Below are positions 1 through 64,000 of a DNA stretch of 64,000 bases, one piece after another. This stretch comes from Neoechinorhynchus agilis (lineage: Eukaryota; Animalia; Acanthocephala): positions 19,311,081-19,375,080 of the forward strand of contig CM121341.1 in NCBI GenBank assembly GCA_051530055.1, in the 5' to 3' direction. Position 1 is the stretch's first letter, and each line of letters opens with the position of its first letter. The notes under the pieces are model-generated. The model saw nothing but the letters and a program-made list of their open reading frames with translations. It did no database searches and was not told the DNA's origin. Made by a program: the position numbers and the translations under genes.

Positions 1-2718
1 TTCGTTATGTAATTAGTGAGCTTGGATGCAATCTTACACGGGGTTACGAACGGCATGTTCTCGTCTATACTGTCAATGCCCTCATGCAATCATCAGCGGT
101 GTTTCTGAAACCAGGGGATCTAGATGAATGCTTAGAAACAATTGTTTCCCTCAGAATGTCATTTCTTGCTTACGTACAAAATGAGAAATTCCTACTCACT
201 CTTATCATGATTTGCGACGAGCAATAATCTCATAATTCTGGAAGTGGCTGAACTTGGGCTTTTTAGTGCCGTAATCACAATTTTTATTTGCGGTTCGTAG
301 TTTCGATAGGTCTTATCATTTTGCTTTTGTTATATACCTTAGTTGCTTTTTTTTGCATTTTGTCAATAAATTTATTTTCGCTGGGAAACAATTGCACTAG
401 ACGCTTTGTTTTCCATGTTTAATTCTGAATTATTTGGAAATGAAGAAGAGAAACGAGCATTAAGGAAAAAAGTCGACGAGGCTGGAATTACGGCCAGTTA
501 TCGTGGTTATGGCCTTCTTGCTCGTTTTGTGAGTGCATCAAAAGTGATGAGTTTCTTTGAAACTGGGTTAAAAGATCAAGTTATACGTGCTAATCATCTT
601 AATGTGATTACTCAATGCCTCTTTGCAGTTCGATCAGGTTTAATGACAAACGAATCATTGGACTTACATACCCTTTTGTTGGTTGTTAACGGAGTGGCAC
701 AAATGGCTCTACCACATTGTATTCCTTCTACTGAATCATCAGAGAATTCAGTTTCGATGCCAAATACTTATCAAGATAGCCATATTATTCCAGACGAACC
801 GCGACGACAAGGAAAAATAACATCTTCACCAAAAACGGGTGCTTTTGTATTTTTGTCATTTTCACTTCATCTACTTCATAAAATCACAAGAAAGTTTCCC
901 GTTAATAACAATCGATCGATCGACCCGCTTATTGACAATGTTGTTGTTAAAAGTCTCTATTGCCGCAATACTGACGTCCTTACAAAATCGCTCCAATGCC
1001 TTAACCGACTTGTACCTTTCTCAGTTCGTTCACCCGACAATTTTAATCTTCTTATTGAACGCGTAATCAACATAATTGATAGAAATATTAGTTCAACTGC
1101 TACACTGCTGCCCTCTGCTTTTAAGCTTCTATCTACACTTCTTCAATATACTGAATCAATCGGACTGGAATTGAGTAATCGTTTGCTAACATACGTCGAA
1201 TTGCAAGTTTTCAAGGACGGAGGAGGCGATGCGAGTGCTCTAATTCTTCTCAGATCAATTCTAAAGCAACATCTCGTACCTACGGACATTCATAAATTTA
1301 TTAGGAGGTTCATAGAGCAGGTCATAAGACATGGATCGCAATTTTCGTCATCGTTCCAGCAGATTGCGAAAATAATGGGCACTTATTTGAAAAGCTACGA
1401 ACTTCGGATTGGCGATGTCGAACAACTTGTGGTTTTTCTGGGACCTAATTTGCATTATGATGACATTAAAGGACGTGAGGTGACTTGTGACATGTTGTCT
1501 GCGTTGATTGGTTCGTTGCCGGTGGTGACAGTCAATCGATTGATGCCGGCACTTACCACCGCACTCCTGACATCGATGTTTAACGAAACGCGATCTGAAG
1601 GTTTCTTGCGTTTACGAACGTTACTGAAATCACTTTTGACGAGAGTAGATGTACCTAATCGGCAAAGTCAATTTGATCGGTTTGTAAACTGTATCGAGAT
1701 CGAATCGAAGGTACAGCTAAGAATTACATCGATACAGGCATTGTCAGTCGCATTGGAAGTGGACTTTGATCTTTTAAAGCATCACTTCCTTCTAATTTTT
1801 AAATCCATCTACACGGACTTTTGTCACCTTCAAGATATATTAAATTCTAAGCCAATTAACGACGATTTGCGATTAAAACATTTTAGTGAACAACCGGATG
1901 TTATAAAGAATCAATACACATTTTATGCAGTGTCTCTAATATTAGACGTAATTAAAGGTTCTAGTGGAGTCTCGGATTTGTTAGATAGCGCTTGGAATTG
2001 CATTGTTCATGGATACATACTTCGTCAAACGGATGTAGGAATTCGACTGAAGTCATGCGACCTTGTCAATGAATGTCTGTTACGGCGCGGGTCGATTAAC
2101 CCAAAGGATTTCCGACTTTTAGTTCGTTTACATTGCCAAATGCTCAGGAGTACCAAAAGTGTTCAAGTCACTGATCACATCACTAGAAATATGTTTCACC
2201 TGACACGATCTGTGATCGATAAGGAAACGTACGGTCCGGACGAGGTCCGATTTGTTGCGGCTAGAATGCGTCGAGAAGGTGATTTCGAGGCAGCGCACAA
2301 TCTCGGGTCTTGTACTTCAAGACAAGCGGCCCTTAAGTTCTTTGCATCTTTGACAATTCTTCTTAAACGAGAACAATTCCACAAAAGCCTGTCTAATATT
2401 ATCGTTCCTCTCATTCAGAGAGAATTTGGAAAGGACGACAATCAACTAAAAGATCTTGCGATGGAAACATGGTCAACTATTGAAGGAATGTATGGAGAAG
2501 AGGCTCATTTACTCGTGGAAGTTTATAACAAGAGTAAAAAGGTGAGGTCAGAACGAAAAATTAAAAGAAAAGAGAGATTGGCCATAACAAAAGTCCGAGA
2601 ACCCGTCTTAGCCGCAGAAAGGAAAATAACACGACGAAAAGAAAAAGGACGAAGAAAAGCTGACCGCAAATTAAGGTACAGTACAAAAAAGTATTTGGTT
2701 TATTTTTTAATGTCTTAG
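1..2718 (+). CDS. UTP20: U3 snoRNP/SSU processome component UTP20, 3' part (begins upstream of window; spliced)
   Basis: Exon at 1-150 reads RYVISELGCNLTRGYERHVLVYTVNAL...GDLDECL, matching the UTP20 C-terminal HEAT region. The 770-aa helical ORF 406-2718 ends in the basic Lys/Arg tail typical of UTP20. A probable small terminal intron lies near 2676. Confidence 0.85.
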
Positions 2719-3325
2719 TGGCGCGTGGGGTTTGGTTGACCTTTATTAAAAGAACGGCTAGAAAATCGTGTTTTTGGCTGCCAATTGATTAAAAATCACG
2801 ATCTTGAATAATGCCACACAGTTATAATTTTTGTCTTTAGCAGCGCGCTCACCCATCTCACGATTAAATGCGGAGAAGGTTTAAATTGTTTGAGAGCCAA
2901 TGACGGTCCTCTAAAGGTCAGCATTATGTGTGTTGCGTCCAAGCAGGCCGTGCCAATCGATCGCAATTTAGTTTACGAAGACGGCGCCTTGATTGCAATT
3001 GACAGACCGTCCATGAGGTTCATGCAACTGAAAATTTAATTTAGCGCATAGAATAAATGCGTGAATTATGGATCTGATATTGGATTTTAAATGACTTCGA
3101 GTGAAGCTCTTTGTTTTCCTCCAGAACGTGGATAAAAAGTGGAAATTTCTACTTTTGCACCATTTTGAGTGTCGTACGGCTATAACGGAGGAACAATCGA
3201 GTGTATAGACCACGTCCTAAAAATTAAAAGGATCGAATGATCAAAGAAGAAATTTAAAGGTATGCATGAAATTGCGATGCTTTGTCCCGCTATTCAAGCT
3301 CAGAATGTTTACACTTTTCTTTATG

Positions 3326-4945
3326 CTAACCGATTGCTATTTTTCTTTTCCTTGGTCTCATTGCTAACAATTTACATGTCTGATAAATGTAGACACATTC
3401 TGTCAAGTGCAGGAGACCGGTGACCTGCTGTGTAGCAATCGGATATTTCATCACCACTTCGATCAACTTTTCCAAATGCATTAAGAGTCCGCGGTTCAAG
3501 ATTTTCATCATATTACGACAGTACATCATTCCCCTTAAAAGTCCAAAACTGGAACGAACGAGTCCTCGGAGGACGAGGACAAGATGATGGACAGTTACAA
3601 AGTAAACCGGATGATTCCTGATACCATTGAATCTTACATGAGCTTGTGTGCAGCTTCTGGAGTATAAGGAGCACGCGAAATCCGTTAATCCATCACTTGT
3701 TGTGATTTTATAGATCATGTCAATGGATTGTGTTATGAGTACCACGAGGCAGTTGCATTTAGCAGTACATTTGGATGATTGCTCATAAGCCATGCGATGA
3801 GGTGATGATATTCGTATTTTGTCTGGATTAAATAGTACGTGACAAATCAGAGTGAGAATATACTGTGCGATTTCTAGTCTATGTTTTGGATCAATTTTTT
3901 GATTTAAAACAGAACTTCTCCATTTAGATATACGATAGCCGATACATTGCACTGATGATTGCGATTGAGAACAGCAAAGTAGCGAGAAGGGGATAGGAGA
4001 TGGGATGTACGTAAGTGAGCGTATCACTGATCGAAGTATGAGACATTGATTGCAAGGTCGAGAGAATATTTCGTCACATTTTGCAAATATTTTCCTTTTC
4101 AATTCTATATCTTCTCTTTCGTTGCTTCCTAATCCAACCCAACACTCGGTAGCACAATCAATAAGTAAACAAACCAATTCAGTATCTAAACCAATACTGT
4201 CTTTATCTAACACGATTAGCTGATCGATAGCAATATCAAGAAATTGAAGGCCAAGCAGAACAATCGCATGTCGTATTGACGAATCACCACTACGAAACTT
4301 TCGATGTTTCCTGCAAAAACATTCCACGGACTTCACCAAATACTTGAAGGCATCTATCGAATCTTTAGAATTGTGACTTTGACAGAAATATTTACCTACA
4401 CAATCTCTAACAGCTTGGCACTTCTTAAGCATGGCAGCAGTGTTGAAGGTTCTTAAATTTAGCTTATTTATTGCATTTATGACTGTCATCGTAGTAACAT
4501 CATCGTTGGTATCCGAATCTAAGTCATATTTGATTTCGTCATTGTTACAATTGGGTTTCTTAAGAAATTCATCAAAATACGTCTGCATTAAGGCTTTCGT
4601 ACGTCGATTTGAATTAAAATGACGTGGCTCATTTTGTGGCAAACCAGCCTCCTGGACCTTGAGTTTTCTTTGAAGTCTAATCACCTCTCTTTCCAACGCA
4701 TCGTTTTGACTGCAAAGCAAATTCACCGACTGAGAAGTCAAGAAGGAGCTCTGTTGCTCGATGTGCTTATTAACGAGTAAGCGATTCGAATTTTCATCGT
4801 AATTGCCATTTTCAATGGCCTGGGAAATAAATGCAAGAACCGCGTCGTCAACAAAATTTGGATCGTTAGCAAAAGGATCATCGGGCGAATCATTAGCAGG
4901 ACGCTTCGAGGGCGGACCCTTTAAGGGTTGTTGAAGGCCGGACAT
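3326..4945 (-). CDS. Large helical protein with N-terminal acidic motif and coiled coil; weak ATRIP/Rad26-like layout
   Basis: 539-aa ORF. DDPFANDPNFVDDAVLAFISQAIE is followed by a heptad LCSQNDALEREVIRLQRKLK and then helical repeats. The C-terminus probably includes intron read-through and may continue to ~2968. The identity is only a resemblance. Confidence 0.55.
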   Translation of the reverse strand: MSGLQQPLKGPPSKRPANDSPDDPFANDPNFVDDAVLAFISQAIENGNYDENSNRLLVNKHIEQQSSFLTSQSVNLLCSQNDALEREVIRLQRKLKVQEAGLPQNEPRHFNSNRRTKALMQTYFDEFLKKPNCNNDEIKYDLDSDTNDDVTTMTVINAINKLNLRTFNTAAMLKKCQAVRDCVGKYFCQSHNSKDSIDAFKYLVKSVECFCRKHRKFRSGDSSIRHAIVLLGLQFLDIAIDQLIVLDKDSIGLDTELVCLLIDCATECWVGLGSNEREDIELKRKIFAKCDEIFSRPCNQCLILRSVIRSLTYIPSPIPFSLLCCSQSQSSVQCIGYRISKWRSSVLNQKIDPKHRLEIAQYILTLICHVLFNPDKIRISSPHRMAYEQSSKCTAKCNCLVVLITQSIDMIYKITTSDGLTDFACSLYSRSCTQAHVRFNGIRNHPVYFVTVHHLVLVLRGLVRSSFGLLRGMMYCRNMMKILNRGLLMHLEKLIEVVMKYPIATQQVTGLLHLTECVYIYQTCKLLAMRPRKRKIAIG

Positions 4946-5461
4946 CTCCTACGTCTACAATTTTAAAAATTTGTACTTGAAAAAAAAGCGGATTTTTTTC
5001 TAAAACGAACACGGCGTCTCTCGTAGTTTGGAACGTATGAACCCTTACCGTAAAATTTGCGTTCAAGAAACACACGAAAAATGCCATTTAAGGTAAAAAT
5101 AAGCCCTAATGCTCATGTCGCCTCAACGGTTTTGCTCGATGACCTTTTAAGGTAGTCAGACAAACCAAGCAACCACAGAAGAAATTTGTGGATACATTGG
5201 AAAAATTTAAATCCTTAACTGTTATTAGCAGTAAAACGTTGGCAATTAGAGATTCCAAACGATGATCAGCTACTTGTTCGATTATTTGTCATGAAATGTA
5301 AACGAATGATTGGATAATTTTAACAATTTATCTTAATCTCTTACGAAGAACTGTGATTTTGTGACTCGATCGAATCGATTATCTCTTAACGGACATTTTC
5401 CAAAAAAAACACTCGGAAAATCTGGATTTTTTGTACTAGACTCAAAGCACGCATTCTCATT

Positions 5462-6400
5462 CTACAAACTTTGAAGAGCTGTTGCGGTGGCGTCGATTTG
5501 TAAAAGTTTGGGACACAACAACATAAGTTTTTTTCTGTACATTCTATCTTGCTTTTGTAGAGGATTGTCCTCGAGACGGACGTCAATGAGAGATTGAAGA
5601 CGTGATAAAATGTCAATTGAGTCCCATGAACTAAGTTTATTTCCTCCAAGCCAGAGATCGTTTAAATTCTGTAAATGTTCAATACCATGAACGAATGTAA
5701 GGCGGTTGGAAGTCAGGTCGAGAATTTCCAGCCGATTGCAATTTTGCAGTCCATCGATTGCATCGATTCCGTTCTCTGCTAAGTACAACTCCCGCAGCTC
5801 GGCTAAGCAATCGAGACCTTCGATTTTCGATAATCGGTTACTGGTTAGACTAAGAAGTTGAAGCGTGGGACCCACGACGCTCAAATTATCTATCCGTTTT
5901 ATGGAATTATTGCCGAGATGAAGTGTCACAAGACATTTAAGCTTATCCAGGTTTTTTATTTCTTTAATTCGATTATCACCAAGTTCAAGAAGGCTCAACT
6001 TTTCAAGCCTGTCGAGTCTGTCGATTTCAGTAATACCGTTATGAATTAGGAAAAGACTTTCCAATTTAACAAGTGAATCCAAACCTTCTATGATTCGGAT
6101 TCGATTAAAGCTTAAATCTAAAAATACCAAATTCCGTAGTTCGCTCAAATTCTTGATTTCCGTAATCTGGTTCCCGTACAAATCGAGGCGTTTCAGTGTA
6201 TCGCAGAGTGCCCCGAGGTTCTTAATTTCTTTAATCTGATTATTCCGAAGATTTAGTTCAACCACGTTTTGGCTACAATCAACTTGTGCAATTTCTCGCA
6301 AGCGGGCGTGAGAAAGATCCGCTCGAACTCCTTCTGCTTCTGGCACATAAATATCACTTTCTTCAAGGTATTCGTCCGCTGAACTGGGCGAATCGCTCAT
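5462..6400 (-). CDS. PPP1R7: Protein phosphatase 1 regulatory subunit 7 (SDS22), LRR protein
   Basis: About 11 SDS22-type LRRs (LxxLDLSFNRIxxIEGL) and an LRR cap (LEDNPLQKQDRMYRKKL...LLQIDAT). Likely ATG at 6400 (MSDSPSS). Confidence 0.9.
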   Translation of the reverse strand: MSDSPSSADEYLEESDIYVPEAEGVRADLSHARLREIAQVDCSQNVVELNLRNNQIKEIKNLGALCDTLKRLDLYGNQITEIKNLSELRNLVFLDLSFNRIRIIEGLDSLVKLESLFLIHNGITEIDRLDRLEKLSLLELGDNRIKEIKNLDKLKCLVTLHLGNNSIKRIDNLSVVGPTLQLLSLTSNRLSKIEGLDCLAELRELYLAENGIDAIDGLQNCNRLEILDLTSNRLTFVHGIEHLQNLNDLWLGGNKLSSWDSIDILSRLQSLIDVRLEDNPLQKQDRMYRKKLMLLCPKLLQIDATATALQSL

Positions 6401-6559
6401 ATTCTCATGCTTCGTCATTAACCCGCACAAGTGTTTAAATCCGGCATTACCTTCTTCCGTGATTATAGCGCGCAATTCCGACTGATTCATAATGACAATT
6501 TGAAACGAGCCTGTGGCTACGACTTCTTTCGGATGCTTGACGTGCAACAGAAGGAAAAC

Positions 6560-7470
6560 AGAAGGAAGTTTGTGTTGGTGAATAGTAAGGAGGTGCATCA
6601 CATATTCGATCATCGCAGAAGGGAAGAGAGACTTGATCTTTAGTACGCATCGTCGCCAAAAGCCGAGAACACTTTCGAATGGTAGTTCTTCAATCGCCAT
6701 CTTTTGGGTGAAGCACATAATTGAACCGATCACCATACTTCACGGAGAAGTTTTAAAGCCCTTACCTCATCGATCGAATGACTTTACAAGTGCAGTGGTC
6801 CCCATGGCACATTCGGCTTGCGAAATAATGAAGAGTGCTTGCTCTACATTGTGTTGAACGCTTAATCAGAACGTCCAGGAACGGAATATCTCCTTTGTCA
6901 TTCTCGTTGATGTCTTAAGCGAGTCGTTGCTCTGATTAAATTCAATGAGAATGAACACATTATCCACACTCATACCGCCACCATCGATTTGCATCCTTAT
7001 GCTTTACCAAGAACGTCGATTATCAATCACGCACGTAGATGTGAGTTGAGGTCTCAGATCATGGGAAGAGTCCATGGCTACTCCATCTGCTTGATCGTAG
7101 AATATCCATTCAAATTCAAATGCGGTCATCCTTGTGCACCGTTGGTTTATGGAATACTACAACACCTAGATCTAAACGTGGTTTGCTGCAATGTTTAGCT
7201 AGTAAATCAGCCGATAATTCAATCGTTTTATCCCGTGGGGCATTGATGAAGAGGGCGTAAGTTTCCTAATAACATTCACAAACGTGGGTCCATCCTTAAC
7301 GTACGAAACAGAGTTTGGTAAAAACGATCTAAATAAAACATTGATAATTTTGAATAGGCTATGATTAAAACACATTTAGCTGTTTATAGTGAGATGGTAC
7401 CGAAGGATGGGGTTGTGAATTTTCAGAAAGAGATACAGGAAAGCAGCCGCGGCCGATGACCATCTCGTCG
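6560..7470 (-). mobile_element. Decayed Penelope-like element RT remnant
   Basis: Frameshifted motifs on the minus strand: FLKIHNP (LPKIHK-like), FYDQADGVAM, ENDKGDIPFLDVLIKR, QVSLPFCDD. Confidence 0.7.
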
Positions 7471-7556
7471 TATTGTAATATTCTTTACTTATTAGATACC
7501 GGTTCAACAAGTTCTTAAGGAAACTGTTATATCACAACTCCTAGAAAATTAGATGG

Positions 7557-7589
7557 CTGATGGGGCGAGGCTTCCTCACGAAATATTTC
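7557..7589 (+). ncRNA. Degenerate minimal hammerhead motif (inverted PLE terminal repeat)
   Basis: CTGATGG-G-GCGAGG-ctt-CCTCAC-GAAATATTTC followed by AATAAA. It sits at the 5' side of, and antisense to, the PLE remnant. A9G change and one stem II mismatch. Confidence 0.6.
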
Positions 7590-7690
7590 GAACCAATAAA
7601 ATATGTTTTATTCGGGGGAGGGATTGTGATCACCACAATTCCATTCAAGAGAATACATTTATTTTTTCTTATCAAGTAAAATGTGTTCAA

Positions 7691-10643
7691 TCAAGCAGAA
7701 TATTCGTGAATTATCAATCTTAGAACATCTGATTGCGAATCATCCGATAATTTGAAGGCCTCTTGAATTTTGATTAACATATCGTATGTAATTCGATCGG
7801 TGACAACGGAGTCTTTTTTGTATTCCGGATGTCGCGAAATATAATTTCGGATCCATCGAGCATTTGTCATTAATTTTCCTTAATCAAGAATATAATAGAA
7901 AATATTTCAGGGAGAAACGAACCGGAAGCACGGCATGAAATAAAATGGAGATAGCAACCTAATTTGCAACAAGTTTCTGGGTCAACGTCAATTGTATCCA
8001 CATAATTTCTGATAAGTGGGATCAATCCTTCAAAATTGTCCTAAGAAAACGGGTACAGCTGACGCAGAATAATTCATACGTACACATCCATTTATGATTT
8101 CATCGATCGTGAGTTCATGTACTGAGCAATAATCGATTCCCGGTGTTTCTTCGTCGTCGTTGCCTTATACAACAACAATACTAACTTCGTTTTTTCTTAT
8201 GAAAAACTAAACCTCTTTGTATGTTTGTGTTGCAATAAAAAGTTTCTTTGATAACAGCATCTCTTTTTTGAGCTCTTCGCATATTTTCTTTAACCTCGAA
8301 GACAATAATTTGTAAATTTTGATAAACCAAAATTTTTGGTCGAACCATTGATACCGGGATTATAAAGCGAGTTCTGTAGGATAAAATAACCCTTGTTATA
8401 AGCAGAATAAATGTGACTAAAGCAGCATTCTCGAATTCAGTAAATTGCAGCTATGAGAATCTTGGTTAATGTGCTAATGCTTCAACTGAAAATACCTCGG
8501 GTGTTCTAAATTCAACCCGCCATCCAATGTTCGATCCAGGTGGTGGAATTTTGAATCGCATATTATTCCAGTTTGTCGATTGGATAGTCTTCAAGGTTAC
8601 TGCTAATATTCACTTGTTGCTTCTTTACAGAGAAAAAATACCTCAAAATGGAAAGTATCGTTTGGACGATAATCGAGAATATCTTTGAATACAACGAGGG
8701 GTTGCCTAACGAATAGATGAGCAACGTGATCTGCTAACAAATGATCGATATCTAAAATAGCTCGCAAATCTTGCTACTTGAACGCAAAATCTTACTAGCA
8801 TCGATTAATTCTTTATGATACTGCTCGTTTTTAACCAAATCAATGTCATTATAAATAGCGCCGTATCGTGAAATATAAGAATCAAGTGTGCTGTAACGAG
8901 ACGTATTTATCCTGTAATTAGGTCCTTCGTGATCAACCTATGGTAAAATTGGTTTTTATCTAACAAATATGCGTACATTTATACCTGTTCGTCCGACTTA
9001 CTTCTTTCATACGCATTCCTATCATCTACTGAGGATGCTATTACTTCCCATCGGCAATCAATATCGCTCAAGTATCCCTTCCATACTGGTGAAGCTGCAC
9101 TTAGCGCTAACTGCGACAATCGAAACTTTAGAAATAATTCGGTTAACTGACTAAAATGGGTGTTAGTGGACATAAGTGATCGTAAAGCATTCTAGCTTCT
9201 TCAGCGTTTGATGCCTGAAAGGTCACTTGAAGACAACAACATCCCATTCCAAAACCCATTGCGTCCATATAAATGTGATTCGGAACAGCCCGTTTGGTTT
9301 CATCCGGAAATTTATCAACTGCAGGGTCAATGAATGGATTAGGGGTGTTTGTATCCATAAATACTAAAAAGTAGAGAATAAGCGCAGGTGCTAAGTAAGC
9401 AAGCTAAATTATTGACCTGGAACGTTGATACAAACTTTCTCCCCACGTCTTGCCTTTATGTTTCTAGCTAATGTCAGGAACCGTGGATGGCCTTGAGTCG
9501 CGGCCTCGTTAGGAAAAAATAGGGAAAGAGCTGCGTTGCCCTTTGAATCTATACCAATAGATGGATCATAAGACGGGGTCGTGAAATTCGGACATCCCAA
9601 TCTAAATATGAAAGCAGGACATAAAAACATGAACAATTCAATCTTTAAACAGTGAATAAACAAAAGAGAGATTATTTATAGTAATTTTTTATTTTTATGT
9701 GTGACCAGCCGAGTATATATTCCTTTTTAAGTGTTGTGAACATGCCTTTCATGGCTGTGCGCTCAAGGAAAATTATCAGCCGTAAAAGGGATGCTCACAA
9801 CACTTAAAAAGTATTTTTTATACAAACACTTTTATAAGTGAATTCATATTACGGTCTAAAAATTCTGGAGGTGTTTATCTGTAACCGGCGCAAGACATGT
9901 AGCTCGGAAATACCGAAAAGAGTTTATTAAAATGTAAGTGAGTTTAATCGACTAATAGTATAAAGTTTGTAAACAGCAACAAGGCTTCGTGCGCTTCAAT
10001 ATCGATCGCGAGCGCGCGAGGTACAAAAGCGGACAAACCTGGGGAAGCAAGTCATCATCAGAACCACCTCGTCAGGAGCAAGTTGTGATTGGAGTTGTCT
10101 TCGTCTAAACTTAGAGGCTCAATGCGAATTATGAAACTTACATTGTCGACTTCAACCTTTTCTTCATGTTGCACTCTACAATTCCTATATCGCCAATGGT
10201 ATGTTTATATGGCTTTCCAGGAGTTGCCTCGATCATGTATTCGGCAAACTCATGAACCCAATGGGTTGAACAATCGTCGTTTCTAAACTTACAAGCAAAC
10301 AGTGTTTTTGTTTGAAAAGACTAACTGATTCAAATCTCTTTCTTTAGTAAACTTTTTTAAATACTCGGTTGCAACCAATGCCAATTGTACCTTTTTGTTC
10401 GTGTGGTCGAACTTGGCTACCATGTATTCGATCTTTGAAATAGAAAAACACAGTTTTATAAAAACACGAACTGAGAAAAGCGAATAAAGTTACCTCGTCT
10501 CCCCATCGCAAAAATTCTCCTCTCTTTTCCTTTAGATTATTGTAGGCCTCAATAAATTGTCGCAACCCAAAATCATTTAATCTTTTTAAATGCTGTTGGG
10601 CCTCCGACCAATCGAGCGGCTCCCCGATTTCCAACAAACCCAT
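7691..10643 (-). CDS. GCLC: Glutamate-cysteine ligase catalytic subunit, multi-exon
   Basis: Exons traced by eye with GT-AG junctions: [12 protein letters not shown]...RWGDE / IEYMVAKFD / [15 protein letters not shown] / [11 protein letters not shown] / [22 protein letters not shown] / [25 protein letters not shown] / [24 protein letters not shown]. Stop at 7691. Confidence 0.96.
9723..9811 (-). repeat. 35-bp-arm inverted repeat (19-nt loop) in the longest GCLC intron
   Basis: CTTTTTAAGTGTTGTGAACATGCCTTTCATGGCTG versus the reverse complement of 9777-9811: 31/35 identical. Confidence 0.85.
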
Positions 10644-11404
10644 TAGTCTGAAATGAGTTACGACTGAGAACACGTCTTAGGGAGCAACGCTAAGACAACT
10701 TAGTCTTAAAGTTTGCTCATGTACTCCTTTTATTCTGCATAATGCCCTGCACGAAAGAAGTTTATGATCCATATATCAATTATCCGCCCTTCAATGAAAC
10801 TTATCGTCTGACTTTGATACCAACTTTCTATCTAGGAAAAAGTTGAATCGAAATTTTATATGGAAAAACGTTAAGAGCTAATTTGGCACAGAAAATGCGA
10901 CTCCAAAGACGAAACGGGTTGGGTTTTTCTAAAAGGTCCACAAATTCACCCAAACTATGAGCGGTAATTTTAACTGGACCTCCGCTCTTTTTTCTCAGCC
11001 GCTCAATCCTCCAAATGCGAATTGATTCAGAGGAAAGAACGAAAACCAACAACTAACAATTAACCAACCAAAATCAAATAAATCTCCTACAAACAATAAC
11101 CACCAATTCCCACCCTAACGGACATCCCCTGACGGGATATTAACATACAAACGGGCATTTCCCAACCGGATACTCCCGAACGAACCCGCAATCCTCTGCA
11201 AAATAAACAACGGCTTTCTTTAGACAAATCGGAACTCGATTACTCACGAGGACCCAGAGGTACATGGTTTCTCTGTTTGTATCAATTAAATGTGTTATTA
11301 TTAAATACGAACGTCCACTAAAAAGCGAAATAAGACATTATTTCTTTTTAATGTCATATATCATTGTTGGTTGTTTTGGAGAACTACAATTGATTATTTG
11401 TTAA

Positions 11405-12435
11405 ATTCAATATTTCGATCCCCTATCTTGGATCTTCTCCAGAATCTAAAATACACACATTCAGGGATTATCAAGTTATATCCGGTGGAACTCTCATCCT
11501 CACTCTGAAGTCTGGCTTATTGTCTTCAAAAGTATTGTACCTGCTGATGTAAAGCGTCTCTACAACAATTCGTTCAAATCGTTTATCGTTACGTACGGGT
11601 GTGGCAGCACCATTAAAATCAATTGTGGCCGATGTTTTTTGTGTGAGCCACCACTGCTGAACTCATATCCGTATTACGAGCAATTAAAGATTTGTGTTCA
11701 TTCATCCGCCTTTTAAAATTGTTGGTTTGTCCCACGTAAACCTGTTCGCACCAAGAACACTGGATTTTGTAAACCGAGGCGGATGTCTGCTGATCTTTCT
11801 TGGGGCAAATCAGCCCATGTAGATTACGCCTCCTCTTGGTGTAAACGTCAACTCGTTTTGAATCGCATCCAGATTTCATCATACGCTCCATCGCGTGATA
11901 CGAGCGATCGTCAGGAAATGGTAGCTTAATAAACACACTTTCCTTTATCGACTTCGACTCACTTTGGGATGCATACCACACATTCCGAACACACTCTTCA
12001 AGAACCTGGAGCGGATAGCCATATCGACCTGACAGATATTTTAGGAAATCAATCTCCTCGTTGACCAACTTGTCATTGCTGCAGTGTGTGAGAGCGCAGA
12101 GGATGAGCGATATGATCCTGGTCTGATGTCCATTGCACAAGGCCCACTGTTATACCTCTCTTTCGATATACGCTGGTCATGTAGTGACAATTGTATGATC
12201 GATCAATTTTTACATTGAGAAAAGGAAATATTCCTTGATTTTCGTCCTCAATCGTCCACTGAATATTCCTGTCTTTTCCGTTTAACTCGAACTTAAGACG
12301 ATCTATATTAGTCTTCGAAGGGTCAATTAACAGGGCAAGTACAGGCGCTAACGGGCTACCCATCGCCACTCCGTCTATCTGGTCGTAGTCGATGCCATTA
12401 AATTGGAAGTTGCAGAATCTGGTACAAAAATGCAA
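11405..12435 (-). mobile_element. Penelope-like element, 5'-truncated and internally deleted (RT C-part, GIY-YIG, 3' repeat)
   Basis: FQFNGIDYDQIDGVAMGSPLAPVLA, ENQGIFPFLNVKI, and GIY-YIG VYKIQCSWCEQVYVGQTNNFKRRMNEH. Confidence 0.9.
11409..11442 (-). ncRNA. Minimal hammerhead-like motif at PLE 3' end
   Basis: CTGGAGA-A-GATCC-aagatagg-GGATC-GAAATATT downstream of the GIY-YIG. The A6G change is probably inactivating. Confidence 0.65.
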
Positions 12436-12439
12436 TGAT

Positions 12440-12930
12440 TTTCGCCAGTCGCTTATGGTTAACGAAGTAGTTTTTTTAGCATCCTTGTATTTGTGAATGT
12501 TGGTAAAGATTTTATCGAGATGTGAGCTAGTGATATAGGAAGATCATTGAAATTACCAAAAATGATTAGATGTTCCAGACCAAGGGAGTGAAGATTTGCT
12601 ATCATTGCATCAATCTCTTGTGATGGCATTTGTAGATTGGCTGAGGGAGGACGATAGATACCGATAATGGTTAAATTTCGGCTGCCTGAGCGAAGTTTGA
12701 GAGGAAGCGTTATGTATATGTACTCTAAGTATTATGATTGGTAATTAGTTGAAGGGGAGCGGAAGTAATGAAGGTCGGACCGAATGAAAACGGAGACCAC
12801 CTCCTGCTCGTTCCTCTCTGTAAGAGTGGAAGACGTGTAGCCAGGGATTAAGGCGATGTCGGAATTAGAGCAGTGCAGCCATGTTTCCACAATGACCAGA
12901 ATGTCTGCGTTGGTGGTAGGAGTATCTTCA
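12440..12930 (-). mobile_element. APE endonuclease remnant of a CR1/L2/Jockey-type LINE
   Basis: ADILVIVETWLH...IPGY...IIGIYRPPS...LIIFGNFND. Near-identical stretch at ~44585-44680 (+). Confidence 0.8.
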
Positions 12931-13595
12931 CCACAATTCTAACTTTATCATCCCGAAGGATGTTTTCTATCATTAAATCAGTAATGCCTAAAATGCAGAA
13001 ATCTCTCCTCTCTATATATCGAATACTTTGCGTTTCTAAAAATCAGGTGAGCGTCGACTGACTTTAATGTTATTCAGCACTTTAAAATGATTACCGATCT
13101 TTTCAAATTTTTTGATATGTTTCTCCACTCAAATGAACTTATTTTTACGTGGTGCATAAGTTCCATTCGCAAAGCACTGATAACGATGGTATCGTGTGCA
13201 CTTATCCCCTTAAGACGCTATTTGCTTACATTTTCATTAGACATTGGGGTACATTAGAGATGTCGCGCATCAAGGAATTATCAGTTTAAAAATTTAAGCG
13301 TGAATTAATCTTGACGCGGCAATTCGCTCCTAGCATCCATATCGTTGTTTTGCGTCGATTAATAAGATATGCGAATTGCTGTAAGGTAGACGCCTAGCTG
13401 AAGAGCTTTTCTGCATATGCAGTCGCTAACTACCAAAAAGGCGTATCTCAGACGTAATTTCGTACTACAAAGAGATTGCAAGTTCCAAGTTCAGTTTCCT
13501 TTTTGAACTCAACGGTAGTATATTTAGAGCCACATCGTAGTTCCGTCTTCATTTTTAGTGTTTCAAAAGAGACAACACTTTATTTTTTTTAGACG

Positions 13596-14149
13596 ATGAT
13601 CAGCAACATCGAACTAAAGTGTGTCGCATCCTTATTAGGACTTCTTCTGTCCGTATATGCTTATTATTTAAAATTAAAGTTGAAAAAACAACCGGATTAT
13701 GTTGCACTGTGTGACATAAAGACGGGGATTGGTTGCACTGGCGTTCTTAAAAGTAGGTCAGTTCATTTTTGTTAAAGCTCGATATTTCACATCTTGTATA
13801 GATACGGGCAAGGCTTTGGCATAGCTGAAAAACTGTTTGGTAAGGAGTCACCATTGAACATTCCCAACAGCATTCTTGGAATCATATTTTATTCATTTCA
13901 ATTCTTCACATGTATAAAAGCACAATATAACCGCCTTACTTAAAAACCTTTTTAGGCTACGCACAAGCACCAGTATTGCTCTCGGTTGCTTACTACTCCT
14001 CCATTCTTAGTATCGTATTCACTGTGTACTTGGCATACATTCTATTTTTTGTTCTCAAAGAAATCTGCCTAATTTGTATTCCCACTTATGTTCTCAATAT
14101 CGTCATCTTTCTGACCAACTACAAGTTACTCGCAAATAAATATGATTAG
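13596..14149 (+). CDS. VKORC1: Vitamin K epoxide reductase, 3 exons
   Basis: MISNIELKCVASLLGLLLSVYAY...YVALCDIKTGIGCTGVLKSR / YGQGFGIAEKLFG...NSILGIIFY / ...VYLAYILFFVLKEICLICIPTYVLN. Loop cysteines and CxxC active site are present. Two short GT-AG introns. Missed by the ORF track. Confidence 0.92.
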
Positions 14150-14849
14150 AATCTTAAGAGAAAAGGGAAGCAGTGGTGTAAACAGAACCGGGTTACTATT
14201 CATACCAGCAACCCATCGCCATGAATGAAACCTCACATTACGCAAAACCAGTGTGGCAGATTGGAATTAAAATTACAAAACAAAAATATCTCGCTAAGAG
14301 ATCATTTTGTCGAGTTGAGGCCAATACTGCCGTCCACTTGTTCGCCATGATCAGAACCTTATTCTAACCAAAAAAAACACCATGCGCACTCACCAATACA
14401 ATGTCAATGCTCACAATCAATAATCATGCGTTGCGCCGTCGCCACAAATACCAACTCAGTTAGACAGGAAAACTAATAGCGGTAATTTGATTCAAAACCT
14501 TTTCAATGAAGTTTAAATTTGCACAAAAATCTGGATGTAAAAGAAAAAACAAAGGAGAATAGCAACCATTTATCGGTTGTCGACAATTACCCATCGTTTG
14601 TCTTTATTGTCCAGTCCTGAGATTTTGCGGGATATCCAATCTTGTGAGTCCTCGTTAAGTTGTATAAGTTTTCCAGTTGATGATGCCGCATCAAATTCTT
14701 CATTTCGGGTACGATACTGTCTAGTGGTTTTAAAATAATTTTTATTCTGGCAATGAAGTAACAGCTAAACGCTTTTCTTTGTTCAGGAGGTCTGCCTCTT
14801 CCAAAGAAAACAAATGTTCCTCTGATGATTGTCTTTTTTTTATTTTGTA

Positions 14850-15120
14850 GAAGTTAGTCATAATCTAAGGAGTAACGATATAAGTTCTCATCATTTTGTC
14901 CCCTTCGCAGTGGAAACCTTAGGAGCTTTCGGACGTGCGGCGAGGAGTTTTGTTTTCGAACTGGGGCATCGCCTGATCAACTCGACCAATGACAGGAGGG
15001 CTCGTTCGTTCCTAGTGCAGAACATATCCTTGGCTATCCAGCGAGGAAACGCAGCGAGCGTCTTGGGGACGGTGAAGTACGATTGAGAATAATAAAAGTT
15101 GTTGTTTAATCAAAAAAAAG
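14850..15120 (+). mobile_element. 3' end of a CRE-clade (restriction-like endonuclease) non-LTR element
   Basis: FVPFAVETLGAFG...FLVQNISLAIQRGNAASVLGT* is the typical CRE C-terminus. It is followed by AATAAA and an A8 run. Confidence 0.85.
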
Positions 15121-15129
15121 TTTTTAGTT

Positions 15130-16130
15130 TAAAAAAGAAGCCTGGGGAAGCGACGGTTCATGCTAGGAAGCGTCTCTTCCACGCATTCCTCGAGCACAAG
15201 ACCAGGGAAAAACTACATCGTGGCGAGAAAAATTGCGAAGAAAGCGATATCAAAGGCTAACAGGGCAATTGACTGTGCCTAGGTAAGTGCGAAACTAGAA
15301 GCGAGGTACTGACTTGTGAAACAGCGACACCTTCAGAACCTAGACATCGAGAAATTCTACTGCATAAAAGACGCGAGCGGATAAATGATTACTGATTGCC
15401 AGGAAGTACTCAGAAGATAGCGAGAATACTATAAAATCGCGTCGACCGAAGGGTTCCCCACCCTCGAATCCCTTGCCTCCCTGAAACCCTCGGTCCTGCT
15501 GCAATTATCGCCCAGTGAGACTATTGCCACACACGCTAAAATTATTGGAGCGAATTATCGACGGCCGAATTCGTGAAATCGTTAGGCCGGATTCGTAAAG
15601 GGGTGTTGAACGATCGATGCAATTCATATTGCGCGTCCATTAATGGAAAAATACCGAGAGAAAAACAGGCATCTCCATACTGCCTTTTTGGATCTGGAGA
15701 AAGCTTTTGACCGTGTCCCCCCGTGAGCTCATTTGGTACGCACTCCGTAAACCCCTAATCCCGGAAAGTTTAATCAAGTGCGTCCAAATTCTTTACCAGG
15801 AGGATCCAAATAGGAGGGTGAAATGTGCAGCTGGAATATGGAAACCATTCGAATCCACCAAGGAAGTGCCATTTTCCCACTTCTAGTTATGGACTCGATA
15901 ACCCGCGATATTCAACGCCCCGTGCCATGCACGCTACTATATGCAAATGACATCCTCCTTGCATCGAACGATAGAACGAAATTAACAAAGTTGGCACAAG
16001 AATGGAGTGATAGACTTGCGCGGCAGCATGGGCTACGGGTGAACTTGGACAAAACAGAATACTCTTGACAAACGATGAAAACGATCTGGCTACTATTTCC
16101 GCCTTGAACTTTGGGAATAGCAATCCCCGC
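15130..16130 (+). mobile_element. Decayed RTE-clade LINE RT fragment
   Basis: AKKIAKKAISKA; LMEKYREKNRHLHTAFLDLEKAFDRVP; MDSITRDIQRPVPCTLLYANDILL; GLRVNLDKTEY. Confidence 0.85.
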
Positions 16131-16176
16131 GCACCCGAGCCATATACTAAATAACATGCAAAACCTTTTTAGATGA

Positions 16177-16209
16177 CTGATGAGGCGAGGTTACCTGCTG
16201 AAATATTTC
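16177..16209 (+). ncRNA. Solo minimal hammerhead-like motif (same family as 7557 and 42893)
   Basis: ttttagatga-CTGATGA-G-GCGAGG-tta-CCTGCT-GAAATATTTC. Canonical core with a damaged stem II. Confidence 0.6.
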
Positions 16210-17384
16210 AAATCAATCGAGCGACGTGACAATATTTTAGTCATTCTCATATGCTTCGAAGTTAAGGAATGGATTTGATTTATAATTACCAATTATTAAA
16301 TCTGGCATCCTACTAAAAAGGCAACTCGCATTAATTTTAAAGAAGTGACTTTTCCAAAAATTATGGCTTATATTTTAAATCTGCAGTTTTATTATTTGAA
16401 TAGCAAATTCATCGTTTAAAATTGAAATAACATCACTGGATAATTTTTTTGAGGTTTGAAGACCCCCGAAAAACCAATTAATTCGTTTACTTGTTTAATC
16501 AAAGGTGGAAGTACAAACGAAGCCTTTAACATGACTTAATAAGGAAGCTAATACCGACTCTTGAAATGTACAAAAAACGGGATCAGCGAAATTTGTATAA
16601 GACGAAATTGCGTCGTTTTAAGACCGGTATTTTGCTCGATAGCTAATTTTTAAGCAATAGAAAATTATGAACAATGGAGTCTTATTTTCATATGTATTTA
16701 TCGTAACTCTGCATTTTCATGCAACTAAGTTTTTCGATTTTTTTGCTTCGAAAAGAATCGTTTATTTTGTTAGAAAAGTATGATTGTGTTCATTTATGTT
16801 CGTGTTATTGTAAACTTTGTGGAAGAAAATCTTCCAATCATCAATCATCGATCTTAATTCTATCCTGTAAAAAATTGCATATAAGACAAATCACTAAACG
16901 AATTTTAAGGTTTATGAATAATCTTACGCTTTAGAAGTTGAGTTAATTTAAATTCTTATTTCTATGGATTTCGAAAAAAACAATAACTAACATTGATAAT
17001 GATCTAAGATGACATTTTTCTTAAATGCGTCTTGCCCGCGATATAAGTAGGCAACCAATGATAATCCGCATTGAAATTAGGCATGAAATAAAATGCTAAT
17101 TACCAACGAGTCGTTGAGGAACCTGTGTCTCAAAACACCACCTATTGGTTATTTTCTCTCAAAATCTTTAGGCTTTGATCAGCACAAACAAGCAGTTTCA
17201 AAAGACAATATGTTTGTACCAACGATGATTGTGTGTAAGCTTGACGCGAGGTTACAAGTTATCAAGTCGAGAATCGTGATAGCTCGGTATGTGATGGGAT
17301 GACAATTAATATGTGTCTTGGTCTCACATCTTTGCATTTCCACTTTTCTAGAATTTAAAAGTGAGTCAATTCAGAAAGATTAAA

Positions 17385-17825
17385 ATGCCTTTATCTATAA
17401 CCAACGACCGAGGTGAGGAGCAATTATATGGGGAGATTAGCGAGGAAGACAAAAATGCTTTAGGACAACCTGGATCTTATTATTGTTCGCATCTAGAGAA
17501 TATTATTTCAAGAATGAAAGAGCTGGAACTTCTACTCTCGTATTATCCCGGAGAACCGGAAACTCGTCGAAAAGCAGTGGAATTGTTCGAAACTATCTTT
17601 AAAAGTGATGTTAGATTAACAGCACAGTTGTGGAAAACGCTTGCAATTTATTTTAGCAGGATTCTGATGGACCGAGAGGCATCATATTGTCTTAGAAAGT
17701 CTAAGTATTTAGCGGAACATTCAAACAAATCACACCATCAGGAAGCACAGGAAATGCAAGACGATGGACTCAGGCGATTTTCTAAAGCGATTCAAAATGC
17801 AATAAAACGGAGGAGCGAGCAATAG
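17385..17825 (+). CDS. Unidentified small helical (TPR-like) protein; further upstream exons possible
   Basis: Uninterrupted ~146-aa ORF from ATG (MPLSITNDRG...) with protein-like composition. No family recognised. Confidence 0.55.
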   Translation: MPLSITNDRGEEQLYGEISEEDKNALGQPGSYYCSHLENIISRMKELELLLSYYPGEPETRRKAVELFETIFKSDVRLTAQLWKTLAIYFSRILMDREASYCLRKSKYLAEHSNKSHHQEAQEMQDDGLRRFSKAIQNAIKRRSEQ

Positions 17826-18053
17826 TGCAGAAAAATGGATAGCGTCTAAATATTATTGCTTTTATATTTTTAGCGTAGATATAACGATTATAGTTTTTAT
17901 TTGTTTCGTAATCAAAATAAAAACAAATTAGTACATTCTCAAACATTGATTTCCTTACTACTTGACAGTTGCACAATGCTTTTAACCGGCAACCATTTTT
18001 GATAAAAAAACTTACTGTCTTGGATTATTATCTTTGGGGGAAAAGATACTTTC

Positions 18054-18213
18054 TTTTGGTAGTTATACACACTTGGATGTAAATTCCTAGATTTATTGCC
18101 GATATTTCGTCGGATAATTCCGACATTATCAAGACCTATCATCTAAAATACAAGCACACCAGTGTTATCCTGAGGACTCGTTATTATCATGCGATGTGAT
18201 CGAGAAACCCCTG
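18054..18213 (-). repeat. Left 160-bp inverted terminal repeat (PLE pLTR-like) with hammerhead fold at 18088-18145
   Basis: Exact reverse complement of 27674-27833 (checked base by base). On the minus strand it reads TTGATAA-T-GTCGGA-atta-TCCGAC-GAAATATC, then AATAAA and an A-rich end. Confidence 0.92.
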
Positions 18214-21200
18214 TTTCTGGACTCTTTGTCCACTGAAACCTCTAAGGAAGAGCACCATTGTTTCCTCAATGGAAATTTCAAGCTGACGCTCGCCTTGTTG
18301 CCTTTCATAGATTAAACTGAGGAGCCTATTTCGATGGCTTCCATTATTGGTCGATTTTGTAAATGTAGTTGTACGCTTATCAAATTTGCGTCATCAAAAA
18401 ATCATCAAAGAGCAAAAAACGTTTTCGCAACCTGGCGTTGCAGCGGAGGGTAGCGAACGGCCACCCAATGTCCTGAGGTTGCCTTTAACCTGAGCTTTAC
18501 GAAAGCAACTGCTTTCAAAACCCTCATCAAACTCAAAGCTCATTTGGAAGACTCTAATATCCCTCAACAGTCGATATCTTCAAATGATTCTCAGCATGAA
18601 AAGATGACATCACATCCTCAATATCAAGTCAAACCAAATAATAAAGAAAGACGTGATTTGCAATCAAGGCATTACTCCCTGGGCGCCTTCATTCCGAAAC
18701 GACGGTGTCAAACGAATCGATCGTGTCACTTCGGAGGAATCCTAAGAATTTATTTGACTAGTCATGTTTGGCCGTCCAGCCTAAAAGACTTTGCTAGCTC
18801 CAAACTTCCGCATTAAGTGGATTCAGTCGAATCTGTCACTCAAAACGTACAATTCCTGGCGAACGGATTGCAACCGAGCTTTATTCATGAAGACAAAGAA
18901 GAGTTTGAGAAACTTTTCAACTAGCTCGCACTGTGCCTTCAACTGTTCGGCAACCCCGAAATGCATTAATTGTGCGGAAAGGGAACATTCATCCCAGATT
19001 TGTCCAAACCAGACAATCAAGCGCTGTGCCAACTGCAACGGGCAACATTCTGTTTTCTATAAAGGATGCCCAGAATTCAAGAAGTATTGGTCTTGGGCCC
19101 AAAAAGGAAAAACGAACGCTACCCAAGCACCCGTTAAGTGCGCCAACCTAATGTCTCAGCGACTCCTATTGCTACTCCTTCGACTCGTGAAGTCAAGAGC
19201 TCGGACGCTACTGTCGCTCAATGCACGGATTCTTCACAACTGGTGACCATAGAGCATTTGGAACGGCGATTGGAGGGGCCTGCAACAAATTGCTCACCGT
19301 TATGCAAGCTCGCTTCACTGAGGATATCACAACCTTTGAGAGAAGGCTGCACGCCCTTTGCGTAATCTAGTGAATTTCCCCGATATAATTTCATCTAGTT
19401 GTTCCCAACAAAATGCAGCGAAGCTTAAAAGAGCCAATCCGAGTGATATTAAATCTCGAGCGCCAAAAAATCCAACGATGGCTCTGTTTTAGACCGGTCT
19501 AAAAGCGAGGATGCGTTCGTGGATCCTGAAGAATCCGATACAAATCTTGTCAATAGGATCATTAAAGCTCAAACCTTGCTTATCAACGATGGAACAGCGG
19601 CCCTCATCCAATGCAAACGCCAGAAATCTCTGATGATTCGAAGACGGGTGTTACAGTGGAATTGTGGTGGGGCGACTAATTTTGCCAGGCTAACTCACGT
19701 CATACCGGACATTTCGATCATCTTTCTGCAGGAAACGAAAAGTATTTATACTCAGGACCAACTCTATAATTATCTAACTCATCTGAACAGCTCAACATTC
19801 ATCTCTTTTATTACTCCCCCCATTCAGTCCCGCATCACAGGGTCTTATTTCAATTTTTCAATCCTCGTTAACTCCCACATTGGTGTCTTCTTTCATTTCA
19901 ACTGAAATGTCATACTCCCTTTTTAAAATTCTAATTAATCGTAAATATCTCTCATTTGTAAATTAAACCCAGTTTTATCCATCGACCGTATATTAGAAAT
20001 AGAGTCAAATGGCGTCTCAGAGCTAATATTGATTTTATTGTGGGAGATTTCATATTGTTAAAGCAATCAAACCTCATTATTATCTAACTTTTCCTACCAC
20101 TCCCTCATTCCACAATATCGCCTCAAATGCACACTCGTTCTTGAATCTGACCATTTTTAAAAGATATCTGAACTTTTCGATAGGTGTCTCTTTTTGACCG
20201 TTTAGGTCATGATATCCTGATATGGTCATTCGGTCCCAACGGTCTACTACGTAAAACCTTTCACATCTCTCCACTCAATGTTACCTTTCCCGCCTAGCTA
20301 GCCAAAATCTTTTATCTCTCACCTCCTACCGAAATGATCGGTCGTGCACTTTACCGTATGTTAACAACGCCCTTAATACATTAGCCAATATCTTTCTATT
20401 TCGTACGGTGAGCGTTTTCTCTCGTCCATATGAAAGTCGATCTCTTCGGTTTCTTGGACGCCAGTTTTTTCTCTCGAAACGTTCTGGAGACGCACTTCTT
20501 ACCAAAATTTTGTCAAGTCATTACTGGGCAGCTCATTATCTCGTCCAATTGCCATGGGTTTCAAAAAGGGAAATCGGTTCACTCTGCACTAGCTGATATA
20601 TATGCTAGCTTTTCAAACTCCACTCTACCTATAAGAGCCATTTTAACAGTTGATTTATCTCAGGCTTTTGACAAGATTTCTTTGTCCTTTATAATCAATA
20701 TGCTGGAGTTCTTTAGCGTTCCTAACAATTTAATTTCTCGAATTTTTAAGATTCTTTTTAAAAAGTCTTTTTATTACAAGGAGGACGCATTGAAATCGAT
20801 TTTCTACCCACTTACAGGTGTCCCTCGAGGATCTCCACTTTCCCCAATTCCTTTTCTAATAGCGTCTCAATATATTATTAAAAACTGCAATATTCGTGCT
20901 TCGCTCACCTGTTACGCGGACGACTTAACTTTTGTCATCTCTGCCCATAGAGCTGCCAAACTGAAATGTCTGATAAAGCAATGTACCGACTATCTCAACT
21001 CAATTTTACCACGTGTGAATCTTTCTCTTGTATTGTATGCAACGGTACTTTCCTACGTTGCACCGTAGGTATAAGCCCGTCAAATAGAATTAGACTCCGC
21101 AAGGATCTAAAATACACGACAGCAGTCCTGTTATGCGGGCAATTCGCGTCTCTTAAAATCAGGTCATCGTATGTACGACAGTTCCCTTTGCCTTTACGAT

Positions 21201-22700
21201 ACAATGTCGTTGGCTTCCAGAAAAGTAACTGTTGCACGACCTGTGGGCAAGATGCCTCGGACCGAATTATATTGCCCGTGAACTGCAGTCGTCTGCGGCA
21301 CAAATATTCACTGGGCGGTTGGACTCCGGCTCTCTTATACAGTGCTTTGTTGGTCACTTTATCTGACCATCTGACCTTAAACGCCGCACGTAAGAGAGAT
21401 GAATGATTTTGGTCCAACTGCCTCGTCGCCGTTGGTGACAGTGTCCAGGTCTCTGCATTGTAGTAGAGAATGCTCTCAATTAGAGCCCTGAACAGCTGCG
21501 AACGGAGTTCATCTGGCAAAGACTCACTGTCAAACAGTGGCTTAAGTTGCCCCATTGCTCTCCAAGCTTTAGCCCTCCGTTGGCTGACATAAGCACTCAC
21601 CTCAGGAACGACAGCTCCCAGATAGACCTACCGCTCTATCTGTTTTAATTGCTCAACGCCATTCGGCCCTTCGCCAGAGACTGTATGCGCGACATGCGGA
21701 ATCGTCAAGAATTCCGTCTTTTTTGAGTTGATGGTCAGACCAATCATACTCGCCCTCTCGCACAGTCTACTGAACATGCGTTGAGCTCCTTCGACTTTTG
21801 AGGACATCAATACGATGTCGTCGGCATATGCCATGTAGGAGGCGCGTATCTCAGGATACCCGCGACCTCTTTTACTCAAGATGTATATCTGAAATAGCTG
21901 GGCCAAACTGCTCACGGCTGTCAGCGCCACATGAAAAGTCCGTACCCACCACGGTGATGAGCTTCTACTGACGCTTTCGTTGCCTCCGGCGACAGTTTCG
22001 CTCATTTCGACGCTCAAGTCGTCGGCGAGAGCTACGACGCCCTCGCTTTTTCCCCTTTCACTGGTGGACTTTGTCGCTCCCGTTCGCTGCCGCATCACGA
22101 AGTGGAGCGGAACACCGACCCCGCGTGGCCGCCGGAGCTGCTTCTTTTACGTGGCCGACAAGAATCAGTAACATCAATTCCGATCATCGTGAAAGAAAGT
22201 TAGGGCTGCTCCAAATCGCTATGCATCTTTAAGGTTCGTTCATGTCGGCTTCTAAAAGAGCTCAAATCGTTTATTAATAATCTAGTGAACCCTCTAAATG
22301 ATCCCCTTGCGCTCAACTCCAACACCCCGCTTAAATTGCGCATTCTAGGGCACACTTTAACCGTCAATACTTCTCCTAGAACCGATATTAATAGAATAAA
22401 AAGACTTCTTAAAGTAGGTAACAAAATGGCTAAACGAGCGTTGAAAGTGGGAATGAATTCTTCGCAAGTTCAAGCTATATGGAAAATCTGGGGTATCCCC
22501 GGCCTTGTTTTTTCTCGAGAGGTCGCCCGCCAGAACTTAAGGCTTTCTTTGTCGACGCCTTCCGCAAACACCTAGATTCCCCACCGTTCTCCAGGGCCGG
22601 AGAGTTGATGAGTTTCTGTGCACATCGATTGAAGTGATGGATATCGTAACTTGACCGTTTCGTAAGATTTCACTCTGCCTAAATATACGATGAATAAATC
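18214..22700 (+). mobile_element. LINE-like module A (gag with CCHC knuckles, APE, RT), decayed and interrupted by an RTE copy
   Basis: CINCAEREHSSQIC and CANCNGQHSVFYKGC; VLQWNCGG...IFLQETK; CHGFQKGKS...VDLSQAFDKI...GVPRGSPLSP...YADDL. The RT resumes after 22197 and ends near GAATAAAT at ~22700. Confidence 0.85.
21028..22197 (-). mobile_element. Internally deleted RTE-clade LINE, same family as 49971-53276
   Basis: Shares the 5' end and the 3' part with an (ATACA)n tail. The N-terminal region is joined directly to RT domain 5 (about 2.1 kb missing). Confidence 0.9.
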
Positions 22701-22704
22701 TTGT

Positions 22705-23875
22705 TGTTGTCTTCAAAATCAATTGGATGTTCGCAATTCACCATGTGATTTGCTTTTGCTGAGGAAGCATCATAACGTCTACATGCATATCTGTGTCGTG
22801 CGATCCTTTTGTTGAGTCCTTGTTTGATCTGCCCCACATATTTGGCTGGGCAATCTTTGCAGCGGACTACGTATACAACTTCATGTTGCTCACATTTTGG
22901 CTTATTTTTAAGGATGCCTGCGAGGTTGCCATCCTTTGTGTTGCACAGAATGATTGTTTTGTCCAGGTTTCGCAAATCACGATTAAGTATGAATTGAAGT
23001 TTGTTATCCACAAATTTAATTCCTATATATTTAGGTTATTCATTCGCCAAACATGCAATGATTCCTTTCTCTTGTCTATTAGCGATGTTCTTGACTTTGT
23101 CGCAACTTCTTATCGCCGATTCGGGATAACCCCTTGCTCCCAGAACTTGAGTAATGAGACGTATTTCAACCGTTCTTAACTTGTTAGTTGAGCATATTCT
23201 ATAGGATTTCAGATACAGACACACAGCTACAGATCTCTTATAGGACTCCGGGGTGTGTGTTAACCAATGCGAAGGATACCAGGCTAAATTTGGTTTTCTG
23301 AACACACTTCTTTCTCCATCATTTGTAAGGAACCCTGCTCACTCTCTTCGGCTGTTACGGCTCATTTGATGTTATTATGTTTAGAATCCAACAACTTTTT
23401 TAAACTGTTGGTATCAATGTTATGTTCGATAATGAAGAATGCATCGTCCACATATCACCAGTATTTCTTGAGTCCAGGGGGCCAACTTTTAATATCCTTT
23501 TCCCAGCCTCGCATGAATAGCTCAGCTAGGGTGGAGCTAGAAGTGATCCCATTGCAACACCATCCTGCTGTTCGTAAAATTTTTCGTCGAATTTGAATGC
23601 CGTTTGTGTTTCGGGGCATTCGTGAATAAAGAGGCTACATCACCGGTATAAAAACGTAGTCCTTGCCTAGTACATTATCGAACTTCCTTGACAAAAGTAG
23701 CGCCATCTCTTATGTTGTGTTCGTAGTCGGCCATGCTCAACCTAAGCAAGCGATTGATGTCCTTTGCTATTGAGTGGGTGACAGACATATAGGATGTTAT
23801 AATCGGACGGAAGCTGAGTTCTTCTTTATGCACCTTTGGAAGGATGTATAAAAACGCATATTTCCCATTCGTTGA
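22705..23875 (-). mobile_element. Decayed Penelope-like RT + GIY-YIG core, truncated at both ends
   Basis: LYILPKVHKEELSFRPIIT; YVDDAF; LYLKSYRICS...GYPES; GIY-YIG VVYVVRCKDCPAKYVGQIKQGLNKRIARH...HPIDF. Confidence 0.88.
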
Positions 23876-23894
23876 TCTATATCTGTGTAATAGT

Positions 23895-26800
23895 AATTAA
23901 TTTATTCGTAAAGGTGACACAAGATATCGCACACGACGTCTGGAACCAGTTGCTCAACAGTTATAACCGGAATATTATTCAATTATGACGTTGCTGTTCC
24001 AATCCATCTCAAGGATTTGCTGGCCCAGTCCACAGAGGGAATCCACTCAAAAGGAAGTCTCGACAGAATTCGCAGAAAGACGCAACGGAAGGTTAGGCGT
24101 TGTTCTTGGGGCCTTCCACTGGAATAAAAGACCAGACCTGAAATAGCCCATGCGCACCATATCGTTTTACAATTCTTGGCGCTAAGTCCGATACGAGCGG
24201 CACGTCTGGCCTTAACTTTCGCCGTTTTCAGAAGTTTTTTCATCTTTCGCATATCAGATGCTGTCGATAGGTTATTCGTGAGTGTATAACCCAAAATATC
24301 GAGTCTCTTGTATACAGGGTCGAAATCTAACCCAAAAAACTCCTTTATACACTCTCTGATATTCTTCTTGCCTATTCTAGATTTAGATTTTATTAAAAAT
24401 TTCGTCTTGTTTTGGTTCAAAGAGAGACCCATTTGAGGTAGGTGCGATTTTAAAAAATTCAGCACGGCAGCCAATTTCGCACGTGATCGTATGTAATTAG
24501 ATTATTTAATGACCACAGAGAGGTCATCGGCATACATCGTTATGCCCCGACAAACGGTGCAATTTTGAATTAAAAATTGGGTTGCCAAGCAAAAGAGTAT
24601 GGGTGATAACGGTGAGCCTTGTGGAACACCCTTCGATTGATAAAACATAGTCCCTGCTGGATCGTCTACAAAATAAAATTGTTTGCATTTCAGTATGTTG
24701 TTTACCCTCGCAATAATATTAAAAGAAAAACTAAAAAATCTTAAAATATTTACAATGAAGGTGATGTCGATATTATCAAAGGCTTTCGATATATCGATAG
24801 AAATGAGAATGTTTGTCGGCATAGGATTTTTATAAAAATTATCTATTATATCATTGAGCGCAGTATGAACGGATTTCCCTGGTAGGAATCCATGACATCG
24901 CTCATCAGTTAGATGATGTATACAAGAAAATTCCAAAATAGATCTCGCCAAGACACGCTCGTAAATGGATACGAAAGAATTTTGAATGGATATGGGCCTG
25001 ACATCACTAGGTGAAGAAACAGCCTTGCCTCTCCTTTTAAAAAGAAAAATTCTTTTTGAAATGTTTATCTGAGGCTATTCCTCAGGTGAAGCTGCCAACA
25101 TGTGCTCGGCTAATGCTTTGATATTAGTTTGATTTAGCACATTCGTTGCTTTAAAACATGGGGACGAGCCATTACTCGATGAAAGATTCCTCGAACCCCA
25201 CCATTGGATAAAATCGTTCCTACAGAGATCAAAACGACGCGGTTTAATTTTAATAAAATTATGGCAGACCGGAATCTTACTCGCTCCATTACAATGCTCA
25301 GCGCAAAGAGCGCTAAAAACATTTTCCCAGCCCGAGGTTTTAATCCAATTAGCTGCGGCCCTCTTCCAATGACGGAATCGTTTTGGTGCAGCAACCTGCC
25401 ACCAAGGAGAAGAATATGGCATAAAAGATTTAATTCTCTTACTGTCGCAATCTAATTGAAAACGAGTTCTACAAGGCCAATAGAAAGCGGACCAAAACTT
25501 AATAGAATCCTTATCATCGAATACCTTAGCCATAAAAAGTTTCTTGCCATACATGGAAAGTAATTTTGGTATTTGAATATTCGAGCCTATGCATCTCTTG
25601 ACCGTTGTCAAAATTGAATCGCTAGCTGTGGCAACAAATTCATTTAGGTCGTTAAGCTGCATAAAGGCTCCAAATGTGGTAGCCAACTTTATTGCTGCAT
25701 TAAAGATGTCTATATTGAGAGCACTCAATTTAAATTTACGGCACAAGAGAGTATTACACCCCAAAACCCATACTAGGACATCGTGTCCAGCAACTCGAAA
25801 AATTGATGATTGCGAAACGAGTTTGGGTTTAACGGGAAAGTTACTTCATGCAAGGCGCAAATCTAAAAAAGAATGGGACCTGCCGTCAGAAAAGGTAGGA
25901 GCAGTAAGAATAAGAAGTTCATGTGTGCCACCTGAACGTAAAATGGCCTTCAACCATTTCTGGGACGGATCGTTAAAATCGCCGAAACAGAAGTCAATTC
26001 GGGTTGCTAAAACATTTTTCATAATATCCTTATTCTGTGATAAGTGAATTTTTTTAGGTCTAATAGAAAAATTCCCTAAAAGTAATTTCCTCCCCTGAAA
26101 CGAATCGGAAATATAGCGTTTGATAAATCTGGGGAGGTATACTCTGAAATTAGAGTTGGCTGGAGGTCAGTCCTAAAAATGGATAATAAACCTTGAGAAT
26201 TGTTCAAAAAAGGCTTTGTGCAAAATAAAGAGTGTTCACTAGATAAGATATTAAAACTACTAGGAAGGTTCTTAAGGGAGTGGAGCGATTTGGTTTCTTG
26301 TATAAAAGTAATATCACATTTCTGTATTTCGGATAAAAGGCCAGGGATACCCAGAAGCCCGCCTGCGTTCCACTGCGCTATCCTCAATTCCATCGGGGCT
26401 TACCTTTGAATAGATTTTGGACTCCGTCCGCACAGACCTGAGCTTGTTCTTCAATTATATTTTTCACGAGGTCCTCGTCTTCGTGCATGTCGATATCGTT
26501 CACATCGTTGCACCCTGCCCCAGGAGCTCGACTTCGTTTGCATGGTGATGGCGCAACACCGGCCGTTATTTGAAATTTATTGAATATGGTCGAGAGTGTC
26601 TCTATAAGACCATTTAACTGAGCCGCAAGTCTCCTCTCCAGCCCTTGTATGGCTGCGGTGATTCGCAGATCCACCATATCTAAAATTTTGGATGAAAAAT
26701 CTGCGAATTTTTTCTCCAAGGTGACCTCATACGTCGGTCGAGGAATATCGACATATTTGGCAATTTGGTGGATCGGTTGTGTTTTTTCCGTCACATTGGT

Positions 26801-27673
26801 ATTAGCATTCCGTCTTACGGGATTGTCGGATGACGACTCTAGCCTCCTCTGGGTCATTCGGGAGTCCAATGAGTTTTTACTTTGAGATCCCTGACGTCTC
26901 GCCCAACCAATATACTCTTTGAAGGCTGCACAGTTCTTTGAGAAGGCGCAATGTCCATCACGATTGCAGTTGGAGCAGTGACGTTACTTTCTCTCGCACT
27001 TTGAGCTCTGATGATCTTGGCCACAGAAAGCGCATCTCGTTATTTTGGACGGGCACTTTTGCTCCCAATGACCCCAACATTGGCAAGCGTTGCATCTCGG
27101 AAAGTGAAAGTCGTCATGGTGTGATATCTCGTTTGCTATGAATTTGACTTCCATTGATTGAAAAAAACATCGTTGGGGGCATAGAGCATCCCTCCGTTCG
27201 ACCTCAGCTTTCACAATTGCATTGGGAATGCACTTACCCGTCCTCGATTTCAGGAAAAATAGAATTTTAACTCCAAATTTCTCCTCAAAAGCTCTCTTAT
27301 CTGAATCATCGCTATCCGGTGAGAGTCCTGAAACCATAAAGGTTGAGTCGTAGCTCGTGTTAGCGATTGAAACTCCTGCCAAATCGCAGTTCTTCTTTGT
27401 GAAGGTTAGGTAAGCCTTGACGAAATCCGCGGTCATGAATTTGATTTTCAGAATACCTCCAAAATAACTAAGGGAAGAGATTCGATGAGTGTCGTCTCTA
27501 AGAGATTTGAGCAATGGCGCCAAATAACGTCTGTGTAGCTCTTCTCTGGATAGAATCGGCGTAGATTGTATTTTAATCGTATTGGGCCATTTCCTAGACG
27601 GCACCTCCACGAAGTTTTTGTTAGTTTGTTCGCTGAGAATTTGAACCCGGATGTCCGGAGGCACTGGGATTCT
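23895..27673 (-). mobile_element. LINE-like module B (gag, APE, RT), near full-length with frameshifts; homologous to but highly diverged from module A
   Basis: Three Cys/His knuckles (CNACQCWGHWEQKC, CAFCGQDHQSSKC, CSNCNRDGH); IAQWNAGG...FIQETK...GDFN; CHGFLPGKS...IDISKAFDNI...GVPQGSPLSP...YADDL. Confidence 0.88.
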
Positions 27674-27836
27674 CAGGGGTTTCTCGATCACATCGCATGA
27701 TAATAACGAGTCCTCAGGATAACACTGGTGTGCTTGTATTTTAGATGATAGGTCTTGATAATGTCGGAATTATCCGACGAAATATCGGCAATAAATCTAG
27801 GAATTTACATCCAAGTGTGTATAACTACCAAAAAAA
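27674..27836 (+). repeat. Right 160-bp inverted terminal repeat (pLTR-like) with hammerhead fold at 27742-27799
   Basis: Identical to the left arm plus 3 extra A. Core 27755-27761, stem II 27763-27778, GAAA 27779-27782, predicted cleavage after C27786. Confidence 0.92.
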
Positions 27837-27851
27837 GGAAAAGAAACTTAC

Positions 27852-29790
27852 GTTGACTTTATCAATTGAATCAACATCTTCGCCTTTTTTGAGTTTACGC
27901 CTTGTAAATCAGTGATTTTTAGACTGCAATTGTACTTGTTTGTGAATTAAAAATCTTCAAGTTGACCATAAGGATTTTCATTATCAGTTTTCTATAAAGC
28001 TCTGCATTTTTCAATAAGATAAAACACTTGCAAATGGCTCGAAAAAAAGTTCTTTTCGCCAAATTAACAACTTAAAGGATGAATGGTTGCGGATTGTAGT
28101 GCTTTTTTATTGCGATTGGCCACTTCTGTCAAACATACTTTTGTATATAAATTAGTGCGGAAACCATATTCGTTTCGGATATTCCTTATCGAGTTTAAGT
28201 CATTACAACCCTTATGTTCAATCAGGAACATGGCGCAAAGCGTATACATCGCTGAATTTTTGAGCAAAAAGGTTAAATACTTCCTGTAAATCAACATTTT
28301 TCTCAATGTTTATTCCCATATAAATAACTTCGGAGAATCTTCTGTTTCTGAAAAGGTCATCTTATCTTCTTAGATATAGCAAAAGAACTGTAAGGTACGT
28401 TTCTGAGGCCGGCTTAAAGGTGGTTGTTGGATCTTTTAATTTTTATATTTGAAAATTATGCCATTTACAACCTCTTCTCCTAATCGTAAATATCGTTGTC
28501 CAATATTTTTTATCTACGGTGTTGACTACCGGTCCATTACCACGAAATTCAAACACGTGATTGAATATTATATGTAGAATATGGAATGGAGCTAACAAAC
28601 CATCATGAATTACAGTAACTATTTCCTTTTGAAATTCAAGAAGTCTAAGAACGTTCAAGCGTTCTTGCCTCTTGCATTAAATATCAAAAAAATCGTTTAG
28701 AACAATAGATCTGTGGGCGTTTACTAATTTTTGAAAAGCTTGAATCTTTCAGTGCGATTCTACATTTTTAGTCATATTTTCCATTCCGCTCTTTTGCGAG
28801 CGATGTCGTATAAAAAATGTTCCAGTTGATCAAAGTGTGGTTAAAATTTCGCTGTTTTTACATTCCGATGCATACTTACGAAAGGTACATAATTTGAAAG
28901 GCATAACAACTAAGAAAACAACGTTATAATAACTCAATTGTGCAGAAATGATAAAATCTCCCATAATTAAGCGAACTCCTACACATCGATTGTTCGCGAA
29001 CAAGAGATTTTATACATTTTAAAACGCAAGACTCCTTAGCACATCGGTTTGAAATCGTGAAATAAAATTTATCCAATAATAAAAAATGGGCAACTCCGGA
29101 AATATCAGTCATATCTTGAGGGTTTTGGTCTTTCTTAAGTAACTAATTATGAATATTTCTTCTTTTAAGCTTCAAAATTCTACACAAATCCGTGATTCTC
29201 ACAATATTTGTTTGTTATATCGATCTTCGTCAAGCAGAGAATAGCGTAAGGGTCAAATGCAAACTTTTGATGGAGATACTTTAGAGCCTTAAACCCATAT
29301 TTACTTCCCAAGTTAGTAAATTCTACTTTATCAAGCCCAGATGGAGGCTTAAACGCAAGGAGAGACTGTTGTAGATAAATCCAGATATTTTATGCTCGTT
29401 CTTGATGCTCATGTTATCGAATATGCCTAAAAATACGCCAAGACTTCGGCATTGAAAAAAGATATCAAACCATTGAAATGACTGTTTATCAGCATTTTGA
29501 ACATAAATTCACGCTTGTTAGTGAATTTCTCGGGAAACAAAAACTCACTGAAGTATATCTTTGTAAGATCTCGCTAAACAATAGTACCCAAATCATTTCT
29601 TATTTTAATGAGTCCTGTTTGGGGCTGACATTCTAGGGCGATCGTTTTGCTCGGCATATTATATACAGTAACATGGGTGGGCTTGCCGTCACCCGTCTCA
29701 CAATCATACAAGCAAACTTGAGATGATTTTGCAACCGTAAAACTACCTTCCTCACAAACGTCCATATCCAATCCTTTCTCTACCATCGGA
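27852..29790 (-). CDS. Probable multi-exon gene of unknown function; may continue at ~18040-17940 across the composite insertion
   Basis: Several protein-like segments separated by GT-AG-like short introns (e.g. IWIYLQQSLLAFKPPSGLDKVEFT..., NVDLQEVFNLFAQKFSDVY, RKLKKGEDVDSIDKVN|gtaagt). The exon structure is not fully resolved. Confidence 0.35.
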
Positions 29791-29933
29791 TGGTTCCGAA
29801 GCTCTCATATCTTTCTGAAGTATTTTGTTAAACAACTCGTTCATTCGAACGCAACAAACCTAAATTGCAAATATGTTTACTGCACTTTTGTTCTTTCATT
29901 TTTATTGTTTTATAATGCACTCAATACAAGTCA

Positions 29934-32753
29934 TTAGCTGAGATTGGCCACGAGTTCTGTGATTTGTTGCAAGACTGATTCCTTCATTTGAAACGGAATT
30001 AAAGCCGCGAAATTGACCAAGGCACTGGCTTGCTCTCTTAATGACCTTCGAACAAATTGGTCAATGTCCGATGATGCTCGCAGAGCATTGAGACATTCCG
30101 CTGCACCTGCCAGAATGTTACCTATGTTCAGTTGAAGTTCCGGCCGTGACCTGGAATTGAAGGTGATAACAGCCGATTGAACGCTGTCAGTACTCAAAGG
30201 AACAATGTTCATCTGACGAAGTCGGGTGAGGGCATTTCTGTACTTTTGTTGAGTAATGTCATCAAAGAATTGGCACAAATCGACTATTGACTTAAGTTCA
30301 ACTTGGTCGACATCTGGGTGTGATTGTATCAAATCACTTGCCATATTAAGAAGCTCCCTACGATTATCTGATTCATCAGACGTCATCATCATGAGCAACT
30401 GTGACAGAAGCTTTGCTGCGTCTTCGATCCTATGAGCTTCTTCGTACATTCTGATCGAGTCTGCGTACTGACTTCCTTGAGCAAATCGATTAGCAGCCAT
30501 CACAATGAGTGTACATGAATCTTCATGTTGACTGAAGAAATGCTTTGCAAGTTGTGGAAAAGTGGAAATGTTGCCTCCTGCTGACCAGGCGGCATTCACT
30601 AGTTCCTCAAATAGTCGTTTCTTTGACACACTCTTTGCAAGTAGAGTTAAGTAAGCAAATGATTGCTCAATAGGAAGTTCACGTTCCTTGCAATAACACT
30701 CGATAAGTCCTAAGAGATTAAGTTTTACTCGGTTTTCGTTGTCAGTTGCTATCAAAGCGCACAAAGGTTTTTCATCTTCTGCAATCAAGTCCAAGCATCC
30801 CAATTCATTGAGATAAATAGCCATATGAACTGCATGAGAGCCTAGAGAAATCCTTTTGGTACACATCTGCTCAATGGCTAATTCGTATTGGGCCGTTAAA
30901 AGAAGTGCCTGGGTGTATATCACAGCATTCACGCGTTCCAGTTCGGGATCAACTTGCTGTTTAATAAAGTACGACTCCCCATATTCTACTGAGATACAAC
31001 GCTGAAGTGATTCGAGCGAGTTATCGCAATGTCCAATACTAATCTGACAGAGTCGCATCCATAAAAAGTCCTCGATCGTTGATGTGACTTCTTGATGAAG
31101 ATTGCTTGGATCGCATGCAGTTATTGAGTGATCGTAGTATCAATGTTAAAATCAGTAAAAAAATCGACATTTTTGCGACCAATGTAAAGCAAGAAAAAAG
31201 GACAAAAATCCATTAGCCTATCGTTTCCTTGTTTTTTAAAAATGTCGTGATAGTAAACATTTCTTCTCTGAAAACTATTAATATCACTTTTGAGAGCTGA
31301 AATCAGTATCTTTGGAATTAAGATTAAAAAAGTTAAATAGCTTAAAAGAGTACATAATTCAATTAATTCCATGTCAGCGATGTTTGATTATGGATTTGGA
31401 TCTTTTGGCGAAACAAAAGTATCGATTTTAACTGCTGACTGCTACAACCTTCGTTTTTCGCCTTAATTTTCCACCAAATATAACGCATCACAAGAAAAGG
31501 TGAAATTGAGAAATTGAAAAAACATAAAGTATATTTCAAAAACTGTTCACAACTTTTTTTTGAAATGTTATTTGAATGCAAACCTGTTCTACGATCCCAC
31601 GTCGTCATAAGATATTATAAAGAAGACTCTTGTATTCCAACTCCACATTTCGAGTAGTTTTATTCATTTTTGAATACTCTCTCGATAATCTTTCTCGAAT
31701 AATTCTTCTTTGGGAACTGTTAACTTCGTTAGTAGACCATCGGAGGCCTTCAATAGCGTCGGCGAGGGCAGGCAACGAAGCGATAACAGCAGCTTCATAG
31801 GCGCCCTGGAAATCTCCGCACCTAATGCAATGGAAAATAAATACATGGGCTGGTAGATTATCAACATGGGGTGGTTGATTTGTTTCGAATCTCCGAAGCT
31901 TTAGAAACGAACGTACAAAAGCAAAAATGCTTGGTTGACCTCCAAGTTTTGCGTTCACGGGATCGGCTTGAACGCATTCGGTGACATATGACAGGAACTC
32001 ATTTTCTAAGTATCTTCTCGCACGATCACAAAATTCTGCACTGCTGGATGGTAGACCCGTTGTTTCAATTAAGATTTTCCACAGGCGTTGGGCTTCACCG
32101 TGCTGAAGGTTTTGTGGAATACTGCGAAATATACTTAGGTCTCCACATCCTCTGCGGCAAGCATCCGCATAAACGGAAACAGCTTGCAAAAGCACTGGAT
32201 CTTCACATTGTTTTTGATCCACGATTGCGTACGAATTATCAAGTTCATTGGCTTGTAAATAAAAAGGAAGGCGCTTGGACTTTTTAAAGCAAGAACTCAA
32301 AGCACTAGCTTGCCATTCACTTTCGTGTTGCCAATAATGAGTTATCAACTCAAGAGCAGCTTCGTCCATTGCTTTCGCGGTCTCTTCTATATTTTCAGCA
32401 ATTTGACGCTCAATAACACTCTGATGATAACGAGCAGATAGAAGGCCCTCTTGTTCTGACATAGGTCGCTTCTCCGATTCCAGGGGCACATTCTGATCAG
32501 AATCGATTTGGTCGATCACTTCCCCTAGACGCTTTATGTCGAAACCATTCGATCCAAAAAACATGTGAGCATTCTGTAAGCGACTTTCGAATTCTTCACT
32601 AGCTTTCTTTATTGGCGACGAACCTGGTTGCACCGGAGTCTTTTTGGCAAGATCAAGACGAAGACTTAAGGCCCGATGGCGAACATCCAGAAGCGATTCA
32701 CCGAGATCGAGGTCTGCATTTAAATCCTTCGCACTCTTTCCTGTTACGGTCAT
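29934..32753 (-). CDS. NUP93: Nucleoporin Nup93/Nic96
   Basis: ARRYLENEF...AKLGGQPSIFAFVRSFL...VFIFHCIRCGD; EVTSTIEDFLWMRLCQI; LLLTAQYELAI...HAVHMAI. Two long exons bridged by short exons/introns at 31060-31600. Likely ATG at 32753. Confidence 0.92.
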
Positions 32754-33851
32754 CGTTGGCAATCTCAACGAAATGCAATCAAGACACGTTTGTTTCCAAC
32801 CCAAATTTATATGAAAGAATTTAAAGATCAGTAGGGAAAACATTTCATTAGAAGAATATAACGGATTGGAAAACGGTGGCCAAGATCCATAATATTCATT
32901 GTTCGTTTCACAACAAAAAACTCGATCCCGATTTCAGCAGCGATCGTGATCAGTGGTCGACTTGTTTAAAAAATTAAACCAAGAAGACGAGAAAAAACAC
33001 GCGTTAGATTGTTCGTTATTGAGCATCCTTTGACGTTCAAGTGACCATCCAGTGATCCTGATTAACTAAAGCAATCTCTTACTATAAACATTTTTTAAGC
33101 TTCGTTGTGTATTAAAATATTCTGCATTTATTGCTCTTCAAAGCTGACCTTAGATTAAGTATTGATAACATAAATCACCAATTCTTTTCTACTTATAAGT
33201 CGACTCGTAACGCTTTTGAATGAACACTCATAACTCGGATCCTAAAAAGAAATGTTCAAAATGAAATCACTGATTTTTACCCGATTCCAGCATCTTAACG
33301 TTGTCGGAGTCGAATACTTTGTAAAGTAAGCGAATACAATTCAGCGGCGAATGCAAAAAAAATGCGTTCTTTTGCTAGAGATGAAAGAGAATTCGCGCAC
33401 TGAGACATGAAACTTAAACGAATTGTTAAAAATTAAAGCGTTAATCCTAGTTCTCCCATCGACAAATTCGAAACGAGTAGTTGTAATTTTGAGTTTTTTG
33501 GTTTTAACTTTTTTAGAGATGAATTAATACGCGGTTTCATTACAAGATCAGCAGACAGAAACGGTTGCTCAAAATGACTCTAACATGTTGATCAATATTG
33601 AAGGTTAGCGTGGGGAGACGGTCTCTAAGGAAAGATTGGATGTGAGAACGGTTACGAAAACGTTTGTGATAAATCGAGAGATCATTGGGTTGTTTGCATA
33701 GTCATAGAACATGACTAAAGGTTGAGGGTTCGGCAAAAAAGTCGTTTAGGAAGATCAGTTAGTCTATCGGCGTTCAACTAGAACAGTTCCTTTTTTACTA
33801 TTCGATGCTTAGTAAATAAAGTCAGTGTTTTCAATCGCGAGCATGCACTAT

Positions 33852-34535
33852 CTAGTCTACATCGTCGTCTTTTAAATTTGCCATGGCAGCCGTTTGAGCT
33901 CGTTGAATCTTTAACCTTCTAATTCTATCTTGTTCTGTAGCTACGCGATTTTTCACGCCTGCTAATCTGAACTTGATCGCATAGCTCTCTTGAACTGCTT
34001 TTCGTAGTGCATCGATCAATGCCGAGGGATTGTTGACGTCGATTGATGACAGATCCTCCGCACTCGATATCGACATTCCATCCGAAATGGCATGAGCTCT
34101 TGCGTTCTTCATGCACACCATTCTACTATGAATCGACCTAAGCTCACTGAGGAGCTCTTTTCCAAGTGCAATAGATAACTCAAATCGTGACCGAGCCTGC
34201 TTCACTTGTTGATCGTTCGAACTTTCGCCCAAAAGTAAACATAGATTGTTTTGTTCACTTCCGGATCGCTTTAATTTCCGTTTTATTTCTGTCACTTCGC
34301 GCTGAATCGTCCAAAGTAGTTCATCTTTATCGTTCTTACTCGCTTCTGGAGTCTCATCCGTACTCTTTACTTCATCAAGCAGAATTGATAAAAGACTCTC
34401 TTTTCGTGACAACTCCGATCTCAGACGCCTAAACAAACAAGACCAATTTTGGTTTTATGAGCGCTTTGAGAATCGGACCTACCTGACATCATCTGTTGAC
34501 AGAGGCGGGTACTTTTCTTGTTTGCTCCGTGCCAT
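33852..34535 (-). CDS. Unidentified coiled-coil protein (2 exons)
   Basis: ATG at 34535 (MARSKQEKYPPLSTDDVR), a GT-AG intron, then ORF RRLRSELSRKE... rich in heptads. Confidence 0.6.
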
Positions 34536-34596
34536 TGTTTCGCTAAATATACAAAAAGTGGAGAACTCGCTGGTGCTTCCTCCACCTTTGCTCTAC

Positions 34597-35380
34597 TTAC
34601 TCGTACTCGGCTAAACTAACAGCGGTAAATTCACTGAACACATTGGACGCGTTGGTGACAAAGAAGCGCAATAGTCGAGATCGCAATCCTAACACGCGTC
34701 CAAATGAACTTATGAGCAGAGTTATATCTGTCTTGTTGAAGTCTGACTGTTCCAGGACGTGGCTCAAGTGAGTGCATACAAGACCAAGAGTGTCTGTCCT
34801 CGATTCACCCATCTTTATGCAACGCCGGACTGACGTTATGATATCACCAATGGCACTACGATCCCAGCTTTCCAATAATCGCACCAGTGAACTTTGGTGA
34901 TCCGCAGAAAGGAGCTCAAGTTGCAATGACTTCAGTATTACACGAACCAGGACGCTCGCTGTCCTGCAATCAAAACTTTCTACACCGTTAATCGATACTT
35001 TTGTAAACAATAACATAAAAGCGCAGTAGGTGGCCATGAAAGGGATATCGGATTTAAAAAAAACACGTATAGATGGGAAAAGGGAGCCACCCAATAAATA
35101 ACGAATCCTAGATGTTACAAAAGAACCCATGGTTACTTTTCAAAAGATCAAACATTCGCGTGTAATCAGATCTTCTGGATAATAATAATGGAGATGGAGC
35201 TCGATTAATAGCCGAAGGTGTCGGTGAAGCATAAATGGACGAATTTTGATCCGTGGATAAAGGACGTGGGGTTTTCCTATAAAGACCTTCATCTTTTAAG
35301 CCGGATCGTTCTATGTGAGCTATTATTGAGCAAGATGATGATATGAGAACTATCTGCCCCCGAAAATCCTTCATCTTCAC
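34597..35380 (-). CDS. RhoGAP-domain protein (divergent; spliced or frameshifted)
   Basis: CSIIAHIERSGLKDEGLYRK (arginine finger motif); DCRTASVLVRVILKSL; TLGLVCTHLSHVLEQSDFNK...LISSFGRVL. Confidence 0.75.
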
Positions 35381-36564
35381 TCTTTTAATTGAAGAAGAAG
35401 CGGCGGTACCTGGATTTCCAGTGAATGATTCTCACATCCACCACTCAGCACGCATCGTCGTGACATTCGATTAAGCCGTTTGATTTTACGTGTTGAAGAA
35501 ACTATCTTTTCGGGCTTAATAATTCAATTTAACTAAAAAACGAACCTCTCGTTCCTTTGATAAACGGTAAACTCTTCTTTCTGTCGATTTGAAGCATTGA
35601 ACTAAGCGAAATTGTTGTAGTAGGTTATTAAAAAAGAACATGGACTAACAAAAACTCATTGAATGAATCCGACGATTCTGGAGGATAATTATCACTCATG
35701 TCCACAAACAACAACTGTAATATATGTTTATATAAAAAGAAATTAATAGTTCCGAATATCGCGGCAGATTTTCAACGCCACATGATGTCATCTTGAATTA
35801 AGATTCTTCCGTCGTTCAAACTTACAAACTGTTTTCCTGCTTCTAAACTTACTGCAATGCTTAATGTAATTCTGCCATTTTGTTTCATTGGAAAGTGTAT
35901 TCATTTTCTTTTATAGGCCGGTTTTCCAATTTATAAAAGTTCCTACGGGAACAACGGAGCCTCTTTATTTCCTGGAAGTGTGACTACTGGGTTAGTTCTA
36001 AGTTGCTGATTTAAGCATTGGTTGTAAAAAGTTCATCTATACAAAGCATCGAGCCGACGTTTCAAGACATTTGTACTTCTCCCTTTTTCGACAATGAACT
36101 TTGATTCCTGAAACTCCAAGAAACAAGTCGCTCTTATGAACCGTATTCGGCCAGGCGAAGTTTCATTCAAGGAGATTACCTCTCTGTCATACTTATAAGA
36201 GTATGCACCATACTGTGGAGATTATGCCTGGATATCATTTTGAGGCAGGAAGCTAGGCCTAGTCCCAAAGCGAGACCAAAGGAACGGTCATCCATTTTTG
36301 TACAAAACGATGGAGCTGGTTCTTTGGGGTCGTCACCATAACTTCTCAAACAATGGCGCGACCAACGTTTTTCTATTGATGTATCCGTTAGTACAGTTAG
36401 TTCGAGTTCTATATGTCATTCTCCAACTGCGATTCTATAAGATTAATCGCTAATACCTGATTGGAAGGCCAATACCTAATTGTTCCGATAAGAAATGTTG
36501 CAAATTAAAGCATTTAGGCGGCATGTTCGGCAAACAGATGAGCTAAAGGCCGGGATTGCCAAAG

Positions 36565-39500
36565 AAACTACTCACACGGATATTGAATAGAAATTTTATT
36601 CTCTAACAATTGATATGTAGTTTTAATACTAAATTGAACAAATATGTTTTAAATGCGCACTTAGCTCTTATCTGCTTCCGAGCATCCACTAGTACTCAAT
36701 GAAATCCCGCATAAATGGCTCGTAAGACGACAATAAGAAACTATTCACTAGGATATTGAATAGAAATTTTATTGTCTAACAATTGAAATGTAGTTAAATA
36801 CTAAGTTGACCAAATATGTTTCAAATGCGAACTGAATTCCGATCTGATTCCGAGCATCCAGTAGTACTTAATGAAATCCCGCATAAAATCAAGGTAGTTT
36901 GTCTCAAAATTGAACAACGAATAACTCAAGAACCATCATGGCTATCGAAAATCCGAATACAGGTTTGGAATCAGCGCGCTAAGATGTACTAAAGATTAAC
37001 TGACTTACTAAACTACAACTGCAATATTCGAAGCGGAAATCGTATTATAATATTTGGTCAAAAGTCACAGGAGTAAAAGATCACTAAATTTGCAAGATTC
37101 ATTAAAATCAGATAACACCATTGAAATCAGCGCGTTAAATATGATAAAAATGTTTTATCATTTCGTAACAACTTACTAGTACTACAGATTTAATTCAGGT
37201 TTATTATATGAACATCAATCCTTAAACTTAGTGTAAAAATTTAACAAGCCACATCAAACCGTAATTGCAGGTTAATTTAGCGTCAAAGGTAGATCTAGAA
37301 AAGTTAATTTTATCTTAAATTTATTGACGTTTTAATATAAATAATCAAGGTAGTTTGTCTCAAAACTGAACAACCCATAACTCAAGAACCATTACAGCTA
37401 TCGCAAATCCGGATACAGATTAAGAATTAGCGCGTTAAAATAGACCAGATTAACTGACCTCCTAAACTACAACTGAAATATTCGAATCGGAAATCGCATT
37501 ATTATATTTGGTCAATAGTCACAAGAGTCAAAGATCACTAAATTTGCAAGATTCATTAAAATTAGATAACACCATTGAAATCAGCGCATTAGATATGCCC
37601 AAAATGTTTTATCATTCCGTAACAACTTACGAGTACTTCAGATTATATTGAGGTGTCTTTTGTGAACTTCAATACTTAAACTAAGTGTAAAAATTCAATA
37701 AGCAACATTAAACCGTAATTGCAGGTGAATTCACCGTCAAAAGCAGATTTAGAAAAGTTTATTTGATCTTAAGTTTATTGACGTTTTTATATCAATAATC
37801 AAGGTAGTTCATCTAAAAATTTCACAACCCATAACTCAAGAACCATTACGGCTATCGCAAATCTTGATACAGATTTCAAAGAAGCGCGTTAAGATGGACC
37901 CAATTAACTGACTTCCTAAACTACAGCTGCAATATTCGAATCGGCAATCGCATTATCATATTTGGTCAATAGTCAAAAGAGTGAAAGATCACTAAATTCT
38001 CAAGATTCATTGATATTAGATAACACCACTGAAATCAGCGCATTAGATATGCTCAAAATGTTTTATCATTTCGTAACAACTTGCTAGTACCACAAATTTT
38101 ATTCAGGTTTCTTTTATGAACTTCAATCCTTAAACAAAGTGTAAAAATTTAAAAAGCCACATCAAACCGTTATTGCAGGTGAATTCAGCGTCAGAAGTAG
38201 ATCTAGAAAAGTTAATATGGGCTTAAATTTATTGACGTTTTAATATCAATAATCAAGGTAGTTTGTCTCAAAATTTAACAACAAATAACTGAAGATCTAT
38301 TACAGCAATTGATAATCCGAATACATATTTGGAATGAGCGCGTTAGGATGTTCTAAATTAATTGACCTTGTAAACTACAGCTGATATATTCGAATCGGAA
38401 ATCGCATTATCATATTTGGTCAATAGTGACAGGAGTGAAAGATCACCAAATTTTCAAGATTCATTTAAATTAGATAAAACCGTTGAAATCAGCGCATTAG
38501 ATATGCTAAAAATATTTTATCATTTCGTAACAAATGACGAGTACAACAGATTTAATTCAGGTAACTTTTATGAACTTCAATCCTTAAACCAAGTTTAAAA
38601 ATTTTAAAAGCCACATCAAATCGTTATTGCAGGTAAGTTGAGCGTTAAAATTCGATCTAGGAAAGTATATTTTATCCTTAAATTTTTTTGACGTTTTAAT
38701 ATCAATAATCAAGGTAGTTTGTCCCAAAATTTAACAACGAATAATTCGAGAACCATGAGAGCTATCGCAAATCCATATAGAGATTTGGAATCAGCGCGTT
38801 AAGGTGTACTAAATTAATTGACTGCCTAAACCACAACGTCAATATTCGAATCGGAAATCGCATTATCATATTTGGTCAATAGTCACAAGAGTGAAAGATC
38901 ACTAAATTTGCAAGATTCATTAAAATTAGATAACACCGTTGAAAGCAGCGCATTAGATATGCTCAAAATGTTTTATCATTTCGTAACAACTTTCGAGCAC
39001 CACAGATTTAATTCAGGTGTGTTTTATGAACTTCAATCCTAAAACTAAGTGTAAAAATTTAACAAGCCACATCAAACCGTCATCGCAGATGAATTCAGCG
39101 CAAAACGTAGACCGAGAAAAGTTAATTTGATCTTAAATTTATTGACGTTTAAACGACAATAAAAACTAATCACAAGGATATTGAATAGAAATTTTATTGT
39201 CTAACAATTGAAATGTTGTGAAATTCTAAGTTAAACAAATATGTTTTAAATGCGCACTGAATTTCGATCTGGTTCCGAGCATCCAGTAGTACTCAATTAA
39301 ATCCCGCATAAATGGCTTGTAAAACGACAATAAGGAACTATTCACTAGGATATTCAATAGAAATCTTATTGTCTAACTATTAAAATGTAGTAAAATACTA
39401 AGTTGACTAAATATGTTTTAAATGCGCACTGAATTCCGATCTGGTTCCGAGCATCCAGTGGTACTCAATGAATGCCCCCATAAATCGCTTGTAAAGCGAC

Positions 39501-40833
39501 AACGAGAAACTATTCACTGGGATATTGAATGGAAATTTTGTTGTCTAACAATTGAAATGTAGTTAAATTCTTAGTTGACCAAATATGTTTTAAATGCGCA
39601 CTGAATTCCGATCTGGTTCCCAGCATCCAGTAGTACTCAATGAATACCCCATAAGTTGCTTGTAAAACGACAATGAGAAACTATTCACTAAGATATTTAA
39701 TAGAAATTTTATTGTCTAACAATTGAAATTTAGTTAAATACTAAGTTGACCAAATATGTTTTAAATTCGAACTGAATTCCGATCTGGTTCCGAGCATCCA
39801 GTAGTACTCAATGAAATCCCGCATAAATGGCTTGTAAAACGACAATAAGAAACTATTCACTAGGATATTGAATAGAAATTTTATTGTCTAACAATTGAAA
39901 TGTAGTTAAATACTAAGTTGACCAAATATGTTTTAAATGCGCACTGAATTTCGATGTGGTTCCTAGCATCCAGTAGTACTCGATGAATACCTGCATAAAT
40001 GGCTTGTAAAGCGACAATGAGAAACTATTCACTAGGATATTGAATAGAAATTTTATTGTCTAACAATTGAAATGTAGTTAAATACTAAGTTAACCAAATA
40101 TGTTTTAAATGCGCACTGAATTCCGATCTGGTTCTGAGCACCCAGTAGTACTCAATGAAATCCCGCATAAATGGCATGTAAAACGACAATAAAAACTATT
40201 CACTAGGATATTGAATAGAAATTTTATTGTCTAACAATTGAAATGTAGTTAAATACTAAGTTGACCAAATATGTTTTAAATGCGCATTGAATTCCGATCT
40301 CGTTCCGAGGATCCAGTAGTACTCAATGAATACCCGCATAAATGGCTTGTAAAACGACAAAAAGAAACTGTTCACTAGGATATTTAATAGAAATTTTATT
40401 GTCTAACAATTGAAATTTTTTTAAATACTAAGTTGACCAAATATGTTTTAAATGCGAACTGAATTCCGATCTGGTTCCGAGCATCCAGTTGTACTCAAGG
40501 AAATCCCGCATATATGGCTTGTAAAACGACAATAAGAAACTATTCACTAGGATATTGAATAGAAATTTTATTGTCTAACAATTGAAATGTTGTTAAATTC
40601 TAAGTTAAACAAATATGTTTTAAATGCGCACTGAATTCCGATCTGGTTCCGAGCATCCAGTAGTGCTCAATGAATACCCCCATAAATGGCTTGTAAAACG
40701 ACAATAAGAAATTATTCACTAGGATATTGAATAGAAATTTTATTGTCTAACAATTCAAATGTAGTTAAATACTATGTTAAACAAATATGTTTTAAATGCG
40801 CACTGAATTCCGATCTCGTTCCGGGCATCCTGT
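36565..40833. repeat. 172-bp AT-rich satellite: ~1.9 copies (36565-36886) and ~9.8 copies (39152-40833)
   Basis: The unit GAAACTATTCACTAGGATATTGAATAG...GGCTTGTAAAACGACAATAA recurs at 39849, 40021, 40192, 40364, 40536 and 40708 (period 171-172). Confidence 0.95.
36887..39151. repeat. Five tandem ~454-bp units embedded in the 172-bp satellite
   Basis: AATCAAGGTAG recurs at 36887, 37343, 37797, 38251 and 38707. Confidence 0.95.
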
Positions 40834-41896
40834 AAGCGAACTGATACACTGATGCCCATTCGAAAAATCGCGTTGCGCTTCTACTGCTGATAGCAGTTCG
40901 CTCGCATCCTGAGATTGATTATCGATTTCAGAAGTGCACTTATTACTCGTTTTGTTGAAATTCGCAATAGAACATATACTGCTTGAATCGTTTGGGGACA
41001 TTTGTAATTCAATATGTTTTACCATTTTTGTCGAAGTGTTGCCGATTGAGATGAAATGCTGAGCTACCTGAATGCGGAATTTATTATTGCTCTATTAACT
41101 TTTTGCTACTTACCATTCGGTCACGTGGATCATTTATTTCTGTCGATACCGTTCTATCTTCTAGCATGGAACTACAATAATACTTGGAATTTATGCCACA
41201 ATAAATCTGACCTTCTCTTGAGTTCTCTACTTTTTGCGAAGGCATTGGCACTTGATCACGAACAACTACCGTGCCCTTCGATGAATGCAAAGAGTCTAAA
41301 TGTGATGTCTTCGGATATATGATGTTCTTTTTTTCCATTTCCGGATAAGGGATCCATCGGTCGATGTATACATGTTGGGGTTTTGGTGGGAGAGGGGATA
41401 ATCTTTCCACAATAATTTTCCTCGTTGGTGGTGGAGAAGCAGGCAACTGCTTGTAAACGATATGAGTCGGGACTTGTCGGGGTCTTACTGGCGGCCGTTC
41501 TCGCAGTATGATGGGAGGTGGGGTTGCTGGTGGTCTTGGAATTTGGCGAATGTGGATTGGTGGTGGCGTTGGTTGACGGGGTGGTCGAATTTCCCTGATA
41601 ATTATCGGTCCAGGAGGAGGAATCGGCGGTGGCTGCAGATATCGAATACTTATGACTTGTCTGTAGGGCTCTATTTTTCCAGGATATCTTCTGCGGATAA
41701 TAATAGAACCTTTTTGGATCTGCGTTTCGTTAAAGTTGTTAGATTGGTATAGCGCCGGACACTCCTTATATTTTGCTTTAGTGTAGACGCCATTGTTAAT
41801 ATCGAGTCTATTGGAAATACGGCCGCTGTATGGATCTCGGACCGATTGCTCTCTTTTACGATCCATTGTTTCCTTGTTAACTGGGTACTCGTTCAT
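40792..41896 (-). CDS. Proline-rich protein with repeated PPxPxIIR-type motifs, 2 exons
   Basis: SIRYLQPPPIPPPGPIIIRE...PPPIHIRQ...PPPIILRERPP...RKIIVERLSPLPPKPQHVYIDRWIPY. A phase-0 GT-AG intron near 41110-41060 joins it to ORF 40792-41025. Confidence 0.7.
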
Positions 41897-42764
41897 AGCA
41901 CAGAACGTCAAATATCGGTGTAATAAGTGTGAACGAACAAATCTTAAAGATAATAGTAAATACGTTTATTGTTTGAAGAAAAACACACACGAACAAATAC
42001 GTTTTTGTCGACAAATCTTCTCATTAACTTATTTCAACGAAGCAAGTTCAATATGTATATCGCTCCTTATGAATTTGTAAGCAGATATAATTTTAATGTG
42101 TCGTATAAAAACCATGTAAGTCAATTAAACTTAAAGATCATTTGGCTAATTTTCAAAGCAAATAAAAAATGCACGTAGGATTATTGGACAGAAAATATTT
42201 CGCCCTACAAATATCGAGAATGGGTGCATTAACGAAGATTTGTCAGCATTACTTTTAGGGCTTAATATGAAATTAAGCCATCCTTCCAAATCTCTACGTC
42301 GCCCTCCTCTGCGCAGCTTTTACAGAGATCATAAACGAGGATGCGAATCGGTAAGATAGCTCTCGAATTGTCAAAAAACTATAAAATATCGTATTATGAT
42401 TTGCATAGTGGCTAACAGTCAGAAACTAATATAGAGGCGGGTGAACTAAACGTAAGTTGGCTTTTCGTTTCGCTAAATGGGCATAACAAATGCAACATAT
42501 CTGTGGATGGTCTACATAGGAAATGTGGAGAGGACGCCAAAATAAATGGCAGATTCTCGTGGTATCAACGGATACAATCATGATAATGTGCAGAAGTTAA
42601 TCGAACGAAAAAAATTACGAAAAAGAAGTCAATAGAAAACACGTAAAACATTAAGATATCATTGTGATCTAAGATTTCTCACTTAGATATTAAAATTCTG
42701 TTTGCAACTAATTAAGTCTCTTTCTCCGAATTGCATTCAATACAATGCTACTTAAACAATTATT

Positions 42765-43006
42765 TTCACTTTTGGTGAAGATAATCCCAGTTACAAATCA
42801 TTTTATTGTACTGAAATATTTCGCGGGGAAACCTCGCTTTATCAATCATTACTTGTAAGCTTTTAAATATGTGAGAAACTTACAAGCAATGATTGATAAG
42901 GCGAGGTTTCCTCGCGAAATATTTGAGTACAATAAAATGATTTGTAACCGGGATTATCTTCACCACAAGTCAAAATTTACTATCCCGATGGATTTTCTCG
43001 ATAGGA
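42765..43006. mobile_element. 242-bp foldback with an outward-facing hammerhead motif in each arm and a 13-bp target duplication
   Basis: About 94-bp imperfect arms. TTAAACAATTATT (42752-42764) / TTAAACAATCATT (43007-43019). Right arm TTGATAA-G-GCGAGG-ttt-CCTCGC-GAAATATT at 42893-42923. Confidence 0.8.
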
Positions 43007-43262
43007 TTAAACAATCATTGTTCGCCAATAAGAAGGCTGAACGTGTGAAAATGCCCCGTCTGTTGCTCGACACGCTTCTCGCCCATGGCAAATTAGTGAA
43101 GTCAAACCACACCTTAAATATTGTATGAAAAGGTTAATAACTTATGACAATATATCCTCATCGCTACAAAAATACATGAACGGTGATTGTAAAGAAGTTA
43201 TTCGTGATATATAATTTAATTTGTGATGAGAAATAGAGACTAATTTATTGGTTCCCTTTCAA

Positions 43263-43294
43263 AATATTTCGTCGGTCTCGTCGGACTTCTTCAG
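43263..43294 (-). ncRNA. Solo minimal hammerhead-like motif
   Basis: ttttagac-CTGAAGA-A-GTC-cgacgagacc-GAC-GAAATATT. Confidence 0.6.
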
Positions 43295-43929
43295 GTCTAA
43301 AAGGTAGGTCAGGACAAAAATTGTACAATAAAAACATCAGCGATACGCTGGATTCAGTGGCGAAAAATCACATTGTTCGAAAAACAGTATTGTGACATAT
43401 AGAGAATAAAAGACGTGAGAAAACGTACAATGTGATCTATTCAGAGCGCTCCGAATATTTTTCAAAAACAGATAAAAAGTACGCACTGATTCTAAAACTT
43501 TAACGAAACCTAAAATATAAGAAAAAGTATGAGCATCGACTATAAGAAATCGAGAGCAACTCAGAGAATCCGACAGATTAATACGTGTGTTTGTATACAA
43601 AATTAGGACAGTGTGCACTTACCCACATTAAGTTGTCGCGGTCGCATTCAAACATGTAAGCATTCATATTTCGAATGTACAGAAGTATCAAAGTGCAATT
43701 TACTTTTATTTAAACACACCATGAACACAGTTCACTCCCCCAGATCAAACAGGAAGCAAACTTTTCAAATCAAAAAGTATGTTTATTGATTTTTTCAAAG
43801 GGGACGAAATACCGCTGAAAGGAGGAAGGTAATACGAATTTCGAGGTAATTCTAAATTAGACCTTCAGAAATATTGCATTAAATTAATAACGCGTTTTAT
43901 TGATTTTTGCGTTTAAGAAATTAGACCCA

Positions 43930-45130
43930 TGTACCTTTAGGTTCTTATAACCACACAGATATTCTGTTTTTTGTATGTCCATTCGGGTGGGAATGTCCGG
44001 CATGGGGATGCCCGTCCCAGTGAGAATTTCCGGTCGGGGATGTCTGTTCGAGTGGGAATATCAGGTATTATTATGTCCGTTATTGTCTGAGTTGGCGGAT
44101 ACCTTAATATTGTCTGTCGACAACTCTTTCCTCTCCTTTCAGCGCATCCCAAATAAAACTCCAATAACTACCGTCCTCGTCAATTCAAAATCACTTTCCA
44201 TCTACCAAACACCGCATCCTCCTTCCTTCAAAAGCGCTTCTTACTTATTAATTCCTCCCTTCCATACCGAATATACCCAGATTGCCCACTTCAAACTGTG
44301 AACTCCATCCATCATTCGCCTACGCATAATCGTTTTCTTTCCCCTATCACTAACTTATTACAAGCCAAAACCTACTCTCAGAACTCACATGTAAATTTTT
44401 GGACACCTCCGAAAATCCCCACTTTACGTTGGCAGAATCAAACTTTACCACTCACTCGAAAAACGCACCAGTAAACACCCGCAAACTACATCCCCCTTCA
44501 AGCTCTTTCAAACAACCATTTCCCTTCATTCTTTTCACTAACATAAGAAGTCTTACCTAAAATAGATCATCTTCCGCTTTTAGCCACTACCACCAACGCA
44601 GACATTCTGGTCATTGTGGAAACATGGCTGCACTGCTCCAATTCCGACATCACCTTGATCCCTGGCTACTCGATCTTTCTTCTTAACCGCTCAATCCTCG
44701 AAATGCGAATTGATTCGGAGGAAAGAACGGAAAACACAAATTAAACAACAAAAATCAACTAACTGACCAAAAAACCTTCCGATTTAACCACGTACACTTA
44801 CCTGACCAGAATCGGATTCCATACAGTCCGAACGAGTGTAGAAATCTATTCGGGAGGATCGCTGTGCGCAGCCCCACCTTCATGCCACACAAATCGAAAG
44901 TGGCAGTATTGGCGCCAGTCTCTCTGAGAAGTGAATCTCAATGAAGTTGAATGCACAGGACTGTTGGGAACATAAATCATAACGAACGTGTCTAGAGATC
45001 TCCTACCATAACGACTGAATTCGGTTTGCGCTATTTCCGAGATTTTAGAATAAACTCGAAACTGTTCGTCTGTCCATGCTGAACTTTTTAGCAGTTTTTT
45101 CTGGGCACCAACTGATGGGCCCCTCAATCG
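43930..45130. mobile_element. Mixed LINE debris (APE start at ~44560-44690; segments shared with 10995-11260 and 12860-12930)
   Basis: DILVIVETWLHCSNSDITLIPGY. The segment CGCTCAATCCTC(C/G)AAATGCGAATTGATTC is shared with ~11000. Confidence 0.55.
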
Positions 45131-45292
45131 GAAGGATGAAGTGTCCGACAGTTTATCGTTTTTCTGACCTTTAAGAGTGAGGGAGAGTCCCCGAAGAAGC
45201 CGGGAAGCGGTGAAAATTCGGACAAAATTGAAAAATAAAACGTACTCGGGAACGTTTTGGGGAAAATCTATGCCACACAGTGATAAGGTGGT

Positions 45293-48123
45293 TGACGTAA
45301 TAATTATACGCGATTAATTCTTCGTCGCCATAATTTAGCCGCTTACTAATCCGCCCGCACGTAATTATTCACGCATACCGTTATTTTTCAAGTTGAATAA
45401 AACTGTTTGTGTCCACCAAAATTTATTCAACTTGAAAAAAATCCCGTCTCATGGAAAGAGTTCTTTGTTCGGAAAAACTAACGATCGAACCGACTGCTCC
45501 TTCGTCTGAACGTGAATACAAATATTGGAAGAAAACGTTTGACAACTTCGTAGCTGCATGTGGAAATCAATGTCCAGACAAACTTCAATGTTTGATACGT
45601 TTCGTCAGTCCAGACGTATATGAAATGATAGCGGACCAACCGATTTTGATAAGGCGATTGCGATCTTGGACAAAGCATACATTAGGGAGGCGAATTCAAT
45701 TTTTTCCAGACATGTGTTGGCTACGTAACAGCAGCAACCATCTCAGTCAATCGACGAGTTCGTCCGAGAACTAAACTGCATAAGCCGAAACTGTCAGTTA
45801 ACGGACGTGACCGCTGAGCAATACCGACTAGAACTCATTATCGATGCTTTTGTTAGTGGGATTTCATCCCCCATAATTCGTCAACGCCTTCTGGAACATC
45901 ATGCTCTAAGTTTGACCCAGGCGATCGGCATAGCGAAGTTTCTAGATACAGCTCAGCGAAACGCTGAAATTTATGACCGTCAAGCGCCGCCTATTGCAGC
46001 TTATGTCGAAGCTCCTCCATCGATTTCGCACCAGAAGCCTGAAACGGAGGATATGGAAATAGCTGCCGCTATAAAGTCAAAAAAGTGCTGGTTTTGCGGG
46101 TTTGATTTGCATCCAAGATCTCGTTGTCCTGCCAGAAAGTCTAAGTGTTCGAAATGCGGAAAAATAGGCCATTGGGGTAAAGTATGTCGATCCAAGCCCT
46201 TAGAAAAGCAGTCGGGGGACACCTCCGCTACTATGTTTCTATGTGCCACGACGAGCTTGCAGATCCAAACAATCGAATGTTCCTTATCGACGTGATCATT
46301 GAGGGACTACCATTATCTGCTATGATCGATACAGGTAGTTCGAGCAACTTTATTAGTGATAAGGTTGCCATGAATCTATGACTAAAAACGATTGCATCGG
46401 AAGGTATAGTCAAGCTGGCTGCAACAAGTCAACAGATTCGAATCAAAGGCAAATGTCTCGTCGACATTCTTGTGGAAAATCGAACTTATCATGCTGTCAA
46501 ATTCAGTGTGTTGTAGGACTTTTGTACGGACGTCATACTCGGTCTAGAATTTCAAGAACTCCACAGAAGCATTCGTTTTGTCTATAATGGTTCCAAAGAT
46601 GAATTGACAATCAAGCCCCTATCAGACTGTTGCAACTTGATCAAAGCTGATATGTTGGAAATCCCAATGTTTGACTCGATCCCTCGGAATATTAAGCCTG
46701 CTGTGACCAAATTGCGAATGATTAGCGTTGAAGACCGTTCGTTTATCGATGGTGAAATAAAAAGGTTACTTTATGCAGGCGTGATAGAACCTAGTCGATC
46801 ACCGTGGAGATAAAAGATTGTAGTCGTCAAAAACGACTCGAATTCAGGCAAGAAGCGATTAGTTATTGATTATTCGCAGACTATCAATAGATTTACTTCG
46901 TTAGACGCTTACCCATTGCCTAACCTTCACCAGCTTATTAATACCATCGCTCAATACCGCGTATTTTCGACCTTCGACTTAAAAAGTGCGTATCATCAAA
47001 TCGGCATACCTGCTTCCGAAAGACGGTACACCGCTTTCGAAGCGAATGGTAATCTTTACCAATTTACGCGTATACCTTTTGGCGTAAAACGGTGTCGCCG
47101 CATTTAGAAGGGCGATGGATAATATGATTAAGGAAGAGAATTTGAAGTGTACGATTTCATATTTAGGTAATGCTACTGTAGCAGGTAAATCACAGGAGGA
47201 ACATGACTCGAATGTAAAGCTCTTTAGGAAAGCTGTCGAGAAACGGAAGTTGTCTTTGAATCATTCTAAAACTATATTGTCGGTCCGATCTATCAATCTA
47301 ATGGGTTACAACATCTGCAATGGAAAGATTCGGTCCGATCCGCAAAGACTACGCCCATTATTTGAAATGCCTATTCCTTCTGATTCAAAAAGTCTTGCTC
47401 GAATGCTCGGAATGTTGGCCTATTACTCAAAGTGGATCCAGGACTTTTCGTCGAAAGCTCAAATAATCTATAAATGTAGTAAATTTCCGATGGAAACCGA
47501 TGAGATCAGAGTTCTCAAAGAATTGAAGGAAGAGTTGGGAAGCTTTGCGAGGCGATCGTCTTATGGCTCGTCACTTCCGTCCTGATTATTGTCTCCAGGT
47601 CGAGTATTATTACGCAATTTCGTGCGAAATAAAACAGAACCGCTGGTGCGAGAAGTTGAATTGATAAAAGCGAATTCAACACATGCAAGAATACAATATG
47701 AAGATGGTGCGGAAAGTTCAGTTTCGAACAAGGACCTTGCCAAACTTCCAGCACCCGATAGCACTAACGATAATCTCATCGAGTGTCCAGAAGAAGACAG
47801 TCGAAGACCGGGTTCCGGTGATCCAAAACGATTGCAAAACGGAAGTCCCACTAGAAGACAAAAAAACTGTACCACTGATTGCCGTACTGAGATATTCCCG
47901 AGTCAACCTTCTACGGGTGCCCCGGAACTCCGCAGATCTACACGAACACGACGAAGACCAGAACGATATCGGTGAAAACTCCAAGAGGGCGAGAATGACG
48001 TAATAATTATACGCGACTAATTCTTCGTCGCCATAATTCAGCCGCTTACTAATCCGCCCGCACGTAATTATTCACACATACCGTTATTTTTCAAGTTGAA
48101 TAAAACTGTCTGTGTCCACCACA
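45293..48123 (+). mobile_element. Ty3/Gypsy LTR retrotransposon, internally deleted (no RNase H or integrase core), 128-bp LTRs, GTGGT target duplication
   Basis: LTRs 45293-45420 and 47996-48123 differ at 5 positions. PPT AAGAGGGCGAGAA precedes the 3' LTR. gag CCHC (CSKCGKIGHWGKVC), protease MIDTGSSSNF, RT FDLKSAYHQI...RIPFG, integrase C-terminal LVREVELIKANSTHARIQY. Multiple stops and frameshifts. Confidence 0.93.
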
Positions 48124-49260
48124 GTGGTTACGCCTGGTCATGAATTTATTGAGACCCTTAGGGCCCATACTGAATTAATAGATCACCAAATGATCTCAGC
48201 CGATGTAGCCTCTCTATTCACTAAGATTCCAGTTAAAAAGGCCATTGATTTGGCTATCCCATTGCTTATGAATAATGATAAAGGCTGGAATCTTACCAGA
48301 TCAGACTGGAAAAAGCTTTTGGATTTCTGTACTAGGCAAAATAACTTTCAATTTGAAGACAGTCATTTTGATCAGGTGAATGGTTTATCAATGGGTAGTC
48401 CGATTGCTCCAGTCTTGGCTGAGATCTACCTGCGTCATTGGGAGAGTGATCGTGGCCTCCCATTCTTAGATGTTCTGGTTGAGCGGTATGAATATTTCAG
48501 AACAAAGGTTTTCCGGAAACCTCGCATTCCAAATCAACCAGTACCTTTAACATCATCACAGCCCAGTAAGTACAAAATTAGTAGAATGACGGCACTATTT
48601 AGAAGGGCGTTTAAATATTGCTCGAAGGATGAGTATTTGAAGTTGGAAATAAATTACTTAAAAAGCCTTTTTAAAAAGAGAGGTTATCCCTATAAATACA
48701 TCTCACGCTGCATTCAGAGCCTGAGTCACTGAAAAAGGAGGGTTGGTCAAAAGCCCGAAGAAATGGGATACATAAATATCCCATTTATTAGTGATACCTG
48801 GAATGACAGTCTGAATAGTCAGATTGTCCAAAAATATAATGGAAAAACATTGAGGCAGTGGCATACACGACAGAAGGAAAATTCCTCAATGCTGTCATAG
48901 GTTCTGCAAGAGCTGACCCACCAGTTGGTGTGATTTATAGCATACCATGTGAAGATTGTGCCAGATCCTATATAGGACAAACTAACAGTCTCTGCCGCAG
49001 AATCTATGGACATAGGTATGCACTGAGGAGAAATGATGCGAACTCAGCGATAGTCAATCATGTTGATGCAACGGGACACTCAATCAACACGTTCGTGTTA
49101 TCGGATAGCCGATTTTTATTAAACAATATGATACAATGGAAGGCAATAAGGCGGACTATGTACTCAAAATAAGTACTCCAATCACTTGAAAAACTTTCCT
49201 ACTCTTTTTAGACATCTTAAAGAAGACTCACAAGCGAGTCGAAATATTGACCCTTTTACT
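48124..49260 (+). mobile_element. Penelope-like element (RT, GIY-YIG, 3' repeat) whose 5' part lies at ~45150-45292, split by the Gypsy
   Basis: ISADVASLFTKIP...GLSMGSPIAPVLAEIYL...PFLDVLV; VIYSIPCEDCARSYIGQT. Removing the Gypsy restores the frame HSDKVVTPGHEFIE. Degenerate hammerhead TTAAAGA-A-GACTC-acaagc-GAGTC-GAAATATT at 49217-49248. Confidence 0.88.
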
Positions 49261-49299
49261 TTGAATAATTTAATAAATTTCGCCAAATCGGCGAAAAAA

Positions 49300-52200
49300 C
49301 ATGTATCGTTCGATTTTCACAAGCGTCGTTCTTCCAATTAATTTTCTTTTTAAAAATGTACTGCACTATGGCAATAATTTGCGAAACCAGCAGCCTATGC
49401 GACAGCAAATATGTGATGAGCACTTTCCGCGGAAGCAGTACGAGGATCTGCGTGTCTAACTCGAGGCCCTCAGATCCCATAACGTTCCTGAGAGCAGTAA
49501 AGCAGCGGGACCCCCCCTGCCGATTGCTATTCGCGATTTGCATTGACGAGGCACTGCATGAGGTTCGCAATCTTCATCTAGGTTCTCAACTCAAAGGAGT
49601 TATTTGTTTATCGCATTTAGTTTATGCATACGATTTCCTCCTTATTGCTGATGATTACGCGAACCTTTAAAAAAATCATTGACATTCTTCAAGTTAAGCT
49701 CAGAGAGAACATGCTCTTCTTGAGTTCAGAGATATGTCTAACATATCGGCAAAGCTTTAGAGGCGGGAAGCTGGTGGTGGGCAGAGAGTCCGGTATCCGC
49801 ATCAACGGAGTCGCACTCAAAGCATCTAGGCGGCACACCTGGAAAACCTTTTTGCCGTTGTTAGGAGCGCCTTTGTGTCGCTCACACAAGCAGCGCACTT
49901 ATTGAATGATTACGTGGTGCCATCCCTGTTGGCTAAGCTCGGAACCTCATGGGATATAACGTCAACGAACTTGTATTGTATTTGTATTGTATGCAACGGT
50001 ACTTTTCTACGTTGCGCCGTAGGTATAAGCCCGTCAGATAGAATTAGACTCCGCAAGAGATCTAAAATACACGACAGCAGTCCTGTTATGCGGGCAATTC
50101 GCGTCTCTTAAAATCAGGTCATCGTATGTACGACAGTTCCCTTTGCCTTTACGATACAATGTCGTTGGCTTCCAGAAAAGGAACTGTTGCACGACCTGTG
50201 GGCAAGGTGCCTCGGACCGAATTATATTGCCCGTGAACTGCAGTCGTCTGCGGCGCAAATATTCACTATGCGGTTGGACTCCGGCTCTCTTATACAATGC
50301 TTTGTTGGTCACTTTACTGACCATCTGAGCTTGAATGCCGCACGTAAGAGAGATGAATGATTTTGGTCCAACTACCTCGTCGTCGTTAGTGACAGTGTCC
50401 AGGTCTCTGCATTTTAGTAGAGAATGCTCTCAATTAGAGTCCTGAACAGCTTCGAACGGAGTTCATCTGGCAGACTCACTGTCAAACAGTGGCTTAAGTT
50501 CCCCCATTGCTCTCCAAGCTATAGCTCTCCGTCGGCTGACATCCGCACTCACCTCAGGAACGACAGCTCCCAGATAGACATACCGCTCTATCTGTTTTAA
50601 TTGCTCAGCGCCGTTCGGCCCTTCGCCAGAGACTGTATGCGCGACATGCGGAATCGTCTTTTTCGAGTTGATGGTCATACCAATCATACTCGCCCTCTCG
50701 CACAGTCTATTTAGCATGCGTTGAGCTCCTTCGACTGTTGAGGACATCAATACGATGTCGTCGGCATATGCCATGTAGGAGGCGTGTATCTCAGGATACC
50801 TGCGACCTCTTTTCCTCAACAGAAGAAATCCATCTTCATCATTCGGTAGTGCCCATCTCATTACCCAATCAAGCACCAAGATGAAGAGGAAATGAGCCAA
50901 TGTGTCGCCCTGCAAAGTACCTGAAGTGGTGGAAAAGTATTCTGTCAAACCGTCAGTTGCCTTGACGGCGGACCTTGTGTTATTATATAATGCCACAACG
51001 TATGTGAAAAGGATCGGCAACACTCCATACTCGTTTAAGATACCGCCAATCATCGTTCGATTTACTGAATCGAAAGCTCGACGGAAATCAACAAATACTA
51101 GCGTCACATCCGTTTGATGAATTCGTGCCTCCTCGAGGATCCTCCTCAAAGCCAATATGTGCTCTGTGCTGCCTCGACCTTCCCTGAAGCCGTTCTGTTC
51201 AATTCTTAGAAACGGTTCGAGGATTGGCTGAATTCGGCGTCTCAAAATGCCGCTGAAAAGTTTTGCCGTGTTGGACATCAAGGACATACCTCTGTAGTCT
51301 TCCACCTTTGTTGAGCAGCATTTCTTGGGAATCATTGTTAAATGCGTCGTTTGCCAGATTTGAGGTACTGAGCCACAATTCATTATGCCATTCATTATCG
51401 GTATGATCTTTTTGGCAATAGATTCAAATCTCAGTACCTCTGCTATTATCCCAACTGGGCCTGATGCACGTCGCGCACGCATCATTTTCGTCGCAGCAAT
51501 CGCTTCCTTCACGGAAAATGGTCCAGTGAAGTATGCCTCAGTGCTTGGGACGATTGTGCTTTTTGGAAGTGCAGGACTCACTTCCAAAGACGATAATGGC
51601 GAATTGAGAATTTCCGCAAAATAATTTGCGATTCTCTTTTTTCTCATTTCCAGGGAGGGACCTTCAATCAAAGTTGGCTGTCTTTGGGATCTTCCTGTGA
51701 GAGTGTTTATCGCTCTCCATGCTAAGGAGGTACGAACAAAACCTTCCTTATATGCGATCCCGTGAACTGCATAATCTATCGAAGCCTTTTGCTTTTCATT
51801 ATATAGGTTGGCAAGTTCAAGACTTGCAATGCGAGTCTCAGGTCGTTTTCCTCTTTTTCTTATAGTTTTTATCTGCTCAGCCATTGCCATAAATTCACAT
51901 TCCTCCTGCCATATAACCTTTGCAGCTTTTATACGCCTCATTTTTGGGAGGGTTTTCTCGGCCGCTTCGGTCACTACGTCGCAGATTGACTTGTAATAAA
52001 AATCAATATCCGTTTCAGCAGCTGGCATCGAGCTCAGTTGATTCTCTAGTTCCATATCGAACTCTTTCCTCTTCTCCTCATTAGCGAGGGCGCCATAGAA
52101 CGGACGTGGAGGATGCTAAGGCGTACGGAACAACGAGTCACTCATGCTCAACTGACACATCACCAACTTGTGGTCGGTTGGCAGCCCATCAACTGTAAAT

Positions 52201-53440
52201 GTGTCAGCGTTTTTGACCCGACATTTTTTCCCTACGTCTCAACAATATATTATCAAGCTGAGCTAAGCGTCTCTTGGGATTTTTTCCCATGGCATGTTTG
52301 GACGGATTCTTTTGACCCATAAACGTCGCCAAACGCCACGGACGCTTCCGGAATAAAGTGTTAGCAGACACGAGATCATGCCGCTCCAGCGCCTCAACCA
52401 AGTACCGGCTGTTCCGATTCTCGCCTTTCAACACATATAGCGATCTTTCGGAATGCGGTAATATCGTGTTGAAGTCACCGGCTATTAGGAGGGTGTCTCT
52501 GTTTGGTACATCATCTAATGTTTCGGCTAGATTTCTATAAAATCCTTCAAGCGCCTCTTCATCCGACGAGGAGGTCGGTGAATATACACCAAAAGCATAA
52601 AGATTTCTCGACCGAAGCTTTATGCTGGCACGAAGGATTCGGCCAGTTATAATACTGCATAGTGCTGAGTTTCGGAGGCGAGGTGATAAACAAACGCCTA
52701 CACATCCATTTCCTCGACTGTCCGCAGATAGGTAAGATAATGACCAGCCTCCTCCTAAATCCTCCTGATTTACGTCGGAGTCAGACTGGCCTCTTATGCG
52801 CAATTCTTGTAAAAACACAAGATCCACTCTGGCGTCCCTTGCCAATTTGGCCAGGGTTCCCCTACGCCATTGCGCTCGCCGACTCCTACAATTCAAGGAT
52901 CCGATTCGTAGTCCTCTTCTATCTGAAATAGCTAGGCCAAAGGGCTCACGGCTGTCAGCGCCACCTGAACAGTCCGTACACACCACGGTGATGTGCTTCG
53001 ACTGACGCTTTCGTTGCCTCCGGCGACAGTTTCGCTCATTTCGACGCTCAAGTCGTCGGCGAGAGCTACGACGCCCTCGCTTTTTCCCGTTGCACTTTTG
53101 GATTTTGTTGCTCCCGTTCGCTGCCGCATCACCAAGTGGAGCGGCACACCGACCCCGCGTTGACAGGCTACTTTCAGTAGCTGTCTGGCCGCCGGAGCTG
53201 CTTCTTTTAGGTGACCGACAAGAATCAGTAACATCAAGTCCGATCATCGTGAAAGAATATCGAGGTCGTGAAAGAATTTGAAACGTATAGACGAGCTGTG
53301 GAGATCTAAATTGAAGAACCTCCTCAAGCTTCCGAGGAATCTCATCGATGGCGCATTTTATTTGCCACTCTCAAAAGTGGTCTTGGATTTAGAAGCCTAA
53401 ATTTTTGAACTAATGACGTTTTCGGAACGAGTAAACGGCG
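49300..53440 (+). mobile_element. R2/NeSL-type (RLE) non-LTR RT fragment, split by the RTE at 49971-53276
   Basis: VKQRDPPCRLLFAICID...LVYAYDFLL (49356-49670) and ...LGTSWDITSTNL. It continues after 53276 as KRIDELWRSKLKNLLKLP...FYLP..KSGLGF. Confidence 0.7.
49971..53276 (-). mobile_element. Near full-length RTE-clade LINE (basic N-terminus, APE, RT, (ATACA)n tail)
   Basis: IGSLNCRS...VFLQELR...GDFN (52204-53247); EQNGFREGRG...FVDFRRAFDSV...GTLQGDTLA...YADDIV (50463-52055). A few frameshifts. Confidence 0.93.
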
Positions 53441-54540
53441 GACGTAACTATGACTGCGACTAAAAGAATTTTCGACTGGAGAGCGAACAGCACAAAATAT
53501 GGCTGAGACGGCTGCTGAAGGATCATTAAAAGTGTTCCACAATTTTATGGGCAGAATGAATACTTGCTACTGAGAGTCTTATCAAAATCAATTATTTATC
53601 CTAAATCAATCGTTTTACACAAATATACTTTTTAATGTAATTTTATAAGAAATAGAAGATACAATCAAGCAATAATTTTAAACTGATAACGAGTAATAGT
53701 ATTGTAAAAGTGACCATGTTTATATTTTATTACCTAATAAATGCGCTTGGTACACATGTTATGGATTAAACGTTTTTTCGATATGAACAAAGAAACAGCT
53801 CAAGCAGCAATAAAACACTGCACTCGATTTCTGTTTTCCTGTATGTTATTTGCTGAAAATCAGAAGATATTACATGAGCAGATGTTGAAATTTTTAAGCT
53901 TATGACGCCATGTTTTCGATATAGAAAACGAAAAGACTAAAGCACTGATAAAACAGTGTAGTCGATTTCTTTTTTCCTGTATGTAATTTGCTCAAAATCC
54001 GAACATATTGGATGATCACGTGTTTAAATTTGTAAAACTGATGACACCTTCTAAGCGAGTGAACGGCGGACGTAACTATGACTTTCTTACTGGTGAACGT
54101 GTTATGGATTCATCATGTTTTCCATTTACACAAGGAAAAGGCTCAAGCAGCAATAAAACACTGCACTCGATTTCTGCTTTCCTGTATATTATTTGCTGAA
54201 AATCAGAAGATATTGTATGAGACCGGGTTCAAATTTTTAAGCTGATGACGTCATGTTTTCGATGTAAGAAACGAAAAACAAAAGCACCAATAAAAACTGC
54301 AGTCGATTTCTTTTTTCCTGTATGTGATTTGCTCAAAATGAAAAGATATTGCGTGAGCACGTGCTCGTATTTTTTAAACAAATGACGTTTTTGAAACGAG
54401 TAAAAGGCGGACGTTAGTAATACTTCATGAATGGTAAACGCGTCATGGATAAAACATGTTTTCGATATAAACAACGAAAAAAAAATAAAGCAGAAATAAA
54501 ACACTGAACTCGATTGCTGTTGTCCTGTATGTTATTTGCT
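53420..54540. repeat. Degenerate AT-rich tandem repeats (AATAAAACACTGCAGTCGATTTC / GAGTAAACGGCGGACGT modules)
   Basis: The motifs recur several times here and again inside each 3.1-kb unit (e.g. 55700-55990). Confidence 0.75.
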
Positions 54541-54864
54541 ACAAAACAACAACAATGGAATATTCATCGCTGTAAAAGCGCGCAGTTAGTTAAAAAAATT
54601 GCGCTTTGTTAAAAACAAGATACAAAGACGATATTTGAGAAGCAGTTAAAAGATGGATAGATATACGGACCTCAGGATGTTCAGCAGATTGTTGCTTTGG
54701 AAGATGCAGGAACGGTTAGTTGTGCCCCGCATGATAGTGAACGGTTTTTTTCGTGTGATAGTGTCCTCCCAAAAAGTTCCGCATCTGAAAATTATGAAAA
54801 AATTACAAGAAGACCTACAAAAAAAGAAAATTTTGTCATGCGATAGCTGTAATCGGTGTTGACG

Positions 54865-54895
<31 letters not shown>

Positions 54896-55216
54896 TAAAG
54901 TGAAGAAATTAATTTAAGCGCGGGTAAACGGTGGACGTTTCAAAATTGAGAAAATGCTTAGTCTTATGACTTAAGCAATGTAAATGTGTTGAACGGGGTT
55001 CAAAACCTGGGTATACATGAGGGACTCCCTCCATCGGAGTCCCTCTCAAGGCAAAGCATAGGACAGGCTATGCAAGGTGGTGCTTGACGGTGACGTCATT
55101 GATAGCTCTCTGAGCGCGACAGAAAAGCATATGGCATAAAAAGGGTTCATGCTGGTGTGACATAATTGAAAGCTCTATGAGCTGGGCCGAGAAGCGTGCG
55201 GTGCAAAAAGATTCAT

Positions 55217-55458
55217 TTTAACTTAGCGATAATCACTCAGAAAATTGATTTATATTGAAAATTTTCGGCTTTTTCGTTGGCCTTCTTCAGTCAGATCTAC
55301 AATGCTTGTAGGTTTTAAACTCGAATATTTAAAAACTTACAAGCATTGTAGATCTGACTGAAGAAGGCCAACGAAAAGGCCGAAAATTTTCAATATAAAT
55401 CAATTTTCTGAGTGATTATCGCTAAGTTAAATTGAAACAATAATGATTAATTTCTTTA
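55217..55458. mobile_element. 242-bp hammerhead foldback with perfect 13-bp duplication CAAAAAGATTCAT (also 61436-61677; damaged copy at ~58333-58560)
   Basis: Arms ~100 bp around a CTCGAATA loop. CTGAAGA-A-GGCC-aacgaaaa-GGCC-GAAAATTT at 55358-55388 and its mirror. Duplication at 55204-55216 and 55459-55471. Confidence 0.88.
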
Positions 55459-58400
55459 CAAAAAGATTCATGTTGTTGACCTAATTGATAGCTCTCTGAG
55501 CGGGACAGAGAAGGATGGGGCATAAAAAGGGTTCATGCTGGTGTGACATAATTGAAAGCTCTATGAGCTGGTCCGAGTAGCCTGCGGTGCGAAAAGGTTC
55601 ACGTTGTTGACCTAATTGATAGCTCTCTGAGCACGGCAGAGAAGCGTGTGGCATTAACATATAGATGTCAATCAATCACTCAATTCATAATGGAAAACGA
55701 TTTATGGAATTCAAATGTTTTCGATATAAACAACGAAAAACTAAAACAGCAATAAAACACTGCAGTCGATTTCTGTTTTCCTGTATGTTGTTTGCTCAAA
55801 ATCAGAAAACATTGAAATAGCACGTGTTCTTATTTCTTAGCGGATGGCGTCATATTTTTATGCAAAAAACGAAAAAACTAAAGACGCAATAAAACACTGT
55901 AGTCGATTTCGGTTTCCTGTATTTTGTTTGCTCAAAATCGGAAGCTATTGCACTATCACGTGTTTTTATTTTTAAACTGATGATGATTTTGAAACGAGTA
56001 AACGGCGGAGGATGCCAGGTGAGAGGCGGAAAACTTGCCGCCATTGCAATTATGAGAGTGAAACTTGCTTGCACGTATTGAATGGGCCCGAGTTCTCAGC
56101 GGACGCAATTGTTAAGCGGCACGACGATGTGCAGCGATGCTTTGTAACAGCAATAAATAAGTCGAACGAAGAAAGCGACACAAGTGCATCAGACAAATAT
56201 GTTGGTTTCACCGTCGAAAACGGCAACCACATATTCGACGACGAAGAAAAACCTTCACAAGCCAGATCTGCTTAGCTGAAAATTAAGTTACCTAAATAAA
56301 CCGAGTCTCTGAACGTGTTATGGATTTAACGTGTTTTCGATAAAAACAAAAGCTATATTAGTTAACGAACTAACCGGCACACTTCTTAGGATCATTAAGA
56401 GTATCGGTCCCAATTCAAATGCCCGTACACCGTAACGCGGCGAAGACAAAAAAATTAAATAACGGAAACAATGACGAAGTTCAATCTCATACACTTGAAC
56501 AAATTGCTAGTTCCCCAGTGCCCGACATTTATCAACTGGAATTTTCGTCAATTTTAAAGCACATTCCCAAGGGGGCAAGAACCCAGGTGGCACAATCATA
56601 CACAAAATCTATTGCAACGTTGTGCTGAGAACAATGAGGATATTGATTGGGTAAAACTTTTGCTTTCCCCGCCTTGTTCTCAGCTCTAGCAACTCAATAT
56701 GAGGGGAATTTGACATCCAACATTAATAGGCTAGTGGAGTTCGACGCGAATTTAAAGAGAATGACCGAATCCTCAGCGTCTCCCGAAAATTCGTCTAGTA
56801 AAAGCCGTAAACAAGGCACAGTCCGGCCACTGGGTCAATGCGTATCGGCGAAGCTCGCAGACGGGGATGTTCGCGGTGCGGTTCGGCTTCTAGCCTCAAC
56901 TGAAGATTTTGCGCCAAATCATGGCACAACTTTTGAGGCTCTATTAAAGTTGCATCCGTCATCGGAGTCGAACTCCACCAATTTTACACCAACTGCTCAG
57001 GCTTTCCGAGCAAATAGTTTAGAAATAAGGAAAGCTGTGTCCTCCTTCGCCAATGGCTTTTCTACAAGTGCTTCGGGAATAGCAATCGTAACTGCTTTGC
57101 TTAAAATAGTTGATATTTTCATCGAGGGCTCCATTGGCAATTTGGCTACACATCTTTTCTTCGGCGCCTCTTTGTGTGCTTTGTCCAAGAAAGATGGTGG
57201 GATTCGTCCCATCGCCATTGGCTGCACTTTGCGTAGGTTAGCCGCGAAAGTTTTATGCAGGTGAATCTCCGATAAAACGGGAGAATTTTTAAGACCCTGT
57301 CAGTTAGGTTGCTGCACTCCTTGTGGAGTTGAAGCGGTCGTGCATGCTTTGCGAAAATTTATCCCCCAACGAACAAAGCCAACAGCAATTCTGAAAATAG
57401 ATTTTAAAAATGCTTTCAATACCTTAAAAAGGGAAATAATGTTAAAAGCAATTGAGGATGTCGTCCCAGAGGCTTACCCCTATTTCTGGAGAGCATATTC
57501 TAAACATACGCCACTGCTGTACAACGAGAAAATAATTTGGTCGCAGAGCGGTGTACAACAGGGAAATCCACTCGGCCCCACAGGCTTCTCCGTCGCAGCA
57601 AATGATCTTGCCCATTCAATGTTTTCTTCTTTCAACGCTTGGTACTTGGACGATGCCACACGGTGGCGATCCAAGTGTTGTTTTGAGCGACCTTCAAAGG
57701 ATCGTGAATGAAGCTGACCGCTTGGGAATAGAAATAAATCCCCAAAAATATCCTGAACGCAACTGAATGATGGATAGATATACGGACCTCAGGATGTTCA
57801 GCAGATTGTTGCTTTGGAAGATGCAGGAACGGTTAGTTGTGCCCCGCATGATAGTGAACGGTTTTTTTCGTGTGATAGTGTCCTCCCAAAAAGTTCCGCA
57901 TCTGAAAATTATGAAAAAATTACAAGAAGACCTACAAAAAAAGAAAATTTTGTCATGCGATAGCTGTAATCGGTGTTGACGCACTGTGATTTCTGCCCAG
58001 TGCTCTGAATGTTAAAGTGAGAAATTAATTTTAGCGCGGGTAAACGGTGGACGTTTCAAAATTGTGAGAAAATGCTTAGTCTCGTGACGTAAGCAATATA
58101 AATGTGTTGAACGGGGTTCAAAACCTGGGTATACATGAGGGACTCCCTCCATCGGGGTCCCTCTCAAGGCAAAGCATAGGACAGGCTATGATAGGATGTG
58201 CTAGACGGTGACGTCATTGATAGCTCTCTGAGCGCGACAGAGAAGCATGTGGCATAAAAAGGGTTCATGCTGGTGTGACATAATTGAAAGCTCTATGAGC
58301 TGGGCCGAGAAGCGTGCGGTATAAAAAGGTATTTTAACTTAGCGATAATCACTCAGAAAATTGATTTATATTGAAAATTTTCGGCTTTTTCGTTAGCCTT

Positions 58401-59519
58401 CTTCAGTCAGATCTACAATGCTTGTAGGTTTTTTTTAAACTCGAATATTTAAAAACTTACAAGCATTGTAGGTGTTTGTAAGTTGAAAATTTTCAATATA
58501 AATCAGTTTTCTGAGTGATTATCCTTTAATGAAAGTGAAACAATAATGATTAATTTCTTTACAAAAAGATTCATGTTGTTGACCTAATTGATAGCTCTCT
58601 GAGCGGGACAGAGAAGGATGGGGCATAAAAAGGGTTCATGCTGATGTGACATAATTGAAAGCTCTATGAGCTGGTCCGAGTAGCCTGCGGTGCGAAAAGG
58701 TTCACGTTGTTGACCTAATTGATAGCTCTCTGAGCACGGCAGAGAAGCGTGTGGCATTAACATATAGATGTCAATCAATCACTCAATTCATAATGGAAAA
58801 CGATTTATGGAATTCAAATGTTTTCGATATAAACAACGAAAAACTAAAACAGCAATAAAACACTGCAGTCGATTTCTGTTTTCCTGTATGTTGTTTGCTC
58901 AAAATCAGAAAACATTGAAATAGCACGTGTTCTTATTTCTTAGCGGATGGCGTCATATTTTTATGCAAAAAACGAAAAAACTAAAGACGCAATAAAACAC
59001 TGTAGTCGATTTCGGTTTCCTGTATTTTGTTTGCTCAAAATCGGAAGCTATTGCACTATCACGTGTTTTTATTTTTAAACTGATGATGATTTTGAAACGA
59101 GTAAACGGCGGAGGATGCCAGGTGAGAGGCGGAAAACTTGCCGCCATTGCAATTATGAGAGTGAAACTTGCTTGCACGTATTGAATGGGCCCGAGTTCTC
59201 AGCGGACGCAATTGTTAAGCGGCACGACGATGTGCAGCGATGCTTTGTAACAGCAATAAATAAGTCGAACGAAGAAAGCGACACAAGTGCATCAGACAAA
59301 TGTGTTGGTTTCACCGTCGAAAACAATAACCACATATTCGACGACGGAAGAAACCTTCACAAGCCAGATCTGCTTAGCTGAAAATTAAGTTACCTAAATA
59401 AACCGAGTCTCTGAACGTGTTATGGATTTAACGTGTTTTCGATAAAAACAAAAGCTATATTAGTTAACGCGACTAACTGTACACTTCTTAGGATCATTAA
59501 GGGTATCGGTTCCCATCCA

Positions 59520-60870
59520 ATTGCCCTTTACCAACAATTTTTAGTGGCCCAATACGGCGGAGACAAAAAAATTAAATAACGAAAACAATAAGGAAGTTCA
59601 ATCTCATAGACTTGAACAAATCGCTAGTTCCCCAGTGCCCGACATTTATCAACTGGAATTTTCGTCAATTTTAAAGCACATTCCCAAGGGGGCAAGAACC
59701 CAGGTGGCACAATCATACACAAATCTATTGCAACGTTGTGCTGAGAACAATGAGGATATTGATTGGGTAAAACTTTTTGCTTTCCCCGCCTTGTTCTCAG
59801 CTCTAGCAACTCAATATAGGGGAATTTGACATCCAACATTAAAAATAGGCTAGTGGAGTTCGACGCGAATTTAAAGAGAATGACCGAATCCTCAGCGTCT
59901 CCCGAAAATTCGTCTAGTAAAAGCCGTAAACAAGGCACAGTCCGGCCACTGGGTCAACGCGTATCGGCGAAGCTCGCAGACGGGGATGTTCGCGGTGCGG
60001 TTCGGCTTCTAGCCTCAACTGAAGATTTTGCGCCAAATCATGGCACAACTTTTGAGGCTCTATTAAAGTTGCATCCGTCATCGGAGTCGAACTCCATCAA
60101 TTTTACACCAACTGCTCAGGCTTCCCGAGCAAATAGTTTAGAAATAAGGAAAGCTGTGTCCTCCTTCGCCAATGGCTTTTCTACAGGTGCTTCGGGAATA
60201 GCCCTCGGAACTGCTTTGCTTAAAATAGTTGATATTTTCATCGAGGGCTCCATTGGCAATTTGGCTACACATCTTTTCTTTGGCGCCTCTTTGTGTGCTT
60301 TGTCCAAGAAAGATGGTGGGATTCGTCCCATCGCCATTGGCTGCACTTTGCGTAGGTTAGCCGCGAAAGTTTTATGCAGGAGAATCTCCGATGAAACGGG
60401 AGAATTTTTGAGACCCTGTCAGTTAGGTTGCTGCACTCCTTGTGGAGTTGAAGCGGTCGTGCATGCTCTGCGAAAATTTATCCCCCAAAGAACAAAGCCA
60501 ACAGCAATTCTGAAAATAGATTTTAAAAATGCTTTCAATACCTTAAAAAGGGAAATAATGTTAAAAGCGATTGTGGATGTCGTCCCAGAGGCTTACCCCT
60601 ATTTCTGGAGAGCATACGCTAAACATACGCCACTGCTGTACAACGACAAAATAATTTGGTCGCAGAGCGGTGTACAACAGGGAGATCCACTCGGCCCCAT
60701 AGGCTTCTCCGTCGCAGTAAATGATCTTGCCCATTCAATGTTTTCTTCTTTCAACGCTTGGTACTTGGACGATGCCACACTCGGTGACGATCCAAGTGTT
60801 GTTTTGAGCGACCTTCAAAGGATCGTGAATGAAGCTGACCGCTTGGGAATAGAAATAAATCCCCAAAAAT
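59520..60870 (+). pseudogene. CRE-clade RT fragment in array unit 2 (paralogs at ~56420-57750 and ~62640-63990)
   Basis: GDVRGAVRLL; KKDGGIRPIAIGCTLRRLAAK; KIDFKNAFN; GVQQGDPLGP; WYLDDATL. Truncated after GIEINPQK. Units 1 and 3 carry a TGA and QGNPLG. Confidence 0.88.
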
Positions 60871-63800
60871 GATGGATAGATATACGGACCTCAGGATGTT
60901 CAGCAGATTGTTGCTTTGGAAGATGCAGGAACGGTTAGTTGTGCCCCGCATGATAGTGAACGGTTTTTTTCGTGTGATAGTGTCCTCCCAAAAAGTTCCG
61001 CATCTGAAAATTATGAAAAAATTACAAGAAGACCTACAAAAAAAGAAAATTTTGTCATGCGATAGCTGTAATCGGTGTTGACGCAATGTGATTTCTGCCC
61101 ATTGCTCTGAATGTTAAAGTGAAGAAATTAATTTAAGCGCGGGTAAACGGTGGACGTTTCAAAATTGAGAAAATGCTTAGTCTTATGACTTAAGCAATGT
61201 AAATGTGTTGAACGGGGTTCAAAACCTGGGTATACATGAGGGACTCCCTCCATCGGAGTCCCTCTCAAGGCAAAGCATAGGACAGGCTATGCAAGGTGGT
61301 GCTTGACGGTGACGTCATTGATAGCTCTCTGAGCGCGACAGAAAAGCATATGGCATAAAAAGGGTTCATGCTGGTGTGACATAATTGAAAGCTCTATGAG
61401 CTGGGCCGAGAAGCGTGCGGTGCAAAAAGATTCATTTTAACTTAGCGATAATCACTCAGAAAATTGATTTATATTGAAAATTTTCGGCCTTTTCGTTGGC
61501 CTTCTTCAGTCAGATCTACAATGCTTGTAAGTTTTAAACTCGAATATTTAAAAACTTACAAGCATTGTAGATCTGACTGAAGAAGGCCAACGAAAAGGCC
61601 GAAAATTTTCAATATAAATCAATTTTCTGAGTGATTATCGCTAAGTTAAATTGAAACAATAATGATTAATTTCTTTACAAAAAGATTCATGTTGTTGACC
61701 TAATTGATAGCTCTCTGAGCGGGACAGAGAAGGATGGGGCATAAAAAGGGTTCATGCTGGTGTGACATAATTGAAAGCTCTATGAGCTGGTCCGAGTAGC
61801 CTGCGGTGCGAAAAGGTTCACGTTGTTGACCTAATTGATAGCTCTCTGAGCACGGCAGAGAAGCGTGTGGCATTAACATATAGATGTCAATCAATCACTC
61901 AATTCATAATGGAAAACGATTTATGGAATTCAAATGTTTTCGATATAAACAACGAAAAACTAAAACAGCAATAAAACACTGCAGTCGATTTCTGTTTTCC
62001 TGTATGTTGTTTGCTCAAAATCAGAAAACATTGAAATAGCACGTGTTCTTATTTCTTAGCGGATGGCGTCATATTTTTATGCAAAAAACGAAAAAACTAA
62101 AGACGCAATAAAACACTGTAGTCGATTTCGGTTTCCTGTATTTTGTTTGCTCAAAATCGGAAGCTATTGCACTATCACGTGTTTTTATTTTTAAACTGAT
62201 GATGATTTTGAAACGAGTAAACGGCGGAGGATGCCAGGTGAGAGGCGGAAAACTTGCCGCCATTGCAATTATGAGAGTGAAACTTGCTTGCACGTATTGA
62301 ATGGGCCCGAGTTCTCAGCGGACGCAATTGTTAAGCGGCACGACGATGTGCAGCGATGCTTTGTAACAGCAATAAATAAGTCGAACGAAGAAAGCGACAC
62401 AAGTGCATCAGACAAATGTGTTGGTTTCACCGTCGAAAACAATAACCACATATTCGACGACGAAAGAAACCTTCACAAGCCAGATCTGCTTAGCTGAAAA
62501 TTAAGTTACCTAAATAAACCGAGTCTCTGAACGTGTTATGGATTTAACGTGTTTTCGATAAAAACAAAAGCTATATTAGTTAACGAACTAACCGGCACAC
62601 TTCTTAGGATCATTAAGGGTATCGGTTCCCATCCAATTGCCCTTTACCAACAATTTTAGTGGCCCAATACGGCGGAGACAAAAAAATTAAATAACGAAAA
62701 CAATAAGGAAGTTCAATCTCATAGACTTGAACAAATCGCTAGTTCCCCAGTGCCCGACATTTATCAACTGGAATTTTCGTCAATTTTAAAGCACATTCCC
62801 AAGGGGGCAAGAACCCAGGTGGCACAATCATACACAAATCTATTGCAACGTTGTGCTGAGAACAATGAGGATATTGATTGGGTAAAACTTTTTGCTTTCC
62901 CCGCCTTGTTCTCAGCTCTAGCAACTCAATATAGGGGAATTTGACATCCAACATTAAAAATAGGCTAGTGGAGTTCGACGCGAATTTAAAGAGAATGACC
63001 GAATCCTCAGCGTCTCCCGAAAATTCGTCTAGTAAAAGCCGTAAACAAGGCACAGTCCGGCCACTGGGTCAACGCGTATCGGCGAAGCTCGCAGACGGGG
63101 ATGTTCGCGGTGCGGTTCGGCTTCTAGCCTCAACTGAAGATTTTGCGCCAAATCATGGCACAACTTTTGAGGCTCTATTAAAGTTGCATCCGTCATCGGA
63201 GTCGAACTCCACCAATTTTACACCAACTGCTCAGGCTTTCCGAGCAAATAGTTTAGAAATAAGGAAAGCTGTGTCCTCCTTCGCCAATGGCTTTTCTACA
63301 AGTGCTTCGGGAATAGCAATCGTAACTGCTTTGCTTAAAATAGTTGATATTTTCATCGAGGGCTCCATTGGCAATTTGGCTACACATCTTTTCTTCGGCG
63401 CCTCTTTGTGTGCTTTGTCCAAGAAAGATGGTGGGATTCGTCCCATCGCCATTGGCTGCACTTTGCGTAGGTTAGCCGCGAAAGTTTTATGCAGGTGAAT
63501 CTCCGATAAAACGGGAGAATTTTTAAGACCCTGTCAGTTAGGTTGCTGCACTCCTTGTGGAGTTGAAGCGGTCGTGCATGCTTTGCGAAAATTTATCCCC
63601 CAACGAACAAAGCCAACAGCAATTCTGAAAATAGATTTTAAAAATGCTTTCAATACCTTAAAAAGGGAAATAATGTTAAAAGCAATTGAGGATGTCGTCC
63701 CAGAGGCTTACCCCTATTTCTGGAGAGCATATTCTAAACATACGCCACTGCTGTACAACGAGAAAATAATTTGGTCGCAGAGCGGTGTACAACAGGGAAA

Positions 63801-64000
63801 TCCACTCGGCCCCACAGGCTTCTCCGTCGCAGCAAATGATCTTGCCCATTCAATGTTTTCTTCTTTCAACGCTTGGTACTTGGACGATGCCACACGGTGG
63901 CGATCCAAGTGTTGTTTTGAGCGACCTTCAAAGGATCGTGAATGAAGCTGACCGCTTGGGAATAGAAATAAATCCCCAAAAATATCCTGAACGCAACTGA

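Follow-up and report, generated by a model that had tools for sequence, protein, structure and literature searches.

An inverted-repeat block of ordinary PLE architecture, probably a single PLE insertion later invaded by nested retroelements

Endonuclease-encoding (EN+) PLE units (Penelope/Poseidon, Neptune, Nematis and Naiad; Arkhipova 2006; Craig et al. 2021, PMC8557442) carry a reverse transcriptase (RT) followed by a C-terminal GIY-YIG domain. They are frequently 5'-truncated, have variable target-site duplications, and a hammerhead motif lies within their terminal or UTR repeat. Typically, a 5'-truncated partner copy lies inverted at the 5' end of the unit, so that inverted repeats enclose the whole (PMC8557442). 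Purified PLE protein cuts and extends the top strand as well as the bottom one (PMC11167929). A minimal hammerhead with a U3-A8 core, as well as pairs of motifs on opposite strands, was reported in PLEs (Cervera and de la Pena 2014, PMC4209133).

The block described here was found in a window of 64 kb (the whole stretch of DNA analysed), which is the last 64 kb of a 19.4-Mb record. Its PLE has an RT followed by a GIY-YIG region, is itself 5'-truncated and comes with a target-site duplication and, at its 5' end, a 5'-truncated partner in inverted orientation; a hammerhead motif is present in the terminal repeat. Unlike the canonical units, the block shows no direct pseudo-LTR, owing to the truncation of the main PLE copy; it also has a LINE between the two PLE copies, at their head-to-head junction, and its tail ends in AATAAA and a short A-run.

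With the bdelloid Terminons and Athena elements the block shares a PLE-type RT, hammerhead-bearing termini, a large unit with other ORFs and a subtelomeric position. The resemblance does not hold beyond this point. In contrast to the endonuclease-deficient Athena RT, the PLE of the block has a GIY-YIG region. Terminons contain several co-oriented non-RT ORFs, whereas the interior of the block holds nothing but LINE, RTE and PLE remnants of mixed orientation and no extra host-like ORFs, and its "cargo" is made up of ordinary decayed retrotransposons, one of them with its own duplication. A search for telomeric repeat stretches with 12 candidate units, including TGTGGG, TTAGGG, TTAGGC and TTAGG, revealed none in tandem except one chance TGGGTGGG at 29674.

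LINE-1 twin priming and 5' transduction offer a further comparison. As in these processes, the 3' ends face outward, as if synthesis had been primed at each nick of a staggered break, the ends of the cDNAs seem to be joined by microhomology, and carry-over of upstream sequence on a read-through RNA is possible. Unlike in LINE-1 twin priming, the terminal sequence is the PLE tail and not the 3' end of a LINE itself, and the two LINEs of the block belong to families without shared DNA similarity.

Inverted arms, outer duplication and minimal hammerhead

The two arms of the block (18054-18213 and 27674-27833) are reverse complements of 160 nt with 100% identity. The match reaches 163 nt with a single mismatch, located inside the A-run. 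The arm pair is flanked by direct repeats of 15 bp (13/15 identical), a target-site duplication around the whole PLE unit. Among random position pairs of the window, 7 of 200,000 matched at 13/15 or better at fixed positions, corresponding to a chance of ~3.5e-5; with a slack of +-3 nt, 7 of 20,000 random trials in the window did so. Both the exact inverted repeats (160/160) and the flanking direct repeats had been predicted and were borne out. The coordinates of all features are summarized in Table 1.

Table 1. Features of the PLE-bounded block (positions within the window)
Feature	Position	Strand	Basis
Left 15-bp target-site duplication copy GGAAAAGATACTTTC	18039..18053		directly adjoins arm A/T-run
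PLE 3' part: GIY-YIG ORF end, 3' UTR, short A-run; last 160 nt = left arm	18054..18404	-	blastx after joining to 22709-23897
Predicted PLE-type minimal hammerhead, U3-A8 core, left arm: GUC UUGAUAA U GUCGGA-AUUA-UCCGAC GAAA UA UC/GGC	18098..18135	-	descriptor scan
Left target-site duplication copy of LINE-L GTCATCAAAAAATCA, PLE sequence	18390..18404		match to 22709-22721
LINE-L: full-length gag(CCHC)-APE-RT non-LTR element, heavily decayed, RTE-interrupted	18405..22708	+	L005 homology, RVT_1 E=1e-19
RTE, internally deleted, inside RT region of LINE-L	21028..22197	-	identity to full window copy 49982-53257
Right target-site duplication copy of LINE-L GTCTTCAAAATCA	22709-22721		match to 18390-18404
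PLE body: RT from LYxLPKVHK motif and first part of GIY-YIG; 5'-truncated	22709..23897	-	BLASTP to P0001
LINE-R: gag(CCHC)-APE-RT element; ORF2 and 3' end complete	23898..27673	-	homologue ORF ends, L005 5161-8684 alignment
Right arm: inverted 5'-truncated 160-nt partner copy of PLE 3' UTR and A7 run	27674..27836	+	identity to left arm
Predicted PLE-type minimal hammerhead, U3-A8 core, right arm	27752..27789	+	descriptor scan
Right 15-bp target-site duplication copy GGAAAAGAAACTTAC	27837..27851		direct repeat of 18039-18053, 13/15 identical

Beyond the two arms, no further copy of the 160-mer is present in the 64-kb window. Inside the unit, neither extra copies of the flanking 15-mer (half-site duplications) nor annotated gene calls were found. 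No PLE tail copies were detected in the same-genome loci L006 and L007, and neither the 160-mer nor any junction recurs in ~85 kb of other readable loci of the same genome; three other loci (~63 kb) and the remainder of the window likewise lack the internal junctions, and L005-L007 lack the 160-mer. An exact 22-mer from the arm had no match among JGI metagenome contigs. The only other fragment of the family that was found is a diverged piece of ~90 nt of the PLE tail on another chromosome, covering arm positions 87-167. A protein search with the neighbouring Nic96 gene for an orthologous or allelic empty site returned at E<=1e-20 only the Nic96 gene itself.

Each arm contains one predicted minimal hammerhead; in the right arm it is followed by AATAAA at 27791-27796. 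No Rfam hammerhead model (type I/II/III/HH9/HH10) matched at the gathering threshold or at E<=10, whether the input was the entire window, the 10-kb region or just the 231-nt arm. A hand-built descriptor of the U3-A8 variant, comprising the core boxes with positions 3 and 8 paired, a bulge after A9, the G10.1-C11.1 pair, helix II, GAAA, a palindromic 15.2-16.2 and UH at the cleavage site, matched both arms and had 0 matches in 100 shuffled windows. Thus, the hammerhead of the original prediction does not correspond to an Rfam model, but fits the minimal type of PLEs. A MAFFT alignment of hammerhead motifs was structurally wrong and was set aside.

The arm motif resembles the Cercyon-type PLE minimal hammerhead of Schistosoma mansoni (PMC4209133) in that UUGAUAA replaces CUGAUGA, G10.1 pairs with C11.1, helix II is long (6 bp), 15.2-16.2 (UA) is palindromic and helix III is lacking. 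The presence of one motif per arm parallels the opposite-strand motif pairs reported for Cercyon-type PLEs. In contrast to these, helix I of the predicted motif is only ~3 bp long, and a single family member was seen besides a decayed fragment.

The main PLE copy and the elements inside it

The PLE core was aligned by BLASTP to residues 162-568 of the PLE-like protein P0001 (E=4e-21), and the PLE body carries 5 stops and 3 frameshifts. The PLE-type RT signature (LYGLPKVHK ... RPI ... YVDD) was recognized by alignment to P0001 residues 162-379 and onward and by blastx, and the GIY-YIG signature (CxxC ... YVG ... R..H) is represented by CKDCPAKYVGQIKQGLNKRIARH, aligned to residues 540-568. When 23897->22709 was joined to 18389->18054, one single-frame blastx alignment ran through the junction to P0001 residue 638/641, and the R..EA..I end of the GIY-YIG domain was recovered once LINE-L was removed. 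Judged by its sequence, the left arm forms the final 160 nt of a minus-strand PLE that is 5'-truncated (23897->22709 and 18404->18054). Pfam gave no hit on the decayed PLE copy, with RVT_1 below threshold, and a protein search with the decayed core returned a single distant match only. Between LINE-R and the PLE body, local alignment for a short PLE remnant on the plus strand did no better than with shuffled sequence. The P0001-homologous frame stops at 18312-18314 or shortly after, that is 60-100 nt upstream of the arm. The QGFLDHIA* of the arms, which had been read as ORF-end-like, lies in a different frame and is not the end of the PLE ORF.

RVT_1 was detected in the two LINEs (E=4e-29 and 1e-19), which belong to related families with about 36-47% amino-acid identity and no DNA similarity. 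Another locus of the same genome, L005, served as family reference. LINE-L shares its 5' UTR block and its 3' end (...GATGAATAAATCTTGTTGTT) with the family copy in L005, which is located on another chromosome, and the comparison identified 22576-22708 as its 3' UTR. LINE-L ORF2 contains at least 4 frameshifts and 6 stops. The duplication copies around LINE-L (13-15 bp) differ by one substitution and a 2-nt change in A-run length. With both ends complete, a duplication of its own and the PLE restored on its removal, LINE-L is by these sequence marks a separate insertion in the PLE GIY-YIG coding region. The RTE within LINE-L is 94% identical to 49982-50819 over 21028-21879 and 87% identical to 52920-53257 over 21886-22197; to L005 511-993 it is 97% identical. 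RVT_1, BLASTP and the RTE identity confirm the interior as originally described, namely a decayed PLE RT-GIY core, two gag-APE-RT modules and an RTE fragment. The cargo is not symmetric as had been assumed: the left arm is continuous with the PLE body, LINE-L starts at 18405, 191 nt inside the arm boundary, and only LINE-R abuts an arm.

LINE-R ORF2 ends where the ORFs of the closest homologues end (P0004: 799/828 for query 564/593; HMMER), and its 3' end ...ACGAATAAATT is common to L005. At the 5' end, ~68 nt are missing according to the alignment to L005 5161-8684. LINE-R has no target-site duplication of its own and is joined to the right arm via a 3-nt CTG microhomology. It lies between the partner copy and the PLE 5' end, collinear with the PLE and on the same strand, and its complete 3' end meets the point at which the PLE is 5'-truncated, where the junction contains AATT. 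In L005, a head-to-tail LINE dimer was observed within one putative duplication.

Other arrangements of the two LINEs were considered and rejected. A 3' truncation of both at one point, with the PLE C-terminus after "DFEDNNK", is contradicted by the LINE-L 3' UTR at 22576-22708 and by the complete ORF2 of LINE-R. Site-specific LINEs targeting CAGGGG of the PLE tail were dismissed, as LINE-L lies 191 nt from CAGGGG, in the GIY-YIG region. That each LINE underwent classical twin priming from its own 3' end was discarded as well, since these 3' ends (…AATAAATT and …AATAAATCTTGTTGTT) are unrelated to the arm.

Origin of the block

We regard it as probable that the block represents one insertion of an endonuclease-encoding PLE which was later invaded by nested retroelements. 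The PLE machinery would cut both target strands 15 bp apart and prime reverse transcription from both ends, and we infer this two-strand priming from the published biochemistry and the published unit architecture. One end would give rise to the minus-strand main copy of ~1.5 kb, 5'-truncated inside the RT, and the other to the 160-nt copy of the same 3' tail in opposite orientation, leaving two outward-facing identical arms and a 15-bp target-site duplication. LINE-L would then enter the GIY-YIG coding region by target-primed reverse transcription and make its own 13-15-bp duplication, and the RTE would insert afterwards into LINE-L. LINE-R, at the head-to-head junction of the PLE copies, is most likely a later insertion that deleted target DNA, because it has no duplication, is 5'-truncated and shows the 3-nt microhomology. 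We infer this order of events, together with gene conversion that would have kept the arms identical.

Since the ends are PLE 3' tails that face outward within a statistically real, target-site-like duplication, the block is bounded by a single PLE insertion event. In this respect the single PLE-terminated unit of the original prediction stands; it is not an undescribed composite, as its architecture is of the published PLE type. Outward-facing inverted tail pairs with minimal hammerheads were also observed in the window at 42762-42976 and in the 55-62 kb repeats, with no clear duplications around them.

The main difficulty for the nesting model is the age of the parts. The arms show 0 differences in 160 nt, compared to 2/15 in the outer duplication and one substitution plus an indel in the LINE-L duplication. 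LINE-L carries at least 10 disabling mutations, yet must postdate the PLE insertion if nested, and by our own arithmetic ~6-10 arm differences would be expected had it decayed in place. Identical arms around a decayed, younger LINE-L mean that, under the model, gene conversion must have acted on the arms. Against efficient conversion speak three further inverted tail pairs of the window, which differ by 2-8% between arms separated by only 9-13 nt. The position of LINE-R, without a duplication exactly between the PLE copies, requires target deletion or coincidence, and a single PLE unit of 1.7 kb holds both copies of this LINE clade present in the window. That the PLE is continuous across 18213/18214 is seen in one copy, the other fragment covering only arm positions 87-167, which likewise may count against nesting. 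Either the arms were homogenised by gene conversion, or the nested block was copied in one step.

One-step copying, a more precise form of the mobilisation proposed in the original prediction, is rather unlikely in our estimate, but it is the most serious alternative. LINE-R, the truncated PLE and LINE-L with the RTE (~9.6 kb) would have been retro-copied together on a read-through RNA by PLE machinery acting in trans. At the source locus, a 5'-truncated PLE already bearing LINE-L and the RTE would lie downstream of LINE-R on the same strand, and the RNA would start in or near the LINE-R 5' end, end at the PLE tail and be reverse-transcribed at the left nick, as in 5' transduction. The cDNA would have stopped ~68 nt short of the LINE-R 5' end and been joined by the CTG microhomology to the 160-nt cDNA from the right nick. 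Such an event accounts for the identical arms around a decayed interior, for the absence of a LINE-R duplication, for the truncated LINE-R 5' end joined to the arm by microhomology, and for the collinear arrangement in which the 3' end of LINE-R immediately adjoins the 5' end of the PLE. A 5'-truncated PLE without its own promoter would presumably need transcription from upstream, the diverged tail pairs speak against the gene conversion required otherwise, the L005 dimer suggests that this genome produces chimeric cDNAs, and PLEs were reported to retrotranspose host genes in trans (PMC8557442). However, the 2/15 mismatches of the outer duplication are unexpected for an event so young that 320 nt of arms stayed untouched, and no second copy of any junction or of the 160-mer was found in the ~85 kb of readable same-genome loci. 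Moreover, transcription would have to pass the AATAAA signal of LINE-R, a cDNA of ~9.6 kb would be needed, and nesting is far commoner than transduction. Identical arms thus favour one-step copying from a source locus, whereas the mismatched outer duplication and the prevalence of nesting favour accumulation in place.

That LINE-R alone was captured during PLE integration, with LINE-L and the RTE arriving later, seems improbable. A template switch to the LINE-R RNA 3' end, made by the PLE cDNA or during repair of the two cDNA ends, would fit the complete LINE-R 3' end at the PLE truncation point with AATT, the missing duplication and the microhomology at the other end, and end-to-end template jumps have a precedent in the L005 dimer; but the age conflict between arms and LINE-L remains, and capture is here indistinguishable from a later insertion with target deletion. 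Two independent SINE-like or retrozyme-like insertions of ~160 nt on either side of an older retroelement cluster are very improbable. Identical copies, as in a young family, an A-run at the end of each and the diverged 90-nt fragment on another chromosome would agree with them. Against them, the arms individually lack flanking duplications (on the left TTTC at most, on the right nothing), the significant 15-bp direct repeat flanks the pair jointly, the left arm runs upstream into PLE 3' UTR and ORF, and no more copies occur in the window or in L005-L007. Least probable of all, despite the perfect inverted repeats and the flanking direct repeat, are an assembly artefact and a DNA transposon whose terminal inverted repeats measure 160 bp. 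The supposed terminal repeats end in AATAAA and an A-run, being a retroelement 3' UTR, the block contains no transposase, a 15-bp duplication is atypical of DNA transposons, and a 160-bp repeat should be too short to mislead a chromosome-scale long-read assembly.

Under the preferred nesting model, the block exemplifies PLE insertion in textbook style, primed at two ends, with an inverted partner and a target-site duplication, bearing a U3-A8 minimal hammerhead and later invaded by other retroelements. Its architecture is ordinary for a PLE and does not make it a composite element of a new kind; it is of use in annotating this genome and cautions against taking nested clusters for composite elements. 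What interest remains lies in the conflict of ages: the arms are perfect, whereas the duplications are imperfect and the interior is decayed. Without a source locus, the block would be a clean example of gene conversion acting over several kilobases between inverted repeats of 160 bp. If a source locus exists, it would be direct evidence that PLE machinery can carry ~10 kb of unrelated sequence on a read-through transcript, which, if true, bears on the origin of giant PLE-terminated units such as Terminons.

Arms, outer duplication and PLE content of the block

One of the window's host ORFs places it in assembly GCA_051530055.1. By its coordinates, the window is the terminal 64 kb of CM121341.1 (19,375,080 bp) in the same orientation, and no genes are called within 19934-29933. 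As originally predicted, the two arms of the 9.8-kb block are exact reverse complements. The match reaches 163 nt with one mismatch in the A-run, and no third arm copy was found in the window. The 15-mers flanking the arms were likewise confirmed as direct repeats (13/15 identity). In 200,000 trials with randomly paired window positions, 13/15 was reached 7 times, and with ±3 nt of slack it was reached in 7 of 20,000; the duplication is therefore unlikely to have arisen by chance. The interior also proved to be as described: two gag(CCHC)-APE-RT elements (RVT_1), termed LINE-L and LINE-R, an RTE fragment and a decayed RT and GIY-YIG core of a Penelope-like element (PLE), which aligned to residues 162-568 of P0001, a PLE-like protein of 641 residues (E=4e-21).

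LINE-L and one copy of its flanking duplication were excised in silico, joining 23897 to 22709 with 18389 to 18054. Against P0001, blastx aligned the restored PLE in one piece, keeping the same frame across the junction, up to residue 638 of 641 (...CEHPIDFED/ANLISVQLHLQNRPIMEAIEI..., junction at the slash). The left arm therefore closes the 3' UTR of the main PLE copy, forming its final 160 nt; an AATAAA lies at 18091-18096. On this side of LINE-L the PLE 3' end spans 351 nt (18054-18404). The 191 nt separating the arm from LINE-L are the PLE ORF end plus UTR, and the P0001-homologous frame ends at the stop 18312-18314 or, should this one be secondary, some 30-40 nt further on. QGFLDHIA followed by a stop, initially taken for an ORF end, sits in a different UTR frame. 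In the right arm, 160 nt of this PLE tail are repeated in inverted orientation, and the left arm has its inner limit simply where similarity to the right arm ends.

Hammerhead motifs and further tail pairs

The hammerhead assigned to the arms was upheld in part: Rfam hammerhead models did not match the arms at any scale searched, but the arms fit the minimal hammerhead published for metazoan PLEs. Their motif (GUC UUGAUAA U GUCGGA-AUUA-UCCGAC GAAA UA UC/GGC) differs from CUGAUGA by two changes, C3 to U and G8 to A. Exactly these two departures make up the U3-A8 covariation reported, with about 1,300 hits, for the Cercyon PLEs of Schistosoma mansoni (PMC4209133). The arms thus carry a PLE-type U3-A8 minimal hammerhead motif, a putative self-cleaving ribozyme whose predicted cleavage site in the right arm follows C at 27786. 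A purpose-written descriptor for this architecture was scanned over the window and 100 shuffled windows. It matched both arms, a second U3-A8 example at 42893-42921 with a different helix II, and four canonical C3-G8 motifs in the repeats at 55-62 kb; the shuffled windows gave zero matches.

The tail-pair signature recurs, with the arms nearly adjoining, in a 101-nt pair (42762-42976) and in 108-nt pairs (55212-55436 and 61431-61655). The 101-nt pair consists of outward-facing inverted copies of a different PLE-like tail, 92% identical and 13 nt apart, each with a U3-A8 minimal hammerhead (at 42893-42921 with helix II GCGAGG/CCUCGC) and AATAAA. It resembles the product of PLE priming from two ends, with the body almost absent. 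Together with a copy at 58333-58539, the outward-facing 108-nt pairs occur once per 3.1-kb terminal repeat unit, with a 9-nt spacer and a canonical C3-G8 minimal hammerhead in each arm. At 58375-58406, GGCU/AGCC replaces GGCC/GGCC, a compensatory helix II change. On one side of these pairs about 21 additional nt precede a CAAAAAGA direct repeat, resembling the published PLE 'tail'.

The 3.1-kb units are arranged in tandem from 53700 to 64000, where the 19.4-Mb chromosome record stops, and no telomeric repeats were found in this interval. Their content includes an RT ORF (RVT_1) and a 176-nt 28S rRNA fragment (61036-61211; LSU model positions 2137-2327), and the units may be rDNA-targeting non-LTR elements amplified along with a target fragment. 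The interval 36560-40840, between host genes, is occupied by satellite arrays whose periods measure 172 bp and 454 bp (85-91% matches). Two more decayed PLE remnants of other families were observed at 7250-12920 (minus strand; GIY-YIG Pfam match at 11619-12140) and 44580-49100 (plus strand; RT at 48112-48732), and these share an inverted 86-nt match of 95% (12834-12919 and 44587-44672).

Boundaries of the nested elements

A full HMMER scan with LINE-R ORF2 as query returned relatives including P0006, a protein encoded on another chromosome of this genome, and thereby the locus L005. Both LINE families have a copy at this locus, that of LINE-R with 75-80% identity and that of LINE-L with 74-78%, and element ends were set where homology to these copies stops.

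Features of the 9.8-kb block and the basis on which they were placed
Feature	Position	Strand	Sequence or basis
Left arm	18054-18213		Reverse complement of right arm
Right arm	27674-27833		Reverse complement of left arm
Outer duplication	18039-18053; 27837-27851		GGAAAAGATACTTTC; GGAAAAGAAACTTAC
LINE-R 3' end	23898	-	...ACGAATAAATT; L005 comparison
LINE-L 3' end	22708	+	3' UTR to ...GATGAATAAATCTTGTTGTT; L005 comparison
LINE-L 5' end	about 18405	+	Start of 5' UTR block common to both L005 copies
LINE-L flanking duplication	18390-18404; 22709-22721		GTCATCAAAAAATCA; GTCTTCAAAATCA
RTE	21028-22197	-	Matches two ends of full copy 49982-53257; lacks about 2.1 kb of middle

The end of LINE-R ORF2 coincides with the ORF ends of its closest homologues; the match to the related protein P0004 stops at residue 799 of 828, and at 564 of 593 in the query. 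The first base of LINE-R aligns with position 69 in its L005 counterpart, which reads GAGGGGTTCAAAAA at the 5' end. CTG is common to both sides of its junction with the right arm, and no duplication flanks the element. The stretch 22580-22700, considered as the PLE C-terminus, was rejected, as it is LINE-L 3' UTR on the opposite strand. Between the LINE-L and LINE-R families there is zero DNA similarity and about 36-47% protein identity. Instead of the symmetric, inward-pointing cargo of the original prediction, the block holds two unrelated insertions.

At L005 (CM121342.1, 5093-14320) the LINE-R-like and LINE-L-like copies lie head to tail with a T-run alone between them. They are flanked by GTGTTGTGGTAGTGA and GTGTTGTGTGTGTGA (12/15) and may be a chimeric insertion via an end-to-end template jump. 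The interval 16940-17128 of this locus contains a 5'-truncated PLE-tail fragment (17039-17128, 77% identical), the sole other trace found of this tail family, with a near-perfect foldback (arms about 45 nt long, GTGGCGGTGGGGGAAAATTATATC...) immediately upstream of it.

Order of events and classification

The age signals of the block are in conflict. Across their 160 nt the arms do not differ at all; two mismatches separate the copies of the outer duplication, and a substitution plus an indel those of the LINE-L duplication. At least four frameshifts and at least six stops disrupt LINE-L ORF2. The PLE body contains three frameshifts along with five stops, and LINE-R ORF2 one frameshift and three stops. 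If LINE-L had decayed in place after entering the PLE, an estimated 6-10 arm differences would be expected. All three substitutions in the outer and LINE-L duplications are A-T transversions, and may be errors of the fill-in when the duplications were made rather than later decay.

We lend somewhat better than even weight to nesting of the interior in place at this locus. Gene conversion between the arms would then remove the age conflict; however, the three other inverted pairs show 2-8% divergence although just 9-13 nt separate their arms. Alternatively, the insertion could be young: nesting and decay of the interior would have taken place earlier, at a source locus, and the interior would then have been copied here in one step on a single read-through RNA. 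Identical arms around a decayed interior would follow, as would a LINE-R that is collinear with the PLE, lacks a duplication and has its truncated 5' end joined to the right arm by microhomology. However, such copying needs a long RNA, the outer duplication carries two mismatches, and a second copy was not found in the limited other-locus sequence examined; we regard it as rather unlikely.

In contrast to R2 or L1, PLE protein in purified form cuts both DNA strands and extends both (PMC11167929). Two-ended priming from nicks 15 bp apart would explain why the tails face outward, why their A-runs differ in length and why the duplication measures 15 bp. The unit differs from Terminons in having an endonuclease domain, and neither telomeric repeats nor extra ORFs, both Terminon features, were found in it. 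It shows every tested defining feature of an endonuclease-positive PLE insertion, and the suggestion of an undescribed composite retroelement was not sustained. Given two-ended priming and the tail-pair signature elsewhere in the window, the unit is therefore classed as an ordinary PLE insertion, about 1.7 kb long, which LINE-L, the RTE and LINE-R have brought to its present 9.8 kb. The block is real as a sequence feature and belongs to a known kind.
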